NCBI GenBank assembly: GCA_016867115.1 | Contig: VGKG01000005.1 | Coordinates: 1 to 61,250, forward strand | Reading direction: 5' to 3' | From: Candidatus Omnitrophota bacterium | GTDB lineage: Bacteria > Omnitrophota > Gorgyraeia > Gygaellales > Profunditerraquicolaceae | Length of the DNA stretch: 61,250 bases | Shown here: positions 1-61,250 of the stretch, piece after piece | Layout of the letters: each line of letters begins with the position of its first letter | How positions within the stretch are numbered: position 1 is the first letter of the stretch | Notes under the pieces: model-generated | What the model was told of the DNA's origin: nothing | The model's input: the letters and a program-made list of their open reading frames with translations, nothing else | Database searches by the model: none | Position numbers and translations under genes: made by a program

Positions 1-1115
1 TAAAGCGGCTCACTCCCGACGAGGCTGCCGATGCAGCCGCGAAGCTGGCCCTTCTCATGCAGCGTCACGAATGCACCGGTTTCCCTGGTCAATGCCGGGT
101 CTGTTTCGCTGAGTTCTAACCTATTTCCTGTCTTAAGGTAGGTTTCGATAGACTGGCGGGCGATCCTGAGCAGTTTCTTCTTCTGTTTATTATTCAGCAT
201 CGGTTTAGCTCCTTCTTCCTGATCAATGACGCAACTTGCGTATCCGACGGCCCAGATGCCGCTCTGTTTCCTTCCGGTGACCAGCGCGGAGTTGGTATAT
301 TTCAAGACATCTAATCTTTCATGCCCCAGCTCTTTAGCTAAAGCAAGCAGGGTCACCGCGCCGAAACCCCCGCACATCTGGAACCTGCCTTCGCGCAGGC
401 CGTAATAAAGCCCTTCGGCATCCATCTTCTTCAATTGCGCCAATGTGAGCTTATCTGCCTCCTCGCACTCGCGGAAATCATAGCCGTGGTAAAGGTCGCT
501 TGAAGCGATCACCAGTACGTCTTTACGCTTTCCGATCGCTTCCTTAAGAAGTGCCGCTAATTTCTGGCACTGCAGCAGGGTGCAATCCCCGAGGACAATG
601 GGGACGATCCGAAAGTTAGAAAGGACCTTTTGCAGAAAAGGAAGCTGCACCTCAACAGAATGCTCTTCGCTAAAGGCAGCCGGCTCAAAGAATATCTCTT
701 TATCCTTGTCCAGCAATCTGGCGGCAAAGGCCTTATCTACTTCAAGGTTGCCGAAAGGCGTGCGGAATGCGCCTTCCGGATAGACTGAAGCGCCGTTAAA
801 GCTGAACTGGTGGCTTGAGCCGACTATCACTACCGTTTTATAGGACTTCCCCTTGATGAGTTTATAACCGAAGGCAGCGGCCTCGCCGGAAAAGCCGTAT
901 CCGGCATGGGGCGAGATCAAACCAAAGATCTCTCCTTCCGGAGCCTTGGGGTCTGCCTTATCCAGAAACGCTTTGATCATCGCCTCAAGCTCCTTGGGGT
1001 TGTCCGGATAAAATGAACCCGCGAATTTAGCCGGAACGGCCTCTTCGGCAAAACAAATAACCACACAACACACAACACAAAACACAAAACTCAAGATGAG
1101 CCTATTCCCAGACAC
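1..1115 (-). CDS. amrB: AmmeMemoRadiSam system protein B (Memo-like) fused to protein A (AMMECR1 domain). The C-terminus lies beyond the left window edge.
   Basis: Absent from the ORF track (non-ATG start, open to the edge). My minus-strand translation gives AKFAGSFYPDNPKELEAMIKAF, GLISPHAGYGFSGEAAAFGY and SEEHSVEVQLPFLQ (Memo/AmrB hallmarks). It continues with LLRIARQSIETYL and GAFVTLHEKGQLRGCIGS (AMMECR1 hallmark). GTG at 1113-1115 follows AAGAGGAG by 7 nt. The N-terminus SGNRLILSFVFCVVCCVVICFA is hydrophobic. Confidence 0.8.
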   Translation of the reverse strand, partial: MSGNRLILSFVFCVVCCVVICFAEEAVPAKFAGSFYPDNPKELEAMIKAFLDKADPKAPEGEIFGLISPHAGYGFSGEAAAFGYKLIKGKSYKTVVIVGSSHQFSFNGASVYPEGAFRTPFGNLEVDKAFAARLLDKDKEIFFEPAAFSEEHSVEVQLPFLQKVLSNFRIVPIVLGDCTLLQCQKLAALLKEAIGKRKDVLVIASSDLYHGYDFRECEEADKLTLAQLKKMDAEGLYYGLREGRFQMCGGFGAVTLLALAKELGHERLDVLKYTNSALVTGRKQSGIWAVGYASCVIDQEEGAKPMLNNKQKKKLLRIARQSIETYLKTGNRLELSETDPALTRETGAFVTLHEKGQLRGCIGSLVGSEPL

Positions 1116-2205
1116 CTCTAATCTCCTCTTTACAAAAATCACATCTTCCGTCGGTCAGGTTTATCCCTAAGACCATATAGCCTGCCCGCCGTATAACTAT
1201 ATTCCCGCACTGCGGACAATAGGTGTTTTCCGCAGGGTTTCCTCCGACATTACCTATATATACGTACTTTAAGCCGCTATCCAAAGCGATCTGCCTTGCC
1301 CTTTCCAGGGCCTCAACCGGGGTGGGATTAAGCGCCAGAAGCTTATAGGTGGGGAAGAAGCGTGAGAAGTGCAGCGGCGTATCCGCGCCCAGGTTCTCTT
1401 TTATCCAGAGGCACATCTTTTGGATCTCTTCCGGAAAGTCATTAAAACCGGGCAGGATGAGATTCGTTATCTCAAGATGCACCCCTTCCTCCTTTAATAC
1501 TTTCAGAGTATTCAATACGGGCGCAAGCGTCGCGTCAGACAGCCTGGCGTAATATTCTTCGCTGAAGCCCTTGAGGTCGATATTTGCCGCATCAAGGTAT
1601 TTTGCCAGCTCTCTTAACGGCGCTTCATTGACGTAGCCGTTTGAGTGCATGATATTCCTGAGGCCCGCCTGCCGGGTGAGCTTAGCGCAATCCAGCATGT
1701 ATTCAAAAAAGATCACCGGTTCGGTATAGGTATAGGCGATCGTAGGCGAAGTGGAGGCGCGCGCTCTTTCGATTAAATCTTGCGGTTCGATGAATCGGTA
1801 ATCTACTTCCTCCGGGCACTTCTGGGAGATCTCCCAATTCTGGCAGAACTTGCACTTTAAATTGCAACCGGCGGTAGCTACGGAAAAAGCGGTTGTCCCG
1901 GGCAAAAAATGAAAAAGCGGCTTCTTTTCGATGGGATCAAGATGAACGGCTACAGTCTTGCCGTAAGACAGGGTGAAGAGCCTGCCTTTCTGGTTTTCGC
2001 GGATGCGGCAGAAGCCGCGCTTTCCGGGAGGAATAACGCAGTTGCGCGGGCAAAGGCGGCACTGGACGGCGTTATCGCTTAGCTTCGTGTAATATAAGGC
2101 CTCTTTCAGTTTCTCGGCGGTATAGAGGGAAGGCAAGAGAAAACAAAAGAAAATAAGGAAGCAAAAAAGTGCAGCAGCAAGAATAAACTTTACGGCTGGT
2201 TTCAT
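1102..2205 (-). CDS. amrS: AmmeMemoRadiSam system radical SAM enzyme
   Basis: Has the CNLKCKFCQNW radical-SAM CxxxCxxC motif. EALYYTKLSDNAVQCRLCPRNC and DPIEKKPLFHFLPG are typical of this activase-like family. It is adjacent to and overlaps the amrB/amrA fusion. It carries an extra hydrophobic N-terminal segment of about 30 aa. Confidence 0.85.
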   Translation of the reverse strand: MKPAVKFILAAALFCFLIFFCFLLPSLYTAEKLKEALYYTKLSDNAVQCRLCPRNCVIPPGKRGFCRIRENQKGRLFTLSYGKTVAVHLDPIEKKPLFHFLPGTTAFSVATAGCNLKCKFCQNWEISQKCPEEVDYRFIEPQDLIERARASTSPTIAYTYTEPVIFFEYMLDCAKLTRQAGLRNIMHSNGYVNEAPLRELAKYLDAANIDLKGFSEEYYARLSDATLAPVLNTLKVLKEEGVHLEITNLILPGFNDFPEEIQKMCLWIKENLGADTPLHFSRFFPTYKLLALNPTPVEALERARQIALDSGLKYVYIGNVGGNPAENTYCPQCGNIVIRRAGYMVLGINLTDGRCDFCKEEIRGVWE

Positions 2206-2387
2206 TGAGGTTTAAGGTAGGAAGATATTTTGGTATTAGCGCCAAAACGCATTGTTTTGGCATCCATTTTTAGGTGGTGGCGCCGCACTCGAGCACCTTA
2301 AGTTTTTATCTAGCGAAATACTTGCGAGCGATTTTTGCGAGCAAGTACGCTGCCTCGCTTGTCGCTCGGCTGCGCTCGTTGCGGCAT

Positions 2388-2596
2388 CACCAAAATTTTG
2401 CTTGTCGCAAAATTTTGATGTATGCACTACGCTCGCTAAGCCCCTTGTCGGGGCTTTTAACGCTCGCTTTAGTGCCACCAAATTTTTCCTTGTCGGAAAT
2501 TTTGATGTATGCACTACGCTCGCTAAGCCCCTTGTCGGGGCTTTTAACGCTCGCTTTAGTGCCACCAAATTTTTCCTTGTCGGAAAAATTTGGTGG
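2388..2596. repeat. Tandem 87-88 bp repeat immediately 3' of tRNA-Ala: two full units plus a partial third that overlaps the tRNA CCA end.
   Basis: Units at 2388-2475 and 2476-2562 are nearly identical, and a partial unit runs 2563-2596. Each unit holds hairpins with different stems but the same TTGTC loop: 2392-2416, 2438-2456, 2480-2503. The last copy forms a 15-bp stem, CCACCAAATTTTTCC/GGAAAAATTTGGTGG. Confidence 0.9.
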
Positions 2597-2665
2597 AGCT
2601 GGGGGGATTTGAACCCCCGACCCCCTCGTTGCGAACGAGATGCTCTCCCACTGAGCTACAGCCCC
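2591..2665 (-). tRNA. tRNA-Ala (anticodon CGC), CCA encoded
   Basis: The reverse complement folds by hand into a cloverleaf: GGGGCTG acceptor with the G3:U70 Ala identity pair, TTCGCAA anticodon loop (CGC), GGGGG-TTCAAAT-CCCCC T arm, and a terminal ACCA. Confidence 0.93.
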
Positions 2666-2688
2666 GATTATAATCTTACTTCTATAGA

Positions 2689-2868
2689 GGGGCGTGTGCC
2701 GCCGCACTTTACCCGTCGCCGGCCAACCCCAAACCTGATTCTACTCGTTTCCTTGGGGCGTGTGCCGCCGCACTTTACCCGTCGCCGGCCAGCCCCGCCG
2801 AATTAAGCTTTACTTCTTCCTTGGGGCGTGTGCCGCCGTATTTTACCCGTCGCCGGCCAGCCCCGCCG
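2689..2868. repeat. Three direct copies of a roughly 45-bp GC-rich motif, spaced 66 and 68 bp apart, upstream of tRNA-Ala
   Basis: GGGGCGTGTGCCGCCGCACTTTACCCGTCGCCGGCCAGCCCCGCC starts at 2689, 2755 and 2823. Copies 2 and 3 are preceded by TTCCTT. I found no convincing internal hairpin. Confidence 0.85.
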
Positions 2869-2904
2869 GAATATCAAATTTACCACAATTTTCTTCCTTT
2901 AGCA

Positions 2905-2947
2905 AACAAAAAGGGACACCCTTACGATTAGCTCAAAGGGTGTCCCT
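2905..2947 (-). terminator. Rho-independent terminator closing the pilus operon
   Basis: On the minus strand, the 12-bp stem AGGGACACCCTT/AAGGGTGTCCCT (2912-2923 and 2936-2947) is followed by TTTTTG. A second copy of the right arm overlaps the pilin stop codon. Confidence 0.7.
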
Positions 2948-2968
2948 GCTTTAGCTCAAAGGGTGTCC

Positions 2969-3586
2969 CTAATGCGTAGAAACAGAAGGCATCATAATGC
3001 GGCTTTGCATAACCACGGTGGGATTATCGGGGCTTCCGCAGGCAAAGGGGGTCTCGTCCGGGTCCCAGCAGGCAGTGATGAACACATCCACATAGTTGTT
3101 GGCGCTATTGTATACCTTATAAGTCTCGGGAGGCGTAGCCGGCAGCGAGGAGTAACCGGTGAAATCCGGCTGGATGACTTTCTGGGTTATCGTCTCAAAG
3201 ACAGCAGGGAAGTCGGTATAGTTGGCATAATAATTGAAACGGTAATTGGCGCTATCATAGACATAAGCTATCTGTTTATCGATAGTCGCGTCATCCCGCA
3301 TGCCGTTGCCGTTTGTATCCACCCATACCCGTATACTCTGGCTGGTGCCTATGACACCGATATCTACGGGCGGCTGATTAATATCCCCCACTGCCCCAAG
3401 CATCTGCTTGGCCATATGATCCAGCAGAAAGGAAACTTCGTTCTGGATCTTCGCCCTGCGGTCAGAAGAGATGACATGAAAACGGCTAAAGAGGTCCACG
3501 TTTGTCAGGGCCAGCGAGATAATTGCCAGCAGTATTATAGAAATCAATAGCTCAAGAAGGGTTAAAGCGGTAGCCGGCTTCTTCAT
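2969..3586 (-). CDS. Prepilin-type N-terminal domain protein (minor pilin/pseudopilin)
   Basis: The N-terminus MKKPATALTLLELLISIILLAIISLAL fits a class III signal with hydrophobic helix and Glu. It is the last gene of the pilus operon. Confidence 0.7.
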   Translation of the reverse strand: MKKPATALTLLELLISIILLAIISLALTNVDLFSRFHVISSDRRAKIQNEVSFLLDHMAKQMLGAVGDINQPPVDIGVIGTSQSIRVWVDTNGNGMRDDATIDKQIAYVYDSANYRFNYYANYTDFPAVFETITQKVIQPDFTGYSSLPATPPETYKVYNSANNYVDVFITACWDPDETPFACGSPDNPTVVMQSRIMMPSVSTH

Positions 3587-3594
3587 GGATTAGA

Positions 3595-4011
3595 TCAGGG
3601 TTCAAGTTCTGTCCAGGAGATACTTACGACTACGCGGCGAAGGCCGGTGTCCTGATTCGCAGCGTCTCTGACCCTGGAGACAGTGTAATTCGGGGTATAA
3701 TCGATATTATTAAGCCTCTGCTGGCTGCCGGCCCAGGACCTTGAATCATCGGCTATCGGGATCCTTAACAGGTTATTCGTCCCATCCCAACCATTATCCG
3801 CACCTGGTGAAGTCTCGGACTCCACCACATACATCTGCAGGGGATCAAGGAATACCCTGCCAACTTCTCCTCCGGTCATGCGCGCGCGGCTGTGCAGTAT
3901 ATACCTCTTTCCGGTAATGAAGATACTGGCCATGCCTGCCAATACCATCGTAATGAGCAGCGCAGAGACAAGTACCTCCATAAGGGTAAGGCCTTTTTTA
4001 TTCATCTTCAA
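3595..4011 (-). CDS. Prepilin-type N-terminal domain protein (minor pilin)
   Basis: MKMNKKG|LTLMEVLVSALLITMVLAG is a canonical G/xTLxE methylation motif. Confidence 0.75.
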   Translation of the reverse strand: MKMNKKGLTLMEVLVSALLITMVLAGMASIFITGKRYILHSRARMTGGEVGRVFLDPLQMYVVESETSPGADNGWDGTNNLLRIPIADDSRSWAGSQQRLNNIDYTPNYTVSRVRDAANQDTGLRRVVVSISWTELEP

Positions 4012-4017
4012 AACCCT

Positions 4018-4407
4018 TTAAGGGCAGGCTCCCTCGCTAGGATCATCGTCGGTATTCTGCATCCTCCAGGTCCTGGCTCCGGAATCGGTCCTCGTAGCCT
4101 GGGCGCAAACGCTGTCGGCGCCGGCCACCGTCTGGTAGTCCCATCTGCGGTCGCCGCCGGTAGGCAGAAGCAGCTTGAAATTATCGTTGATCTCCGAGAT
4201 GTCGCTGGTTCCGTAGTATCCGCCTACTTCCATGCGGTAGATCTTTTCCGCGGCCACGATCAGCTTAAGATTTGCCTGCGCCTCGCGGTCAAGTGCGCGC
4301 TCGCGGTAAGAACCGTACTGGGTCAAGGCTAATGTAGCCAGAACGCCGAGGATGACGATAACGACGATAAGTTCCATCAGGGTAAGGCTTTTTTTACGCT
4401 TGTGCAT
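4018..4407 (-). CDS. Type IV pilin / GspG-like pseudopilin
   Basis: The N-terminus is KKSLTLMELIVVIVILGVLATLALTQYGSYRERA. Confidence 0.75.
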   Translation of the reverse strand: MHKRKKSLTLMELIVVIVILGVLATLALTQYGSYRERALDREAQANLKLIVAAEKIYRMEVGGYYGTSDISEINDNFKLLLPTGGDRRWDYQTVAGADSVCAQATRTDSGARTWRMQNTDDDPSEGACP

Positions 4408-4417
4408 GTGGGGATGA

Positions 4418-4460
4418 TTTTAGCAAAGGCGCTCCTTTAAAAGGAGCGCCTTTGCTAAAA
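4418..4460 (-). terminator. Hairpin with an 18-bp perfect stem directly after the first pilin gene. It may be an intra-operon attenuator/terminator or an mRNA stabiliser.
   Basis: The stem TTTTAGCAAAGGCGCTCC (4418-4435) pairs with GGAGCGCCTTTGCTAAAA (4443-4460) around a 7-nt loop. It fills the 63-bp gap between two pilin genes. Confidence 0.5.
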
Positions 4461-4470
4461 TAGTTAACGA

Positions 4471-4905
4471 TTAATAATCTCCGCTCCAGGTGTCCACGCC
4501 TGTGGTCATGTCAGAGACAAGCTGCACCGTGTTTCCTGCAGCAGTTCCGCCCTGGGGAATCTTCCCGCCTGCAGCGCAACGGGTAGCCGTAGCAGTGACG
4601 GTAGAGGCCGTAGTCGCTATGGCATAACTAAAGTAGTGCGAAGGCCTGCAATTGCCGCCTGCAGGGCCGGGGATCTGGTCTGCTCCGCCGCCGATATTAG
4701 CCTCGGTATCGCCGAAGCTTGACAGATCCGCATACTCCAGGTAATAGGCTGCGGCAAACTTGCGGATATCGCCTAAGATCGCCTTTGCCTCTGCTCCGCG
4801 GGCCCTTTCCACCATCCTACCATACTGGGTAAGACCAAGGGTAGCCAGGACGCCGAGGATGATGATAACGATGATTAATTCCAACAGCGTAAAACCTTTC
4901 TTCAT
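4471..4905 (-). CDS. Probable major type IV pilin
   Basis: MKKG|FTLLELIIVIIILGVLATLGLTQYGRMVERA is the N-terminus. I prefer the ATG at 4905 (AAGGAG 9 nt upstream) over the track start at 4932. It is the first pilin of the block and is followed by a strong hairpin. Confidence 0.75.
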   Translation of the reverse strand: MKKGFTLLELIIVIIILGVLATLGLTQYGRMVERARGAEAKAILGDIRKFAAAYYLEYADLSSFGDTEANIGGGADQIPGPAGGNCRPSHYFSYAIATTASTVTATATRCAAGGKIPQGGTAAGNTVQLVSDMTTGVDTWSGDY

Positions 4906-5038
4906 TTTAACCATCTCCTTTCTTATCTCCATTTTTTAAAATAATTCCTCAAGGTTGCTTTTTTTAAGTTTACCCTTTTTAAGCACCTCCTTTCGCTTAA
5001 TAAAAGTGTACCACAACCCTAAATAGAAGTCAACTGCC

Positions 5039-6271
5039 TTACTTGATCTGGGCGATCTTAAAGATGGGCAGAAACATGCCGATGACCATGATCCCGATGA
5101 TCACGCCCATAAAGACCAGCATAAACGGCTCAAACATGGTAGTCAGGCGCGTAAGGAAAGTGTCTACAAACTCCTGATAAAAGGCATTCAGCCGCTTGAA
5201 CATATTGGAGAGCTCACCTATCTCCTCTCCGATAGTCACCATCTGCACTGCCATGGGGTCAAAAAATCCGCTTCTCTCCAGAGGCTGGCTTAAGGGTTTC
5301 CCCTCGCGCACATCGTCTTTTACCTGGCTGATGATCTCACCCAACGTCAGGTTATTTACGCTGTGCTCCGTGATCTCCAGTGAATAAAGGATGGGCACGC
5401 CGCTCTCAACCAGGGTAGCCATCTCTGACGTAAAACGCTCAATCACCAGTATGCGGAAGAACTCTCCGAAGACCGGCAGCTTGAAAAGGACCTTCTCAAA
5501 GGCCTTGCGGCCCGGCTTGGTCGAAATATAGCGCCTGACCATGACCGTGCCTACGGCGATGCCGATGACGATGTAGAGTATCCAGCCACGGATAAACTCG
5601 CTTACTGCCACCAGCATCTGTGTCAGGAGCGGCAGGTCAATATCAAACCCCTTGAAAAGCTCGGTAAAAGTAGGGATGATCTTTATGGTCAGGAATAAAA
5701 GCGCGCCGGTCCCGGCAAATAAAAGTATGGCCGGATAGATCAGGGCGGAAATGATCTTCCTTTTAAAGGCTTCATTCCTCTCAAGATAACCGGCAAGACG
5801 GCCCAGGACCAACGCCAGGTTCCCCGAAGCCTCGCCGCTTTCTACCAGGTTGATCCAGAGCTCCGAGAAGACCGCCGGGTGTTTAGCCATGGCTTCATGA
5901 AAGCTGAAACCGCCTTCCATATCTTTTTGCAGGGTCTTGATTATGGAATAGAGCTTGCGGCTTGAAACCTGCTGAGAAATGATATCCAGGCTCTTCAGGA
6001 TGGTAACGCCTGCGCCCAGGAGCGTAGCCAGCTGCCGGCAGAAAAGCACTAAATCGTCGCTGGTAACGCGGGAATGCTTAGGCCTGAACTTTGCTTCGGC
6101 CGCCACCTCGGCCTTCAGGCCTACCGCCTCTTTTACTTCGGGAAAAAGGGTGATGACGATCAGGTCTTTGGCCTGCAGGCGGCTGACCGCCTCTTCCTGA
6201 GTGGAGGCATCCTCTACTCCGGAAATCTTCTTACCCTGCCTGTCCCTGACAATATAGAAATATCTCGGCAT
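5039..6271 (-). CDS. Type II secretion system F family platform protein (PilC/GspF/MshG)
   Basis: 410 aa with duplicated T2SSF-like halves and three hydrophobic segments. Its position after the ATPase fits. Confidence 0.88.
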   Translation of the reverse strand: MPRYFYIVRDRQGKKISGVEDASTQEEAVSRLQAKDLIVITLFPEVKEAVGLKAEVAAEAKFRPKHSRVTSDDLVLFCRQLATLLGAGVTILKSLDIISQQVSSRKLYSIIKTLQKDMEGGFSFHEAMAKHPAVFSELWINLVESGEASGNLALVLGRLAGYLERNEAFKRKIISALIYPAILLFAGTGALLFLTIKIIPTFTELFKGFDIDLPLLTQMLVAVSEFIRGWILYIVIGIAVGTVMVRRYISTKPGRKAFEKVLFKLPVFGEFFRILVIERFTSEMATLVESGVPILYSLEITEHSVNNLTLGEIISQVKDDVREGKPLSQPLERSGFFDPMAVQMVTIGEEIGELSNMFKRLNAFYQEFVDTFLTRLTTMFEPFMLVFMGVIIGIMVIGMFLPIFKIAQIK

Positions 6272-7992
6272 TATTCCGCCCCCAAGGTCACAGAGAGCGC
6301 CTCTTCGACTGAAATCACGCCCTCTTCGACTTTCTCTATCGCTGACTCATAAAGCGTCTGCATGCCCGCTGCCCGGGCCACCTCACGGATCTTCTGAAAA
6401 GAAGCCTTCTGGTTTATCAGGCCCTGTATCTGCTGGTCCGCTATCATCACTTCGGCGATACAGCTTCTTCCGCGATGGCCGGTATTATTGCATTTCAGGC
6501 AGCCTCTTGAACGGTAGGCTAACTCCGACTTTAATTTAAGGCCCTTGTATTCCTCCTTCTGCGGCTCATACGCCTCTTTGCAGTCCGGGCACAACTTCCT
6601 CACCAGGCGCTGCGCTACGATCAGCAATAAAGAAGGCGCGAGCATATAAGACTCTATACCTATATCCATCAGGCGCGTCACTGCAGAAGGCGCGTCATTA
6701 GTGTGCAGCGTGGATAAGACCAGATGCCCGGTGAGGGCAGAACGGATACAGATCTGGGCAGTCTCAAGGTCGCGCACCTCACCGACCAACATGACATCCG
6801 GGTCCTGCCTCAAGAATGAACGCAGGGCAGTAGCAAAGGTGAGGCCGATCTCCGGTTTTACCTGGACCTGGTTTACCCCCTCTAATTTGTATTCTACCGG
6901 GTCTTCGATGGTCACGATATTTTTTGTAGGATGCCTTACTTCGCTTAATATGCCGTAAAGTGTAGTGGTCTTTCCGCTTCCCGTGGGGCCGGTCAGAAAG
7001 ACAAGTCCGTAGGGGCAGCTGATCGCCCAGCGGATCGACTCAAGCTGCTTGGCGTTAAAGCCCAGCTGGTTCAGGTCCAGGATCACCTGGCTGCGGTCTA
7101 AGAGGCGCATGACCACCTTTTCGCCGTAGATCGTAGGAATAGTAGAGACGCGGATGTCTATGGGCCGCTCGTCGATCCTGACCATAAATGCGCCGTCCTG
7201 GGGCAGGCGCTTTTCCGCGATATCCAATTTGGAAAGGATCTTGATACGGGAGATGATCGCAAGGTGCAGATGCTTTGCCGGGGGAGGTATCTCATAAAGT
7301 TTTCCGTCGATGCGGTAACGCAGGGAGATCCTTTCCTTGAACGGCTCGATGTGGATGTCGGAGGCGCGCTCGTCGATCGCCTGGCGGATGACCAGGTCTA
7401 CCAGCTTTACCACCGGAGCCTCTTCTGCCCGGGCGATCAGCTTATCAAGGCTCAATTCCTGCTCCGCGACCTCTATCTCCAGGGAGGGAGTCTCCACCCC
7501 CGAGATATCGTAGCTGGCTTCTACTGCTGCCGTAAGCATGGCGGATTTGCCGTAAAAATCTTCTATGGCTTTGGTGATATCCGACTTTGTGGCAATAACG
7601 GGGTTGATCTCGCAGGCAGTCAGCTTTCGCAGGTTATCGATAAGGATGAGGTCAAGGGGATCAGACATGGCTACAGTCAGAGACCTTAAGGTGCGCGATA
7701 AAGGCAGGACAGAGTTCCGCAGGGCGAAATCATGGGGGATAAGCCGGTCCAGGCCCTGGTCGGTCGCCGGCTTAAGCATGCCGGTGCCCAGGGAAAAATA
7801 AGGCACACTCAGCTGCTTTCCCAGCACCGCGACCATCTGGTCTTCCTTGACCATGCCTAATTTCACCAGGATCTCGCCTAAGCGGCCGCCTTCCTGCCGC
7901 TGGACGCCCATAGCTTTTTCCAATTGGCTGGCATTGATGAGCCCCTCTTTCACCAGAAGCTCGCCTAACCTCAGGTATTTTTCCTTAGGCAT
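6271..7992 (-). CDS. GspE/PilB-family assembly ATPase with an N-terminal MshEN domain (MshE-type)
   Basis: Has Walker A GPTGSGKTTT and the tetracysteine CPDC...CLKC. The N-terminus carries two RLGxxLVxxG...Q 24-mers. Confidence 0.92.
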   Translation of the reverse strand: MPKEKYLRLGELLVKEGLINASQLEKAMGVQRQEGGRLGEILVKLGMVKEDQMVAVLGKQLSVPYFSLGTGMLKPATDQGLDRLIPHDFALRNSVLPLSRTLRSLTVAMSDPLDLILIDNLRKLTACEINPVIATKSDITKAIEDFYGKSAMLTAAVEASYDISGVETPSLEIEVAEQELSLDKLIARAEEAPVVKLVDLVIRQAIDERASDIHIEPFKERISLRYRIDGKLYEIPPPAKHLHLAIISRIKILSKLDIAEKRLPQDGAFMVRIDERPIDIRVSTIPTIYGEKVVMRLLDRSQVILDLNQLGFNAKQLESIRWAISCPYGLVFLTGPTGSGKTTTLYGILSEVRHPTKNIVTIEDPVEYKLEGVNQVQVKPEIGLTFATALRSFLRQDPDVMLVGEVRDLETAQICIRSALTGHLVLSTLHTNDAPSAVTRLMDIGIESYMLAPSLLLIVAQRLVRKLCPDCKEAYEPQKEEYKGLKLKSELAYRSRGCLKCNNTGHRGRSCIAEVMIADQQIQGLINQKASFQKIREVARAAGMQTLYESAIEKVEEGVISVEEALSVTLGAE

Positions 7993-8000
7993 TATTTGTT

Positions 8001-9506
8001 CTATTCGAACTCGTTGAGACTGGAACTGACCACGGCTTCGCGATCAAACATGGAGACGGTGTTCTGCTCCCGTTCGGGAAGCGCGGCCTTTTTTGTCTGG
8101 GCAAGCTTGATGCCTTCTTTATCTTCCCTGATTATATGGGGGGTAATGAAGACTAATAATTCGCGGTCCTTTCCGGGTTCGACCTTCTTATGCCTGAAAA
8201 GCGCCCCCACTATCGGCATGTCTCCCAGAATAGGAAGCTTGGTGATGACCTCTGTCTTCTGGTTGCGGATCAGGCCGCCGATGATCACGGTCTCGCCGTC
8301 TTTGACCTTTACCGTGGTCTTGGTGCTCCTGGTCTCCGGGTCGCGGAAACTATAAGTCAATCCGCCGCTGATAAGGGTGGAACTAGACGTGGCATCAGAG
8401 ACCCGCGGATAGACAAACATAGTGACTTCGTTGCGGTCAAGGTCGATCTGCGGGGTAATGCGCAAAGACACGCCGGTCTCATACCTTTCCGCTTCTGCGC
8501 TGGTAGTGCCGGATGTCGCTTCGGTAGTAGTCTCGATACCGATGGCTTCGTTGGTGGTGATCTTGATTTCCGCAGTCTCGTTATTCAGGGTCAATACCCG
8601 CGGCCGCGCCAGATATTTGGTGTCGGTCTGGGTCCTTAAAAAATCCAGCTGCGCTGAATAGGTATTGGTGGCATTTATGCCCCAGGTGCCCATCCCTGCG
8701 GTAGCCGGGAATGCCTTGCCCCAATCCTTGAACGGAAAGCCCACGGACTCGGTAGCCCCGCCCAATGTCACTACAAAAGGCGTCTGGCTGAACTTTATGC
8801 CTATGGCATCGACGACGTTCTTGCTGACATCCAGCATCTCTACTTCCAGCATGACCTGAGGCACTGCCACGTCCAGGGCAACGATCACCTGCGCGATCAC
8901 TGCCATGCGGTTAGGCGTATCCGTGACGATCAGGCTGTTAGTGCGGAAATCTTCGATCACTGAGCCGGCGCCGGAGAGGAGTTTCTTGATCGCTGTTGTA
9001 ATACCACAGTCCTCCTCTGTTTTCCATTTACCTTCATCCTCGCCTCCGCCGCCATCTTCTCCCTCTTCGCCCGAAGTCTGGATCGTGGACATCTCTTCTT
9101 TCAGGGACGATGAGGAGACCGTGGCATGTTTTAGGTAAAATACCTTAGTGATGGTATCCACTTCCAGCTTTCCATAGTCCTTGACGATGAAGATATTGAC
9201 TTCATCATCCATCTCAAAAGAGAGATTGTTGGCCTTAAAGAGCCTGTCCATTGCCTGCTTCAGGGGGACCTTGTCCAGATACAGGGTGATCTTCCTGTCC
9301 TGCACCGCCTCCGAAGCGATAAAATTAAGGCCGGATTGCATGGAGAACGCCTTTAAGATATCTTTGAGCCCCGCATCCTTAAAGTCCATGGAGATCTGCG
9401 GCTCAAGGTCGGTCAGGGGGACCGTCAGGTCCGCGCTTGACCTGGGAATAGACAGGAATAAAGAAAGTATAAAGATAAAAGCGCTTAAGCGGAAAATGTT
9501 CTTCAT
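8001..9506 (-). CDS. Secretin (GspD/PilQ/MshL family)
   Basis: Has a signal peptide, and the C-terminal LPILGDMPIVGALFRHKKVEPGKDRELLVFITPHII is the secretin signature. Confidence 0.9.
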   Translation of the reverse strand: MKNIFRLSAFIFILSLFLSIPRSSADLTVPLTDLEPQISMDFKDAGLKDILKAFSMQSGLNFIASEAVQDRKITLYLDKVPLKQAMDRLFKANNLSFEMDDEVNIFIVKDYGKLEVDTITKVFYLKHATVSSSSLKEEMSTIQTSGEEGEDGGGGEDEGKWKTEEDCGITTAIKKLLSGAGSVIEDFRTNSLIVTDTPNRMAVIAQVIVALDVAVPQVMLEVEMLDVSKNVVDAIGIKFSQTPFVVTLGGATESVGFPFKDWGKAFPATAGMGTWGINATNTYSAQLDFLRTQTDTKYLARPRVLTLNNETAEIKITTNEAIGIETTTEATSGTTSAEAERYETGVSLRITPQIDLDRNEVTMFVYPRVSDATSSSTLISGGLTYSFRDPETRSTKTTVKVKDGETVIIGGLIRNQKTEVITKLPILGDMPIVGALFRHKKVEPGKDRELLVFITPHIIREDKEGIKLAQTKKAALPEREQNTVSMFDREAVVSSSLNEFE

Positions 9507-9516
9507 CTCATCCTCC

Positions 9517-10002
9517 TCACTGTCCCGTAACAGGCTCTCCGCCTGCCGCGGGTGCGGATATATTAAACTCTTGCCCCTGAAATTCGACTACTACCCCGTT
9601 TTTATCTATGTCGATAATACGTGCTCCTCCTATCGTATCGCCTTGTTTTACCACGCTGTCATTGATGATCGCCTGCGGCAGGCTGCTTCCCCAGATCAGC
9701 CCCTGGACCTTAAGGGGCGGAGGCTGGACCGCCTCTTTTGCCGGCGTAATTTGGCTGGAAGGCATCTGCACATCCTTGCCCAGCTCAAGAAAGGGGTCTC
9801 TCAAGTCCGTTGCTTTGTATTCAACGGCAGGCCGCTCGATCTGATCCTGCGGCCTGATCCCGGGCTGCTGTTTCTCTTTTTGTTCGATCTCCTTCACCAT
9901 CTCCCGGGAAGAGCCCTGCGTATAAGCCGGCGTCAAAAAAGAACAGATAATAAATGCGGCAAAAAAAGGTGTAGCTAAGGCTTCAGGGTTTATTTTTTTC
10001 AT
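9517..10002 (-). CDS. Secreted small protein in the MshK/PilP position of the pilus operon
   Basis: Has a signal peptide, and its position between the PilO-like protein and the secretin fits. I did not recognise a diagnostic motif. Confidence 0.4.
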   Translation of the reverse strand: MKKINPEALATPFFAAFIICSFLTPAYTQGSSREMVKEIEQKEKQQPGIRPQDQIERPAVEYKATDLRDPFLELGKDVQMPSSQITPAKEAVQPPPLKVQGLIWGSSLPQAIINDSVVKQGDTIGGARIIDIDKNGVVVEFQGQEFNISAPAAGGEPVTGQ

Positions 10003-10004
10003 AG

Positions 10005-10517
10005 TTAATCCGCAAAGGCTATGCTGCTGACTACCAAACCGACAGTTAATTCCTTCGCCTGATCTTCGGACCTGGTTTCCAAGGAGTCAACTACGAAGAC
10101 GATATCCCGGTAGCTTTCGATCCTTGCGATAAATCTTCCCAGATTATGGAAACTGGAACTGACCAGCGTCATGCTAAAGGGCATCTTTATATATTCCGGC
10201 ATCCTTTGTTCGTTTTCCGGCCGGATAGAAGCAAGCTTTACCCCTGATGCCTTGGCAATATTAGTAAGGGTATTCATCGCCGCGCTTGCGTCCTGGCGTT
10301 TCAACAGGCTCCTATAGGAGTTAAGCCTGCCTTCCAAATGTCCGAGGTTATTCAGTTTCTGATTCTTTTCCTCTTCCTGCGCGATCTTGGCTTCGAGCCT
10401 CTTCTTCTGGTTTAACTGGTCCTGATAGATATTGAAGGCGACGAACCCGGCCACCAAAAGAACCACCACATTTAGCACAAGGTTCTTGTTTTTATTGACG
10501 CTCTCGTTTAACTCCAT
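10005..10517 (-). CDS. PilO/MshJ-like pilus assembly protein
   Basis: Has a single TM segment, a coiled coil and a C-terminal PilO-like domain. I prefer the ATG at 10517 (GGGGGA 6 nt upstream, just after the upstream stop) over 10553. Confidence 0.7.
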   Translation of the reverse strand: MELNESVNKNKNLVLNVVVLLVAGFVAFNIYQDQLNQKKRLEAKIAQEEEKNQKLNNLGHLEGRLNSYRSLLKRQDASAAMNTLTNIAKASGVKLASIRPENEQRMPEYIKMPFSMTLVSSSFHNLGRFIARIESYRDIVFVVDSLETRSEDQAKELTVGLVVSSIAFAD

Positions 10518-10527
10518 AGTAATCCCC

Positions 10528-12081
10528 CTAAAAGGCCTTGCAGGAGATGGCAAAGTTAGTGCCCGTGACTCTCTCGCTCTGCCTGCGGTCTATAGAAACA
10601 ATGCTGATGTCTCTGAAATATTTGGTAAAATCAGGGTTCTTTTTTACTCTATCCAGAAAGCGGTTAACCGCCTCAAACTCCTTATCGGCGTCACCCATAT
10701 ACACCATGCCCTCAATGGCCAGATCCGACCTTCCCCTTTCTTTTCTCGCAGAGTAAGTAAGCCTGGTCAGCCACATCTCCTTGGGGGTCAGGCGCGGCAG
10801 GGCGTCAAGTATCTGCGTAAGGTAAACCTGTTTTTTTATCAGGTTATCCAGCGAATCTGCGCGGCGCTTAAAATCCGTTTCTTTGCCCTCCAGCTGCTCG
10901 ATAGTCGCATCCGGGCTTATGCCGGCTACTTCCGGACGGTTGCGGCGGATCCCGGCGAGCTCCTTGTTCAGGGGCTCCATCTGATAGCGGCCGTAGGCAA
11001 AGGCGCCGGCGCAAATAGCTATACCCAGGATGACCATCTTGACATCTATTTTCAGGCCCTTTAACAGGGGCGCTGCTTCAATGGCAATGCGCTTTTCTTT
11101 GGCTTCGGGCTTTATCTTTGCCCTTGCTGCCACAAGGTTTACCTTCACCGCGCTCTTGATGGCCTTGGTAAGGGATGCGCTGTAGCCCTTGGCAAAACTC
11201 AGGGAATAAGGTGCGGTGCGCTCAACTATCTTTTCCAGGTCCGCATAAGTGACGGAAAGGCCCATCTCCGCAAGCATACTTTCCAGTTCGCTGCGTACGT
11301 CAGGGCCGGTCAATAACAGGGTCTTTCTTACGTTTTTATTGGGGAACTTGCGCCGGAAATAATCCAGGGATACGCGGATCTCGGTTTTTAGTTTTCCGAG
11401 AAGATCCGCTGCCTCTGCCGGGCCGCCGAACTCCTCAGCCGGGCCTGAAGTCAGAGCGATATCGCGGCTGAAAAGCGGGAAGCCGTTCTCAAAAACGGTG
11501 AAGTTGACCTCGTCTTCTCCCTTAAGGTCCGCGCCGAGTATAGCGACCACTCCTTTTTCACCGACACCTGAGAGCGCAAGATACCGCGAAAGGCTGAAGG
11601 CGGAATATTCGATGGCGCTGATCTTGATATCCAGCTGGTTAAGGATGGCAAAATAGGTATCCAGTGTCTCTTTTTTAATGCCCATAAAAATGACCTGGTT
11701 GGTACGGCTCTCCTTATCCTGAATGAGCTGAAAGTCCGAGATCAGGTCTTCGACTCTGAAGGGGATGTATTTTTTGGCTTCAAAGATTACGGCGCTGGCG
11801 AGCTCCTCTTTGGGGAGTTGCGGGATCTCGAAAGTACGGATAATCAGGTCTTTACCCGAAAGACCGAGTGTTGCCTCTTTGGCCTCTATTCTGCTGCGCC
11901 TCAATTCATCCTTGAACAGGGCAATAATCTCGATCGTCTTGACTTCCTGCGGGACCTTCTCCTCCAGTTCCCCGCGGGAGACGGTGGCCTGTTGTATCTG
12001 CGCATGATTAAGGAGCTTCTTTCCCTTGGACTCTACGATGCTGATTATCTTAGGGCCGAAATATATGCCTAATGCGCTCAT
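10528..12081 (-). CDS. PilM-PilN fusion (MshI-like): an actin-like ATPase domain, a TM segment and a PilN-like domain
   Basis: About 340 aa of PilM-like sequence is followed by the TM segment VILGIAICAGAFAYGRY and about 150 aa of periplasmic domain. Confidence 0.75.
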   Translation of the reverse strand: MSALGIYFGPKIISIVESKGKKLLNHAQIQQATVSRGELEEKVPQEVKTIEIIALFKDELRRSRIEAKEATLGLSGKDLIIRTFEIPQLPKEELASAVIFEAKKYIPFRVEDLISDFQLIQDKESRTNQVIFMGIKKETLDTYFAILNQLDIKISAIEYSAFSLSRYLALSGVGEKGVVAILGADLKGEDEVNFTVFENGFPLFSRDIALTSGPAEEFGGPAEAADLLGKLKTEIRVSLDYFRRKFPNKNVRKTLLLTGPDVRSELESMLAEMGLSVTYADLEKIVERTAPYSLSFAKGYSASLTKAIKSAVKVNLVAARAKIKPEAKEKRIAIEAAPLLKGLKIDVKMVILGIAICAGAFAYGRYQMEPLNKELAGIRRNRPEVAGISPDATIEQLEGKETDFKRRADSLDNLIKKQVYLTQILDALPRLTPKEMWLTRLTYSARKERGRSDLAIEGMVYMGDADKEFEAVNRFLDRVKKNPDFTKYFRDISIVSIDRRQSERVTGTNFAISCKAF

Positions 12082-12278
12082 GATTTGTCTCCGGTTTTTA
12101 CTTCCTTTAACACGCGCCTCCTGCTCTTTAACCAGACATCCACTTCCTTACGGTCAAATCTCCAGACCCCTCCCACCTTGATCCCGGAGATCTTTCCCTG
12201 ATGCAGCCAGTTATAGATGGTCTGCTTCTTTAATCTAAGGTAATCCGCTAATTCGTCAATATCAATGAGTTTTGCCAT
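12078..12278 (-). CDS. Excisionase-family (HTH_17/MerR-type) DNA-binding protein, first gene of the pilus operon
   Basis: LADYLRLKKQTIYNWLHQGKISGIKVGGVWRF is the typical helix-turn-helix plus wing. It overlaps the PilM-N start by 4 nt. Confidence 0.75.
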   Translation of the reverse strand: MAKLIDIDELADYLRLKKQTIYNWLHQGKISGIKVGGVWRFDRKEVDVWLKSRRRVLKEVKTGDKS

Positions 12279-12319
12279 TTGTTTTTAGCCTATCTATTCT
12301 CTAAAACATTGTAGGTTTA

Positions 12320-12348
12320 ATTCAATCATAAAATCCTTATCCTGTCAA
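12320..12348 (-). promoter_or_regulatory. Candidate sigma70-type promoter of the pilus operon
   Basis: On the minus strand, TTGACA (12343-12348) is followed by a 17-nt spacer ending in TGa, then TTGAAT (12320-12325). It sits in an AT-rich 196-bp gap. Confidence 0.35.
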
Positions 12349-12474
12349 GTGTTTTTTTTGATATTCTTACTTAAACTTACTTTAAAGGCAAAAACCTCGT
12401 CGGAAACAAATATTAGCTAGATTAAATAATTTTATAATAGACTTACTTATTTTATGTTAGTTTATTATTGTTTG

Positions 12475-12873
12475 TTATGGGGTGTAAGTATAGGTGGCAG
12501 TGGATCTGATGCAGTGGCTTGAGCCGCCTGCAGGAACGCAGGTGGTCCCATCAGGGAAATTATAGCCTTCGGTGGCGATGACAATGGTAACATCCTTGTT
12601 GACGATGGAGCCGGGGAAGTTTTCATCATGCAGGGTAACGGTCGTAGCGCTGGAAGGGGGTACGTTTATGAGCTGTTTTCTCAGCTGGTCATAAGCATAA
12701 TTTACTCCGGCCATAGAAGCGTAATAGGCCTGGATACGGCTGACCTGATGATGGGTCAGGCGGGACTGGCTGGACATGAGCACCAGGATGACGTTGGTCA
12801 GAATGATCACTACCAGCAGCGTGCCTAATACCAGAAATAAAGCAATGCCCTTTTCCCCGCGGTCTTTAAACAT
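12475..12873 (-). CDS. PilX-N-like minor pilin / pilus-associated protein
   Basis: EKGIALFLVLGTLLVVIILTNVILVLMSSQ followed by AYYASMAGVNYA resembles PilX N-terminal domains. Confidence 0.45.
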   Translation of the reverse strand: MFKDRGEKGIALFLVLGTLLVVIILTNVILVLMSSQSRLTHHQVSRIQAYYASMAGVNYAYDQLRKQLINVPPSSATTVTLHDENFPGSIVNKDVTIVIATEGYNFPDGTTCVPAGGSSHCIRSTATYTYTP

Positions 12874-13072
12874 TTTTCCTTAGAAAAACCTTATAATCGT
12901 TCTCTGTCTGCAGCACAACCACGTGGCCTTCGCGCGCCAGCCATCCCAGGCTCATCAATACGTTATCGCGGGGCTTATCGATCCCGGAAATAAGCTGGGA
13001 AAGGGTAGTCTCTCCGTGCTGGTCTAAGAAATGCCAGATATCGCCGGCGACTATTCCGATTTCAGTAATCAT
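12866..13072 (-). CDS. Small winged-helix protein (DUF2582-like)
   Basis: 68 aa. IWHFLDQHGETTLSQLISGI and LGWLAREGHV give a winged-helix pattern. Confidence 0.55.
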   Translation of the reverse strand: MITEIGIVAGDIWHFLDQHGETTLSQLISGIDKPRDNVLMSLGWLAREGHVVVLQTENDYKVFLRKNV

Positions 13073-13126
13073 TATCTGCCTCCTTGAGGTAATTATAGGT
13101 AAATAAGCAGGTTATGTCAATATATT

Positions 13127-13348
13127 TTATTTCTTATTATAACTTCCGCAGCGGGGGCAGGTAGAGATCTTCTCTTCCCTCGTATTAATATAGGTATAGG
13201 TACAGACCGAACAGAACCAGATGTATTTGGGGTCAAGAGAAAGGTCTTTGTCCTTCTCTTTCCGGGCGATGATCCAAAGTGCAAAGATCACGCCCAGGAC
13301 AACGATCACATAAAAAGCAACGGCGAAAGAAAAATCCAGGTTAATCAC
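13127..13348 (-). CDS. Membrane-anchored zinc-ribbon protein
   Basis: Has an N-terminal TM helix followed by CSVC...CPRC. It overlaps the upstream gene by 8 nt. Confidence 0.55.
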   Translation of the reverse strand: MINLDFSFAVAFYVIVVLGVIFALWIIARKEKDKDLSLDPKYIWFCSVCTYTYINTREEKISTCPRCGSYNKK

Positions 13349-13973
13349 TTTCAGCTGAAAGGTCTATTTTTACCGTCTGCCAGGTATTGGGCGAAAATCT
13401 CTGGCGCTGCATGAATAGATAGCGGCCGATATAGCGGGTAGTCAGGAGGTCCGCCTCCAGGCTTCCGGATGAGATCTTCCTCTTTACGACCGTGAAGCTG
13501 CGGCTGGGGGTTGAAATAACCTTGAACTCAAGTTCCACGTGCGCCACCTGCCTGTCCTTGAAATAAAGCGGGAAGCTGTAGGGCAGGAGCGGATGAAAGA
13601 CTATCGTGGGCTCTTTTCTCTTCGGCCTGAAAGGCCGCTCCTGTTTTGCCTGCGGGGGGATGAGTTTCTCAGTGCTAAGCGAAAATATGCTCTGCGGCTT
13701 AAGATAGCCCCTGGATAGCGGCTCTTTAGCGGAAACCTTCTCCTCGAGCATCGAAGTCCCGGGCCTTAAAAAGAGGCTCCTGCCGGAGGGGCGGATATCC
13801 TTCTGTCCCGACGGCGAAACCTGGGAATTGTACAATACCTGGCCCCAGAAAGAGATCTCATGGTAGGCTGCCGGGGCAATGGGCCTGCCGAAAGAAAAGG
13901 TAAAGGCGCCGAAGAACGCTGCGTGCCCTAAAAGGGAAAGGATGATCGCCTGTCTGAAGGGGCTCTTTGTCAT
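13341..13973 (-). CDS. TonB/TolA-like energy transducer (weak call)
   Basis: Has an N-terminal TM segment. The C-terminal VELEFKV...ISSGSLEADLLTTRYI resembles the TonB C-terminal domain. It follows exbB-exbD. Confidence 0.5.
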   Translation of the reverse strand: MTKSPFRQAIILSLLGHAAFFGAFTFSFGRPIAPAAYHEISFWGQVLYNSQVSPSGQKDIRPSGRSLFLRPGTSMLEEKVSAKEPLSRGYLKPQSIFSLSTEKLIPPQAKQERPFRPKRKEPTIVFHPLLPYSFPLYFKDRQVAHVELEFKVISTPSRSFTVVKRKISSGSLEADLLTTRYIGRYLFMQRQRFSPNTWQTVKIDLSAESD

Positions 13974-14371
13974 TCCTGATTTGTGGCGATATTGATCTGA
14001 GAGACGCCCAGATCGCGCGCAGTATCCCAGATCTCAACCACTCTTCCCAGAGACGCGCGCCTGTCCGCCTTGATGAGGATAGTCTGCTCTCTCTTCGCCA
14101 CCTGCTTAAGCAGGGCCTTTAATTCCTGAGAAGTCACGACCTTGCCGTTAAAATAAGTCACATTCTCCCCGGTCACCAGTATCTCGATATTCTCTAACTT
14201 TACCGCTTCGCTGGTAACGGCTCTGGGAAGGTCGACCCTGATCCCCGGCTGGATCACGAAGCTGGAAGTGAGCATAAAAAAGATAAGCAGCTGGAAAACA
14301 ATATCTATGAGCGGAGCGATATCGATCTGCTTAAGTCCGTGCTCAAGCTCCATTCGCCCTTTAAAACGCAT
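13970..14371 (-). CDS. exbD: ExbD/TolR biopolymer transport protein
   Basis: IDIAPLIDIVFQLLIFFM is the motif, and the size is typical at 133 aa. Confidence 0.88.
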   Translation of the reverse strand: MRFKGRMELEHGLKQIDIAPLIDIVFQLLIFFMLTSSFVIQPGIRVDLPRAVTSEAVKLENIEILVTGENVTYFNGKVVTSQELKALLKQVAKREQTILIKADRRASLGRVVEIWDTARDLGVSQINIATNQE

Positions 14372-14380
14372 GCCTTCCTC

Positions 14381-15013
14381 CTATTCGGTGAGAAAGTTCA
14401 CCAGTTCCGTAGAGACCCTCTCCATCTCTATGATGAAGCTATTGATGCGGCTGGCAAAATAGTTGTAAGCCACGAAAGTCGGGATCGCCACGATCAGCCC
14501 TGCGACGGTAGTCAGAAGCGCCTCCCAGATCCCGCCGGCGAGGTCGCCGGGTGAGACCGGATGAAAACTGGTGGCCTTGGCCTGGACAGTCTGGAAACAC
14601 CTGACCATTCCGGTGACCGTGCCCAAGAGCCCCAAAAGCGGTGAGACATGAGCGATTGTTGCAAGCGCGGTAAGATTTTTTTTAAGGCGCGGTATCTCAT
14701 ACAATGAGGCGTCCTCTATACTCTCGACGATCTGCTGTTTCGGGCGGTCGTATTTTAAGACGCCGGCCTTGAGGATATTGGAGACCGGCCCCCTGGTAGA
14801 ATCGCAGATCTGCAGCGCCTCTTTTGTGTCGTGGTGTTTCAGTTTTTCGATGATCCTGGCCAGGAACGCCTGAGTATCGATATTGATGGCATGCAGGTGC
14901 ATGAACTTTTCCAGGACGATCGTAAAGGCAAAGAGCGAACAGAAAAGTATCGGCCACATCACCGGACCGCCCGCTAAAAATATCTGCCAGACACTCATCT
15001 TATAAAGATCCAT
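14381..15013 (-). CDS. exbB: MotA/TolQ/ExbB proton channel
   Basis: Has three TM segments and the C-terminal GLLGTVTGM...ALLTTVAGL pattern. Confidence 0.88.
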   Translation of the reverse strand: MDLYKMSVWQIFLAGGPVMWPILFCSLFAFTIVLEKFMHLHAINIDTQAFLARIIEKLKHHDTKEALQICDSTRGPVSNILKAGVLKYDRPKQQIVESIEDASLYEIPRLKKNLTALATIAHVSPLLGLLGTVTGMVRCFQTVQAKATSFHPVSPGDLAGGIWEALLTTVAGLIVAIPTFVAYNYFASRINSFIIEMERVSTELVNFLTE

Positions 15014-15027
15014 TTCTATCCTCCCCC

Positions 15028-17505
15028 CTATTTTGTATGCTCCGTAATCCAGTCAATGCGTTCCCTGGCGTATTTTGCCTCCTCAGTGTTCATGGCTACG
15101 ACCTTTTTGTAGATATTCAGCGCCTCTTTCATCTTGTCGAGGTTTTCGTAGATCTCCGCCACCCGCAAAAGCGCCTTTACCGAAAGGCCGGGGTCATCCG
15201 AATAGAGATAGGTCACTTTCAGGTACTCTTCGATCGCCACATCGGGTTCCCCCTTTGCCTCCAGGGCCTCGGCGATTTTGAGCTGTATCATGCCTACCTC
15301 TTTTACCGGGACAATATCCAGGCTCTTGCGGTAAAGTTCAAGCGCATCGTTATAATAATTTATCTTAAGGAAGAGGTCTGCCATTTTAGGATAAACCGAG
15401 CCAGCAAGATTCGGGTAATCCTTGACCGTCTGGCGGTAGGCGGAGAGCGCTTCATCGGTCTTGCCCTCCCTGGCATAGATGTCGGCAACAGCGATGGCTG
15501 CCTGCCCTGCCAGGTCCGTCTTTCCGGATTTGCCGACCTCCTTGAAGCTTGCGACTGCATCGGCATAGCGCGATTCTTCCTCATAGATAGAGCCGAGGGC
15601 GTAGTGGGCCTCCGGCACCAGGTTGCTCCTGGGAAAATCCTGGATCAGGCTTAAGAAATAACGCTGCGCCAGGTCCAGTTTATTATGACGGTAATAATAC
15701 TCGCCCAGCCACCACATGATCTCGGCGGTAAGGCTGGAATCCGGGTATTTCGAGCGCAGGGCCTTGAAACGGTTCATCGCCTCCTTTTCGTCGCCGAGCT
15801 GGTAATAACAATCGGCGATCTCGTATTCCGCTTTCTGGGCAAGCTCCTTATCCTGGCTATACTGCCGGCTGATCTCCCTGAAGACGTTTATCGCTTCGCT
15901 GTACTTTTCCAGATTATAAAGGCTCGTCCCGAAAAGATAGAGAGCCTGTGGCCTTAAAATACTCTCCTTGTATTCTTCCTGAAACCTGGCAAAAGTCTGG
16001 CGGCTGGAATCGTAATCCTGGCGCTGGAAATAGGCCAGGCCCAGGGCGTAGGTGGCGTCATCCGAAAGTTTCGATGCCGGGTAGTTCCTCTTAAAATTCA
16101 GGAAGCAAAGAATAGCTGCGTCGTAATTTGAGCTTTTTAAGAGTGTCAGGCCCAGCTGATACTGCACATAATCGGCGTAGGAGCTGTCGGGGTAATCTTT
16201 GAGTATCGCATCATACGCCTCTTTGGCCTTCTGGTAATCGCCCGAATCCTGATAAGTGTCTCCTATCTGGCAAAGGGCGCTCACCTTGATGATCTTATCG
16301 TCGCTGGTCTTGACGATCTTCTGGAACTCCCTGATCGCATCCTTAAACTCCCCCTGCTTAAGGTAGGCCCAGCTGAGGTTATAATGCAGCTTGTCGGAGA
16401 TCTCCTGCGGCATGAGGGCAGGGTTTATTTTTTTGAGCGCTTCGTTGTAAACGGCTATCGCTTCGGCGTACTCTGCCAGGTTATAATGGCAGTCGGCTTT
16501 GCCCAGATACGCCTGGATCAGCACCAGGGGATCGTCGGCCTCTTTTAAGATGCCCTCGTACAGCTTCTTGGCCTCATGCACCCGGTTTGTCTCAACCATC
16601 AAAATCGCTTTTCCCAGAAGCAGGACTTCGTTGCTGCGCTTTTCCAGGGAACCGGGCGAGACCTCAAGGAACTTGTTTTCCGCCTCCTTATAGCGTTTGA
16701 GCTTCAGGTACGACCAGGCCTGGCCTAATTCCGAAAGGCCGCGCAACCTTTCGTCGCGGGTGGACGAAAGCACCTTTGCATACCAGTCCTGCGCCTCAGC
16801 GAAATTATCCAGGTAATACTGCGCCTCAGCCATGTAAAAATAGAGATACGCAAGCCTGGGGGCATCCCTGGCAAACAGCTTGAGGTAGTTCTTGAGCTTC
16901 TCTCTGAGGGCGCTGTAATCCTTCAGGTTGTAAAGGCACTCAAGCAGCTTAAAGGAGGCGTCCTGGCTGAAAGACTCCCTCGGATATTTTTCTTCCACGG
17001 TCTTAAAGATCTCCGCGGCCTCTCTGAACTTCTGTTCCTGAAAAAGGCACCAGCCCAGCGAATAATACGCCGAGGGCGCGTAAGAAGACTTCGGGAACTC
17101 ATCCCAGACCCGTTTATAGTATAGGGCGGCCTTGTCGAAATTATTCCCCTTAAAATGCACCTCCGCGATCCAGTAAAGCGAGGCGTCTTTTATCTGGCCT
17201 GCCCCGGGGTCCTTGTAAAGCTCCTCGAACTTGGCCAGGGCATCCAGGAATCTGTTCTGGTGGTAAAGGGAGCGGCCGATAAGCAGTTTTGCCTCGGCTG
17301 CCTTCGAGGAATCCGGGTAGCTCTTTAAGAAACGCTCAAGGAGGTCGAGGCTCACTTCGTAGAAACCGTCTTCAAAAGCTTTCTTGGCGACAAAAAGGGA
17401 CTCTTCTTCTTTGGAAGAATCTTCAGCGAATAAAGTACGGGCGTTAACGGGCAGGTGACAGGCAAGAAGAAAGATGAATAAAGTTACGCTCAGCAATTTA
17501 CGCAT
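15028..17505 (-). CDS. Secreted multi-TPR repeat protein (YbgF/CpoB-like repeats)
   Basis: Has a signal peptide and more than 15 TPR-like Y/A/F-rich 34-mers across 825 aa. Confidence 0.8.
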   Translation of the reverse strand: MRKLLSVTLFIFLLACHLPVNARTLFAEDSSKEEESLFVAKKAFEDGFYEVSLDLLERFLKSYPDSSKAAEAKLLIGRSLYHQNRFLDALAKFEELYKDPGAGQIKDASLYWIAEVHFKGNNFDKAALYYKRVWDEFPKSSYAPSAYYSLGWCLFQEQKFREAAEIFKTVEEKYPRESFSQDASFKLLECLYNLKDYSALREKLKNYLKLFARDAPRLAYLYFYMAEAQYYLDNFAEAQDWYAKVLSSTRDERLRGLSELGQAWSYLKLKRYKEAENKFLEVSPGSLEKRSNEVLLLGKAILMVETNRVHEAKKLYEGILKEADDPLVLIQAYLGKADCHYNLAEYAEAIAVYNEALKKINPALMPQEISDKLHYNLSWAYLKQGEFKDAIREFQKIVKTSDDKIIKVSALCQIGDTYQDSGDYQKAKEAYDAILKDYPDSSYADYVQYQLGLTLLKSSNYDAAILCFLNFKRNYPASKLSDDATYALGLAYFQRQDYDSSRQTFARFQEEYKESILRPQALYLFGTSLYNLEKYSEAINVFREISRQYSQDKELAQKAEYEIADCYYQLGDEKEAMNRFKALRSKYPDSSLTAEIMWWLGEYYYRHNKLDLAQRYFLSLIQDFPRSNLVPEAHYALGSIYEEESRYADAVASFKEVGKSGKTDLAGQAAIAVADIYAREGKTDEALSAYRQTVKDYPNLAGSVYPKMADLFLKINYYNDALELYRKSLDIVPVKEVGMIQLKIAEALEAKGEPDVAIEEYLKVTYLYSDDPGLSVKALLRVAEIYENLDKMKEALNIYKKVVAMNTEEAKYARERIDWITEHTK

Positions 17506-17526
17506 GGTTAAGAATATAGCACTACT

Positions 17527-20322
17527 TTAGCTAGCCTTCAATACCTTTCTCAGGTAGGCGCCGGTATAAGAATCCGCCTTCTGTGCCAGCTCTTCGGGAG
17601 CGCAGGCTGCTACCAGCCTTCCGCCGGCATCCCCGCCTTCGGGGCCAAGGTCGATTATGTAATCGCTGCACTTGATCACTTCCAGGTTATGCTCAATGAC
17701 GATCACGGTATTGCCCTTATCCGCCAGCCGCTGCAGGACCGAAATGAGCTTGGCCACATCGGCAAAGTGCAGGCCCGTAGTCGGTTCATCCAGGATGTAA
17801 ACGGTCTTTCCGGACGAACGGCGGCTCAGTTCCGAGGAGAGCTTCAGGCGCTGGGCCTCGCCTCCGGAAAGGGTAGTGGCTGACTGGCCCAGCTGTATGT
17901 AACCTAACCCTACGTCGTTTAAAAGATTGAGGGTATTTTTAACGGGCGGGATGCCGGAGAAGAGGTCCAGCGCCTCCTCGACCGTCATATCCAGGCAGTC
18001 GGCAATGGACTTACCCTTATATTTTACTTCCAGCGTCGCGTCGTTAAACCGCTCGCCCTTACAGACATCGCACTTGACGTAGACATCGGGCAGGAAATGC
18101 ATCTCGATCCTTTTTATGCCATCTCCCATGCACGCCTCGCAGCGTCCGCCTTTGACGTTAAAGGAGAACCTGCCCGGTTTATATCCGCGGCTGCGCGCCT
18201 CGGGGAGCTTGCTGAAAAGGTCGCGGATATGCGTATAGACCCCGGTATAGGTGGCAGGGTTGGAGCGCGGGGTCCTGCCGATAGGCGACTGGTCGACCAC
18301 GACTACTTTATCGATGTATTCTACACCCAGGAGCGCCTTATGCAGCCCGGGTTTTTCTTTGGATTTATACAACCTCTTAGCCAGGGCCCGGTAAAGGATC
18401 TCATCAATGAGCGTGGACTTTCCTGATCCGGATACTCCGGTAACGCAGATAAAGGTGCCCAGCGGAAACTTTATATCGATATTTTTCAGGTTGTGCTCTG
18501 CCGCGCCCTTTACCTCTAAAAACCTCTTCTCTTTCCACGGCCTTCGCATTTGCGGGGCCTCGATCTCAAGCTGCCGGTTCAGGTATTTTGCGGTAAGGGA
18601 ATCTACGCATTTTAAAAGCTCATCCTTCGGGCCGCTAAAGATCACCTCTCCGCCGTGCCTGCCTGCGCCCGGGCCCAGGTCTACTACATGATCGGCGCTA
18701 CGGATAGTCGCCTCATCATGCTCCACTACCACCAGGGTATTACCCAGGTCCCTTAACGCCTTTAAGGTGGAGAGGAGCTTGTAATTATCCCGCTGATGCA
18801 GGCCGATGCTTGGCTCATCAAGGATGTACAGGACGCCGACCAGCCCAGAGCCTACCTGGGTAGCCAGGCGGATCCTCTGCGCCTCTCCTCCGGAGAGAGT
18901 GGCGCTCTTACGGTCCAGGGTCAGGTATTCCAGGCCTACGTCGATGCAGAATTGCAGTTTCTGAATGATCTCTTTCAGGGCCTGCCTTGCGATCAGCTTC
19001 TGGCGGTCAGTCAATTTCAGGCCGCTGAAAAAGGAGTGCGCTTCTTTTACGGACATCTGTGTCACTTCCCAGATATTTTTATTGCTTATCTTTACTGCCA
19101 GGCTCATCATCTTAAGGCGCGCACCCTGACAGGCGGGGCAGGGGAGGCTGGACATGAACCTGCTGATCTCTTCTTTCAGGTAATCGCTTTCCGTCTCCCG
19201 GAAAAGCCGGGTCAGATGCGGAATGATCCCCTCAAAAGGCTTGCCGGCGACCTCTATATCCGTGCCGTAAGTAATCGCCTTCTGTACATCCCTGCCTAAT
19301 TTCTTAAACGGGGTATCCAGGTCAAAACCCATCTCATCGGCGAGCTCACGGATCAGCCAACGGTAATAAAGGATGTAGCCGCGGCCACCTCTTTTCCAGG
19401 GCTCAAGCGCCCCTTCATTGATGGATTTATTTTTGTCCGGCACCACCAGGTCCGGGTCAAACTCAAACCTGGTCCCCAGGCCGTTACATTCCGGGCAGGC
19501 GCCGTAGGGAGAATTAAAGGAAAAAACGCGCGGCTCGACTTCGGAATAGCTTATGCCGCAAGTCGCGCAGGCATACTGCTCGCTGAAGACCAGGTCCGCC
19601 TGCCTGCCCTGCCGGCTGACAATGACCATGCCGTTACCGGTCTTTAGCGCAGTCTCCACCGAATCGGTGAGGCGCTTCTTTACTTCGGGTTTAATGGTGA
19701 GCCTGTCTACCACCACCTCGATGTTATGTACCTTGTATTTAGCTAAACTTTTGCGTAAAGGAAGTTCGAAGACCTCACCGTCCACCCGGCAGCGCACAAA
19801 ACCCGACTTCTGGATCGCCTTGAATACTTCCCTGTACTCTCCCTTTCTCCCCCGCACGACCGGAGCCAGGACCTGCACTTCTGTGCCGGGCCCCAGATCC
19901 ATGATCTGCCCGACTATTTCCTGCGAGCTCTGCCTTGAGATGAGCCGGCCGCAGCGGTAGCAGTAGACCGTGCCGATGCGGGCGTAGACTATCCTTAAAT
20001 AATCGTAGATCTCTGTCTGTGTTGCGACAGTGGAACGGGGGCTTCCTCCGGCAGTGCGCTGTTCGATGGCAATGGCCGGGGAGAGGCCGCTGATATACTC
20101 CACATCCGGTTTTTGCAGCTGTTCCAGGAACTGGCGGGCGTAACTTGAAAGGCTCTCCACGAACCTGCGCTGGCCTTCGGCATATAGGGTGTCAAAGGCA
20201 AGGCTGGATTTGCCTGAACCGGAAAGGCCGGTGACCACGATGAGCCTGTTACGGGGGAGTTCCAGACTTATGCTCTTCAGGTTGTGCTCTTTGGCGCCCC
20301 TGATGAAGATCGTTTCTTCCAT
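17527..20322 (-). CDS. uvrA: Excinuclease ABC subunit A
   Basis: GLSGSGKSSL and GVSGSGKSTL are the Walker A motifs, LSGGE occurs twice, and zinc-finger Cys clusters are present. The likely start is MEETIFIRGAKEHNL (20322) rather than 20376. Confidence 0.95.
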   Translation of the reverse strand: MEETIFIRGAKEHNLKSISLELPRNRLIVVTGLSGSGKSSLAFDTLYAEGQRRFVESLSSYARQFLEQLQKPDVEYISGLSPAIAIEQRTAGGSPRSTVATQTEIYDYLRIVYARIGTVYCYRCGRLISRQSSQEIVGQIMDLGPGTEVQVLAPVVRGRKGEYREVFKAIQKSGFVRCRVDGEVFELPLRKSLAKYKVHNIEVVVDRLTIKPEVKKRLTDSVETALKTGNGMVIVSRQGRQADLVFSEQYACATCGISYSEVEPRVFSFNSPYGACPECNGLGTRFEFDPDLVVPDKNKSINEGALEPWKRGGRGYILYYRWLIRELADEMGFDLDTPFKKLGRDVQKAITYGTDIEVAGKPFEGIIPHLTRLFRETESDYLKEEISRFMSSLPCPACQGARLKMMSLAVKISNKNIWEVTQMSVKEAHSFFSGLKLTDRQKLIARQALKEIIQKLQFCIDVGLEYLTLDRKSATLSGGEAQRIRLATQVGSGLVGVLYILDEPSIGLHQRDNYKLLSTLKALRDLGNTLVVVEHDEATIRSADHVVDLGPGAGRHGGEVIFSGPKDELLKCVDSLTAKYLNRQLEIEAPQMRRPWKEKRFLEVKGAAEHNLKNIDIKFPLGTFICVTGVSGSGKSTLIDEILYRALAKRLYKSKEKPGLHKALLGVEYIDKVVVVDQSPIGRTPRSNPATYTGVYTHIRDLFSKLPEARSRGYKPGRFSFNVKGGRCEACMGDGIKRIEMHFLPDVYVKCDVCKGERFNDATLEVKYKGKSIADCLDMTVEEALDLFSGIPPVKNTLNLLNDVGLGYIQLGQSATTLSGGEAQRLKLSSELSRRSSGKTVYILDEPTTGLHFADVAKLISVLQRLADKGNTVIVIEHNLEVIKCSDYIIDLGPEGGDAGGRLVAACAPEELAQKADSYTGAYLRKVLKAS

Positions 20323-20410
20323 AGAAGTGAAATTATACCAAAAAAGAAAGCCCCTGTAAATCGAAGATAAAGCCATATTACAGGGGCTTCTTTTGCGCTT
20401 TTTAAAGCGC

Positions 20411-20653
20411 CTAGCGTTTTTTCTTTTTCTTGCCGCCTCTTTTCATCTTGGCGCAGGAAACATCACCCTTCTTGTCCACGAAATAGAGGTAACCTTCTTT
20501 CCTCTTGATGCCGACTTTCGCGACCTTTTTCGGGCTGCCTCCTTTTTTCTTGCCTCTTGCCATCTTTGCGCAGGAGACATCGCCTTTCTTGTCGATGAAA
20601 TAGAGGTAACCTTTCTGCCTCTTGATGCCCAGTTTCACCAGTTTCGTTGCCAT
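20411..20653 (-). CDS. Small, highly basic protein built from two tandem modules of about 38 aa. Function unknown.
   Basis: GIKRxxGYLYF(I/V)DKKGDVSCAKM(A/K)RG occurs twice. The two DNA copies differ at synonymous third positions of this frame (aag/aaa, ggt/ggc, gtt/gtc, gcc/gca). AGGGGGTGA lies 9 nt upstream. Confidence 0.7.
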   Translation of the reverse strand: MATKLVKLGIKRQKGYLYFIDKKGDVSCAKMARGKKKGGSPKKVAKVGIKRKEGYLYFVDKKGDVSCAKMKRGGKKKKKR

Positions 20654-20692
20654 CTTATTATTTCACCCCCTTTCGTTGTAATATTTTATTTC

Positions 20693-21523
20693 TCAGGTGC
20701 CGATCTTTGCCGGCGCCAGTATTCCCCTTAAAGTGGCGATAGCCGAAAGCACCGCCAGGTAGCTGGTCTTGGGGTTATCCGGGTGCGTGATATTCTCCGT
20801 GCGCGTGGTGATCTTTGCCGCTTCAGAGAGGATCTGGATCTCATGGATATTCTTCTTTGTGCCAGGGGAAGCCACGATCTTTACATAAGTCTTATCCGCG
20901 CCTATCCCGGCAAGGCTCAAAACCGCAGCCACATTAATATTCTGCGGGAAAAACCTGACTGCTCTTATCGCCGGCCCGAAATAGAGGGTCTTATCCTGCC
21001 TGACCTTATCCAGGTCGATCTTAAGTTTTTTGACGTATTCGACTCCCTTGAACGCAGCCGGGTTCTTACGCGTGGTCAGAAGCACGCTCCTGATCCTTCT
21101 GATCCCCGCGGCCTTGAGGCCGTCTATCCCTGAGATCGCGCCGCTGGGGATGAAGATCCGGCGCCCTTTCTTCCCGGCGATAGCGGATAGACGATTAAAG
21201 GAACTTACCAGGCCGCCGACGCTCATCACCATGACGTCCCTGCCTTTATCCAGAGACTCCCCGGCAATTTCAGCCGAGGCGGCGGCGCAAGAACACTCGA
21301 CCACCAATTCCGACCTGCGGATCAATTCCCCCAGGCTTTTAACCGCCGCTGCCTCTTTTTTAAAAAGCCTGCGGGACAGCCTGCGGGATTTTTCCTGGTC
21401 AAGGTCAAAGAGCGCGACCAACCTTGCCTGGCGCGAAAAATCCCTGACAATAGCCCCGGCCAGTGAACTTCCTATCGCGCCGCATCCGACAATTCCGATT
21501 CTTAATTTTCCAGGCATCTGCAA
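20693..21523 (-). CDS. nadX: L-aspartate dehydrogenase
   Basis: IGIVGCGAIG, FPQNINVAAV, NIHEIQI and HPDNPKTSYLAVLS match the NadX family pattern. Confidence 0.75.
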   Translation of the reverse strand: MQMPGKLRIGIVGCGAIGSSLAGAIVRDFSRQARLVALFDLDQEKSRRLSRRLFKKEAAAVKSLGELIRRSELVVECSCAAASAEIAGESLDKGRDVMVMSVGGLVSSFNRLSAIAGKKGRRIFIPSGAISGIDGLKAAGIRRIRSVLLTTRKNPAAFKGVEYVKKLKIDLDKVRQDKTLYFGPAIRAVRFFPQNINVAAVLSLAGIGADKTYVKIVASPGTKKNIHEIQILSEAAKITTRTENITHPDNPKTSYLAVLSAIATLRGILAPAKIGT

Positions 21524-21536
21524 ATAAAATTACCGG

Positions 21537-22379
21537 TTACCGAACTATTACATTATCAATCAAGCGCGTACTGCCTATCCGCGCGGCCATGGCAATCAGC
21601 GCCTTGCCCTTTATTCTCCCGATCGGCTTCAGGTCAGCCAGGTTCACGATAAAAATATAGTCGATCTTTACTCTTTTTTTAGCCCGCACCAGCTGCGTCA
21701 TTTTTCTGATGATCTTCCCGGAATCCCTGACGCCTTTCCGGACCAGGCCCTCCGCCAGCCTTAACGCCTCTGATAAGACAAGCGCGTCGCGTCGCCCCTC
21801 TTTGCTCAAATACACATTCCTTGAACTTAAAGCCAGGCCTGCGGGCTCGCGCACGATAGGCGAGACCTTTATTCGTACCGGCATATTCAGGTCCTTGGCC
21901 AGCCTCCTGATGATCGCCGCCTGCTGGGCGTCCTTTTGGCCGAAATACGCACGCGTAGGATTCACGATATTGAAGAGCTTGGTCACTACCGTAGCTACGC
22001 CGCGGAAGTGCCCGGGCCGCGACCTTCCGCAGAGGACCCTACTTAAACCCTCCACCTCCACAAAAGTGCAATAACCCTGCGGGTACATCTCTTTTGCCTG
22101 CGGGTAAAACAGGGCATCCACCCCCTCTCTGCGTAGAAGCGAGGCGTCCCTCCTGAAATCCCTGGGGTATCTGTGCAGATCCTCTTTCGGCCCGAACTGG
22201 GCAGGGTTGACAAAGATGCTGGCTACCGCGCAATTATTTTCCGTTTTGGCCTTACGGATAAGGCTCAGGTGCCCTTCATGGAGCGCGCCCATCGTGGGTA
22301 CAAAACCTATCGTCCTGCCCTTAAGTTGCATCCGGCGGCTATACCCCTGCATCTTTCTGATCGTACGGATCACTTTCAT
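21537..22379 (-). CDS. panC: Pantoate--beta-alanine ligase
   Basis: GFVPTMGALHEGHLSLIR is the diagnostic motif. Confidence 0.93.
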   Translation of the reverse strand: MKVIRTIRKMQGYSRRMQLKGRTIGFVPTMGALHEGHLSLIRKAKTENNCAVASIFVNPAQFGPKEDLHRYPRDFRRDASLLRREGVDALFYPQAKEMYPQGYCTFVEVEGLSRVLCGRSRPGHFRGVATVVTKLFNIVNPTRAYFGQKDAQQAAIIRRLAKDLNMPVRIKVSPIVREPAGLALSSRNVYLSKEGRRDALVLSEALRLAEGLVRKGVRDSGKIIRKMTQLVRAKKRVKIDYIFIVNLADLKPIGRIKGKALIAMAARIGSTRLIDNVIVR

Positions 22380-22777
22380 ATTATTTCCAGTAAGGGCCTG
22401 CGCACAAAATCACGCTTCTTTATCCCCGGATGCGGGATCTCTAAAACCTTATCCCTGACGATACTGTCTCCGTAAAAAAGGATATCCAGATCTATGGGGC
22501 GCGGCCCCCAGCGTACGCCGGCGGTCCTGCCTAATTTCCTTTCGATATCTTTGAGCTCTTTAAGGAGTTTGGGCGGAGGAAGGCTGGTGACGATCCTGGC
22601 CGCGGCGTTCAGGAATTTGGGCTGCCTGGTTACGCCTTGAGGAAGGGTCTCGATTATTGAGGAAAGTTTGACGACTTTTGTCTCCCTGAGGGCATTGATC
22701 TGGCCTACCGCCCTCTTTATATTCTTACGCCTATCTCCCAGGTTTGAACCGATGCCCAGAAAACAAGTCACCATCAA
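22376..22777 (-). CDS. folK: 2-amino-4-hydroxy-6-hydroxymethyldihydropteridine diphosphokinase
   Basis: FLGIGSNLGDR and RWGPRPIDLDIL are the diagnostic motifs. Confidence 0.9.
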   Translation of the reverse strand: MMVTCFLGIGSNLGDRRKNIKRAVGQINALRETKVVKLSSIIETLPQGVTRQPKFLNAAARIVTSLPPPKLLKELKDIERKLGRTAGVRWGPRPIDLDILFYGDSIVRDKVLEIPHPGIKKRDFVRRPLLEII

Positions 22778-23934
22778 ATGATCTTCTTAAGCCGGACTAC
22801 TGCCTCGTTAACGCGCTCTTCAGGCACAGTCAAAGCCATCCGGATGTACCCTTCGCCGTATTTACCGAATCCAATCCCCGGAGTGACAACCAGGTTTGCC
22901 TTTTCAAGGATCAGCGCGGCGAACTTTATGGAATCCGTTTTAGCGGGGATCTTTATCCAGACATAAAAGGTCGCTTTTGGGGGGCTTACCTTCCACCCCA
23001 AAGAACTCAGGCCCTTTATCAGGGCGTCGCGCCTTCCCTGATACATCCGGCACATCTTTTGGGTATGCTCATCCGGCCCGTCCAGAGCCGCGATCCCGGC
23101 TAACTGAATCGCCGAGAATATGCCGGAGTCAACATTGGACTTTACCTCGGCCAGCGCTGACACAAGCGCCGCATTCCCCAGCGCCCAGCCGATGCGCCAA
23201 CCGGTCATATTATATGTTTTGGAGAGAGAATGGAACTCGATGGCAATCTCTCTTGCTCCTTCGAACTCGAAAACGCTCGGAGCGCGGTAGCCGTCATAGC
23301 CCATCTCCGAATAGGCGAGGTCGGAAACAAGGACGATTTTATTCCTGCGGGCAAACTCTATTGCCTGCTGATAGAATTCTATTCCCGCGGTAGCGGAAGT
23401 AGGATTATTCGGGTAATTGAGATAGAGTATCTTTGCTTTTTTAAGGACGGCGGGCGGTATTTTCTTAAAGTCGGGGAGGAAACCGTTTGATTCAAGGAGC
23501 GGCAAAAGATAGGGCCTGCCTCCGGCCAGGATCGTGCCGCCCTTATACGGAGGATAGCACGGATCCGGCACCAGAGAATAATCCCCCGGATTGATGAAGG
23601 CTAAAGGAAAATGCGCGATCCCCTCTTTTGAACCGATCAGAGGCAGGATCTCCGTCTCCGGGTCAAAATCCAGGTCAAACCTTCTTTTGTACCAGGCCTG
23701 GATCGAACGGCGCAAAGCCGGCATCCCCTGGTCCAGGGCATAGCGATGATTTGCCGGATCCCCGGCTGCCTTATCCAGCGCGTCGATGATGTATCCGGGC
23801 GTAGGCTGATCCGGATCGCCTATCCCAAGGTCAATGATGTCGCGGCCTTCGGCCCTTGCTTTTCTCTTTGCCTTATCAATCTCTAAGAAAAGATACGGCG
23901 GAAGACTTTGTAAATTTTTAGAAAGTTTGAACAT
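22774..23934 (-). CDS. dapL: LL-diaminopimelate aminotransferase (class I aminotransferase)
   Basis: LPPYLFLEIDKAK...IDLGIGDPDQPTP is the N-terminus, SLSKTYNMTGWRIG carries the PLP lysine, and it is embedded among dap genes. Confidence 0.8.
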   Translation of the reverse strand: MFKLSKNLQSLPPYLFLEIDKAKRKARAEGRDIIDLGIGDPDQPTPGYIIDALDKAAGDPANHRYALDQGMPALRRSIQAWYKRRFDLDFDPETEILPLIGSKEGIAHFPLAFINPGDYSLVPDPCYPPYKGGTILAGGRPYLLPLLESNGFLPDFKKIPPAVLKKAKILYLNYPNNPTSATAGIEFYQQAIEFARRNKIVLVSDLAYSEMGYDGYRAPSVFEFEGAREIAIEFHSLSKTYNMTGWRIGWALGNAALVSALAEVKSNVDSGIFSAIQLAGIAALDGPDEHTQKMCRMYQGRRDALIKGLSSLGWKVSPPKATFYVWIKIPAKTDSIKFAALILEKANLVVTPGIGFGKYGEGYIRMALTVPEERVNEAVVRLKKII

Positions 23935-23941
23935 GCGCCTC

Positions 23942-24652
23942 CTACTTCAGTACGTCTTGCATGGAATATAGCCCCGCGGGTTTTCCCATCACCCACTTGG
24001 CCGCTTTCAAAGCACCCAGGGCGAAGAGGTCCCGCGAGTGCGCCTGATGCTTGATCTCGATGCGTTCGGAATTACCGCAAAAGATGATTGTGTGATCCCC
24101 GACGATATCGCCAAGCCTCACGGCGTGGACCGGGACCTCTTTTGCGGTAGCTTCGGCCAGGATCGCGCCGAACTTCTTGGCCGTGCCGGAAGGCGCGTCC
24201 TTTTTTGCTTTATGGTGCGCCTCGACGATCTCGATACTGTAATCCGCACCCAGCCTCCTCGCCAGTTCCGGAAGCATGCTGAATAACACATTTACCCCGA
24301 CTGACATATTCGGAGAGAATACCACCGGAACGACCTTGGAGACCTCTTCCACTTTCCTGATCTGGCTGTCAGTCAGGCCGGTAGTCCCCAACACCAGCGC
24401 TTTCCTGTATCTGGCCACATAATCAAGATTGGATTCGGTCGCCTCGGGAGCGGTAAAGTCGATCAGCACATCGATGAGGAATATCCCGTCAGAGGTGGAT
24501 GATATCTTAAGCCTGCCCATCTCCCTGCCGATAGCGGGTGTTCCCCTCTTCTCTAAGGCGAGCGTCAGTTCAAAGTCCTTATCAGAAGAGGCCAGCTCAA
24601 AAATACGCCTTCCCATTTTTCCGCAGACGCCGGCAATGCCGAGTTTGATCAT
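23942..24652 (-). CDS. dapB: 4-hydroxy-tetrahydrodipicolinate reductase
   Basis: Has GVCGKMGRR and EAHHKAKKDAPSGTA. Confidence 0.92.
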   Translation of the reverse strand: MIKLGIAGVCGKMGRRIFELASSDKDFELTLALEKRGTPAIGREMGRLKISSTSDGIFLIDVLIDFTAPEATESNLDYVARYRKALVLGTTGLTDSQIRKVEEVSKVVPVVFSPNMSVGVNVLFSMLPELARRLGADYSIEIVEAHHKAKKDAPSGTAKKFGAILAEATAKEVPVHAVRLGDIVGDHTIIFCGNSERIEIKHQAHSRDLFALGALKAAKWVMGKPAGLYSMQDVLK

Positions 24653-24660
24653 CTTGCCTC

Positions 24661-25539
24661 CTACTTCAGTAACCCGTAGTCCTTCAGCGCTTTTTTAAGT
24701 TTCTCCAGATTCTCCGGCGACATGGAACACATCGGCAGCCTGAGGTCCGGTTCGCATAAACCCATCATGCCCATGGCCGTCTTTACCGGTATGGGATTGG
24801 TCTCTAAAAAGCAGGTCTTGATCAGCGGCAGGAGCTTAAAATGCAGCTCCTTTGCTTTTTTCAGGTTCCCTTTCTCAAACTCAAGCACCATCTCCGCGAC
24901 ATCCTTAGGCGCGATATTCGCGACTACGGAGATTATCCCTGTCCCGCCGATGCTTAATACCGGAAGGGTCAAGGAGTCGTCCCCGGAGATCAGACAGAAA
25001 GACGGCGGGCATAATTGCTTTATGCGCGACATCTGATCAAGGCTGCCGGAGGCCTCCTTCACGCCCACGATATTCTTGCAATCACCGGCAAGCCTTGCTA
25101 TCGTCTCCGGCTCGATGTTCACCCCGGTGCGCGAAGCAATGTTATAGAGGATGATCGGGATATCCACGGCTTCGGCAATGGCCTTAAAATGCTCATAAAG
25201 CCCGCGCTGTGTGGGCCGGTTATAATAGGGTGAGACCTGCAGCGACGCATCCGCCCCGCTCTCCGCAGCGTGCTTAGTCAGGGTAATCGCCTCTTCGGTG
25301 GAGTTTGAGCCGGTGCCGGCGATGACCGGAACCCTTTTTTTGACCTGATCGATGGTGATCTCGATCACTTTGTCGTGTTCCAGGAATGATAACGTAGCCG
25401 ATTCTCCGGTCGTGCCGCAGGGGACGATGCCAGAGGTGCCGTTTTCGATCTGGAAATCGATCAGGTCCCGCAGTTTCTTTTCGTCGACCATTCCGTTTTT
25501 GAATGGCGTAACTATGGCTACTATTGAACCCTTAAACAT
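24661..25539 (-). CDS. dapA: 4-hydroxy-tetrahydrodipicolinate synthase
   Basis: Has GTTGESATL and the overall DapA pattern. Confidence 0.93.
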   Translation of the reverse strand: MFKGSIVAIVTPFKNGMVDEKKLRDLIDFQIENGTSGIVPCGTTGESATLSFLEHDKVIEITIDQVKKRVPVIAGTGSNSTEEAITLTKHAAESGADASLQVSPYYNRPTQRGLYEHFKAIAEAVDIPIILYNIASRTGVNIEPETIARLAGDCKNIVGVKEASGSLDQMSRIKQLCPPSFCLISGDDSLTLPVLSIGGTGIISVVANIAPKDVAEMVLEFEKGNLKKAKELHFKLLPLIKTCFLETNPIPVKTAMGMMGLCEPDLRLPMCSMSPENLEKLKKALKDYGLLK

Positions 25540-26377
25540 TAATCACCCCCGTATAGACGAGCCTCGCTTTTCCTTCAAGCCAGACGTCGCTGAAGGAGCG
25601 GCCTTCTCTTTTAAAATATACCCTCAGGGTTTCGCCGCTAAGCGTACACACATCCACCCTTCTTCCGGCGCCGGTCTTAAGGCCAAAGATTAGCGCTGCG
25701 GCAACGCTGCCCGTGCCGCAGGCCAGGGTCTCATCCTCGACGCCCCTTTCATAGGTGCGCACACAGATCTTATCTTTATCCATGGCTTCCGCAAAATCCG
25801 CATTCGTGCCTGCCGGAGCAAACCGGCTATGATAGCGGATCGCCCGGCCGAGGTCGTTGATATACATCTCATCCAGCCCTTCGACAAAGGTCACCGCATG
25901 CGGTACTCCGGTATCGATGAAGTTCGTCTTAAGATTCCTGCCCATCACCCGGACAGGCAGATCCAACCTTATGTTTTTCGGGCTGGTCAATTTTATCCTA
26001 ACATTATCCCCTGCAACAAGTGATTCGATTATTCCGGCCTTTGTCTCTATCCTCACTTGTGACCTTCTGACCTTGTCCCCTCCGGGGAGGCTGCGCTTCG
26101 CTTCGCGCTGACCTTGTGACTTATACAACGCCGTGCACCTTGCGCCGTTACCGCACATTTGGGCCTCTGAGCCGTCGGCATTAAAGATGCGCATCCTGAC
26201 ATCCGCGGCCTTTGTTTTCTCAAGAAGCAGCAGGCCGTCAGCACCGATACCGAGTTTTCTGTCACAGATTTTTCTCGCCAGTATCCTGTGACTTTGTGAC
26301 CTGGTGACCTGGTGACTCTCTATAACCACGAAGTCATTACCGGAAGCCACCATCTTGGCAAAGATTATCTTTTTCAT
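25532..26377 (-). CDS. dapF: Diaminopimelate epimerase
   Basis: Has GNDFVV, and CGNGARC and ACGTGS supply the catalytic cysteines. Confidence 0.92.
   Translation of the reverse strand: MKKIIFAKMVASGNDFVVIESHQVTRSQSHRILARKICDRKLGIGADGLLLLEKTKAADVRMRIFNADGSEAQMCGNGARCTALYKSQGQREAKRSLPGGDKVRRSQVRIETKAGIIESLVAGDNVRIKLTSPKNIRLDLPVRVMGRNLKTNFIDTGVPHAVTFVEGLDEMYINDLGRAIRYHSRFAPAGTNADFAEAMDKDKICVRTYERGVEDETLACGTGSVAAALIFGLKTGAGRRVDVCTLSGETLRVYFKREGRSFSDVWLEGKARLVYTGVINV
26059..26123 (+). repeat. Split octamer array inside dapF: two GTGACCTT-type units, a 33-bp GC-rich insert, then two more units
   Basis: The units are gtgacctt and ctgacctt (26059-26074), then the insert gtcccctccggggaggctgcgcttcgcttcgcg (26075-26107), then ctgacctt and gtgactta (26108-26123). 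It encodes KSQGQREAKRSLPGGDKVRRSQ. Confidence 0.85.
26288..26319 (+). repeat. Four tandem GTGACNNN octamers inside dapF
   Basis: The units gtgacttt gtgacctg gtgacctg gtgactct encode ESHQVTRSQSHR. Confidence 0.9.
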
Positions 26378-27648
26378 AACCCCAGCAGGAAAGCCGGAAT
26401 GATCTCGTTACGCACCAGGTCATCCCAGGTATCCCTTTTCCTGATCACGAATGACTCACTTCCCACCACCAGCACCTCTTCGGCCCTCCTGCGGGAATTG
26501 TAATTGGAGGACATGCTGAATCCGTAGGCGCCGGCGCTCATCACCGCAAGGTATTCGCCTTCTCTGACCTTAGGCATGAGCCTTGCCTTGGCCAGAAAAT
26601 CCCCGCTCTCGCATATCGGACCTACAATATCAACCTTCTCTTGTGACCCGGTGACCCGGTGACCCGGTGACTTTAGCGGAACAATACTATGAAATGCTGC
26701 GTACAAAGACGGCCGGATAAGGTCATTCATCCCTGCATCCACGATCACGAACTTTTTCAGGGGGGTCTTTTTAATATATAAGACCTTAGTCACCAGGATC
26801 CCGGCATTACCAGAGATGAACCTGCCCGGCTCCATAATGATCTTAAGCCCGCGTTTTTTTAAGAGCGGCAGTACCTTTGCCGCAAACTTATCCGCAGTCT
26901 GGGGGGTCTCCTTATCATAGACTATTCCTAAGCCTCCGCCGATATTCAGATATTCCAGGACTATCCCTTCCTTGCGCAGCCTTCCGATAAAATCCACCAT
27001 CTTGCCGATGGCAGCCACGTAAGGGGCGCTTTCGGTGATCTGGGAGCCGATATGAATATGTAATCCCGATATCTTTACATTTGAGAGGGCCTTACGCACA
27101 AGAAAGATCTGCTGGGCGCTCTTAAAGTCTATGCCGAACTTATTGGTGAGCTTTCCGGTAGTGATGTACTTGTGGGTCTTAGGCTCCACATCCGGATTTA
27201 TGCGCAGCGCCACCTGTGCTGTGACCTTAAGCTTCCTGGCGATGCGGTTGATATTCTCAAGTTCAGGCACGCTCTCCACATTAAAGAAAAGGATCCGCTG
27301 CCTGAGCGCCTCTTCTATCTCCTTGTCGGTCTTGCCTACAGAAGCATAGACGATCCGGTTTGCGGGGCATCCCGCCTTTATAGCCCTTGAGAGCTCCCCT
27401 CCCGAAACAATATCCAGGCCCGCACCCTTATCCACGAGGCTGCGTAGGATTGCAAGGTTAGAATTCGCCTTCACCGAATAACAGATGAGCGGGTCTACGG
27501 AATGAAAGGCCTTCTTTAGTTTCAGGAAGTGGTCGACCAGCGTCTGATAACTGTAGACGTAAAGCGGGGTGCCGTACTTGCGCGCCAGGTCTTCGACTCT
27601 TACCTTTTCGCAATAAAGGTTTTTTCCCGTAAACTTAAACTCATGCAT
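26374..27648 (-). CDS. lysA: Diaminopimelate decarboxylase
   Basis: YSVKANSN carries the PLP lysine, with GGGLGI and the CESGD motif also present. Confidence 0.93.
   Translation of the reverse strand: MHEFKFTGKNLYCEKVRVEDLARKYGTPLYVYSYQTLVDHFLKLKKAFHSVDPLICYSVKANSNLAILRSLVDKGAGLDIVSGGELSRAIKAGCPANRIVYASVGKTDKEIEEALRQRILFFNVESVPELENINRIARKLKVTAQVALRINPDVEPKTHKYITTGKLTNKFGIDFKSAQQIFLVRKALSNVKISGLHIHIGSQITESAPYVAAIGKMVDFIGRLRKEGIVLEYLNIGGGLGIVYDKETPQTADKFAAKVLPLLKKRGLKIIMEPGRFISGNAGILVTKVLYIKKTPLKKFVIVDAGMNDLIRPSLYAAFHSIVPLKSPGHRVTGSQEKVDIVGPICESGDFLAKARLMPKVREGEYLAVMSAGAYGFSMSSNYNSRRRAEEVLVVGSESFVIRKRDTWDDLVRNEIIPAFLLGL
26643..26674 (+). repeat. Four tandem GTGACNNN octamers inside lysA
   Basis: The units gtgacccg (three times) then gtgacttt encode KSPGHRVTGSQ. 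Confidence 0.9.
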
Positions 27649-27649
27649 T

Positions 27650-29032
27650 TTAACTGACCTTTAATTTTTTCTGCCAGCGCAGGATCTGTTTTTTCACCAG
27701 CTTCGGGCTTGTGCCGCCGGGCGAACTTTTAAGATTCACCGAGGCCTCAGCATTCAGAAATCCCTTAATCCCTGCATCGAACTTGGGCGAATATTTCTTC
27801 AGTTCCGCTTCGCTTAGCTCGGAGATCTTCCTGCCCTTATCCAGGCACACCCTGACCATCCGGCCTACGATATCGTGCGCCTGACGGTAGCTTAAGCCCT
27901 TCCTGATCAGATACTCCACCAGGTCCACGGAAAAGAGAGATTCATCATGCAGGCGGGAGAGGACCGCCTCTTTTTCGATCACGATATTCCCGAAAAGCGC
28001 GATAAAGATCTCTAAGATTGATTTGATCGTATCAATGGCGTTGAAGAGCGGCGGTTTATCCAGCTGCATGTCCCGGTTGTAAGAGAGCGGCAGCCCCTTA
28101 AGCAGGATTAAGACACTTGAGAGGTCGCCGTGGATCTTGCCCACCGAACCCCGGATGAGCTCTAAGACGTCCGGATTCTTCTTATGCGGCATGATGCTTG
28201 AGCCGGTGCAAAAAGAGAAATCTATGTCGATGAAATTGAACTCCCTCGTTGACCAAAGGATCAGGTCTTCGGCGATCCGCGAAAGGTGTACCGACAGGAT
28301 CGAAAGGTCAGCCAAAAGCTCAACGATGTAATCCCGGTCGCTGACGCTGTCAATGCTGTTTTGCGTCAGCCGCTTAAATCCTAATTCTTTCCTGACCATC
28401 TCCCGGTCAACGGGAAGGCTTGTCCCGGAAAGGGCGCAGGCGCCAAGCGGCATCTCATCTGAGCGCTCCTTTGCCGAGAGGAGCCGCGACTTATCCCTCT
28501 CCAGGCTCTCCACATAAGCCAGGAGATGGTGCGTAAGCACTACGCACTGGGCGACCTGCAGGTGCGTATAGCCGGGAATTATGACTTTAGAATTGCTCTT
28601 GGCGAACTTCAAGACCGCCCTCTGTAGCAGAGTGAGCAATTCCGCAAGATCCCCTATCTCTTCCCTGATGTACATCTTCACGTCCAGCGCGACCTGGTCG
28701 TTCCTTGAACGCGCAGTATGCAGTTTATCCGCTGCCTTGCCGATTTTTTTCGCAAGCACTTCCTGGATATTGGAATGGATATCTTCGGCCTTGGGGTCGT
28801 ACTTAAAGGCCCCTTTTAAGACATCCTGCAGAATAGACTTCAGGCCCCTGATGATCGACGCCGCATCCTTAGGCGCAATGATCTTCTTCCTGCCCAGCAT
28901 CCTGGCATGGGCAATACTGCCCAGGATGTCATACTTAGCCAGCCGCTGGTCATAAGCAATGCTTGAGGTGAACTTGTCTGTCAGCGCAGAGGTTTGTCTG
29001 GCAAACCTTGTACCCCAGAGTTTTTTAGGCAT
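27650..29032 (-). CDS. argH: Argininosuccinate lyase
   Basis: Has the LWGTRF start and the GSSIMPHKKNPD signature. Confidence 0.94.
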   Translation of the reverse strand: MPKKLWGTRFARQTSALTDKFTSSIAYDQRLAKYDILGSIAHARMLGRKKIIAPKDAASIIRGLKSILQDVLKGAFKYDPKAEDIHSNIQEVLAKKIGKAADKLHTARSRNDQVALDVKMYIREEIGDLAELLTLLQRAVLKFAKSNSKVIIPGYTHLQVAQCVVLTHHLLAYVESLERDKSRLLSAKERSDEMPLGACALSGTSLPVDREMVRKELGFKRLTQNSIDSVSDRDYIVELLADLSILSVHLSRIAEDLILWSTREFNFIDIDFSFCTGSSIMPHKKNPDVLELIRGSVGKIHGDLSSVLILLKGLPLSYNRDMQLDKPPLFNAIDTIKSILEIFIALFGNIVIEKEAVLSRLHDESLFSVDLVEYLIRKGLSYRQAHDIVGRMVRVCLDKGRKISELSEAELKKYSPKFDAGIKGFLNAEASVNLKSSPGGTSPKLVKKQILRWQKKLKVS

Positions 29033-29066
29033 GACGACCTTCCTTTTGCTTTACCCGGTCTACCTG

Positions 29067-29124
29067 GTCGGGACAGGCTCCTATGTCGGGCAATGAATAG
29101 CTTTGACGGAGTCTGTCCCGCGAC
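29067..29124. repeat. 58-bp REP-like palindromic element (GTCGGGACAGG arms, 26-nt loop) between argH and argG
   Basis: gtcgggacaggctcc (29067-29081) pairs with ggagtctgtcccgcgac (29108-29124). A second copy lies at 30327-30384. Confidence 0.8.
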
Positions 29125-29126
29125 AA

Positions 29127-30305
29127 TTATCGCTTGTAGGGCAGCCCCCAAATCCTGATAAAACCTTCGGCCAGTTTCTGGTCGAACTTGTCTTCCCTGC
29201 CGTAAGTGCTCAATTCCTTTTTGTAGAGCGAATGTACGGACTTTCTTGCGACCGGGACGCAATTGCCCTTAAAGAGCTTTAATTTCACCGAGCCGGTAAC
29301 CCTCTTCTGGGTAGACTCTACAAAAGCATCTAAAGCCGACTTCAAAGGAGTATACCAGAGCCCGTAATAGACTAACTCCGAATATTTAAGCGCGACACCC
29401 TCTTTAAAGTGCGCCAATTCCCGGTCAAGGACCAGGCACTCAAGCTCTCTGTGCGCGGCATGCAGGATAGTCGCTGCCGGAGCTTCATAGATCTCCCGCG
29501 ACTTGATTCCCACTAATCTATTCTCCACCATATCCGCCCGGCCCACGCCGTGATGGCCGCCGACCTCGTTCAGGTGGTTGATCAGGCTCTTTAGTTTATA
29601 GGCCCTGCCCTCGATCTTTTTCGGCACGCCCTTCTCAAAGGAGACCTCGATGTACTTAGGGTAACTGGCCTGATGCGTGGGGTTTTTGGTGATCAGGTAT
29701 GCGTCCTCCGGAGGTTCCTGCTCCAGGTTCTCCAAAACCCCTGCTTCTATGCTGATGCCCCAGATGTTGCGGTCGATGCTGTAAGGCTTCCTTTTTGTGA
29801 CATCTATAGGGATATTGTACATCAAGCAGTATTCGATCTCCTCTTCCCGGGATTTGAACTCCCAGGTCCTTACCGGAGCGATGATCTCTAATTTCGGATC
29901 CAGGATCCCCGCGGTCACCTCGAACCTTACCTGGTCATTTCCCTTACCGGTGCAGCCGTGGGCTATTGCGCCTGCCTTCTCCCTGTGCGCGATATCTACC
30001 AGGTATTTAGCGATCAAGGGCCTGCCCAGGGCAGTAGCCAGAAAATATTTGCCTTCGTATACCGCACCCGCCTTCAAAGCCGGAAGCACGAAATCTTCGA
30101 CGAACTCATCCTGCAGGTCCTTGATGTAGACCTTGGAGGCGCCGGCAGCCAGGGCCCTCTTTTCTATCGCGCCCAGGTCCTCCCCTCCCAGACCCTGGCC
30201 GAGATCCGCCACAAAACAGACTACTTCATAATCCTGCTCTCTTAACCACCGGACGATGCAGGACGTATCCAATCCTCCTGAATAAGCTAAGACTACTTTT
30301 TTCAC
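29127..30305 (-). CDS. argG: Argininosuccinate synthase
   Basis: VLAYSGGLDTS is the motif, and the length of 392 aa is typical. Confidence 0.94.
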   Translation of the reverse strand: MKKVVLAYSGGLDTSCIVRWLREQDYEVVCFVADLGQGLGGEDLGAIEKRALAAGASKVYIKDLQDEFVEDFVLPALKAGAVYEGKYFLATALGRPLIAKYLVDIAHREKAGAIAHGCTGKGNDQVRFEVTAGILDPKLEIIAPVRTWEFKSREEEIEYCLMYNIPIDVTKRKPYSIDRNIWGISIEAGVLENLEQEPPEDAYLITKNPTHQASYPKYIEVSFEKGVPKKIEGRAYKLKSLINHLNEVGGHHGVGRADMVENRLVGIKSREIYEAPAATILHAAHRELECLVLDRELAHFKEGVALKYSELVYYGLWYTPLKSALDAFVESTQKRVTGSVKLKLFKGNCVPVARKSVHSLYKKELSTYGREDKFDQKLAEGFIRIWGLPYKR

Positions 30306-30326
30306 TGATTCTCCTTCTTCTATCCG

Positions 30327-30384
30327 GTCGGGACAGGTCCCTCAGTAACGTAAGTAAAAACTTCGGCGGGATCTGTCCCGTGAC
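30327..30384. repeat. Second copy of the 58-bp GTCGGGACAGG palindromic element, between argG and argF
   Basis: gtcgggacaggtccc (30327-30341) pairs with gggatctgtcccgtgac (30368-30384) around a 26-nt loop. An extra half-arm ccggacagtccc lies at 30394-30405. Confidence 0.8.
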
Positions 30385-30411
30385 GCGGTGTTGCCGGACA
30401 GTCCCTAGTAC

Positions 30412-31326
30412 TTATTTTAGCAACTTTATCAAGATGGCCTTCTGCACGTGCATCCGGTTCTCTGCCTGGTCAAAGATCACGGAATTGGGGCTATCCATCA
30501 TTTCGTCGGTGATCTCTTCTCCCCGGTGCGCAGGCAGGCAATGCATGATCAAAGCCTTAGGATGAGCCAGCCTCGCCAGGTTCTTATTGATCTGAAATTC
30601 CCGGAAGATCTTCTTTCTCTCTTGCGCTTCCTTCTCCTGGCCCATGCTGGTCCAGACATCCGTGTAGACCACATGCGCGCCCCTGACCGCGTCAGTCGGG
30701 TTATCGAACACCTTCACCTCTGCCTGTTTAGTCCGCGCAATAGCCTTTGCCTCGCCTACCACCGCGCTATCCGGAGTGTATCCTGCAGGCGAGCCGACAT
30801 GCATATTCAGGCCCACTTTCGCCGCGGCATAAAGCAGGCTGTTACAGACGTTATTGCCGTCGCCGACAAAGGCCAGGGTCAGGCCTTTTAATCTCTTCAA
30901 TTTTTCCCTGACGGTGTAGATATCCGCAAGCGCCTGACAGGGATGTTCAAAATCCGACAGGGCATTGATCACCGGGATATCCGCCGCCCGGGCAAGCTCT
31001 GTGACGTTCTTATGCTCGAAGGTCCGAAAGACTATCGCCTGGACATAACGAGATAAAGTCTTGGCCACGTCCCGGATAGACTCTCTCACCCCGAGGTTGA
31101 TCTCCTGCGGCGCAAGATACAGAGAGTAGCCGCCCAGCTGATACATGCCTACCTGAAAAGAGACCCGCGTGCGGTTTGAGGGCTTCTGAAAAATGAGGGC
31201 AAGCGAATTTCCGGATAGGGTGCGGCTATACTTCTGCGCGTCTTTCTTCAGTTTATCCGTAAGGTCAAAGATCTCCTTGATCTCTTTTGCAGTCAAGTCT
31301 TTTATCGAAACCAGGTCTTTTTTCAT
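30412..31326 (-). CDS. argF: Ornithine carbamoyltransferase
   Basis: Has SNRTRVSF, GDGNNVCNSL and HCLPAHRGEE. Confidence 0.92.
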   Translation of the reverse strand: MKKDLVSIKDLTAKEIKEIFDLTDKLKKDAQKYSRTLSGNSLALIFQKPSNRTRVSFQVGMYQLGGYSLYLAPQEINLGVRESIRDVAKTLSRYVQAIVFRTFEHKNVTELARAADIPVINALSDFEHPCQALADIYTVREKLKRLKGLTLAFVGDGNNVCNSLLYAAAKVGLNMHVGSPAGYTPDSAVVGEAKAIARTKQAEVKVFDNPTDAVRGAHVVYTDVWTSMGQEKEAQERKKIFREFQINKNLARLAHPKALIMHCLPAHRGEEITDEMMDSPNSVIFDQAENRMHVQKAILIKLLK

Positions 31327-31340
31327 CTTTATTTCTTCTC

Positions 31341-32525
31341 CTAACTACTACCTGCAATCGAAAAAACCCCATCCAGGATATTAATTGCCCTGTCAATTTC
31401 CTTTTTGCTGATATTCAATGCCGGCATAAGCCTAAGGACGGTATCGTGCGTGCAATTGATCAAGAGCCCCTTCTTAAGGCAACCCTCCACAATAGGCTTT
31501 CCTTCTCTATTCAATTCTACTCCGGCCATCAACCCTATCCCCCGGACTTCCTTGATCGCGGGATATTTATTTTTCAGGCTATTAAGTCTCTGAAAAAGGT
31601 GCTCCGACTGCTTTGACGCATTGGCAAGGAGCTTCTCTTTCTGGATCGCCTCCAAAGTAGCCAGGGCTGCCCGGCAGATCACCGGCCCTCCGCCAAAAGT
31701 AGAGGCATGCATACCCGGCTGCAGGGTATCGGCGATCTCTTTCTTTACCGCCATCATGCCGACAGGCAATCCTCCTCCCAGGGCCTTGGCCAGAGTCACG
31801 ATATCGGGAGTGATGCCGTAATGCTGGTAGCAGAAATATTTCCCCGTCCTGCCCAGGCCTGTCTGCACCTCGTCTACGATCAAAAGCAGATTTTTCTCAT
31901 CGCAGAGCTTCCTTAAAGCCAGGACAAAGTCTTTGCCGGCGACGTTTATCCCGCCCTCGCCCTGGATCAGTTCCAGCATGATCGCTACGGTCTTATCGCT
32001 AAGGGCGCCTTTTACCGCTTCAATATCATTAAACTTCACGATCCTGAACCCCTCGGGAAGCGGCTCAAAACCCTGCTGATATTTCTTCTGTCCGGTCGCA
32101 GCCAATGCCGCAAGCGTGCGGCCGTGAAAAGAGTTTTCAAAAGTGATGATCTCGAACCTGCCCTTGCCGAACTTGCGGCTGAACTTTATCGCGCCTTCGT
32201 TCGCCTCCGCCCCGGAATTGCAGAAAAATACCTTAGCCGCAAATGTCCGGTAAGCGACTTCTTTCGCAAGCTTTGCCTGCGGGATATGATAATAATTGTT
32301 CGGGATAAAGATCAGTTTGGAGATCTGGTCGCGCACGGCAGCCGATACTTTCGGATGGCAATGGCCCAGGTTCCCCACCCCCCAGCCGGGGAAGAAATCC
32401 AAATACACATTCCCGTGAATATCCCAGAGCCGGCTCCCCTTGCCTTTGACAAAGACCAAAGGTACCTTGGTGTAAGTCGGCATGATGTAATCCTTGTAGC
32501 TTTCAAAAACCTCTTCTAATTTCAT
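31341..32525 (-). CDS. argD: Acetylornithine aminotransferase
   Basis: It is a class III aminotransferase (DEVQTGLGRTGK) within the arg cluster. Confidence 0.9.
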   Translation of the reverse strand: MKLEEVFESYKDYIMPTYTKVPLVFVKGKGSRLWDIHGNVYLDFFPGWGVGNLGHCHPKVSAAVRDQISKLIFIPNNYYHIPQAKLAKEVAYRTFAAKVFFCNSGAEANEGAIKFSRKFGKGRFEIITFENSFHGRTLAALAATGQKKYQQGFEPLPEGFRIVKFNDIEAVKGALSDKTVAIMLELIQGEGGINVAGKDFVLALRKLCDEKNLLLIVDEVQTGLGRTGKYFCYQHYGITPDIVTLAKALGGGLPVGMMAVKKEIADTLQPGMHASTFGGGPVICRAALATLEAIQKEKLLANASKQSEHLFQRLNSLKNKYPAIKEVRGIGLMAGVELNREGKPIVEGCLKKGLLINCTHDTVLRLMPALNISKKEIDRAINILDGVFSIAGSS

Positions 32526-32526
32526 G

Positions 32527-33381
32527 CTATTTTACTATCTCCGTCCCGACGCCCTGGTCCGTAAATATCTCAAGCAGCAGACCGTGAGGCGTGCGCGCGT
32601 CAATCACGTGCGTCTTCTTCACCCCTGCCTCAAGCGCGCCAATGCAGGCCTTTACTTTGGGGATCATCCCCTGCTGGATGATTTTATTCTCTATCAGGCC
32701 TTTAGCTTCCTGCGTAGTCAGGGTGGAAATAAACGAGTGCGGATCCTCGGCATTACGCATGATCCCCTTGACATTGGTCAGGAGCACCAGCTTCTCCGCA
32801 TCAAGCGCTGCGGCAATGGCAGAAGCCGCTTCATCGGCATTGACGTTGTAAGTTTTTTTGTCTTTTCCTCTGCCCATGGGCAGGACCACAATCACTTTGT
32901 CTTTCTTCAGTTCCTCGGTTAGCGGCTCTTTATTTATATCGATAATGTTTCCCACCAGGCCTAAGTCTATTTTGGCCTTCTTTTTTTCCGCCGCGATAAT
33001 GCTCTCTTTTGCGCCGTTTAAACCGGCGGCCCTGGCGCCCAGTTCCTGCAGTTCCGTGACGATGAGGTCATTGAGATTCTGCAATTCCTCCTCTACCAGC
33101 TTTAGCGTCTCCGGATCAGTGACCCGCATGCCTTCGACAAACTCCGTCTTTTTCCCTGTCTGGCGCATCCGGTCGCTGATATTCGGGCCTCCGCCGTGCA
33201 CGAGGACGGGCCTTAGCCCCGTGAAACTCAAAAAGACAATATCCTCCAGGACGTTCCTGCGGATCCGTTCGTCGCCCAGTATGCTTCCGCCGTATTTGAT
33301 CACGATGGTCTTCTTATGGAACCTTTTAATATAGGGAAGTGCTTCAATCAGCACATCCGCTTTTTTTATCGCCTCTTCCAT
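32527..33381 (-). CDS. argB: Acetylglutamate kinase
   Basis: Has KTIVIKYGGS and LVHGGGP. Confidence 0.93.
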   Translation of the reverse strand: MEEAIKKADVLIEALPYIKRFHKKTIVIKYGGSILGDERIRRNVLEDIVFLSFTGLRPVLVHGGGPNISDRMRQTGKKTEFVEGMRVTDPETLKLVEEELQNLNDLIVTELQELGARAAGLNGAKESIIAAEKKKAKIDLGLVGNIIDINKEPLTEELKKDKVIVVLPMGRGKDKKTYNVNADEAASAIAAALDAEKLVLLTNVKGIMRNAEDPHSFISTLTTQEAKGLIENKIIQQGMIPKVKACIGALEAGVKKTHVIDARTPHGLLLEIFTDQGVGTEIVK

Positions 33382-33391
33382 TTTTCCTCGC

Positions 33392-34528
33392 TTAATTGTA
33401 TGCTGCGTTTATCTTGATGTATTCGGGCGTCAGGTCCGAAGTAAAAATGAGCGCAGCGCAACTGCCCCTGCCTAAAGCAACCTCAACGTCGATCTCTCTC
33501 CTGCTTAAGGGGCTAAGCTTGATCTTCAGGTCTTTCTCTTTTACCCTTAGGCCGCTTGCGCCCACTGCCGCCACGATCCTGCCGAAGTTCGGATTCTCGC
33601 CGTACATCGCGGTCTTAAAGAGGTTGGAGTTTGCGATGTCCAGGGCTACTTTGCGCGCCTCGGCGTAGTCTTTCGCATCTTTGACCCTGATCCGTATAAA
33701 CTTGGAAGCGCCCTCGCCGTCCCTGACGATCAACTCAGATAACTTAAGGCAGACTGCTTCAAGCGCTCCTGTAAAAAGCTCCAGATCCCTGCCGGATGAG
33801 ATCAGCCTGTTTCCTGCGCAGGAATTGGCTAAAAGTATAACCGAATCATTGGTGCTCATGCAACCGTCTACCGTGATACAATTGAAAGATTTATCCACGC
33901 ATGATTCAAGGGCTTTTTTGAGGCTCGCCTGCGAAATACGGGCATCCGTAAAGATGAAGGTGAGCATCGTCGCCATATCCGGGGCGATCATACCCGCGCC
34001 TTTGGCCACACCGCAGATCGAAACCGTCTTAGAACCAAGAGCGAACTCCACGGTGACCTCTTTGGTAAAGAGGTCCGTGGTCAGGATCGCCCGCTTCGCC
34101 TGCTCAATGCCGCCGGCGGATAATTTTCCGGCCAGATGCGGTATCGCGCTCTTTATCTTTCCTAAATCCAGGGGTTTTGCGATGATACCGGTAGACGCGA
34201 CAAGGACCATTTCCGGCCTGATCTTTAATTTCCCGGCAGTGGCCTTTGCCATGGCTCTTGCGTCTTTTAGGCCCCGGGCGCCGGTGAAGCAATTGGCATT
34301 ACCGCTATTAGCGATGACCGCCTGAAAAGCGGAACCTTTGCGCAGGTGCTGCCTGCACAACTCCACGGGAGCAGCTGCCAGGGTGTTTGCAGTGAACATG
34401 CAGGCGCCTTTTGCCGGAACGGCAGAATAAAAAAGGGCCAGGTCCGGTTTACCTGATTTTTTGAGTCCGCAGCTTAATCCTGCCGCCTTAAAACCCGAAG
34501 GTAAAATCGCCTTATTATAGACTTTCAT
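33392..34528 (-). CDS. argJ: Bifunctional glutamate N-acetyltransferase / amino-acid acetyltransferase
   Basis: KGAGMIAPDMATMLTFIFTDA is the autoprocessing region. Confidence 0.92.
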   Translation of the reverse strand: MKVYNKAILPSGFKAAGLSCGLKKSGKPDLALFYSAVPAKGACMFTANTLAAAPVELCRQHLRKGSAFQAVIANSGNANCFTGARGLKDARAMAKATAGKLKIRPEMVLVASTGIIAKPLDLGKIKSAIPHLAGKLSAGGIEQAKRAILTTDLFTKEVTVEFALGSKTVSICGVAKGAGMIAPDMATMLTFIFTDARISQASLKKALESCVDKSFNCITVDGCMSTNDSVILLANSCAGNRLISSGRDLELFTGALEAVCLKLSELIVRDGEGASKFIRIRVKDAKDYAEARKVALDIANSNLFKTAMYGENPNFGRIVAAVGASGLRVKEKDLKIKLSPLSRREIDVEVALGRGSCAALIFTSDLTPEYIKINAAYN

Positions 34529-35547
34529 AAGAGCCCGAGCGTCTCGGAGAGGCCGTACATGATATTCATATTCTGGACTGCCTGCCCCGAAGCGCCCTTT
34601 AAAAGATTATCGATCCCTGCGACGACGATCACGGAACCCTCTTCTTCCTTTACGCAGATATCGCAGAAGTTAGACTTTAGCACGTCTTTAAGCCGCGGAA
34701 AATCCCCTTCCTGCCTGACCCTGACAAAAGGCTCACCCTTATAAAACTCCTTGTATAGATTTATCAATCCATGAGCTATGGGCTTTGAGCTATGGGCTTT
34801 TTTTACATACACCGTCGCCAGTATCCCCCTGTTTAAGGGCAGCAGATGCGGCACAAAGGTGACCTTCAAAGGTTTTCCGGAGGCGTTTGACAATTCCTGG
34901 TCGATCTCCGGAGCATGCTGATGCGCGTTCACCCTGTAGGCCTTGAAATCCTCGTTGACCTCGGAGAATAAAAATCCCTCTGCCAGCTTCCTCCCCGCGC
35001 CGGTGACGCCGGACTTGGCGTCGATGATGATCGAATCAGGCTCTATAGCCCCTGACGAAACCAGAGGGGCCAACGCCAGGATCGCCACCGTCGGATAGCA
35101 GCCGGGGTTTGCGACTAAAGCAGCGCCCTTGATCTTCTGCCTGTAGATCTCAGGCAACCCGTATACCGCATCCTTTACATGCGCCGTATCCGTATGCCTG
35201 ACGTTATAATGCTTCTCGTAAACGGCAATATCCTTGATGCGGTAATCGGCGCTAAGGTCTATTATCCTCTTGCCCGGCTTCAATAATTTAGGCACCATCT
35301 CCATCGAGACCGTATGCGGAAGGGCAAGGAATATCAGGTCTGATTTTGCGGCGATCTCTTCCGGGTCGGGAAGATTACAGGTCAGATCTAACCGGTTCAT
35401 GAATCTGGGGAAAAGGCCTGAGATATCTTGCGGCTTGTCGATCTTGGCCGAGACGTGGGTGATCTTTATTTCGGGATGCCCAAGGAGCAGGTCGATCAAT
35501 TCCTCGCCGGCATAACCGGTCGCTCCGACGATGCTTACGTTTATCAT
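34525..35547 (-). CDS. argC: N-acetyl-gamma-glutamyl-phosphate reductase
   Basis: Has VSIVGATGYAGEEL and NPGCYPT with the catalytic Cys. Confidence 0.93.
   Translation of the reverse strand: MINVSIVGATGYAGEELIDLLLGHPEIKITHVSAKIDKPQDISGLFPRFMNRLDLTCNLPDPEEIAAKSDLIFLALPHTVSMEMVPKLLKPGKRIIDLSADYRIKDIAVYEKHYNVRHTDTAHVKDAVYGLPEIYRQKIKGAALVANPGCYPTVAILALAPLVSSGAIEPDSIIIDAKSGVTGAGRKLAEGFLFSEVNEDFKAYRVNAHQHAPEIDQELSNASGKPLKVTFVPHLLPLNRGILATVYVKKAHSSKPIAHGLINLYKEFYKGEPFVRVRQEGDFPRLKDVLKSNFCDICVKEEEGSVIVVAGIDNLLKGASGQAVQNMNIMYGLSETLGLL
34773..34800 (+). repeat. Tandem 14-mer (gagctatgggcttt, two copies) inside argC
   Basis: Two perfect adjacent copies encode KAHSSKPIAHG. Confidence 0.85.
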
Positions 35548-35593
35548 CTTTCACCTCTGGTATAATCCTCAGGTATGCAAATAAATTATACCT

Positions 35594-35672
35594 GATTACA
35601 CAGATTTCAAAACAGATTACACAGATTAAAGTTTCTAATCTGTGTAATCTAAGCGCTTTAATCTATGTAATC
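35594..35672. repeat. GATTACACAGATT nested palindromic element (two direct plus two inverted arms) upstream of argC
   Basis: Arms lie at 35594-35606, 35615-35627, 35637-35649 (inverted) and 35660-35672 (inverted, 1 mismatch). The inner stem is 14 bp and perfect. A near-identical element lies at 60513-60587. Confidence 0.85.
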
Positions 35673-35850
35673 ATAAATATGATCTTTATAAATGATTATC
35701 TTAAGATAAATTACCGACGAAGTCAAGTCTTTTTCTCGTCGGAGTCGAAAGCCCCCGCAGCTTCGCTTCGCGAAGCTAAACGCAGGGGTTATTTCAGCCA
35801 TAGACTTACGTCCACTGAAGAAATATAAGGTTCCGTAAGTCTAGGCTTCA

Positions 35851-35877
35851 ATAAAAAACCCCGCTTCACAGCGGGGT
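35851..35877 (-). terminator. Rho-independent terminator after rpsI
   Basis: The minus strand reads CCCCGC-TGTGAA-GCGGGG followed by TTTTTTAT. Confidence 0.8.
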
Positions 35878-35915
35878 CATCTATAATTTTAAATTTTAAA
35901 TTTAAAATCTACATA

Positions 35916-36311
<396 letters not shown>

Positions 36312-36318
36312 GTTACTT

Positions 36319-36750
36319 TTATACCTCCAGGGTTACGGGATTTTGCGCCTTCTGCAGGTGCTTGTCATCCGCGTAAACTTTTAACTTTTTTAATATCCGC
36401 GTTCCTAACCTGCCGCCGGGTAACATCCGGCCCACTGCCAGCTTCACCACCGTCGCCGGTTTCTTCGCCAGCATTGTCTCAAGGGTGACTTCTCTTAAGC
36501 CGCCCGGATAACCCGAAAAGCGGCGGTAGACTTTCTGCTTAGGCTTTCTGCCGGTCACTCTGACCTTGGCGGCATTGATGACAATGACGCTGTCGCCGGT
36601 ATCCAGATGCGGGGTAAAGATAGGTTTATGCTTACCCCTCAGGATAGTAGCTACCTTGGCTGCAAGCCTGCCCAGGGTCTTATCTTTGGCATCCACAAGA
36701 TACCACTGGTGTTTAATGTCCTCTTTTTTGGCTACATAGGTTTTATTCAT
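36319..36750 (-). CDS. rplM: 50S ribosomal protein L13
   Basis: Has WYLVDAKDKTLGRLA and GKHKPIFTPH. Confidence 0.96.
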   Translation of the reverse strand: MNKTYVAKKEDIKHQWYLVDAKDKTLGRLAAKVATILRGKHKPIFTPHLDTGDSVIVINAAKVRVTGRKPKQKVYRRFSGYPGGLREVTLETMLAKKPATVVKLAVGRMLPGGRLGTRILKKLKVYADDKHLQKAQNPVTLEV

Positions 36751-36836
36751 CCTCTGACGACTTTCTCTAAGTTAAACAACCTGGACCCTGCAGGACTGAA
36801 TCCCGGTAATTATCCGACTGGATTCGTAAGGTAAAA

Positions 36837-36864
36837 AGTATAACATAAATCCGGGCCAAGTCAA
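36837..36864 (-). promoter_or_regulatory. Candidate sigma70 promoter for rplM-rpsI
   Basis: On the minus strand, TTGACT (36859-36864) is separated by 16 nt from TATACT (36837-36842), about 85 nt upstream of the rplM ATG. Confidence 0.5.
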
Positions 36865-36865
36865 A

Positions 36866-38380
36866 TTATTTTTTTCTCCCCTTTGCCAGCCAGAATACCA
36901 GGCCAAAGACAAGGCCTAGCGCCCCGGCTGCCCAAAAAGGCACTGAAGCCCTGCGGATGACCGCCTGAGACCGGCACTTTTGATTCTTAAAGAGAGCGAA
37001 AAGCTTGGTCCGGCCGAACTCGCGCAGATCGTAGCGGATTACCGCCTTGCTCAGGGCTGAAGGGTCTTCATCAAGGGCAAAAACCGCTATCTTTGAGGCG
37101 GCAATGGGGTCGTAATCCCCGGAGGCAGGGCCTATTTCAGGCAGGAGCGCGTTTGCCGTAAATCTTCCGGAAAGGCCGGCTAAAGCCGGGCCTAATGCAT
37201 TGATACTGCAAAAGACTATGTCATCTTCGCCGGAATTACCGCGGATCAGAGAGACGGCGGGAAAATAATCCTGCGGAAACCAGATCGAACCGCCGCGCGC
37301 CAAAAGCAGGCCCAGAAAAGCAGAATCCGTAACCTTTACCCCATAGGTCACCTTCTCCCCGGGGCCGGCCTTATCCATGGAAAGGGTGGGAGAAATCAGC
37401 AGGATGAAAACCGCAACCAGGATGAAGATGAGCCTCCTGTATTTTATCTGGCTTAACCTATCATATATGTACGCCAGGAAACAGGCGCCAAGCAGGAATA
37501 TAGGCAGGTACCCTTCCTGCGAAAAAAAACGGTAGGGATAAACCACGTAAATCAGGCTGGCCGGCAATAAGCTGAAAATAAACCGGTATCTGGCCCCCTT
37601 CTTAAAAGCAATGAGTGCGCCCGCAATTGCCGGCAGATAATCGATGATCTTAATCTGACAGAGATTAGACTCGTTAAGATTCAGGCCAAGGCTTGAGACG
37701 GACCCGAGGCTGGCAATCTGTTTTGCGATCATCGGCGCTGAGAAGACAAGGCCCCAGAAAAGCGTAAAGGCACACGCCCTTCTAGTCTGCGTATCGAGAC
37801 AGGCATAAAACAAAATCGCCAGGGCCAGGAACCAGGACGTCCCGATATGCGTGTAAAAAGCCAGGGCCAGAAGCAGCGCGGCGCGCACGGCCTGCCTGCG
37901 AAAGATGCGCTCCAGCGAAAACATCCCGAAAATCAAAGCCAGCGTCACCGGGATGTGGTTGATCAGGGATAATGAAAAGGTAAAAGATGAACCGAAAGCA
38001 AGCAGGCTGAAAAACGCAAGGCGCGAGTCGAAATTCCGTTTCAGAAAGAGCCATAAGACGAACATGAATCCCGGTATGGAAGCTGCCTCGAATATTTTTG
38101 CGATAATGACCGGGCCGGACTTGATCCCGATCAGAAGGGCCAGCACGAAATGAAAGAAGGGCGGATAGATGTGAGTCCTGCCTAGCGGCGCATACTGCCA
38201 GAAATCCCAGCCGCTGTAGCCGCCGGCGCGGATAAAACCCTGCGCGGTCAGGATATGGTAATAGATATCCATGAACTGGGGGAGGACCCTCCAGCGCATG
38301 GCCTGAAAAAGCACAAAACAGGCAATGATCAGCAGGGAATAAAAATCCCAGCGTATTTCTTTCTGTCCCTCTCCTTGCAT
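36866..38380 (-). CDS. Polytopic inner-membrane protein, possibly a GT-C-type glycosyltransferase or polymerase. Function uncertain.
   Basis: Has more than 10 predicted hydrophobic helices, then a soluble segment of about 130 aa and a final TM. No diagnostic motif was recognised. Confidence 0.5.
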   Translation of the reverse strand: MQGEGQKEIRWDFYSLLIIACFVLFQAMRWRVLPQFMDIYYHILTAQGFIRAGGYSGWDFWQYAPLGRTHIYPPFFHFVLALLIGIKSGPVIIAKIFEAASIPGFMFVLWLFLKRNFDSRLAFFSLLAFGSSFTFSLSLINHIPVTLALIFGMFSLERIFRRQAVRAALLLALAFYTHIGTSWFLALAILFYACLDTQTRRACAFTLFWGLVFSAPMIAKQIASLGSVSSLGLNLNESNLCQIKIIDYLPAIAGALIAFKKGARYRFIFSLLPASLIYVVYPYRFFSQEGYLPIFLLGACFLAYIYDRLSQIKYRRLIFILVAVFILLISPTLSMDKAGPGEKVTYGVKVTDSAFLGLLLARGGSIWFPQDYFPAVSLIRGNSGEDDIVFCSINALGPALAGLSGRFTANALLPEIGPASGDYDPIAASKIAVFALDEDPSALSKAVIRYDLREFGRTKLFALFKNQKCRSQAVIRRASVPFWAAGALGLVFGLVFWLAKGRKK

Positions 38381-38402
38381 CTTTATCCCTTCGGACGAAA
38401 GG

Positions 38403-40709
38403 TTATTTTGACGGGGTAGTGACGATCTCGATAAACAGATCGGCCAGGCGCGGATCGAACTGCGCGCCCTTAACTCTATTGATCTCTCTTACCGCCTCTT
38501 CCACCGGAAAGGCCTTCTTATAGTCGCGGCCCGTAGTCAAAGCATCGAAGACATCCGCCAGCGAAATGATCTGGGCTGCCCGAGGAATAGCTTCACCCTT
38601 GAGCCCCTGCGGGTAACCCGAACCGTCCCACCTCTCGTGATGGTAAAGGATCCAGGGCAGGATATCCTTGAACTCTTTGAGCGGCTCAAGGATCTTTACG
38701 CCGATGATCTCGTGTTTCCTGATCAGGTCAAACTCATCCTTATCCAATGCGCCCTTTTTATGCAGGATAGCATCCGGAATACCGATCTTGCCCAGGTCAT
38801 GCAGTAATGCGGCTTTTTTAAGCTTTTCCTTTTCTTCTTCGGGCCACCCCAGCTTCTCCGCTAATTTGAGCGAATAATCCCGCACCCGCTCCGAATGCCC
38901 TTCGGTATAAGGGTCGCGCGCTTCCAGGGCATTTACCAGGGAAGCGATGATCTGAAAGTAGGTCTCTTTAGTCCTGGCATGCTCCCTGCTCAGGCTGTCG
39001 ATAAGGGCGAGCAGCTGACTGTTCCTCTCCTCGATATCTTCTCCGATCGTACCCAGGACATCCTTCACCAGCGCTGATTTTTCTCCTGCGGGCCTGGCCA
39101 TCGCGGCCATATCCCCGGGCAAAGCCTCTCTTATGCGCCCCCCCTCTTTCTTTGCCTCTTGCGCTAACATAAAAAGCAGGTCACCCCCGGAAACGCCTTT
39201 CCTGAGCTTGGCATAGACCAGCTTCACTTCGGAACGCAGGGATTTCCTGCGTAACAGCATCTCAAGCTCCGCGCTCAACGCAGACGCGATCTCCCTGATC
39301 TTCTTCTCGGGACCGGCTACCAGCCCCGCGATCTCCTCGGCTGAGTAAACCGACCAAAAGGACGACCTCTTCTGCAGGATCAAACAAATCCTTTTCCAGA
39401 TGTCTTTAAGCTCCCCGACAGAAATATCCTCCGTCAGCCGCCTGAGAGCCTCCAGGCGTATAAAAATAAGGTATTGCTGCCGGCCGAAGTAGATCTTTGC
39501 CGCCTCAAGGTCAAGGCGGTAAAGGAAATACCGCAGGGTAAAAAGGCCCCTTAAGGGATCGACCGTAGCCTTATCCTTGATCCTGATTATCTGCGCCAGG
39601 GAATAAAGGGATCTGTAAAGCTGGCCGAAAACAAAAAAAAGCAAACAGAAGAAGACGACCGGAGTAAAATCAAATCTCAGGCCGTTGAGGATCAAAATAA
39701 CCAGCCCGAGGAAGTCCAAAGTAAGCACGCCCATAGTCAGGACAGCGCCGAAAAAGAAACCGCCGTAGATTAGGGCCGCGGTAATGGCTGCCAGCGAGAA
39801 GATCAGGAAGGGTATGATCAGCGTATTTACCTGATGCAGCGTCCGACCGCTGACGATATTGGCTATCCCGTAGAGATGCAGCAAGCCTCCGGGCATCTTT
39901 CCGAGGGGAGTGGGATGGATATCGTGGCGGATCGCCGCTTCGGGATAGACTAAGACCAGGCTGCCTCTGAGAAAATCCTCTCCGTGGAGAGCCTTCAGTC
40001 CCGGCAGGTCAGAAAGCACATCATAACAGCTTATATACGTCATGCTTTCGGGATTCAGCAGGTAGTTAATATAGAATGTGCGGTCATCCCCGGATAGCGG
40101 CAGCGAAGAAACCAGCTCCTGCTCGCTTTTCTTAAGGAACGCTGCGGAGAGCGCGACAGAGAGCGAATAATAAGTCCTGCCCTTGGAGGTGATGTAGGCC
40201 CTTAAACGGCGGACCTTTCCGTCGGCGTCAGTGGGGGTATTCAGCATGCCCATAGAATAGGCGGCATTGATGAACCCTGCCTCAGGCAGGACCGGCGACC
40301 TCTCTTTAGGGTCAAAGTAATACGCCAGGACCACGCGGCTTTTAGCCTCTTTCAAGGCCTCTACAAAGAGCCGGTCTTCTTCCTTATTCTCGGATTCGCC
40401 GATGAAGGAAAGATCGATTCCTATGGTGTCTACGCCCTCTTTATTCAGTATCGTGACTAACTCAGCATAAAGAGACCTCTTCCAGGGCCAGCGCTGCTGG
40501 ATCTTATCCAGAGACCTGTCGTCTATGCCGATACCGACGATCTTGTGCGGCTTTACAGAGACGGATGAAATGGAGTGGGCATATTTAAGAGGAGAATCAT
40601 TAAGGCTAAGGGAAATACGCGAAGAGATCTTTCCGGAAAGGAAAATAGAAACGGCTAAGGCGATTAGGCCGATGGCCAGATACCTGATGAAGGTAATGTT
40701 TTTTTTCAA
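38403..40709 (-). CDS. CHASE2 sensor / HD-GYP domain protein (putative c-di-GMP phosphodiesterase)
   Basis: The N-terminal periplasmic CHASE2-like region (IVGIGIDDRSLDKIQQRWPWKRS) is followed by TM helices. The C-terminus has HSERV, LHDLGKIGIPD and HHERWDGSGYPQGL. Confidence 0.85.
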   Translation of the reverse strand: MKKNITFIRYLAIGLIALAVSIFLSGKISSRISLSLNDSPLKYAHSISSVSVKPHKIVGIGIDDRSLDKIQQRWPWKRSLYAELVTILNKEGVDTIGIDLSFIGESENKEEDRLFVEALKEAKSRVVLAYYFDPKERSPVLPEAGFINAAYSMGMLNTPTDADGKVRRLRAYITSKGRTYYSLSVALSAAFLKKSEQELVSSLPLSGDDRTFYINYLLNPESMTYISCYDVLSDLPGLKALHGEDFLRGSLVLVYPEAAIRHDIHPTPLGKMPGGLLHLYGIANIVSGRTLHQVNTLIIPFLIFSLAAITAALIYGGFFFGAVLTMGVLTLDFLGLVILILNGLRFDFTPVVFFCLLFFVFGQLYRSLYSLAQIIRIKDKATVDPLRGLFTLRYFLYRLDLEAAKIYFGRQQYLIFIRLEALRRLTEDISVGELKDIWKRICLILQKRSSFWSVYSAEEIAGLVAGPEKKIREIASALSAELEMLLRRKSLRSEVKLVYAKLRKGVSGGDLLFMLAQEAKKEGGRIREALPGDMAAMARPAGEKSALVKDVLGTIGEDIEERNSQLLALIDSLSREHARTKETYFQIIASLVNALEARDPYTEGHSERVRDYSLKLAEKLGWPEEEKEKLKKAALLHDLGKIGIPDAILHKKGALDKDEFDLIRKHEIIGVKILEPLKEFKDILPWILYHHERWDGSGYPQGLKGEAIPRAAQIISLADVFDALTTGRDYKKAFPVEEAVREINRVKGAQFDPRLADLFIEIVTTPSK

Positions 40710-40715
40710 ATTAAC

Positions 40716-41585
40716 TTAAAAACAAAATTTAATAGTATTGCAGGACCACTTCCTGATGTCATTCCAGGCATCCTCCCACCAGCTTTCCTCCTCGCCTTTA
40801 CTGACAGTAGGCTGGGCCTGAGCACTGCTCTTGCTTGGCGTTTTATCTTCTGACTCTTTTTTCTGGCCAGGCGCCTTAGCTGTGTCGCGCAAACCCCGCA
40901 CCGCAGTTACGCTTTCTACCTGAGCCATTACAGCTTCCTGCTCGATTGCATCGCCTTTGGTAATAGCCTGGGCAAAATTATCCGAACTGAATAACCCGAC
41001 ATGTTCATGCCTGCCGGTTAAACCGCTTGTGCCCGAGAATACCGGGGTCTCGCAATCAGCGATCAGGAATGTCCCCGCCCCGAGCCTGCGGTATTCGTCC
41101 GAGCCCAGGTTCTCAAGCTGCTCATTCATCCCGTAAGAACGGCCCCGGATCCCGCCGCCTGACCCTGTCGGAGGCGTATGGTCAGCAGGACAGGTGATTA
41201 TTTTGATGTCCCCTCCCGCCAGGATATCGGTCAGCAGAGAGCGTCCGCCCCCTTCCTCCCCCTGGGCAAAGGCCAAGCCCCTCTTTTCCAGGTCAACGAT
41301 AAAATAAGCAAGCTTGATCTTCCAGGCGCCTTTTTTCCGCAAGACCTCGGCGTACGCCCTGCGGATATAGTCTGCAGGCAGCCCGCTCAGGTCTCCGGGC
41401 AGGGTGTCGTTCTCCATGGCATAAATATCCAGGGCTCTTTTTAAGGCTTCCAGATTCTGCCGGCAGACCTTTGCCTTCTGGTTTTCCACCATGCTCTTGT
41501 AACCGGGAAAACCGAGCGTAGCAAGGATCCCTATGACTACGATCACCACGATCACTTCCATCAACGTAAATGATTTCTTATTCAT
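40716..41585 (-). CDS. Prepilin-type N-terminal domain protein with a long C-terminal extension
   Basis: MNKKS|FTLMEVIVVIVVIGILATLGFPGYKSMVENQKA is the N-terminus. At 289 aa it has a charged, Trp-rich tail (EESWWEDAWNDIRKW). Confidence 0.7.
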   Translation of the reverse strand: MNKKSFTLMEVIVVIVVIGILATLGFPGYKSMVENQKAKVCRQNLEALKRALDIYAMENDTLPGDLSGLPADYIRRAYAEVLRKKGAWKIKLAYFIVDLEKRGLAFAQGEEGGGRSLLTDILAGGDIKIITCPADHTPPTGSGGGIRGRSYGMNEQLENLGSDEYRRLGAGTFLIADCETPVFSGTSGLTGRHEHVGLFSSDNFAQAITKGDAIEQEAVMAQVESVTAVRGLRDTAKAPGQKKESEDKTPSKSSAQAQPTVSKGEEESWWEDAWNDIRKWSCNTIKFCF

Positions 41586-41618
41586 CTATCTGCCTCCGTT
41601 CATAAAAAAAGGGCTTTT

Positions 41619-42392
41619 CTAGTATTTTACCTTTAGCAGGCACAAACCCTTTGCCGGTGCTGTCGGCCCGGCAAGCCTGCGGTCGCGCGAATTAAGGATC
41701 CTCTCCAGAGCGCCTGCGTTTAGCTTGCCCCTGCCGATCTCAATGAGCGTGCCGACGATATTTCTGGCCATATTATACAGGAATCCGTCGGCCTCAATAT
41801 AAATATATATGAAATAACCCTGCTTCGCAACCTTTATTTGCTTAATGTGCCTCAGGGGATTCCTTGCCTTGCCACCGGAAGCCCGGAAAGAACTGAAGTC
41901 ATGCCGGCCCAGGAGCCTGCGGCTTTCTCTCTGCATCAGCCTGACGTCAAGGGGAAAAGGATAAAAGTAGGCGCTTCTTTTCAGGAAGGGGCTTGAGTGC
42001 TTGCGGTTTAAAATGGTGTAGCGGTAGAGTTTGGATCCGGCGGAAAAACGGCTATGAAAATCAAGCGGCGCTTCTTTTAAGGAATATACAGAGATGTCGT
42101 CGGGAAGGAGGCCGTTTAAGGCCCGTTCTAATTTCTCTAAGGGGATCTGTGAAGAGGTTTTAAAATTTGCAACTTGGCCTAAGGCATGCACCCCGGCATC
42201 AGTTCTTCCCGAGGCAATTAAACGGACCTTTTCCTGGAGGACCTTTTGGAGGGTCTTTTCTATTACTTCCTGGATACTTCTCTGGCGACCTGGCGACCTG
42301 GTGACCTGGTGACTTTGAATCTGCCAGCCGCAATAATCCGTTCCGTCGTACTCTATGCTGAGCCGGATATTCCTTATTATTTTACCAGGCAT
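41619..42392 (-). CDS. truA: tRNA pseudouridine(38-40) synthase
   Basis: Has YDGTDYCGWQ and GRTDAGVHA. Confidence 0.92.
   Translation of the reverse strand: MPGKIIRNIRLSIEYDGTDYCGWQIQSHQVTRSPGRQRSIQEVIEKTLQKVLQEKVRLIASGRTDAGVHALGQVANFKTSSQIPLEKLERALNGLLPDDISVYSLKEAPLDFHSRFSAGSKLYRYTILNRKHSSPFLKRSAYFYPFPLDVRLMQRESRRLLGRHDFSSFRASGGKARNPLRHIKQIKVAKQGYFIYIYIEADGFLYNMARNIVGTLIEIGRGKLNAGALERILNSRDRRLAGPTAPAKGLCLLKVKY
42285..42316 (+). repeat. Four tandem G(C/T)GACNNN octamers inside truA
   Basis: The units gcgacctg gcgacctg gtgacctg gtgacttt encode SHQVTRSPGRQ. Confidence 0.9.
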
Positions 42393-43393
42393 TCGGCAAT
42401 CTGCACCGCATTAGTGGCAGCGCCCTTACGCAGGTTGTCTGCGACCACCCACAGCCACAGGCCCTTCTTTTCAAAGCAGTCCTGGCGGATCCTGCCCACA
42501 AAGACCTCATCCCTTCCCTCTACGTCCTTGGGCATGGGATAAAGGCTCTTTGCCGGATCGTCGATAACCACGATTCCGGCAGCCCTGGAAAGCAGTTTTC
42601 TTGCCGCGTCAGCGGTAATGGGCTTTGCGGTCTCGATATAGACCGATTCGGAGTGTCCGGTACGCACCGGAACGCGGATAGTGGTGGCTGAAATCTTGAT
42701 CTTTTTGTCATGCATGATCTTGTGGGTCTCATGCACCAGCTTCCATTCTTCGCTGGTATAATCGCATTCGCTGAAACCTCCGATGTGGGGAAAGACGTTG
42801 AAACCCAGCTGCTGGGGCATGGCCCTGTTTTCGACATTCACATGGACGCTGGTAAAACCGCGAGAAGAAATGATCACGGTCTCTTCCTTTAATTGCTCTA
42901 CCGCCGCTTTTCCCGCTCCGGAAGAAGCCTGGAGGGTAGTGACGATTATCTTCTTGATGCCTGCCTTTTTATGTATCGGCCATAAGGCAACCACCATCTG
43001 TATGGTCGAGCAATTGGGGTTGGCGATGATTCCTTTGTGCTTCCTGACATCGGCGGCATTCACCTCCGGCACGACCAGGGGCACTTTAGGGTCCATGCGG
43101 AAGTCCGCGCCGTTATCGATGACTACAGCGCCCCTCTTTATCGCCTCCGGAGCGAAAGTCACCGCAGCCCCCTTTTCTCCTTCGGTGCCGGCAAAAAGGG
43201 CGATGTCAATACCTTTGAATCCTTCCGGAGAAACCGCCTCCACGGCGTACTTCTGTCCATCTACATCGATCTCGCGGCTTGAGCGCGCAAAAACGCGCAG
43301 GTCCTGGACCGGGAAGTTCCTCTCTTTTAATACGCGCAGCATCTCTATGCCCACTACGCCGGCGCCTATGACTGCGACATTATATTTTTTCAT
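42377..43393 (-). CDS. asd: Aspartate-semialdehyde dehydrogenase
   Basis: Has VIGAGVVG and NPNCSTI with the catalytic Cys. Confidence 0.92.
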   Translation of the reverse strand: MKKYNVAVIGAGVVGIEMLRVLKERNFPVQDLRVFARSSREIDVDGQKYAVEAVSPEGFKGIDIALFAGTEGEKGAAVTFAPEAIKRGAVVIDNGADFRMDPKVPLVVPEVNAADVRKHKGIIANPNCSTIQMVVALWPIHKKAGIKKIIVTTLQASSGAGKAAVEQLKEETVIISSRGFTSVHVNVENRAMPQQLGFNVFPHIGGFSECDYTSEEWKLVHETHKIMHDKKIKISATTIRVPVRTGHSESVYIETAKPITADAARKLLSRAAGIVVIDDPAKSLYPMPKDVEGRDEVFVGRIRQDCFEKKGLWLWVVADNLRKGAATNAVQIAECLVK

Positions 43394-43406
43394 CGGTAAA
43401 CCTCTC

Positions 43407-44459
43407 CTATTTTAGGTGTTTTACGACAAGGTCGCCGACCTCGCTGGTAGAATAGCCCATCTTTCCCGCGGCGAGGGACTTTAATTTTGTCTGCACCACC
43501 TCGATCACTGCGTCTTCCACCGACTTTGCCGCCTTCTCCTCTCCCAGGTTCTCAAGGAGCATTGCGCCTGCGCAGACCGCCGCCAGAGGATTGATCACGT
43601 TCTGGCCGGTATATTTCGGGGCGCTGCCGCCGATCGGCTCAAACATGGATACGCCCTTGGGGTTGATGTTGCCTCCTGCGGCAATACCCATTCCTCCCTG
43701 GATCATTGCGCCCAGGTCGGTAATGATGTCCCCGAACATATTATCCGTCACGATCACGTCAAACCACTCCGGATTCTTCACGAACCACATGGTCGTGGCA
43801 TCCACGTGCGCGTAGTCAGTGGTAATATCCGGGTATTCCCTGGCTACTTCATAAAAGGTCCTCTCCCAGAGGTCCCAGGCATAAGTCAATACATTCGTCT
43901 TGCCGCAAAGGGTCAGCTTCTTCCTCTTATTGCGCTTGCGCGCGTATTCGAAGGCATAACGGATGCAGCGCTCGACGCCCTGGCGGGTATTGTAGGAGAC
44001 CTGTATGGCGACTTCGTCTTTTGTGCCCTTGTCCCGGAACTCGCCCATGCCTTTATAAAGGCCTTCCGAGTTCTCCCGCACTACCACAAAATCAATGTCC
44101 TCGGGCCTTTTGTCTTTCAGCGGGCAGAAGCCGGAATTATATAGTTTCACCGGACGCAAGTTTATATACTGGTCAAGGCTAAACCTTAATTTCAGGAGCA
44201 CCCCGGTCTCAAGGATGCCGGGTTTTACGTCCGGGTCCCCTACCGCGCCCAGGTATATGGCGTTATATTTTTTTAACTCTTCGATGTCCTGGTCGCCGAC
44301 GAGCTTGCCGGTCTTAAGGTACCTGGCCCCGCTAAAATCGAAGGCTTTCGCCTCGTATTTAAAGCCGAACTTTTTAGCCGCCGCCTCCATTACCTTCAGG
44401 CCTTCGCGGACCACCTCCGGGCCTGTCCCGTCTCCGGGGATAACTGCGATCTTAAACAT
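43407..44459 (-). CDS. leuB: 3-isopropylmalate dehydrogenase (isocitrate/isopropylmalate dehydrogenase family)
   Basis: Has [10 protein letters not shown] and [12 protein letters not shown], and it follows leuD. Confidence 0.85.
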
Positions 44460-44949
44460 TTCTGCGCGACCTCTCTTTCATATAATTCATAAGGCCCCCC
44501 TTTTCTACGATCTCCTGCAGGAATCCGGGGAATGCCTCGGTCTTATAAGTCTCATTTTTAGTGAGGTTTTTAATCAGGCCCTCCGAGAGATCGATCTCAA
44601 GCGTATCCGCCTCCTCGATCCTCTCTATCTGGCCGCACTCAAGGAAAGGCAGGCCTATATTGATGGCGTTGCGGAAGAATATCGCCGCAAAACTCTTTGC
44701 AACTACTGCGCTGATCCCACACCCTTTGATCGCAAGCGGGGCGTGCTCCCGCGATGAACCGCAGCCGAAGTTCTCACCGGCCACAATAATATCCCCCGGG
44801 CTGACCTTGCCGGCAAAATCCGGGCGGATGCTCTCAAGGCAGTGCCTCCCGAGCTCTCTGGCATCGGTGGAGACAAGGTATTTTGCCGCGATGATATCGT
44901 CGGTATTACAATCGTCTCCCAGCTTATGGACTCTTCCTTTGATGATCAT
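44452..44949 (-). CDS. leuD: 3-isopropylmalate dehydratase small subunit
   Basis: Has GENFGCGSSREHA. At 165 aa it is the short (archaeal-like) type. Confidence 0.9.
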   Translation of the reverse strand: MIIKGRVHKLGDDCNTDDIIAAKYLVSTDARELGRHCLESIRPDFAGKVSPGDIIVAGENFGCGSSREHAPLAIKGCGISAVVAKSFAAIFFRNAINIGLPFLECGQIERIEEADTLEIDLSEGLIKNLTKNETYKTEAFPGFLQEIVEKGGLMNYMKERSRRNV

Positions 44950-45536
44950 CTTTCCAATCCGCCTGCGCCCTGCAGCCCCTGCATCATACCGGAGATATCC
45001 TGCTGCCTCACTCCCGCCGGCAGAACGAACAGGCTGTCGTCAAGGGGCGCATTGACGACCAGGTTTTTATAATGTACGGTCGCGCCCCCGGTCTCTAACT
45101 TTACAGGAAAATCTACCGACTCATCCATCCACATCTTGACCGGTACGGCCCCCTTTGAGCAGTTGTAGACGCCGCAGTTTTTTCCGTCGCAAGCCTCCTG
45201 TCCCAGATACTCACAGTCTTTTTTATAGTCTCCCACTTCAGGGACCTGCCCTGCCGCCTCTCCTGCGGGCACGGTTACAGCCATGTTCTGCGCAGGCATA
45301 TACATATACGCCTGCACGCCGTCGAAAATAGTGATGGTCTCGATCCCGCCGGTCTGCATCACCATGCGGCTTTTCTTGCCCTTAGTGTAGACTTTAGTAG
45401 CCGTGCTGCCCATGACAGGGGTCTCCATTACCACATCAAACTGCAGAGTGGAATAATTACGCTCAGCCTGCGCAAAAGCGAGAACCGCAAACAAAGACAT
45501 TAAACATAATAACGACTGCCTGATCAGTGCCTTCAT
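44946..45536 (-). CDS. Secreted LolA-fold-like protein (DUF4412/LolA-like) embedded between leuC and leuD
   Basis: MKALIRQSLLCLMSLFAVLAFAQA is the signal peptide, preceded by AAGGAG 7 nt upstream inside the leuC stop region. The C-terminal LDDSLFVLPAGV is typical of the LolA-like fold. The longer track ORF (to 45767) overlaps leuC out of frame. Confidence 0.65.
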   Translation of the reverse strand: MKALIRQSLLCLMSLFAVLAFAQAERNYSTLQFDVVMETPVMGSTATKVYTKGKKSRMVMQTGGIETITIFDGVQAYMYMPAQNMAVTVPAGEAAGQVPEVGDYKKDCEYLGQEACDGKNCGVYNCSKGAVPVKMWMDESVDFPVKLETGGATVHYKNLVVNAPLDDSLFVLPAGVRQQDISGMMQGLQGAGGLER

Positions 45537-45546
45537 ATCCGTCTCC

Positions 45547-46842
45547 TTAGGATAGTTCTCCGGGATGCGTGACCCTGCCCGTAACTGCCGAGGCTGCGGC
45601 CACTGCGGGCCCGGACAGATAGACAAACGACTCAGGGCTGCCCATCCTTCCGATAAAATTACGGTTCGTGGTCGCAAGGCAGACTTCTCCGGCGGTAAGT
45701 ATCCCCATATGGCCGCCCAGACACGGGCCGCAGGAAGGCGTCTCAAACACCCCTCCTGCCCTGACAAAGACCTCCGCCAGCCCTTCCCTGACCGCCTCTA
45801 AATATATCTTCTGCGTCGCCGGGATGACTACCAGCCTCAACCCCGGCCTGATCTTCCTGCCGCGCAGGATCTTGGCCGCTACCTTTAAGTCCGTGATCCT
45901 TCCGTTAGTGCAGGAACCGATAACTACCTGGTCCAGCTTCACATTACCTAAGCTCGAAGCTGGCTTGACATTGCTGGGTAGATGGGGACAAGCCACCATG
46001 GGCTCAAGGCCCGAAACATTCCACTCGTAAATCTTCTCATAAACGGCATCTTTATCAGACTTAAGCCCTTCCCATGTTTTTAGCTTTTTACTTGTGACGT
46101 GGTGACCTTGTGACTTGGTGACCTCTTTTATATATCTCAGCGTTACCTCATCCGGCTCGATTATGCCTGCCCTGGCTCCGGCCTCTATCGCCATATTCGA
46201 TATGGTGAGCCTCTCTTCCGCGCCCAGCGCCCTGATCACCGGTCCGCTGAACTCCATTACCTTATATAAGGCGCCGTCTACGCCGATCTCGCCTATCGTA
46301 AACAGGATCAGGTCTTTTCCGCTGACCCATTTCTTGAGTTTTCCATGATAGACGAACTTTACCGTTTGCGGAACCTTCAACCAGCATTTGCCGTCAATAA
46401 AGGCGCGCGCAAGGTCAGTCGAACCCACCCCGGTGGCATAGCTGCCCAGCGCACCGTAAGTGCAGGTGTGCGAATCCGCGCCGATCACCAGGCTTCCCGG
46501 CAGCACCAGGCCCAGCTCCGGAAGGAGGACATGTTCAATACCCATACAGCCGACTTCAAAATAATTCCTGATCTTCTGCTCTCCGGCAAAATCCGCCAGG
46601 ACCTTGCACTGGTTTGCGCTTCTTGAATCCTTTGCCGGAGCAAAATGGTCCGGGACAAGGACTATTTTCCCGGGGTCAAAGACCTTCTTGAAGCCGGCCT
46701 TCCTGAACTCTGCGATAGCAAGGGGTGCGGTAATATCATTACCGAGGGCAAGATCGACATCTGCCTCGATAAACTCATGCGGCTTTATTGACTTCCTGCC
46801 GCAATGAGCCATGAGTATCTTTTCAGCGATTGTATAACCCAT
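45547..46842 (-). CDS. leuC: 3-isopropylmalate dehydratase large subunit
   Basis: It is aconitase-family, with GADSHT and the GSCTNGR and CGPCLG cluster ligands. Confidence 0.92.
   Translation of the reverse strand: MGYTIAEKILMAHCGRKSIKPHEFIEADVDLALGNDITAPLAIAEFRKAGFKKVFDPGKIVLVPDHFAPAKDSRSANQCKVLADFAGEQKIRNYFEVGCMGIEHVLLPELGLVLPGSLVIGADSHTCTYGALGSYATGVGSTDLARAFIDGKCWLKVPQTVKFVYHGKLKKWVSGKDLILFTIGEIGVDGALYKVMEFSGPVIRALGAEERLTISNMAIEAGARAGIIEPDEVTLRYIKEVTKSQGHHVTSKKLKTWEGLKSDKDAVYEKIYEWNVSGLEPMVACPHLPSNVKPASSLGNVKLDQVVIGSCTNGRITDLKVAAKILRGRKIRPGLRLVVIPATQKIYLEAVREGLAEVFVRAGGVFETPSCGPCLGGHMGILTAGEVCLATTNRNFIGRMGSPESFVYLSGPAVAAASAVTGRVTHPGELS
46094..46125 (+). repeat. Four tandem GTGACNNN octamers inside leuC
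   Basis: The units gtgacgtg gtgacctt gtgacttg gtgacctc encode EVTKSQGHHVTSK. Confidence 0.9.
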
Positions 46843-46845
46843 AGT

Positions 46846-46988
46846 TTAAATTCTAAATTCGAAATCCTAATTTCTAAACAAATCCCAAATCCTAAACTCC
46901 AACGTCCCAACAATACTTAGTTTGGAATTTGGGAAATTGAAATTTAGAAATTGTTTAGGATTTAGTGCTTGGGATTTAGAACTTAATT
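46846..46988. repeat. AT-rich imperfect inverted repeat of about 140 bp filling the fabF-leuC gap
   Basis: Both arms are built from aaatcctaa / tttctaaa / tcccaaat words that recur as their reverse complements (tttaggattt, tttagaaa, atttggga) on the other side of a centre near 46900-46915. Confidence 0.7.
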
Positions 46989-48236
46989 TCATCCTTCAAA
47001 CTTCTTCACAATCAGTGTAGCGTTGTGGCCGCCGAAGCCTAAGGAATTGGACATGCAGACATCCACCTTCGCTTTGCGGGCGGTATTGGGGACATAATCC
47101 AGGTCACAGTCAGGATCCGGATGTTCGTAGTTGATCGTCGGCGGGATGACTCCGTCCTTTATCGCCAGGCAGCAGGCCGCAAACTCGACGCCTCCGGCAG
47201 CGCCCAGCAGATGGCCGGTCATGGATTTAGTGGAAGAGACCGCTATTTTCTTAGCGTGGCTTCCTAAGGCCTTCTTTATCGCCACAGTCTCCAGCTTATC
47301 GTTAAGCTTGGTAGAAGTTCCGTGAGCGTTAATATAATCTATGTCCTCGGGATTAAGCCCTGCGTCACGCAGAGCTGAGAGCATTGCCCGGCAGGCTCCG
47401 TCTCCTTCAGGATCAGGGGCAGTGATATGATAGGCATCGCAACTCATGCCGTAACCGCAAATTTCACCGTAAATGCGCGCGCCTCTCTTCTTTGCATGCG
47501 CAAGGCTCTCAAGGACTACCAGGCCGCATCCTTCGGCCATGACAAAACCGTCCCGCTCTGCATCAAAGGGACGCGATGCCTTCTGAGGCTCGTGATTACG
47601 TAAAGAGAGCGCCTTTAAAGCGCAAAAGCCGCCGACCCCTAGAAATGTGATGCAGCTTTCCGTGCCTCCGGTGACCATCACGTCGGCATCCCCGCGCTCG
47701 ATGATCTTAAAGGCGTCTCCGATCGCGTGTGACCCCGAAGCGCAGGCGGTGGCGACGCAGGAATTAGGCCCCTTCAGGCCGAAATTGATCGCTACATGGC
47801 CGCTGGCCTCGTTCACGATGAGCATAGGTATAAGAAAAGGCGAGATGCGCGAAGGCCCTTTCTCGTAATAGACCTTGGCCTCTACTTCAACGGTATGCAG
47901 GCTCCCTATGCCCGAACCGACCAGAACGCCTATCCTGGCCAGGTCTTCCTTATCCAGCTCTAAACCGCTATCCTTGATCGCCTGCGTGGCGCTGGCTACG
48001 GCGTACTGGACAAACTTATCCATCCGCTTGGTATCCTTGGAGGATAGACCGTAGAGGCCGGGGTCAAAGCCTTTTATTTCGCCGGCGATGCGTGAATCGA
48101 ATTTCGAGGCGTCAAAGGTCTTCAGGACATCTACGCCGCTTGCGCCTTCTCTTAAGGACTTCCAGAAAGAAGGCACATCATTGCCGACCGGCGTGATCAC
48201 TCCCAGGCCCGTAACTACGACTCTGTTTTCCTGCAT
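46989..48236 (-). CDS. fabF: Beta-ketoacyl-ACP synthase II
   Basis: The Cys-His-His triad is intact: ATACASGSHAIG, INAHGTSTKLND and KSMTGHLLGAAG. Confidence 0.94.
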   Translation of the reverse strand: MQENRVVVTGLGVITPVGNDVPSFWKSLREGASGVDVLKTFDASKFDSRIAGEIKGFDPGLYGLSSKDTKRMDKFVQYAVASATQAIKDSGLELDKEDLARIGVLVGSGIGSLHTVEVEAKVYYEKGPSRISPFLIPMLIVNEASGHVAINFGLKGPNSCVATACASGSHAIGDAFKIIERGDADVMVTGGTESCITFLGVGGFCALKALSLRNHEPQKASRPFDAERDGFVMAEGCGLVVLESLAHAKKRGARIYGEICGYGMSCDAYHITAPDPEGDGACRAMLSALRDAGLNPEDIDYINAHGTSTKLNDKLETVAIKKALGSHAKKIAVSSTKSMTGHLLGAAGGVEFAACCLAIKDGVIPPTINYEHPDPDCDLDYVPNTARKAKVDVCMSNSLGFGGHNATLIVKKFEG

Positions 48237-48354
48237 GTTTTATCTGACTGTGTTAATCCCGCTGCTCCGTAAACAAGGCGGGATAAATTCGGCCAGACAA
48301 CTTACGCTCCCTGCCCCGCCTTTGGCGGGGGGGGAGTCGCGTAAGTTATGGCCT

Positions 48355-48390
48355 CATTTAATAAATACCCCGCCGGAATGCGGCGGGGTA
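48355..48390 (-). terminator. Hairpin terminator/attenuator after acpP
   Basis: The 10-bp stem TACCCCGCCG/CGGCGGGGTA (48366-48375 and 48381-48390) is followed on the minus strand by TATTTATT. Confidence 0.6.
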
Positions 48391-48417
48391 TTTTGAACAC
48401 GGATCTATCTGTAGACT

Positions 48418-48660
48418 TTATTTCGCGGCGGATTTTGAGTCGATGTACTTCATTGCATCACCCACGGTGATGATCTTTTCCGCGTCTTCATCCGGGATCT
48501 CGATGCCGAATTCCTCTTCAAGAGCCATGACCAGCTCTACGGTATCCAGCGAATCAGCGCCCAGGTCATCCACAAAAGATGCCTCGGGGGTGACCTCTTC
48601 TGGTTTTACTCCCAGCTGCTCTGCGATGATTGATTTGACCTTATCATGCACTGCTGCCAT
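48418..48660 (-). CDS. acpP: Acyl carrier protein
   Basis: [20 protein letters not shown] contains the phosphopantetheine Ser. Confidence 0.96.
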
Positions 48661-48707
48661 GCGTTTACCTCCTCAATTAATTTGCCCTAGATTTCCGGGC
48701 TGGCAAA

Positions 48708-49451
48708 TTATGCCATTACCATTCCGCCGTCCACTACTATAGTCTGGCCGGTAATATAGCTGGCATCGTCTGATGCCAGGAACAAACACACATTGGCGAT
48801 ATCTTCGGGGCTGCCAAACCTGCTTAAGGGAATAGCCTGTTTCATCTTCTCCTTAAGCTCCTCGGGAAGCTTTGCCGTCATCTCGGTTGAGATGAAGCCC
48901 GGCGCCACTGCGTTTACGTTGATATTGCGGCTGCTCAGTTCCTTGGCCGCGGTTTTGGTCAGAGCGATTATGCCTGCCTTGGAGGCAGAATAGTTTGCCT
49001 GCCCGGGGTTTCCGATTATCCCGATGATCGAAGCGATGTTGATGATCCTGCCTGAGCGCTGCTTGATCATGGGCCGGGATACGGCCTTGATGCAGTTGAA
49101 CGTGCCTTTCAGGTTCACATCCAGCACCGCATCCCACTCCTGCTGGCTCATTCTGAGAAGAAGATTGTCTTTGGTGATGCCGGCATTGTTAACTAATATA
49201 TCAACCTTTGCGAAATTGTCAAGAATTTTGTTTAGCGCTTCCTCTACCTTGGCAAAGTCGGTGACATCCATGGAGACGGCTAAGGCTTTCCTGCCGCCAG
49301 CCTCTATCTCCTTAGCCGTACTCTCTGCCGCTTCTATATTTACGTCCGCCACCACTATGTCTGCTCCGGATGCGGCAAAGCATAGAGCAATAGCCTTACC
49401 TATGCCGCGAGCGCCCCCTGTGACCAAAGCAACCTTATCTTTAAGCTCCAT
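48708..49451 (-). CDS. fabG: 3-oxoacyl-ACP reductase
   Basis: It is an SDR with TGGARGIG, NNAG and YSASKAG. Confidence 0.93.
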   Translation of the reverse strand: MELKDKVALVTGGARGIGKAIALCFAASGADIVVADVNIEAAESTAKEIEAGGRKALAVSMDVTDFAKVEEALNKILDNFAKVDILVNNAGITKDNLLLRMSQQEWDAVLDVNLKGTFNCIKAVSRPMIKQRSGRIINIASIIGIIGNPGQANYSASKAGIIALTKTAAKELSSRNINVNAVAPGFISTEMTAKLPEELKEKMKQAIPLSRFGSPEDIANVCLFLASDDASYITGQTIVVDGGMVMA

Positions 49452-49474
49452 CTTGCCTCCCTAACTACTATCTG

Positions 49475-50395
49475 CTAACTGCTATCTACTGTATTTAGGA
49501 TGTCCTCTTTCTTCTCTATGCCGGTAACCGGTATACTGCTGTCAATACGGCGCATCAGGCCCTTTAGCACCTTTCCCGGGCCGAATTCATAAAAATCGGT
49601 CACGCCCTGGGAGATGATATATCTCATTGATTCTTCCCATTTTACCGGAGAATACATCTGCTGGATGAGGTTCTCGCGGATCTGGCCTGCGCGGTATTGC
49701 GGCATGGCGGTAACATTACTTACTACCGGCACTGCCGGTGCGGATACCGGGGTATTCTCAAGAAAGAGCTTTAGCTCAGCTGACGCTTCAAACATGAGGG
49801 ATGAGTGGAAGCCGCCGCTCACCTCAAGGAAAATGACTCTTTTTGCCCCCTGCCCCTGGCACGATTTAGCCGCCGCATCCACTGCTTCAGACTTACCGGA
49901 GATGACGATCTGGCCGGGGGCATTGAGGTTGGCGATCTCTGCGCCGGTCTTAAGACAGATATCCTTGACCGCATCAAAACCCAGTTCAAGCACCGCTGCC
50001 ATCTTTCCGGGGTAGCGGCAGGTGGCATCTTCCATGATCTCGGCCCTTCTCCTTACCAGCCTAAGGCCGTCCTCAAAGGTAAGGCTGCCTGCGGCGATCA
50101 GCGCGCTATACTCCCCGAGGCTAAGGCCGGCCATAAAAAGGGGGTGCGGCTTGGTTATGCTCTTGAATGCTTCAAGGGCCGCGATGCTTACGGTGAGGAT
50201 CGCCGGCTGCGACATGATCGTCTGCTTAAGCATGGCCGGATCGCCGCTGAACATGAGGCGGGACAGGGAAAAATGGAGCGCCTCATCGGCAGAATCAAAG
50301 ACCGCCTTGCTTTCGGGAAAGGCCTCGCATAAGTCCTTTCCCATCCCGATATACTGGCTGCCCTGGCCTGCGAACAGAAAAGCTGTCTGTGCCAT
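49475..50395 (-). CDS. fabD: Malonyl CoA-ACP transacylase
   Basis: Has FAGQGSQYIGMG and GLSLGEYSAL. Confidence 0.93.
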   Translation of the reverse strand: MAQTAFLFAGQGSQYIGMGKDLCEAFPESKAVFDSADEALHFSLSRLMFSGDPAMLKQTIMSQPAILTVSIAALEAFKSITKPHPLFMAGLSLGEYSALIAAGSLTFEDGLRLVRRRAEIMEDATCRYPGKMAAVLELGFDAVKDICLKTGAEIANLNAPGQIVISGKSEAVDAAAKSCQGQGAKRVIFLEVSGGFHSSLMFEASAELKLFLENTPVSAPAVPVVSNVTAMPQYRAGQIRENLIQQMYSPVKWEESMRYIISQGVTDFYEFGPGKVLKGLMRRIDSSIPVTGIEKKEDILNTVDSS

Positions 50396-50403
50396 AGGTT
50401 AAT

Positions 50404-51381
50404 TTACCATTCAATGACTACTGCGCCCCAGACCAGGCCCGCACCGAAGGCATCCAGCAGCACGGTGTCTCCCTTTTTGACCCTGCCTTCTTTTACCGCC
50501 TCGCAAAGCGCGGTAATGGTGGAGGCGCTGGACATATTGCCGTATCTTTCTATATTCAGGTAGATCTTCTCCTGCGGAAAGTTAAGCTTTTTTGCCATAG
50601 CCATAATGATGCGCACATTCGCCTGATGGGGAATGACCAGGTCTATATCTTTAGGTTCAAGCCCCGCTTTTTTGATCGCCATATACGCTGCTTCGGCCAT
50701 GGTCGTCACCGCAAGCTTAAAGACTTCGTTTCCCTCCATCTTTAGATAATGCAGCCGGTCCTCCAGCGTTTGAGTGGTCGCCGGATGCCGGGAACCGCCG
50801 CCGGGAATATTCAAAAGGTCTGCCCTTGTGCCGTCGCTGCCCAGGTACGTGGAGAGTATGCCTCCTGCCTCCACCTCTGAAAGCACAGCCGCAGCTGCGC
50901 CGTCCCCGAATAAGACGCAGGTATTCCTGTCTTCCCAATCGGTAAAAGCGGAGAGCTTTTCCGCTCCGATTACTAAAATATTCTTGTAGGTGCCGCGGGA
51001 AATGAACTGGCTGGCGACGCTTAAGGCGTAAACGAATCCGGCGCAGGCAGCGCTGACATCGAAAGCTGCGGCGTTCTTTGCGCCGATACCATGCTGCACA
51101 TAGCAGGCGACCGAAGGAGTAAACATATCCGGGGTGATGGTGGCGACGATGATCAATTCAAGGTCGATTGCGGCAAGCTTCGCGTCCAGGAGCGCCTCCT
51201 TGGCGGCCTTTATCGCCAGGTCCGAAGTGGCCTCATTCTTAGCCGCGATCCTGCGCTCTTTGATGCCGGTGCGCGTAGTGATCCATTCATCGGAGGTATC
51301 GACCATCTTCTCAAGGTCGGCGTTGGTCAGTACCTTTTTGGGCAGATACTCTCCCAGGCCTATAATACCTACTCTTTTCAC
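50404..51381 (-). CDS. fabH: Beta-ketoacyl-ACP synthase III
   Basis: Has SAACAGF and IPHQAN, and the C-terminal GAGLVWGA. Confidence 0.93.
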   Translation of the reverse strand: MKRVGIIGLGEYLPKKVLTNADLEKMVDTSDEWITTRTGIKERRIAAKNEATSDLAIKAAKEALLDAKLAAIDLELIIVATITPDMFTPSVACYVQHGIGAKNAAAFDVSAACAGFVYALSVASQFISRGTYKNILVIGAEKLSAFTDWEDRNTCVLFGDGAAAAVLSEVEAGGILSTYLGSDGTRADLLNIPGGGSRHPATTQTLEDRLHYLKMEGNEVFKLAVTTMAEAAYMAIKKAGLEPKDIDLVIPHQANVRIIMAMAKKLNFPQEKIYLNIERYGNMSSASTITALCEAVKEGRVKKGDTVLLDAFGAGLVWGAVVIEW

Positions 51382-51407
51382 TCTTACGCTTTCCTTTCTA
51401 TGCTGAT

Positions 51408-52397
51408 TTATTTCGGCTTGATCGCTTCGAGGATTTTTTCGTTGAAGGAGCGTTCGACTTCTTCTTTGGCGACACGGATAGCGTTCTTGATGGCTTTGAT
51501 GTTTGAGCGGCCGTGGCCGATGATCACGACTCCGTTTACCCCCAAAAGCGGCGCTCCGCCGTATTCGGAATAATCCAGCTCCCGCTTAAAACGCATGAAG
51601 CTTGACCTTAACATCAGGAGCCCGATCTTACTCATGGGATTGCTTAACAGGTGCTTCTTGAGGAATGCCTGCATGGTCTCAACCACCGACTCCGTCACCT
51701 TAAGTGCAACGTTACCCACAAAGCCGTCGCAGACGATGATATCGCTCTTTCCGGAGAAGAGGTCCTTTCCCTCCACATTGCCGATGAAATTAAGGCCGCT
51801 CTTTTCCAGGAGTTCGCGCGCCTCCTTAATCACCTCGGTACCCTTGCTCTCTTCTTCTCCGATATTCAGGATCCCGACTTTGGGGTCGGGCCTGTTGAGG
51901 ATGTAGCGGAAATAGGCGTCCGCCATGATGGCGTACTGCAGTAAATGCGTGGGCTTAATGTCGATATTGGCGCCCACGTCGATGATCAGGGAGATGTCCT
52001 TTAAAGTGGGGGTAATGATGGCGATCCCCGGCCGCTCGATCCCGGGAAGAAGCCCCAGCCACAGGGTCGCAGCGCAGACTACCGCGCCGGTATTGCCGGC
52101 GCTGAAGAACGCATCGGCCTTTCCTTCCTTGACCAGGTTCAACCCTACGACTATAGAAGAGTTCCTTTTACGCCTGACGCTGGTGGCGGCGGATTCGTCC
52201 ATCTGGATCACGACGGGGGCGTGGTGCACGGTGATATTGCTGCCGTTGTATCTGGCTTTCTTTAAAAGCGGGGTGATCCTGGCTTCGTCTCCTACCAGGA
52301 TCACTTCGGCATTATATTCGTTTACTGCCGCGACTGTCCCCTCGATAACTACCTCGGGCGCATGATCCCCGCCCATCGCATCAACGACTATCTTCAT
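51408..52397 (-). CDS. plsX: Phosphate acyltransferase
   Basis: The start is MKIVVDAMGGDHAPE. I prefer the ATG at 52397 (ATGA overlap with the rpmF stop) over the track start at 52499. Confidence 0.92.
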   Translation of the reverse strand: MKIVVDAMGGDHAPEVVIEGTVAAVNEYNAEVILVGDEARITPLLKKARYNGSNITVHHAPVVIQMDESAATSVRRKRNSSIVVGLNLVKEGKADAFFSAGNTGAVVCAATLWLGLLPGIERPGIAIITPTLKDISLIIDVGANIDIKPTHLLQYAIMADAYFRYILNRPDPKVGILNIGEEESKGTEVIKEARELLEKSGLNFIGNVEGKDLFSGKSDIIVCDGFVGNVALKVTESVVETMQAFLKKHLLSNPMSKIGLLMLRSSFMRFKRELDYSEYGGAPLLGVNGVVIIGHGRSNIKAIKNAIRVAKEEVERSFNEKILEAIKPK

Positions 52398-52594
52398 CTC
52401 TTCTTCTTCTTTTCTTTGACTTCGATCTCGACGACTTTCCTGCCGTTGTAATAGCCGCAGACCATGCAGGCGCGGTGAGGCAATTTCGGCTGCTTGCACT
52501 GGGGGCAGGAAGAAAGATTCGTCGTCGCCACTTTCCAGTGTGTGCGGCGCCTTCGGCCGCGCGCTTTAGAATGTCTTTTTTTCGGTAGAGCCAC
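52394..52594 (-). CDS. rpmF: 50S ribosomal protein L32
   Basis: Has MALPKKRHSKARGRRRRTHWK and a CPQC...CMVC zinc ribbon. Confidence 0.93.
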   Translation of the reverse strand: MALPKKRHSKARGRRRRTHWKVATTNLSSCPQCKQPKLPHRACMVCGYYNGRKVVEIEVKEKKKKR

Positions 52595-52610
52595 AGCGAA
52601 CTCCTTTCAC

Positions 52611-53018
52611 TTATTTACAATCGCACTTTCCTTCGTTCAGGTTCCTGCCGCATTTCGGGCATAGCCCCTGACAATCCGCCTTGCACAGAGGTTTTACCGG
52701 ATAATCCAGGATCGCCTCTTCCCTGATCTCGGGATCCAGATTCACTAACGGGTTCTGGTTATCCGCCGGAAGATCCAGGTCAAACTCTTTATTAAACTTT
52801 ATCTGGACGGCCTCAAGGCACCGGCTGCAGGTAGCCTTAAGCAGGGCGGCCATATTCAGATGCAGATGGACGGCATTGGTGATCTTGGTCGCCTCTACAG
52901 TCACCTTAAGCGGGGTGGTAAACTTGACACAATCCGTGTCCAGGTCCAGGCTCTCCGGCGGAAAATCCTCGGCGAGAATCAGCCCTTCCTCCGGTATCTG
53001 GTTGATATCTATTTTCAT
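52611..53018 (-). CDS. yceD: YceD/DUF177 family protein
   Basis: It sits in the conserved position upstream of rpmF, with the C-terminal CKADCQGLCPKCGRNLNEGKCDC. Confidence 0.85.
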   Translation of the reverse strand: MKIDINQIPEEGLILAEDFPPESLDLDTDCVKFTTPLKVTVEATKITNAVHLHLNMAALLKATCSRCLEAVQIKFNKEFDLDLPADNQNPLVNLDPEIREEAILDYPVKPLCKADCQGLCPKCGRNLNEGKCDCK

Positions 53019-53506
53019 AAAGTCTGTTTATGCAGCTTTATTTTAAGCGCTTCTTCCACAAAATCAGGGACAAAACTGGACAGATCCGCGCCGAGCGTTG
53101 CCGCCTCCTTTAAAAGTTTCGAAGAGAGGTAGCTGTAGGATTCCTGCGGCATCAGAAAGATCGTCTCGATATCGGGTGCGAGCTTGCGGTTCGTCAGGGC
53201 CATCTGAAACTCATACTCAAAATCAGAGAGCATGCGCAGGCCCCGGATCAGGACCTTGGCCTTGTGTTTACGCGCATAATCCACTACCAGCCCGTCAAAA
53301 GACTCAATCTCCACCCCTTTTAAGCCGGCAGTAGCCTTCCTGATCATGGCTACCCTTTCCTCAAGGCTGAAGAGCGGGCCCTTATGCGGATTGCGCGCCA
53401 CGGCTACGATCACCTCGGAGAATACCTCCTGCGCCCGCTTGATCAGATCGATGTGGCCGTAGGTGACCGGGTCAAAGGTACCCGGATAAATGGCTACCTG
53501 ACACAT
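53015..53506 (-). CDS. coaD: Phosphopantetheine adenylyltransferase
   Basis: AIYPGTFDPVTYGHIDLIKRA is the diagnostic motif. Confidence 0.94.
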   Translation of the reverse strand: MCQVAIYPGTFDPVTYGHIDLIKRAQEVFSEVIVAVARNPHKGPLFSLEERVAMIRKATAGLKGVEIESFDGLVVDYARKHKAKVLIRGLRMLSDFEYEFQMALTNRKLAPDIETIFLMPQESYSYLSSKLLKEAATLGADLSSFVPDFVEEALKIKLHKQTL

Positions 53507-53508
53507 AC

Positions 53509-54231
53509 TTACGCTTCTTTCCTATAAATGGAGATTACAGTATCGCCGTACCTGGCTTGCTTGACGAGGCTAAGCTTTCCGGCTTGCCGGGGGAGCTCAT
53601 CGCGCTTAAAATGCTGCACTACCACCAGACCAATGGGCGCTAATATATCATAAGCCCCCAGCATTTGCAAGGCTTTTTTTGACGCAGAAGGCGGCACACC
53701 AACCCATCCTTTAGGGTTGGGTGTTGACGCAGAAGGCGGCACACCAACCCATCCTTTAGGGTTGGGTGTTGACGCAGAAGGCGGCACACCAACCTTTCTG
53801 TCCATAGAGGACGCACTTGGCAATCCTTTATGCCAAGGTGCCTTAAGGTTGGGCGTTGCCGTACCCTTCTTATAGTAAGGAGGGTCTAAGAAGATGATTT
53901 CAAAGCTTTTCTTCTCTTTATGCAGGAGCCGGATCGCGCTTTCAGAATCCAGGGGAATAAGGCTGCAGTCGGTTATTCCCAGGGACTCTATATTCCTGCG
54001 GATCGCCTGCAGGGATTCCCGTTCAGGCTCAACCAGGGTAAGGCTCGCAGCTCCCCTGGAGAGCGCCTCAAAGCCCACTGCCCCCGAACCGGCAAAAAGC
54101 TCCAGGAAAGAGAGCCCCTCGATGTCTCCCAGGATGTCAAAGACCGCCTTCCTTACCTTATTCTGGGTCGGCCGGATGCCTTTGGGCATCTTAAGGAGCC
54201 TGCCTTTGAATATACCGGTAGTTATTCTCAT
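53509..54231 (-). CDS. rsmD: 16S rRNA (guanine966-N2)-methyltransferase RsmD with an internal repeat insertion of about 60 aa
   Basis: Has RPTQNKVRKAVFDIL, LELFAGSGAVGFEALSRGA and IFLDPPY. At 240 aa it is longer than the usual 180-190 aa. Confidence 0.88.
   Translation of the reverse strand: MRITTGIFKGRLLKMPKGIRPTQNKVRKAVFDILGDIEGLSFLELFAGSGAVGFEALSRGAASLTLVEPERESLQAIRRNIESLGITDCSLIPLDSESAIRLLHKEKKSFEIIFLDPPYYKKGTATPNLKAPWHKGLPSASSMDRKVGVPPSASTPNPKGWVGVPPSASTPNPKGWVGVPPSASKKALQMLGAYDILAPIGLVVVQHFKRDELPRQAGKLSLVKQARYGDTVISIYRKEA
53681..53866. repeat. In-frame array of hairpin units inside rsmD: two perfect 45-bp units, a partial third and diverged copies
   Basis: Units run 53681-53725 and 53726-53770, with a partial unit 53771-53794. 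A diverged hairpin lies at 53813-53841 and a half copy at 53841-53866. All hairpins share the loop ATCCTTTA and a bulged G. Confidence 0.9.
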
Positions 54232-54237
54232 CAGAGA

Positions 54238-55734
54238 TTATTTCAGCGATCTTAAAGCAAGGTCTGCCGCGTCTTTTCCGGAGACAAGGGCCCCGTGCAT
54301 GCCGCAGCCTGGCCTGGTCCAGGCGCCGGAAAGGAAGAGCCCCCTGACCCGGGTGCTTTGCGCCAGGCGGTTGATGCTCGCCTGGTTCACCGTCTGGGCA
54401 AAGCCGTAAATCGCGCCTTCCGGCAGAGTGCCGAAACGCTGCATAGTCTTAGGGGTGGCGACTTCCATGACCTCGATGGTTTCGCTTAAACCCGGCAGGT
54501 ATTTTTCCAGCCGCCTGATCAGCCGGCCAGCCACCGCAACTTTTTTCTCTGCGTATTCTCTCCCGTTTAAATGCGCCCAGTTGGCGAAATTATCCAGGGA
54601 CATGATCAAGAGGCTCCCCTTGCCCGGCGGGGTGAGGCCGGGGTCAAGCTGCGCATGGTCCACGGCAGAAAAGGCGCTATGTTCATAATCGCCCCGCATA
54701 AAGCGGCCAAAACCCTCGTCATGGTCGTAGCCGGTGCAGACCGAAAGCATGAAATGCTCCATACCCAGGCTCTTTGCCGGGACATTTAAGCCCAGGTATA
54801 TCTGAAGCGCAGAGACTGATTTTTCCATCGCTGCCAGACGCCGGGCATAATCTTTCTTCAGTTCGCCGTCATCGAGCAGAGTGCATAACGTATCTATGGC
54901 ATTGGCATTGGAAATCACTGTGCGGGCCCTGAACTCTTCCCCTTTAGCGGTGACCACCCCGCAGGCGCCGGACCTTGCGGTGACGATCTTTTTTACTTCG
55001 GTATTAAACCTCACCTCGCCCCCCAGCTCTTCTATTCTTTGCGTCATGGCCCTGAATATCCGGATAAAGCCTCCCCTGCAATAAACAGTAGGCTCGAAAT
55101 AATAACCCCTGAAGACGACCAGAAAATAAAATGCCGAAAGGCGGCTGGGAGGCGAGCCGATGAAACGCCAGATCTCGGTAAGGATAGCCGTCAGTTTCTT
55201 ATCGCTGATGTATTTCTTAAGGAAACTTTCGGCAGTAAGGCAGGAGGCCCTGATGATCCCCGGATAAAGGATGGGGGCAAGCGCCAGGTTAAGCCATTCA
55301 GGCAGCTTCGAATCCGCATAGCGGTCAAACTGACGGTAGAGATCTTTAAGGCCGCAAAAGAGCCGGCTCAGCTCTTCTGCCTGATGCGGGAAGCTCTTCT
55401 TTAAATAATCCTTGTAGTGTCCGGGATCAAAGTCTGCGACAAAGTCGTGTTCGGGAAACCTGATGCGGCAGAAATCTTTCAGGGGGATAAACTCAAGGCC
55501 ATTATCCAGGCCGTATTCCTGCAGGAACCGGCGCACCTCACCGCCCTCTGCCAGGGCATCCACGCAGTGCAGGGCGGATTCGAAGGTAAAACCCCGGCGG
55601 GTAAAGGTTGTGCCCAGCCCTCCGGGAAGAGGCTGTTTTTCAAGGACCAGGACCTTCCTGCCTGCAGCTGCCAGCTTGACTGCCGGGACCAGTCCGCCGG
55701 TGCCGGCGCCGATGATTATGCAATCATAAAGCAT
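54238..55734 (-). CDS. Phytoene desaturase (CrtI)-family NAD(P)/FAD-dependent oxidoreductase
   Basis: The dinucleotide fold is YDCIIIGAGTGGLVPAVKLAAAGRKVLVLEKQPLPGG. At 498 aa it has the C-terminal GAWTRPGCGMHG. Confidence 0.8.
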   Translation of the reverse strand: MLYDCIIIGAGTGGLVPAVKLAAAGRKVLVLEKQPLPGGLGTTFTRRGFTFESALHCVDALAEGGEVRRFLQEYGLDNGLEFIPLKDFCRIRFPEHDFVADFDPGHYKDYLKKSFPHQAEELSRLFCGLKDLYRQFDRYADSKLPEWLNLALAPILYPGIIRASCLTAESFLKKYISDKKLTAILTEIWRFIGSPPSRLSAFYFLVVFRGYYFEPTVYCRGGFIRIFRAMTQRIEELGGEVRFNTEVKKIVTARSGACGVVTAKGEEFRARTVISNANAIDTLCTLLDDGELKKDYARRLAAMEKSVSALQIYLGLNVPAKSLGMEHFMLSVCTGYDHDEGFGRFMRGDYEHSAFSAVDHAQLDPGLTPPGKGSLLIMSLDNFANWAHLNGREYAEKKVAVAGRLIRRLEKYLPGLSETIEVMEVATPKTMQRFGTLPEGAIYGFAQTVNQASINRLAQSTRVRGLFLSGAWTRPGCGMHGALVSGKDAADLALRSLK

Positions 55735-55737
55735 AAG

Positions 55738-56574
55738 TTAAAGACCGTCCAGGAACTTAACCGCCTCGGCGATCACCTTTTCCTTTTCCTGGTCAATGGT
55801 GATCATGTGGTAACTGTCTTCCAGCATCACCAGGCTCTTCCTGGAAGAGCCGATCCTTTCGTAAAGGTATTGGGCGTTGCGCGGGCTGGTCATATCGTCT
55901 TCGCGGGCATGAATGATCAGGATGGGGCTCTTCACAGAAGAGAGCACCTGTTTTACTACCTTGGTAAAAAGGTGGTGCTGATAAAGGCAGGCAAGCGGGA
56001 AAAATGGGCTGCCGAAGATAAGGACTTTCTGGTCGAAGTCGCGCGCTTTTGCCTGCTTATAAAATCTCTCGATGTGCGCCCGGGAATATTCATCCTTCAG
56101 GCCGTAAGGCCAGCCTTCCCTGATATTGACGGCATTCCTGATAAAGGGTATGTGCCAGGTCAGATACATAAATACCCTTTTCTTAGGCAGGGCCCAGCCG
56201 TCATAAAACAGGGTGGGGGCAAGGGCGATGATGCCGGAGACCTCATCGGGAAACTCATGGGCAAGCCTGACCGCCATCAAAGCGCCCATAGAGAGGCCGC
56301 CGACATAAACCCGGTCATATTGCTCTTTCAGCCGGTGCAGGTCGCCTGCGCAAAAGGAATATATCTGCTGCCAGGTGACCCTTTTAAGCTCTCCCAGGGA
56401 AGAACAGTGGCGCGGCAGGGTGTTGCAGGCCACGGTGTATCCGGCCCTATTCAGCCCCTTGCCTAAATAACGCATTTCGCTGGGCGTACCGGTGATCCCG
56501 TGGATCAAAAGAACCGCTTTACCGTTTGTGCCGGTAAGCGAAAAATTGTACTTCTTGGAATTCTCCGTTTCCAT
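55738..56574 (-). CDS. Alpha/beta hydrolase (carboxylesterase/thioesterase-like)
   Basis: Has LLIHGITGTPSEMR and the GGLSMGA nucleophile elbow. The likely start is METENSK (56574), which avoids overlap with the upstream KS. Confidence 0.8.
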   Translation of the reverse strand: METENSKKYNFSLTGTNGKAVLLIHGITGTPSEMRYLGKGLNRAGYTVACNTLPRHCSSLGELKRVTWQQIYSFCAGDLHRLKEQYDRVYVGGLSMGALMAVRLAHEFPDEVSGIIALAPTLFYDGWALPKKRVFMYLTWHIPFIRNAVNIREGWPYGLKDEYSRAHIERFYKQAKARDFDQKVLIFGSPFFPLACLYQHHLFTKVVKQVLSSVKSPILIIHAREDDMTSPRNAQYLYERIGSSRKSLVMLEDSYHMITIDQEKEKVIAEAVKFLDGL

Positions 56575-56584
56575 AGGGGTAGTA

Positions 56585-57799
56585 TTATAGCACAAAATTC
56601 TTAAAGATGACCGAGGCGTTATTTCCGCCGAATGCCGAGGCATTATTCATGGCGAACTCTACCTTAAGCCTGCGGCAGGAGTTCGGCACGCAGTCGATGT
56701 CGCAGTCGGGATCAGGGGTCTTGAAATTTATCGTCGGAGGGATACACCCTTCTTTTATCGCCAGGCAGCAGGCGACCGACTCGATCGCAGAAGCAGCGCC
56801 CATAGTATGGCCGAGCATGGATTTGATGGATGAGACCGGGATATCGCGGCAGGCGCTGCCAAAGACCTCTTTCATCGCCAGGCACTCCTCCCGGTCATTA
56901 GCAGGCGTACCTGTGCCGTGGGCGTTGATGTAATCGATATCTCCGGGAACTAACGAAGACTCGCTAAGCGCATTACGGATCGCCCGAGCTATGCCCGGGG
57001 CATGCGGGGCAGTCATGTGATAGGCGTCGCAGCTTATCCCGTAGCCTGCCACTTCGGCCAGAATATCCGCGCCCCTCTTCTGTGCGCGGTCAAGGGATTC
57101 CAGGACTAGGGCCGCAGCGCCCTCGCCGACCATCATCCCTTTCCTGTCCTTGTCGAAGGGCTGGCAGATCTCGGGGGCTACGGCGAAAAGCCGGTTAAAA
57201 CCGGTAAAAGCGATCTTTGAAAAGGCATCCGTTCCTCCGGCAAGCATGACATCCGTCACCCCTGCCCTTATCAGGTCAGCGGCGTATCCGAGGGCGTAAT
57301 TTCCGGCTGCGCAGGCATTAGGAAGGACAAGATTGGGGCCTTTAAGCTTGAACTCTATCCCGACATTGGCAGCCAGCACATTGGCCGGCAGGCGCGGCAG
57401 CCAGACAGGATCGATTGCCTGCTCTCCTTCTTTTACCCAGCGGTAATTGATCCGCTCAAAGACCTGCGTCTCGCCCATCGTCGTGCCGAGGATGACCCCT
57501 GCCTTTTCTTTATCGCCGGCGCTCAGTTTCAAGCCTGCGTCGGAAAACGCAAGGCGGGAAGCGGCTATGGCCAGTGCAGATGCCCGGCCGACCAGTTGCG
57601 CCCTCCTCCTGCTCATAAAGTCCTCGGGGGAAAAATCTTTTATCTCGCCGCCGTTGTGCGTGGGAAAACCGGAGGTATCAAAGGTCTCGACCGGCCGGAT
57701 GCCCGATTTGCCCGCAGTCAGGGCTTTCCAGAAAACGTCCCGGCCTATGCCGATGGAAGAAACTACCCCGACTCCGGTAATAACGACTCTCTTATCCAT
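56585..57799 (-). CDS. Beta-ketoacyl synthase (FabF-like, catalytically complete) of the second cluster
   Basis: PNACAAGNYALG (Cys), INAHGTGTPANDREE (His) and KSMLGHTMGAAS (His) are all present. Confidence 0.88.
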   Translation of the reverse strand: MDKRVVITGVGVVSSIGIGRDVFWKALTAGKSGIRPVETFDTSGFPTHNGGEIKDFSPEDFMSRRRAQLVGRASALAIAASRLAFSDAGLKLSAGDKEKAGVILGTTMGETQVFERINYRWVKEGEQAIDPVWLPRLPANVLAANVGIEFKLKGPNLVLPNACAAGNYALGYAADLIRAGVTDVMLAGGTDAFSKIAFTGFNRLFAVAPEICQPFDKDRKGMMVGEGAAALVLESLDRAQKRGADILAEVAGYGISCDAYHMTAPHAPGIARAIRNALSESSLVPGDIDYINAHGTGTPANDREECLAMKEVFGSACRDIPVSSIKSMLGHTMGAASAIESVACCLAIKEGCIPPTINFKTPDPDCDIDCVPNSCRRLKVEFAMNNASAFGGNNASVIFKNFVL

Positions 57800-58229
57800 T
57801 CTCTCTGGCGCTCAGGCTGATCTCTCCCCGGGCAACGACTTTATCGCCGACGCGCGCTTCGGCGCTCACGATGCCGATATTAGAAAGCATTTTCAATGGC
57901 TCTACCTTGATGATTAACTGGTCGCCAGGTGAAACCGGCTGCAAAAAACGCATCTTCACTGCGCCCAGATAATAGGACATGTTCTTGCCGGATAACCCGG
58001 ACTTACCAGAATAGAAAAGCACGATTGAAGCCTGGGCCATGGCCTCAATGATCAACGCCCCGGGCATGACCGGCCTGCCGGGAAAGTGTCCGGAGAAGAA
58101 CTGCTCGTTAAAACTGACGTTCTTTACCGCCACGGCCTTTTTCCCGGGCTCTAATTCAGTCACCCGGTCGATCATCAGGAAGGGGTAACGCTGCGGCAGT
58201 ATCTCCTGTATCTGTTCGATATTAAGCAT
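57792..58229 (-). CDS. fabZ: 3-hydroxyacyl-ACP dehydratase
   Basis: FFSGHFPGRPVMPGALIIEAMAQ is the diagnostic motif. Confidence 0.92.
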   Translation of the reverse strand: MLNIEQIQEILPQRYPFLMIDRVTELEPGKKAVAVKNVSFNEQFFSGHFPGRPVMPGALIIEAMAQASIVLFYSGKSGLSGKNMSYYLGAVKMRFLQPVSPGDQLIIKVEPLKMLSNIGIVSAEARVGDKVVARGEISLSARENG

Positions 58230-58476
58230 CTTGTCCTTTCTTGTCTAAAAACTCCCGGGCTACGGCTACTGTCTGCCGCAATGTGGTCAGTTGCGTCAGT
58301 TTCTCCTCGGGGATGTGGATGCGATACTTCTTCTCCATCGCCGCCAGGATCTCCAGGGCCATCATGGAATCCACGCCCAGGTCCTCAAAAAACCTGGCGT
58401 CCGGGGTGACCTCCCGAGGTTCCTTCTCAATAATCTCTGCGATAAGATTCCTGATTTCGTTTTCCAGATCCTCCAT
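58222..58476 (-). CDS. Acyl carrier protein (second, cluster-specific)
   Basis: FFEDLGVDSMMALEILAAMEKKY contains the DSM Ser motif. I prefer the ATG at 58476 (AGGAGG 9 nt upstream). Confidence 0.85.
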   Translation of the reverse strand: MEDLENEIRNLIAEIIEKEPREVTPDARFFEDLGVDSMMALEILAAMEKKYRIHIPEEKLTQLTTLRQTVAVAREFLDKKGQDA

Positions 58477-58489
58477 CTTAATATGCCTC

Positions 58490-59236
58490 CTATTGTATGG
58501 ATAACCCTCCGTCAACGATGACTACCTGTCCGGTGATAAAACTTGCCCGGTCGCTGGCCATGAATTCCACTACCCTTGAGACATCATCAGCCGAACCGAA
58601 CCTGGCAAGGGGTATCCTCTTCCTGATCGCCTCGCGGAACTCTTCTTTCAGCGAACCGATCATATCCGTATCGATGAATCCCGGGGCCACGGCATTGACC
58701 CGGATATTGTAAGCGGCTACTTCCCTGGCTAAAGCCTTAGTAAAGCCAATGATGCCGGCCTTGGAGGCGGAATAATTAGTCTGACGGGGCAGGCCCGTCA
58801 CCCCGCTTACCGAGGTGATATTCACGATAGAGCCGCTCTTCTGTTTTAAAAAAGTGACGATGGCGCACCTGGTGGCGTTAAAGGTGCCGTTTAGATTCGT
58901 ATCCACCACCTCAAGCCACTCCTCCCTGGTCATCATCATCAAGGCCTTGTCGCGGGTGATCCCGGCATTATTCACCAGTATATCCAGCTTTCCGAAATCG
59001 TCCTTCACTCTTTCTATAAGCTGTCTGGACTGGTCGAAATCGCGCACATCCGCCTGTAAAGCCAAAACGCGCCTGCCGAGTTTCCCTGCTTCCCGGATCA
59101 ACAGATCTGCTTCCTGGGAACTTTTCAGATAAGTAAAGGCCACATCGCAGCCTGAACGGGCCAGGCGTAAGACTATTGCCCGGCCTATGCCTCTTGTCCC
59201 GCCCGTAACTATCGCGACTTTATCTTCAAGCAGCAT
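58490..59236 (-). CDS. SDR-family 3-oxoacyl-ACP reductase (FabG-like) of the second cluster
   Basis: Has TGGTRGIG, NNAG and YSASKAG. The likely start is MLLEDK at 59236. Confidence 0.88.
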   Translation of the reverse strand: MLLEDKVAIVTGGTRGIGRAIVLRLARSGCDVAFTYLKSSQEADLLIREAGKLGRRVLALQADVRDFDQSRQLIERVKDDFGKLDILVNNAGITRDKALMMMTREEWLEVVDTNLNGTFNATRCAIVTFLKQKSGSIVNITSVSGVTGLPRQTNYSASKAGIIGFTKALAREVAAYNIRVNAVAPGFIDTDMIGSLKEEFREAIRKRIPLARFGSADDVSRVVEFMASDRASFITGQVVIVDGGLSIQ

Positions 59237-60488
59237 TTTTATCCTTCTGGCCCCCGAAATCGGCAATCACAAGGCTTGTGCTGCAACCGCTTAACGAAAC
59301 GGCGTTGACCAGCACATTCTTTACTTGCGTTTCGCGGGCCGTATTGGGCACGCAGTCCAGGTCGCAATCCGCGTCACTCTCTCTGTAATTGACCGTCGCA
59401 GGCACGGTCTGCCGCTCTATCGCGCCTACTGCGGATACTGCCTGCAACGCCGCCGAAGCGCTGAAACATTCTCCGAGCATGGACTTGACGGAACTGGCGG
59501 GTGTCATTTTAGCTTTTGCGCCGAAGACTTCCTTTATCGCTCTTGTCTCCTCGAGGTCTGCCGCCCAGGTGGAGTTCGCCGCGCAGCTGATATAGCTGAT
59601 ATCTCCGGCAGGCATTCCCGAATCCTCAAGCGCCGCAGAGACCGCCTTCTTCAGCCCGTCTGCCCTGGTATAATATTTATTGAGCCGGTAAGGATCAAAG
59701 CCCCTGCCTGAACCGAGGACTTCGGCAAAGATCCGGGCATTCCTTTTCCTGGCATGCGTAAGCTCTTCGAGGCAAAGCACGGCTGCGCCTTCCCCCAGGA
59801 TGACCCCGTTTCTTCTTTTGTCAAAAGGGCAGCTTAATTCCGGAGCGCCTTCTTTTAATCCGGCCAAAAGTCCGCCTTTATAAAAAGCCAGGTAAGTCTG
59901 CAGGCAGAGTTCTTCCACTCCGCCGGCTAAACATGCGTCTATCCTGCCTGACCTGATAGCCTGCGCAGCATAGATCAGGGCATCCAGGCTTGAACAGAAG
60001 CTGTTAGAAACCGAGACATTGAATCCCTGGATATTGAACTTTATAGAGACCTGGCTTGCCGCGGAATTGATCACTGTATTCGGAAAGAGCGCGGGGTTCA
60101 CGTATCCGGGGCCTTCAAGGATCGCTTCCCGGTCAAAACCACTGATGCTGGAGATGCTGCCAAGGCTTGTGCCGACGGCTACTCCTATGCGGCCGCAATT
60201 CTCCTGCGTTACCGCTAAAGAGGCGTCATCCAGGCAGAGTTTTGTCGCCGAGCAGACGAGCCTGGTGCTGCGGTCAAGCGTCCTTAGGCCCTTTTGGCCG
60301 AGGTAATCCTGGGGGTTAAAGCCGCTGATCTCGCCGGCCAGATGCGCCTTCAGGGCCGCCGTATCAAAAAGCGAGACCGGCTTTATGCCGGATACCCCTT
60401 TAAAGAGAGCCTCATAAAAGGCATTCTTACCTATGGCATTAGATGCCAGCACCCCTATCCCCGTGATCGCTACCCTTTTGGCGTTCAT
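59226..60488 (-). CDS. Beta-ketoacyl synthase-like protein lacking both catalytic His (KS partner / chain-length-factor-like)
   Basis: The KS fold is present throughout and the Cys position is retained (SNSFCSSLDAL). The AHGT position reads SCAANST and the GH position reads LGECFSASA. Confidence 0.85.
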   Translation of the reverse strand: MNAKRVAITGIGVLASNAIGKNAFYEALFKGVSGIKPVSLFDTAALKAHLAGEISGFNPQDYLGQKGLRTLDRSTRLVCSATKLCLDDASLAVTQENCGRIGVAVGTSLGSISSISGFDREAILEGPGYVNPALFPNTVINSAASQVSIKFNIQGFNVSVSNSFCSSLDALIYAAQAIRSGRIDACLAGGVEELCLQTYLAFYKGGLLAGLKEGAPELSCPFDKRRNGVILGEGAAVLCLEELTHARKRNARIFAEVLGSGRGFDPYRLNKYYTRADGLKKAVSAALEDSGMPAGDISYISCAANSTWAADLEETRAIKEVFGAKAKMTPASSVKSMLGECFSASAALQAVSAVGAIERQTVPATVNYRESDADCDLDCVPNTARETQVKNVLVNAVSLSGCSTSLVIADFGGQKDKNAA

Positions 60489-60512
60489 CTTCGCTTAAAA
60501 TTAAATATAAAG

Positions 60513-60587
60513 GATTACACAGATTTATTTAGATTACACAGATTGAAGCTTTAATCTGTGTAATCTACCCTTATAATCTGCGTAATC
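60513..60587. repeat. Second GATTACACAGATT nested palindromic element, upstream of the KS-partner gene
   Basis: Arms lie at 60513-60525, 60532-60544, 60553-60565 (inverted) and 60575-60587 (inverted, 1 mismatch). The architecture matches 35594-35672. Confidence 0.85.
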
Positions 60588-60649
60588 AGAACGATCATTT
60601 TTTTAAACAATGAAGTATTATATACCACAAGCACGGCGACTGCAAGGCT

Positions 60650-61250
60650 TTAGCCCACCAGCATCAGGCGCTCGTATTCCGGGAATCTCTTCAGCAATCT
60701 TTCTTTTAAGGCGAGGTTCTCTTTTGCCGTAAGCCTGGTATCGGAAGCGACCAGTTTGACCGCCTCTTCCCGCGCTGCCTTCAATAGATGCATCTGGGTA
60801 AGCGGGTTGGCTATCTTCAATTCGCTGAGGCCATGCTGCCGGCTGCCGAAAAACTCTCCCGGCCCCCGGATCTTTAGGTCCTCTTCGGCGATGCGGAAAC
60901 CGTCATTGAATCTTGTCATCGCCTCGATCCGCGCTTTGGCCTGAGGCGTCTCAAGATCCGATATAAGCAGGCAGAATGATTCAAGGCTTGCCCTGCCGAT
61001 ACGGCCGCGCAGCTGATGCAATTGGCTGAGGCCAAAACGTTCGGCATGCTCTATAATCATGCAGGTAGCGTTCGGTATATCAATGCCCACCTCTAATACC
61101 GTGGTGGAAACCAGGACATCAAGCTCCCTGTCCTTGAACCTCTGCATGGCCTTATCCTGGTCCTCCTGCTTGAGCCTGCCGTGGATGAGCCCTACCCGGT
61201 AATCCCTGAACTCTTTTTTCTCTAGCTCCTCGTACATCTTCTCTGCTCCA
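60650..61250 (-). CDS. recG: ATP-dependent DNA helicase RecG (C-terminal part; the N-terminus lies beyond the right window edge)
   Basis: Has LIHGRLKQEDQDKAM, VSTTVLEVGIDIPNA and the QLHQLRGRIGR motif VI. The frame is open to the window end. Confidence 0.9.
   Translation of the reverse strand, partial: GAEKMYEELEKKEFRDYRVGLIHGRLKQEDQDKAMQRFKDRELDVLVSTTVLEVGIDIPNATCMIIEHAERFGLSQLHQLRGRIGRASLESFCLLISDLETPQAKARIEAMTRFNDGFRIAEEDLKIRGPGEFFGSRQHGLSELKIANPLTQMHLLKAAREEAVKLVASDTRLTAKENLALKERLLKRFPEYERLMLVG

Follow-up and report, generated by a model that had tools for sequence, protein, structure and literature searches.

A second type II fatty acid synthase-like gene cluster of Omnitrophota related to anammox Cluster I

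A gene set regarded as exclusive to the anammox bacteria that produce ladderanes has a counterpart, without its radical-SAM enzyme, in Omnitrophota. In the 61,250-nt stretch of DNA analyzed here (the window), which stems from an Omnitrophota bacterium, this Cluster I machinery is private and second to the housekeeping fatty acid synthase (FAS). On balance, we favor the reading that the seven-gene cluster is the Omnitrophota version of anammox Cluster I, a type II line beside housekeeping FAS that would make a short-to-medium, probably unsaturated chain released by a hydrolase, and not ladderanes.

Results

Layout and genomic context

According to the ORF list and Pfam/NCBIfam profiles, the cluster consists of seven co-directional ORFs on the minus strand (54238–60488), arranged in the order KS1(CLF)-KR-ACP-DH-KS2-hydrolase-flavoprotein (Table 1), CLF denoting chain-length factor; with the starts of the public gene caller, neighboring genes overlap by 8–11 nt or are separated by gaps of 3–13 nt. 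Positions and assignments of all seven genes are as originally predicted, as is the existence of a paralogous second type II machine: plsX starts about 1.7 kb downstream of the cluster, followed by fabH, fabD, fabG, acpP, and fabF, the product of the latter scoring 650.8 bits on TIGR03150. A profile scan for the enoyl-ACP reductase family, a second FabZ, a starter ligase, an acyltransferase, and an exporter found none of the five in the cluster and none among the 46 larger ORFs of the window. This confirms the predicted gene content (a ketosynthase with a non-catalytic partner, KR, DH, and own ACP, lacking an enoyl reductase) as well as the stated lack of a starter ligase, an acyltransferase, and an exporter.

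The order recG-cluster-rsmD-coaD-yceD-rpmF-plsX-fab recurs in another genome (locus L119, ~56% identity), and in a further locus (L008) rsmD directly follows the cluster. The GATTACACAGATT boxes lie 25–99 bp upstream of the KS1 start, in a region that may represent an operator or else a repeat element. The ~110-bp element is present once more upstream of argC (35594–35672).

Table 1. Features of the cluster and its surroundings (window coordinates).
Feature	Coordinates	Strand	Remarks
KS1, dead FabF paralogue, chain-length-factor-like, amxFabFmut type	59226..60488	-	Pfam ketoacyl-synt N+C
FabG-type 3-oxoacyl-ACP reductase (KR)	58490..59236	-	ORF to 59266; gene-caller start 59236; SDR
Dedicated ACP, amxACP type	58222..58476	-	ORF to 58515; PP-binding
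FabZ-type 3-hydroxyacyl-ACP dehydratase (DH), amxFabZ signature	57792..58229	-	TIGR01750
KS2, active ketosynthase type (Cys-His-His), amxFabF2 type	56585..57799	-	profile and alignment
Serine alpha/beta hydrolase, Hydrolase_4	55738..56574	-	ORF to 56643; Pfam
CrtI/CRTISO-family FAD flavoprotein ('PDH')	54238..55734	-	Amino_oxidase
rsmD, coaD, yceD, rpmF	52394..54231	-	co-directional; bridge cluster to fab operon, gaps <=48 nt
Housekeeping plsX-fabH-fabD-fabG-acpP-fabF operon	46989..52397	-	context
recG-KS1 intergenic region	60489..60649	.	AT-rich; four GATTACACAGATT boxes, two forward and two reverse

The ketosynthase pair

KS1 has the ketoacyl synthase fold, scoring below all FabF cut-offs of Pfam/NCBIfam, and alignment with the window's FabF revealed that the Cys/His/His triad is replaced with Phe/Ala/Glu; thus, not only are both catalytic His residues absent, as had been noted originally, but the catalytic Cys is gone too. 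Its top PDB match is 9s5h_C (399 bits, compared with ~240–264 bits; FabFs ~240), with 47.6% identity to Brocadia amxFabFmut, and the amxFabFmut tunnel residues F135, T138, and V139 are invariant, KS1 included. KS2, which presumably pairs with KS1, scores above the cut-off of the FabF subfamily model NF005589 and fails the FabF equivalog. Its identity is 43% with the FabF of the window versus 55% with Brocadia amxFabF2, and its best PDB match is 9s5h_B (507 bits), followed by Iga11 (359 bits) and FabF (331 bits). Residues C165, H298, H335, F203, M337, and F394 are retained, A110 is replaced with Met. The triad is missing in 79/79 CLF relatives, whereas each of the 44 partner KSs of full length has kept it. 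A rough NJ tree groups the KSs in one clade and the CLFs in another, in which the anammox sequences are sister to the remainder; the KS/CLF pair thus has a common origin. Placement of the two ketosynthases had been proposed against several families: KS1 and KS2 fall with the anammox families.

KR, ACP, and dehydratase

The KR passes the FabG equivalog TIGR01830 (307.8 bits, cut-off 297.75) and shares 50% identity with the housekeeping FabG encoded in the window. The cluster ACP (59.9 bits) stays under the acyl_carrier cut-off of 70.45; its top PDB matches are the amxACPs 7qv0_D and 7auf_A (66–67 bits, the next at 47), its identity amounts to 41% with Brocadia amxACP and to 35% with the window's AcpP, and the helix II motif ALEILA..EKK....IPEEKL is common to the cluster and Brocadia proteins. 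The cluster FabZ passes TIGR01750 (166.3 bits, cut-off 155.15), has amxFabZ structures as top PDB matches (7qv0_A, 8ayb_A; 49% identity to amxFabZ), and carries Ile at canonical Gly69 and Leu/Leu at canonical Lys/Arg 96 and 115. The JBC paper on amxFabZ ties the Ile-for-Gly69 exchange and non-basic residues 96/115 to this enzyme, for which it reports fastest dehydration at C6–C8, slow turnover beyond C8, and no conversion of substrate on canonical ACP; the I69G mutant displayed no clear change of chain preference. At the sequence level, this anammox-type signature would argue against a housekeeping role of the cluster FabZ.

Hydrolase and flavoprotein

The hydrolase resembles LipS, monoacylglycerol lipases, and carboxylesterases (PDB matches LipS 4fbl, thermostable monoacylglycerol lipases, and Est30), contains a GLSMG nucleophile motif, and is a candidate off-loading enzyme; in window-like loci it is always paired with the flavoprotein. 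The latter scores 191.5 bits on crtI_fam and 181.7 bits on carot_isom, both under the cut-off. Its AF2 model (pLDDT 93.8) has carotenoid desaturases as top folds (4rep, TM 0.81; CrtI 4dgk). More than 120 clusters match it at 52–59% identity, and all of those with an organism name (about 20) are Omnitrophota/Omnitrophica. Relatives of the flavoprotein carry the JGI name prolycopene isomerase.

Comparison with anammox Cluster I

Anammox Cluster I (Kuenenia KustE3603–3608 and its Brocadia/Scalindua equivalents) comprises amxACP, amxFabZ, amxFabF2, amxFabFmut, a phytoene-dehydrogenase homologue, and a B12 radical-SAM (rSAM) enzyme. As a reference we used the metagenomic locus L083: its CLF and 9s5h_C share 100% identity, its order corresponds to the published one (ACP-FabZ-KS-CLF-PDH-B12 rSAM), and the published residue numbers C165, H298, H335, F394, F135, and V139 apply to it. 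Window-to-L083 identities are 47.6% (CLF), 55% (KS), 49% (DH), 41% (ACP), and 29% (PDH, over the full length), the flavoprotein thus differing most from its counterpart relative to the four FAS-like proteins (41–55%). KS1, KS2, ACP, and FabZ are all closer to the crystallized Cluster I proteins than to other PDB entries, by a large margin for the KS pair, which substantiates the predicted link to ladderane loci with phytoene-desaturase homologues. Both clusters share active and dead KS families, dead-subunit tunnel residues, the ACP type, the FabZ signature, and a CrtI-family flavoprotein at the 3' end, and both lack an enoyl reductase and FabH.

The differences are equally evident. The window cluster lacks the B12 radical-SAM gene of Cluster I, has a FabG-type KR and a serine hydrolase in addition, is ordered CLF-KR-ACP-DH-KS instead of ACP-DH-KS-CLF, adjoins the housekeeping fab operon, and resides in Omnitrophota rather than Brocadiia; at the position of the catalytic Cys, the dead subunit has Phe in KS1 versus Val/Thr in anammox. 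A B12 rSAM gene follows the PDH in 17/17 anammox loci reaching past the PDH; the window has none, and among 78 distinct related loci it is likewise missing from 77. Occurrence of a Cluster I-type set in Omnitrophota without the radical-SAM gene implies that this machinery is not ladderane-specific.

Relatives

At least 581 species genomes encode relatives of KS1; the top 80, mostly labeled Omnitrophota, fall into three architectures. Among Cariaco Basin MAGs, so-called 'ladderane' biosynthetic gene clusters (antiSMASH) are reported, and reported to be expressed, for Omnitrophota as well as eight further groups, with their function left open (PMC9902471). The cluster is therefore not a rare, minimal exception. 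Those clusters are probably of the same kind as that of the window; PMC9902471 contains no gene-level comparison, and it was the present analysis that worked out orthology, signatures, architectures, and the lack of the rSAM. The KS-KR-ACP-DH-KS-hydrolase-CrtI layout suggested as a search pattern was recovered in L119. Relatives vary in their release and tailoring genes (hydrolase plus PDH, FAR-like reductase, nitroreductase, methyltransferase, FemAB-like acyltransferase), as expected of a dedicated product pathway. The flavoprotein is missing from many relatives. In 21 related genomes, CLF-KR-DH occurs without KS, ACP, and PDH in a riboflavin/ligA (ribD-ribE...ligA) housekeeping context, which hints at a core rather than accessory role.

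Discussion

By analogy with the anammox homologues, KS2 and KS1 would form a KS/chain-length-factor heterodimer that primes itself by decarboxylating malonyl-ACP, in which case neither FabH nor a starter ligase would be needed. Elongation would proceed on the cluster's own ACP, with housekeeping FabD as the likely malonyl donor and KR and DH acting in every round. DH and heterodimer would prefer short-to-medium chains of about C6–C10 and be insulated from housekeeping AcpP. The anammox heterodimer decarboxylates malonyl-amxACP and, in cross-linking, favors C8 over C16. The expected chain-length range derives from this non-physiological cross-linking and from a dehydratase assay, both with anammox proteins; the published tunnel has room for C12–C16. 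As no enoyl reductase is encoded, the chain probably keeps at least one C=C bond, and that it is a polyene we infer from the missing reductase only; a housekeeping enoyl reductase acting in trans could yield a saturated chain. Judged from gene content, the flavoprotein may then desaturate, isomerize, or saturate C=C bonds and the hydrolase may free the acid or pass the product to a lipid, and by its anatomy the cluster should not make ladderanes.

The tendency of the anammox heterodimer and amxFabZ toward C6–C8 would also suit an unlikely alternative, in which a C8 chain made on the cluster's own ACP would serve protein lipoylation in a mitochondrial-FAS-like manner. In 12 of the 78 related loci, CLF-KR-ACP-DH-KS is immediately preceded, in the same direction, by a cassette encoding an E3-like (dihydrolipoyl-dehydrogenase-like) protein, a LipB/LplA-type transferase, and a lipoyl domain as a separate protein, and in Brocadia-type anammox loci an E3-like gene comes right after the rSAM. 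However, an HTH regulator gene separates cassette and cluster, no lipoylation gene is found near the cluster in the window, the required enoyl reductase is not encoded, and lipoate synthesis has no use for a hydrolase, a CrtI-like flavoprotein, or FAR-like reductases; moreover, the canonical FAS of the window's genome could provide octanoyl-ACP.

Several observations run counter to our preferred reading of a private line, among them that FabZ and KR exceed the NCBI housekeeping equivalog cut-offs, and that the cluster is one co-directional gene string with rsmD-coaD-yceD-rpmF-plsX-fabHDG-acpP-fabF, an order kept in L119. Both would fit a housekeeping remainder, in which the cluster would provide bulk FAS with the genome's only FabZ, alongside another FabG and KS, with the enoyl reductase elsewhere and the dead KS and extra ACP as lineage-specific parts of primary FAS. 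The absence of another FabZ from the 61 kb points the same way, as do the 21 genomes with CLF-KR-DH in the ribD-ribE...ligA context and a locus (L029) where fabH-fabD is not followed by fabG-acpP-fabF and an amx-type KR and ACP are nearby. We nevertheless hold this for distinctly unlikely, since the FabZ lacks the basic AcpP-binding residues and shares its tunnel Ile with amxFabZ, which converted no substrate on canonical ACP, since a full canonical set of FabG, AcpP, and FabF is already present in the window, and since hydrolase, flavoprotein, and variable tailoring genes do not belong to FAS. Compared with the window's own canonical FAS II (FabF, FabG, FabZ, AcpP), folds and reaction cycle are the same, whereas the cluster has a dead KS subunit, a less acidic ACP helix II, and a FabZ with the tunnel Ile and without a basic ACP patch, lacks FabH and enoyl reductase, and has gained hydrolase and flavoprotein.

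Known anaerobic unsaturated fatty acid branches (FabA/FabB, FabX) follow the same scheme of a KS and a DH combined with an isomerase-type flavoprotein, without a reductase. Accordingly, DH and flavoprotein might make or isomerize a C=C bond at C8–C10, the special KS elongating the chain and returning it to housekeeping FAS, and synteny with the fab operon (L119) and the isomerase name of the flavoprotein's relatives would be in line with this. We regard it as quite improbable: private ACP, hydrolase, and dead KS subunit are, to our knowledge, features of no known branch of this kind, and many relatives do without the flavoprotein.

Kinship with aryl-polyene (APE) clusters, whose logic had been named as a parallel, was not supported. 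Gram-negative APE clusters do share a KS with a CLF-like partner, FabG-like KR, FabZ-like DH, and own ACP without an enoyl reductase, the DH has weak ApeI/ApeP-like Pfam matches in public annotation, and polyene-forming Iga11 is the second-best structure for KS2 after anammox. Yet the window lacks the starter ligase/ammonia-lyase, second ACP/DH, ApeK-type thioesterase, acyl-/glycosyltransferase, LolA-like protein, and MMPL exporter, and for all four core proteins anammox Cluster I is by far the nearest match in the PDB, making a long conjugated polyene on a lipid anchor very unlikely. That the organism makes ladderane lipids, as five of six Cluster I gene families and the antiSMASH label would suggest, is extremely improbable given the rSAM distribution described above and reports of ladderanes from anammox bacteria alone.

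In the highly reducing ishigamide type II PKS (Iga11 KS/Iga12 CLF, ACP, KR, DH), KR and DH likewise work with a heterodimer of KS and CLF, and an enoyl reductase is absent. Iga11 is the next-best structural relative of KS2 after the anammox KS, and a preprint reports the same rank for Iga11 with amxFabF2. The ishigamide proteins are far less similar to those of the window than the anammox proteins are, Iga12 is not among the 60 best sequence matches listed for KS1, and the tailoring genes of ishigamide biosynthesis, those for amide formation included, are absent from the window cluster.

Gene content and genomic context

The seven-gene cluster of the original prediction was confirmed by ORF analysis and Pfam/NCBIfam searches. 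Alignment with the window's FabF showed that its non-catalytic ketosynthase, KS1, has exchanged the whole Cys-His-His triad for Phe, Ala and Glu, which bears out the proposed loss of both histidines and adds that of the catalytic cysteine; the partner ketosynthase KS2 keeps all three residues. Both ketosynthases are encoded in one operon with KR, ACP and FabZ between them, and neighbouring genes overlap by 8–11 nt or are spaced by 3–13 nt when start codons are taken from public gene calls for identical contigs. The cluster is also present, with identical sequence, in JGI sample 3300020109 and in a number of Logan assemblies.

Features of the window, with positions in nucleotides
Feature	Position	Strand	Description
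KS1 (CLF)	59226-60488	-	ketoacyl-synthase fold, 420 aa (Pfam/NCBIfam)
KR	58490-59266	-	SDR, above FabG equivalog cut-off (NCBIfam)
ACP	58222-58515	-	PP-binding, below AcpP cut-offs
FabZ (DH)	57792-58229	-	TIGR01750 passed
KS2	56585-57799	-	second ketosynthase, 404 aa
Hydrolase	55738-56643	-	Hydrolase_4 alpha/beta hydrolase (Pfam)
Flavoprotein (PDH)	54238-55734	-	Amino_oxidase/crtI_fam
rsmD	53509-54231
rsmD tandem repeat	53679-53794		in-frame, perfect 45-bp unit, 2.6 copies
GATTACACAGATT element	35594-35672		upstream of argC
GATTACACAGATT element	60513-60587		25-99 bp upstream of KS1 gene
Distant radical-SAM gene	1102-2205		52 kb from cluster

The cluster is preceded by recG and followed, in the same direction and never more than 48 nt apart, by rsmD, coaD, yceD, rpmF, plsX, fabH, fabD, fabG, acpP and fabF, so that the housekeeping fab set had correctly been placed 1.7 kb downstream. 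The remainder of the window carries arg, lys, leu, pan, uvrA and type II secretion/pilus genes (46 larger ORFs scanned). Also in agreement with the prediction, the cluster comes without an enoyl reductase: Pfam/NCBIfam searches detected neither an enoyl-ACP reductase family nor a second FabZ among the 46 larger ORFs of the window, and a reading of the 10 kb beyond recG likewise gave neither. A promoter/terminator scan of 46.5–61.25 kb, which is uninformative for this phylum, returned no convincing boundary between cluster, rsmD and fab operon, and no sigma-70-like site 5' of KS1.

Relationship to anammox Cluster I

The PDB entries matched best by KS1, KS2, FabZ and ACP in sequence searches are anammox proteins of the Barends group. 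For KS1, 9s5h_C (399 bits) was followed by 9s5h_B (264) and canonical FabFs (about 240), and for KS2, 9s5h_B (507 bits) ranked ahead of the ishigamide ketosynthase Iga11 (359) and FabF (331). The window FabZ matched 7qv0_A and 8ayb_A best (136–138 bits; canonical FabZs at most 126), and the ACP the amxACPs 7qv0_D and 7auf_A (66–67 bits; next 47). Entries 8ayc and 8ayi carry exactly I69G and H48N, the changes described for amxFabZ in PMC10139942; the code 9s5h is not quoted in the main text of the preprint on the anammox ketosynthase pair (10.64898/2026.05.19.726425). As reference we used L083, a metagenomic Brocadia-type anammox locus, whose chain-length factor (CLF, the KS1 counterpart) is 100% identical to 9s5h_C and whose gene order, ACP-FabZ-KS-CLF-PDH-B12 radical SAM, is that of the published Cluster I. 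The residue numbers of the preprint fit the L083 sequences (Cys165, His298, His335 and Phe394 in the KS; Phe135 and Val139 in the dead subunit). Relative to L083, the window proteins are 47.6% (KS1), 55% (KS2), 49% (FabZ), 41% (ACP) and 29% (flavoprotein) identical.

The agreement extends to single residues. Phe135, Thr138 and Val139 of amxFabFmut, reported to line the substrate tunnel (10.64898/2026.05.19.726425), are invariant in a 10-sequence alignment that sets KS1 beside the Brocadia protein and eight homologues from Omnitrophota. In place of the second His, Brocadia and most Omnitrophota relatives have Glu, and ten relatives have Asp. amxFabZ differs from canonical FabZ by Ile for Gly at position 69 and in having no basic residue at positions 96 and 115, where canonical FabZ uses such residues to bind acidic AcpP (PMC10139942); the window FabZ has Ile/Leu/Leu at these three positions versus Gly/Lys/Arg in a canonical example. 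The recognition helix reads DSMMALEILAAMEKKYRIHIPEEKL in the window ACP and DSLLALEILALIEKKFKVQIPEEKL in the Brocadia amxACP, with the helix II motif common to both. Since these diagnostic residues agree, the KS pair, ACP and FabZ are anammox-type in the very features held to distinguish the anammox proteins.

Judged by its sequences, the cluster thus appears to be a version of the Cluster I machinery that lacks the radical-SAM enzyme, and we regard its assignment to such a Cluster I-type line as very probable. Four of the six gene-level features of Cluster I have their counterpart here, the flavoprotein, at 29% identity, is a putative fifth, and the radical-SAM enzyme is missing; we therefore did not file the cluster as a ladderane cluster. 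Conversely, the FabG-type reductase (KR) and the serine hydrolase of the window cluster are not among the parts of anammox Cluster I.

Radical-SAM enzyme and flavoprotein

A B12-binding radical-SAM gene lies beside the flavoprotein gene in all 17 anammox loci that reach past PDH, each product scoring above 800 bits against the L083 enzyme. The same query gave no match in the window at E<0.01, and outside anammox a B12 radical-SAM gene was found in only one of 78 distinct related loci, with moderate similarity (146 bits, 30% identity). In this locus, L062 (7996-12267; Omnitrophota MAG, isolate STC_8), the gene precedes CLF-ACP-KS by 141 bp; of the loci examined outside Brocadiia, this one comes nearest to having the complete anammox-like set. 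The distant radical-SAM gene of the window was rejected as the Cluster I enzyme, because its product is without a B12 domain and gave no match to the anammox protein. With the B12 enzyme absent, ladderane production by the cluster is unlikely, and true ladderane synthesis ranks among the less likely readings.

The AF2 model of the flavoprotein (pLDDT 93.8) adopts a carotenoid-desaturase fold (TM 0.81 to 4rep). In pairwise comparisons it is no closer to anammox PDH than to divergent PDHs encoded in other Omnitrophota loci, and is therefore at most a putative orthologue of the anammox enzyme. The anammox homologue kuste3607 failed to substitute for CrtI in vivo. The window protein belongs to a subfamily with more than 120 database clusters at 52–59% identity, every named one from Omnitrophota; for at least 14 of them, the contig has exactly the length of one that encodes a KS1 homologue.

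Distribution and gene layouts

All named KS1 homologues at 55–83% identity are Candidatus Omnitrophota/Omnitrophica MAGs. With one genome per species, CLF relatives were present in at least 581 of at least 599 stretches matching two CLF-specific peptide motifs. The best 80 of these at least 581 mostly bear an Omnitrophota/Omnitrophica label, Ca. Velamenicoccus archaeovorus LiM being one of them, and further comprise about 19 TPA bins labelled uncultured Planctomycetia/Planctomycetales, five Thermodesulfovibrionia/Nitrospiraceae and a few unclassified entries. The catalytic triad is absent from all 79 CLF relatives (F/Y/L/M; variable; E/D) and kept in 44 of 44 full-length partner KSs. In a rough neighbour-joining tree without support values, CLFs and KSs each formed one clade relative to the window's FabF, suggesting that the KS/CLF pair arose once; in the same tree the anammox CLFs are sister to all others.

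Gene layouts of CLF-containing loci
Layout	Gene order	Loci
A (window type)	CLF-[KR]-ACP-DH-KS-hydrolase-PDH	L008, L009, L024, L032, L071, L119; L120 (split over 6 kb)
B	HTH_17 regulator-CLF-KR-ACP-DH-KS + variable extras
C	ribD-ribE-CLF-KR-DH, then acylphosphatase, ligA	21 Omnitrophota loci

Among the layout A loci, L119 (GCA_043800555.1) has a flavoprotein 56% identical to that of the window and shares with the window the entire order recG-CLF-KR-ACP-DH-KS-hydrolase-PDH-rsmD-coaD-yceD-rpmF-plsX-fabH-fabD-fabG-acpP-fabF-leuCD. The extras of layout B include a FAR-like thioester reductase, a nitroreductase-family protein, a divergent PDH, a Rossmann-fold protein, a PEMT/ICMT-type methyltransferase and sensor kinases. 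None of the 21 layout C loci (for example L006, L012 at 8278-12429, L025, L028, L037, L041 and L046) has an active KS, ACP or PDH within 10 kb, and their DH carries Cys or Ala, not Ile, at the Gly69 position.

Several relatives differ in their companion genes. In some type A loci a HAD phosphatase, a class III aminotransferase, an arginase-family protein and a FemAB-like/GNAT acyltransferase accompany the cluster, and EamA transporters and a DegT aminotransferase lie by the cluster or the hydrolase-flavoprotein pair (L120:4787-13621; L004, L024, L032 and L071, 5' of CLF; L008:6450-7631; L071:13891-15021). These companions suggest an N-acylated amine product in those relatives; none of them lies near the window cluster. 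A FAR-like thioester reductase (NAD_binding_4) replaces the hydrolase 3' of KS in 13 loci (e.g., L039:13982-15079 and L042:15671-16792), which implies release as aldehyde or alcohol in those genomes. Twelve loci (L005, L007, L010, L015, L018, L020, L021, L022, L030, L036, L039 at 7284-9520, and L042), with Ca. Velamenicoccus archaeovorus among them, carry a co-directional cassette of a dihydrolipoyl-dehydrogenase-like E3, a LipB/LplA-type transferase and a small lipoyl-domain protein. Small ORFs with a GIY-YIG nuclease domain (family f16) are inserted between KR and ACP in several loci (e.g., L059:12000-12302 and L120:19538-19783). In L029:13389-21223 (CP070780.1, a complete MAG chromosome), the place of fabG-acpP-fabF after fabH-fabD is taken by a spermine-synthase-like gene and one for a GGDEF regulator; an amx-type CLF, a Rossmann protein, KR and ACP are convergent nearby, with a 785-aa AMP-binding enzyme between.

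Discussion

For Brocadia amxFabF2/amxFabFmut, heterodimer formation, malonyl-ACP decarboxylation and a short-chain preference have been shown, and cross-linking of the anammox KS pair preferred C8 over C16. The published tunnel of the pair accommodates modelled C12–C16 chains (10.64898/2026.05.19.726425). amxFabZ dehydrates C6–C8 much faster than C10–C12 substrates, and the I69G mutant left the role of its Ile unsettled (PMC10139942). By analogy, KS2 and KS1 would form a heterodimer, with catalysis left to KS2 alone and KS1 giving the acyl tunnel its shape. The cluster may work like Iga11/Iga12, the KS/CLF of a highly reducing type II system. The pair would decarboxylate malonyl-ACP and start chains without FabH, which would account for the lack of a starter enzyme noted in the original prediction. 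FabZ would likewise act on the private ACP, not on AcpP, with a soft preference for short chains. From the anatomy of the locus, the neighbouring FabD may load malonyl, and the chain probably retains one or more double bonds, as no reductase is encoded and the line appears insulated from AcpP; the flavoprotein may act on a C=C bond, and the hydrolase, which resembles LipS and monoacylglycerol lipases, could free the product. We propose a short unsaturated acyl as this product only tentatively, at a fairly low probability; the combined reading of a Cluster I-type line without radical-SAM enzyme and with such a product we consider slightly favoured.

Among the alternatives, a C8 supply for lipoylation draws on the lipoyl cassette, which stands directly 5' of CLF in 12 of the 78 related loci, and on an E3-like gene after the radical-SAM gene in Brocadia-type loci (L083:14446-15879). 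It is nevertheless improbable for the window, whose cluster has no such genes in its vicinity; the route would also need a reductase. The cluster might instead be a housekeeping remainder that serves bulk fatty acid synthesis and supplies the only FabZ of the genome: FabZ and KR score above their equivalog cut-offs, the cluster's synteny with the fab operon is conserved, and layout C is surrounded by housekeeping genes. In the same NCBIfam comparison, KS2 (447.8 versus 493.75), KS1 (336.8) and ACP (59.9 versus 70.45) fall short and the window's canonical FabF passes with 650.8. Against this explanation, the window already encodes canonical FabG, AcpP and FabF, and the cluster's FabZ bears the non-basic, Ile-containing amx signature; we give it little credence.

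Less likely still are an anaerobic unsaturated-fatty-acid branch and an aryl-polyene pigment. The aryl-polyene likeness drawn in the original prediction was not supported, as cluster and scanned neighbours include no starter ligase/ammonia-lyase, ApeK-type thioesterase, lipid-anchor acyl- or glycosyltransferase, LolA-like protein or MMPL export gene. In aromatic type II polyketide synthases the CLF carries Gln in place of the active-site Cys, and cyclase/aromatase genes are part of the set. KS1 has Phe at this position (F/Y/L/M in 79 of 79 relatives), no cyclases are present, and the actinorhodin KS and CLF score far below the anammox proteins against the window KSs in PDB sequence searches. 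We therefore place the cluster outside both the aryl-polyene and the aromatic PKS families.

According to PMC10139942 and the abstract of the preprint, Cluster I is conserved among ladderane producers and found in no other organisms, and the anammox literature explains its unusual FabF pair, ACP and FabZ by the demands of making ladderanes. In the window, four Cluster I protein types with the same diagnostic residues form a tidy operon in a non-anammox phylum, and hundreds of species genomes have them again, unaccompanied by the radical-SAM enzyme. What counts as 'anammox-specific' is thereby relocated: the ladderane-specific step moves to the radical-SAM enzyme and perhaps also to the anammox flavoprotein subtype, and the KS/chain-length-factor idea in fatty acid synthesis gains a much wider footing. 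An antiSMASH analysis reported expressed 'ladderane' gene clusters in Omnitrophota and other phyla and left their function open (PMC9902471); in the literature on Omnitrophota lipid synthesis we found nothing beyond this remark, and no paper with a gene-by-gene comparison of Omnitrophota clusters and Cluster I. Such 'ladderane' calls outside Brocadiia should not be taken as ladderane potential. Compact seven-gene clusters are open to heterologous expression and offer a tractable comparator for learning what the shared module makes. To our knowledge, there is no genetics for anammox bacteria, which makes this infeasible in the anammox organisms themselves.

More speculatively, the KS/CLF-ACP-FabZ module might be an old, phylum-wide second fatty acid synthase of Omnitrophota, common to anammox Planctomycetota and some Nitrospirota, tied in Omnitrophota to core lipid/cofactor metabolism with a short acyl/enoyl product, and turned to ladderane synthesis by later addition of the B12 radical-SAM enzyme. 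If this tentative scenario were true, Omnitrophota clusters lacking that enzyme would be natural 'minus-cyclase' versions whose product would reveal the long-sought ladderane precursor, and in their CrtI-like flavoprotein one would have a novel type of enzyme that modifies C=C bonds of acyl-ACP.

Additional sequence features

The tandem repeat within rsmD codes for repeated GVPPSASTPNPKGWV and divides the Pfam match into two stretches; rsmD of relatives measures 181–205 aa and therefore lacks the repeat insert. An intergenic element of about 110 bp with four GATTACACAGATT boxes, two forward and two reverse, occurs twice in the window. Apart from one lone box in L018, one of the lipoyl-cassette loci, it was not found in the loci of other species. 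The element could be a common operator or a small repeat element; its boxes amount to 8 matches versus 0.04 expected.
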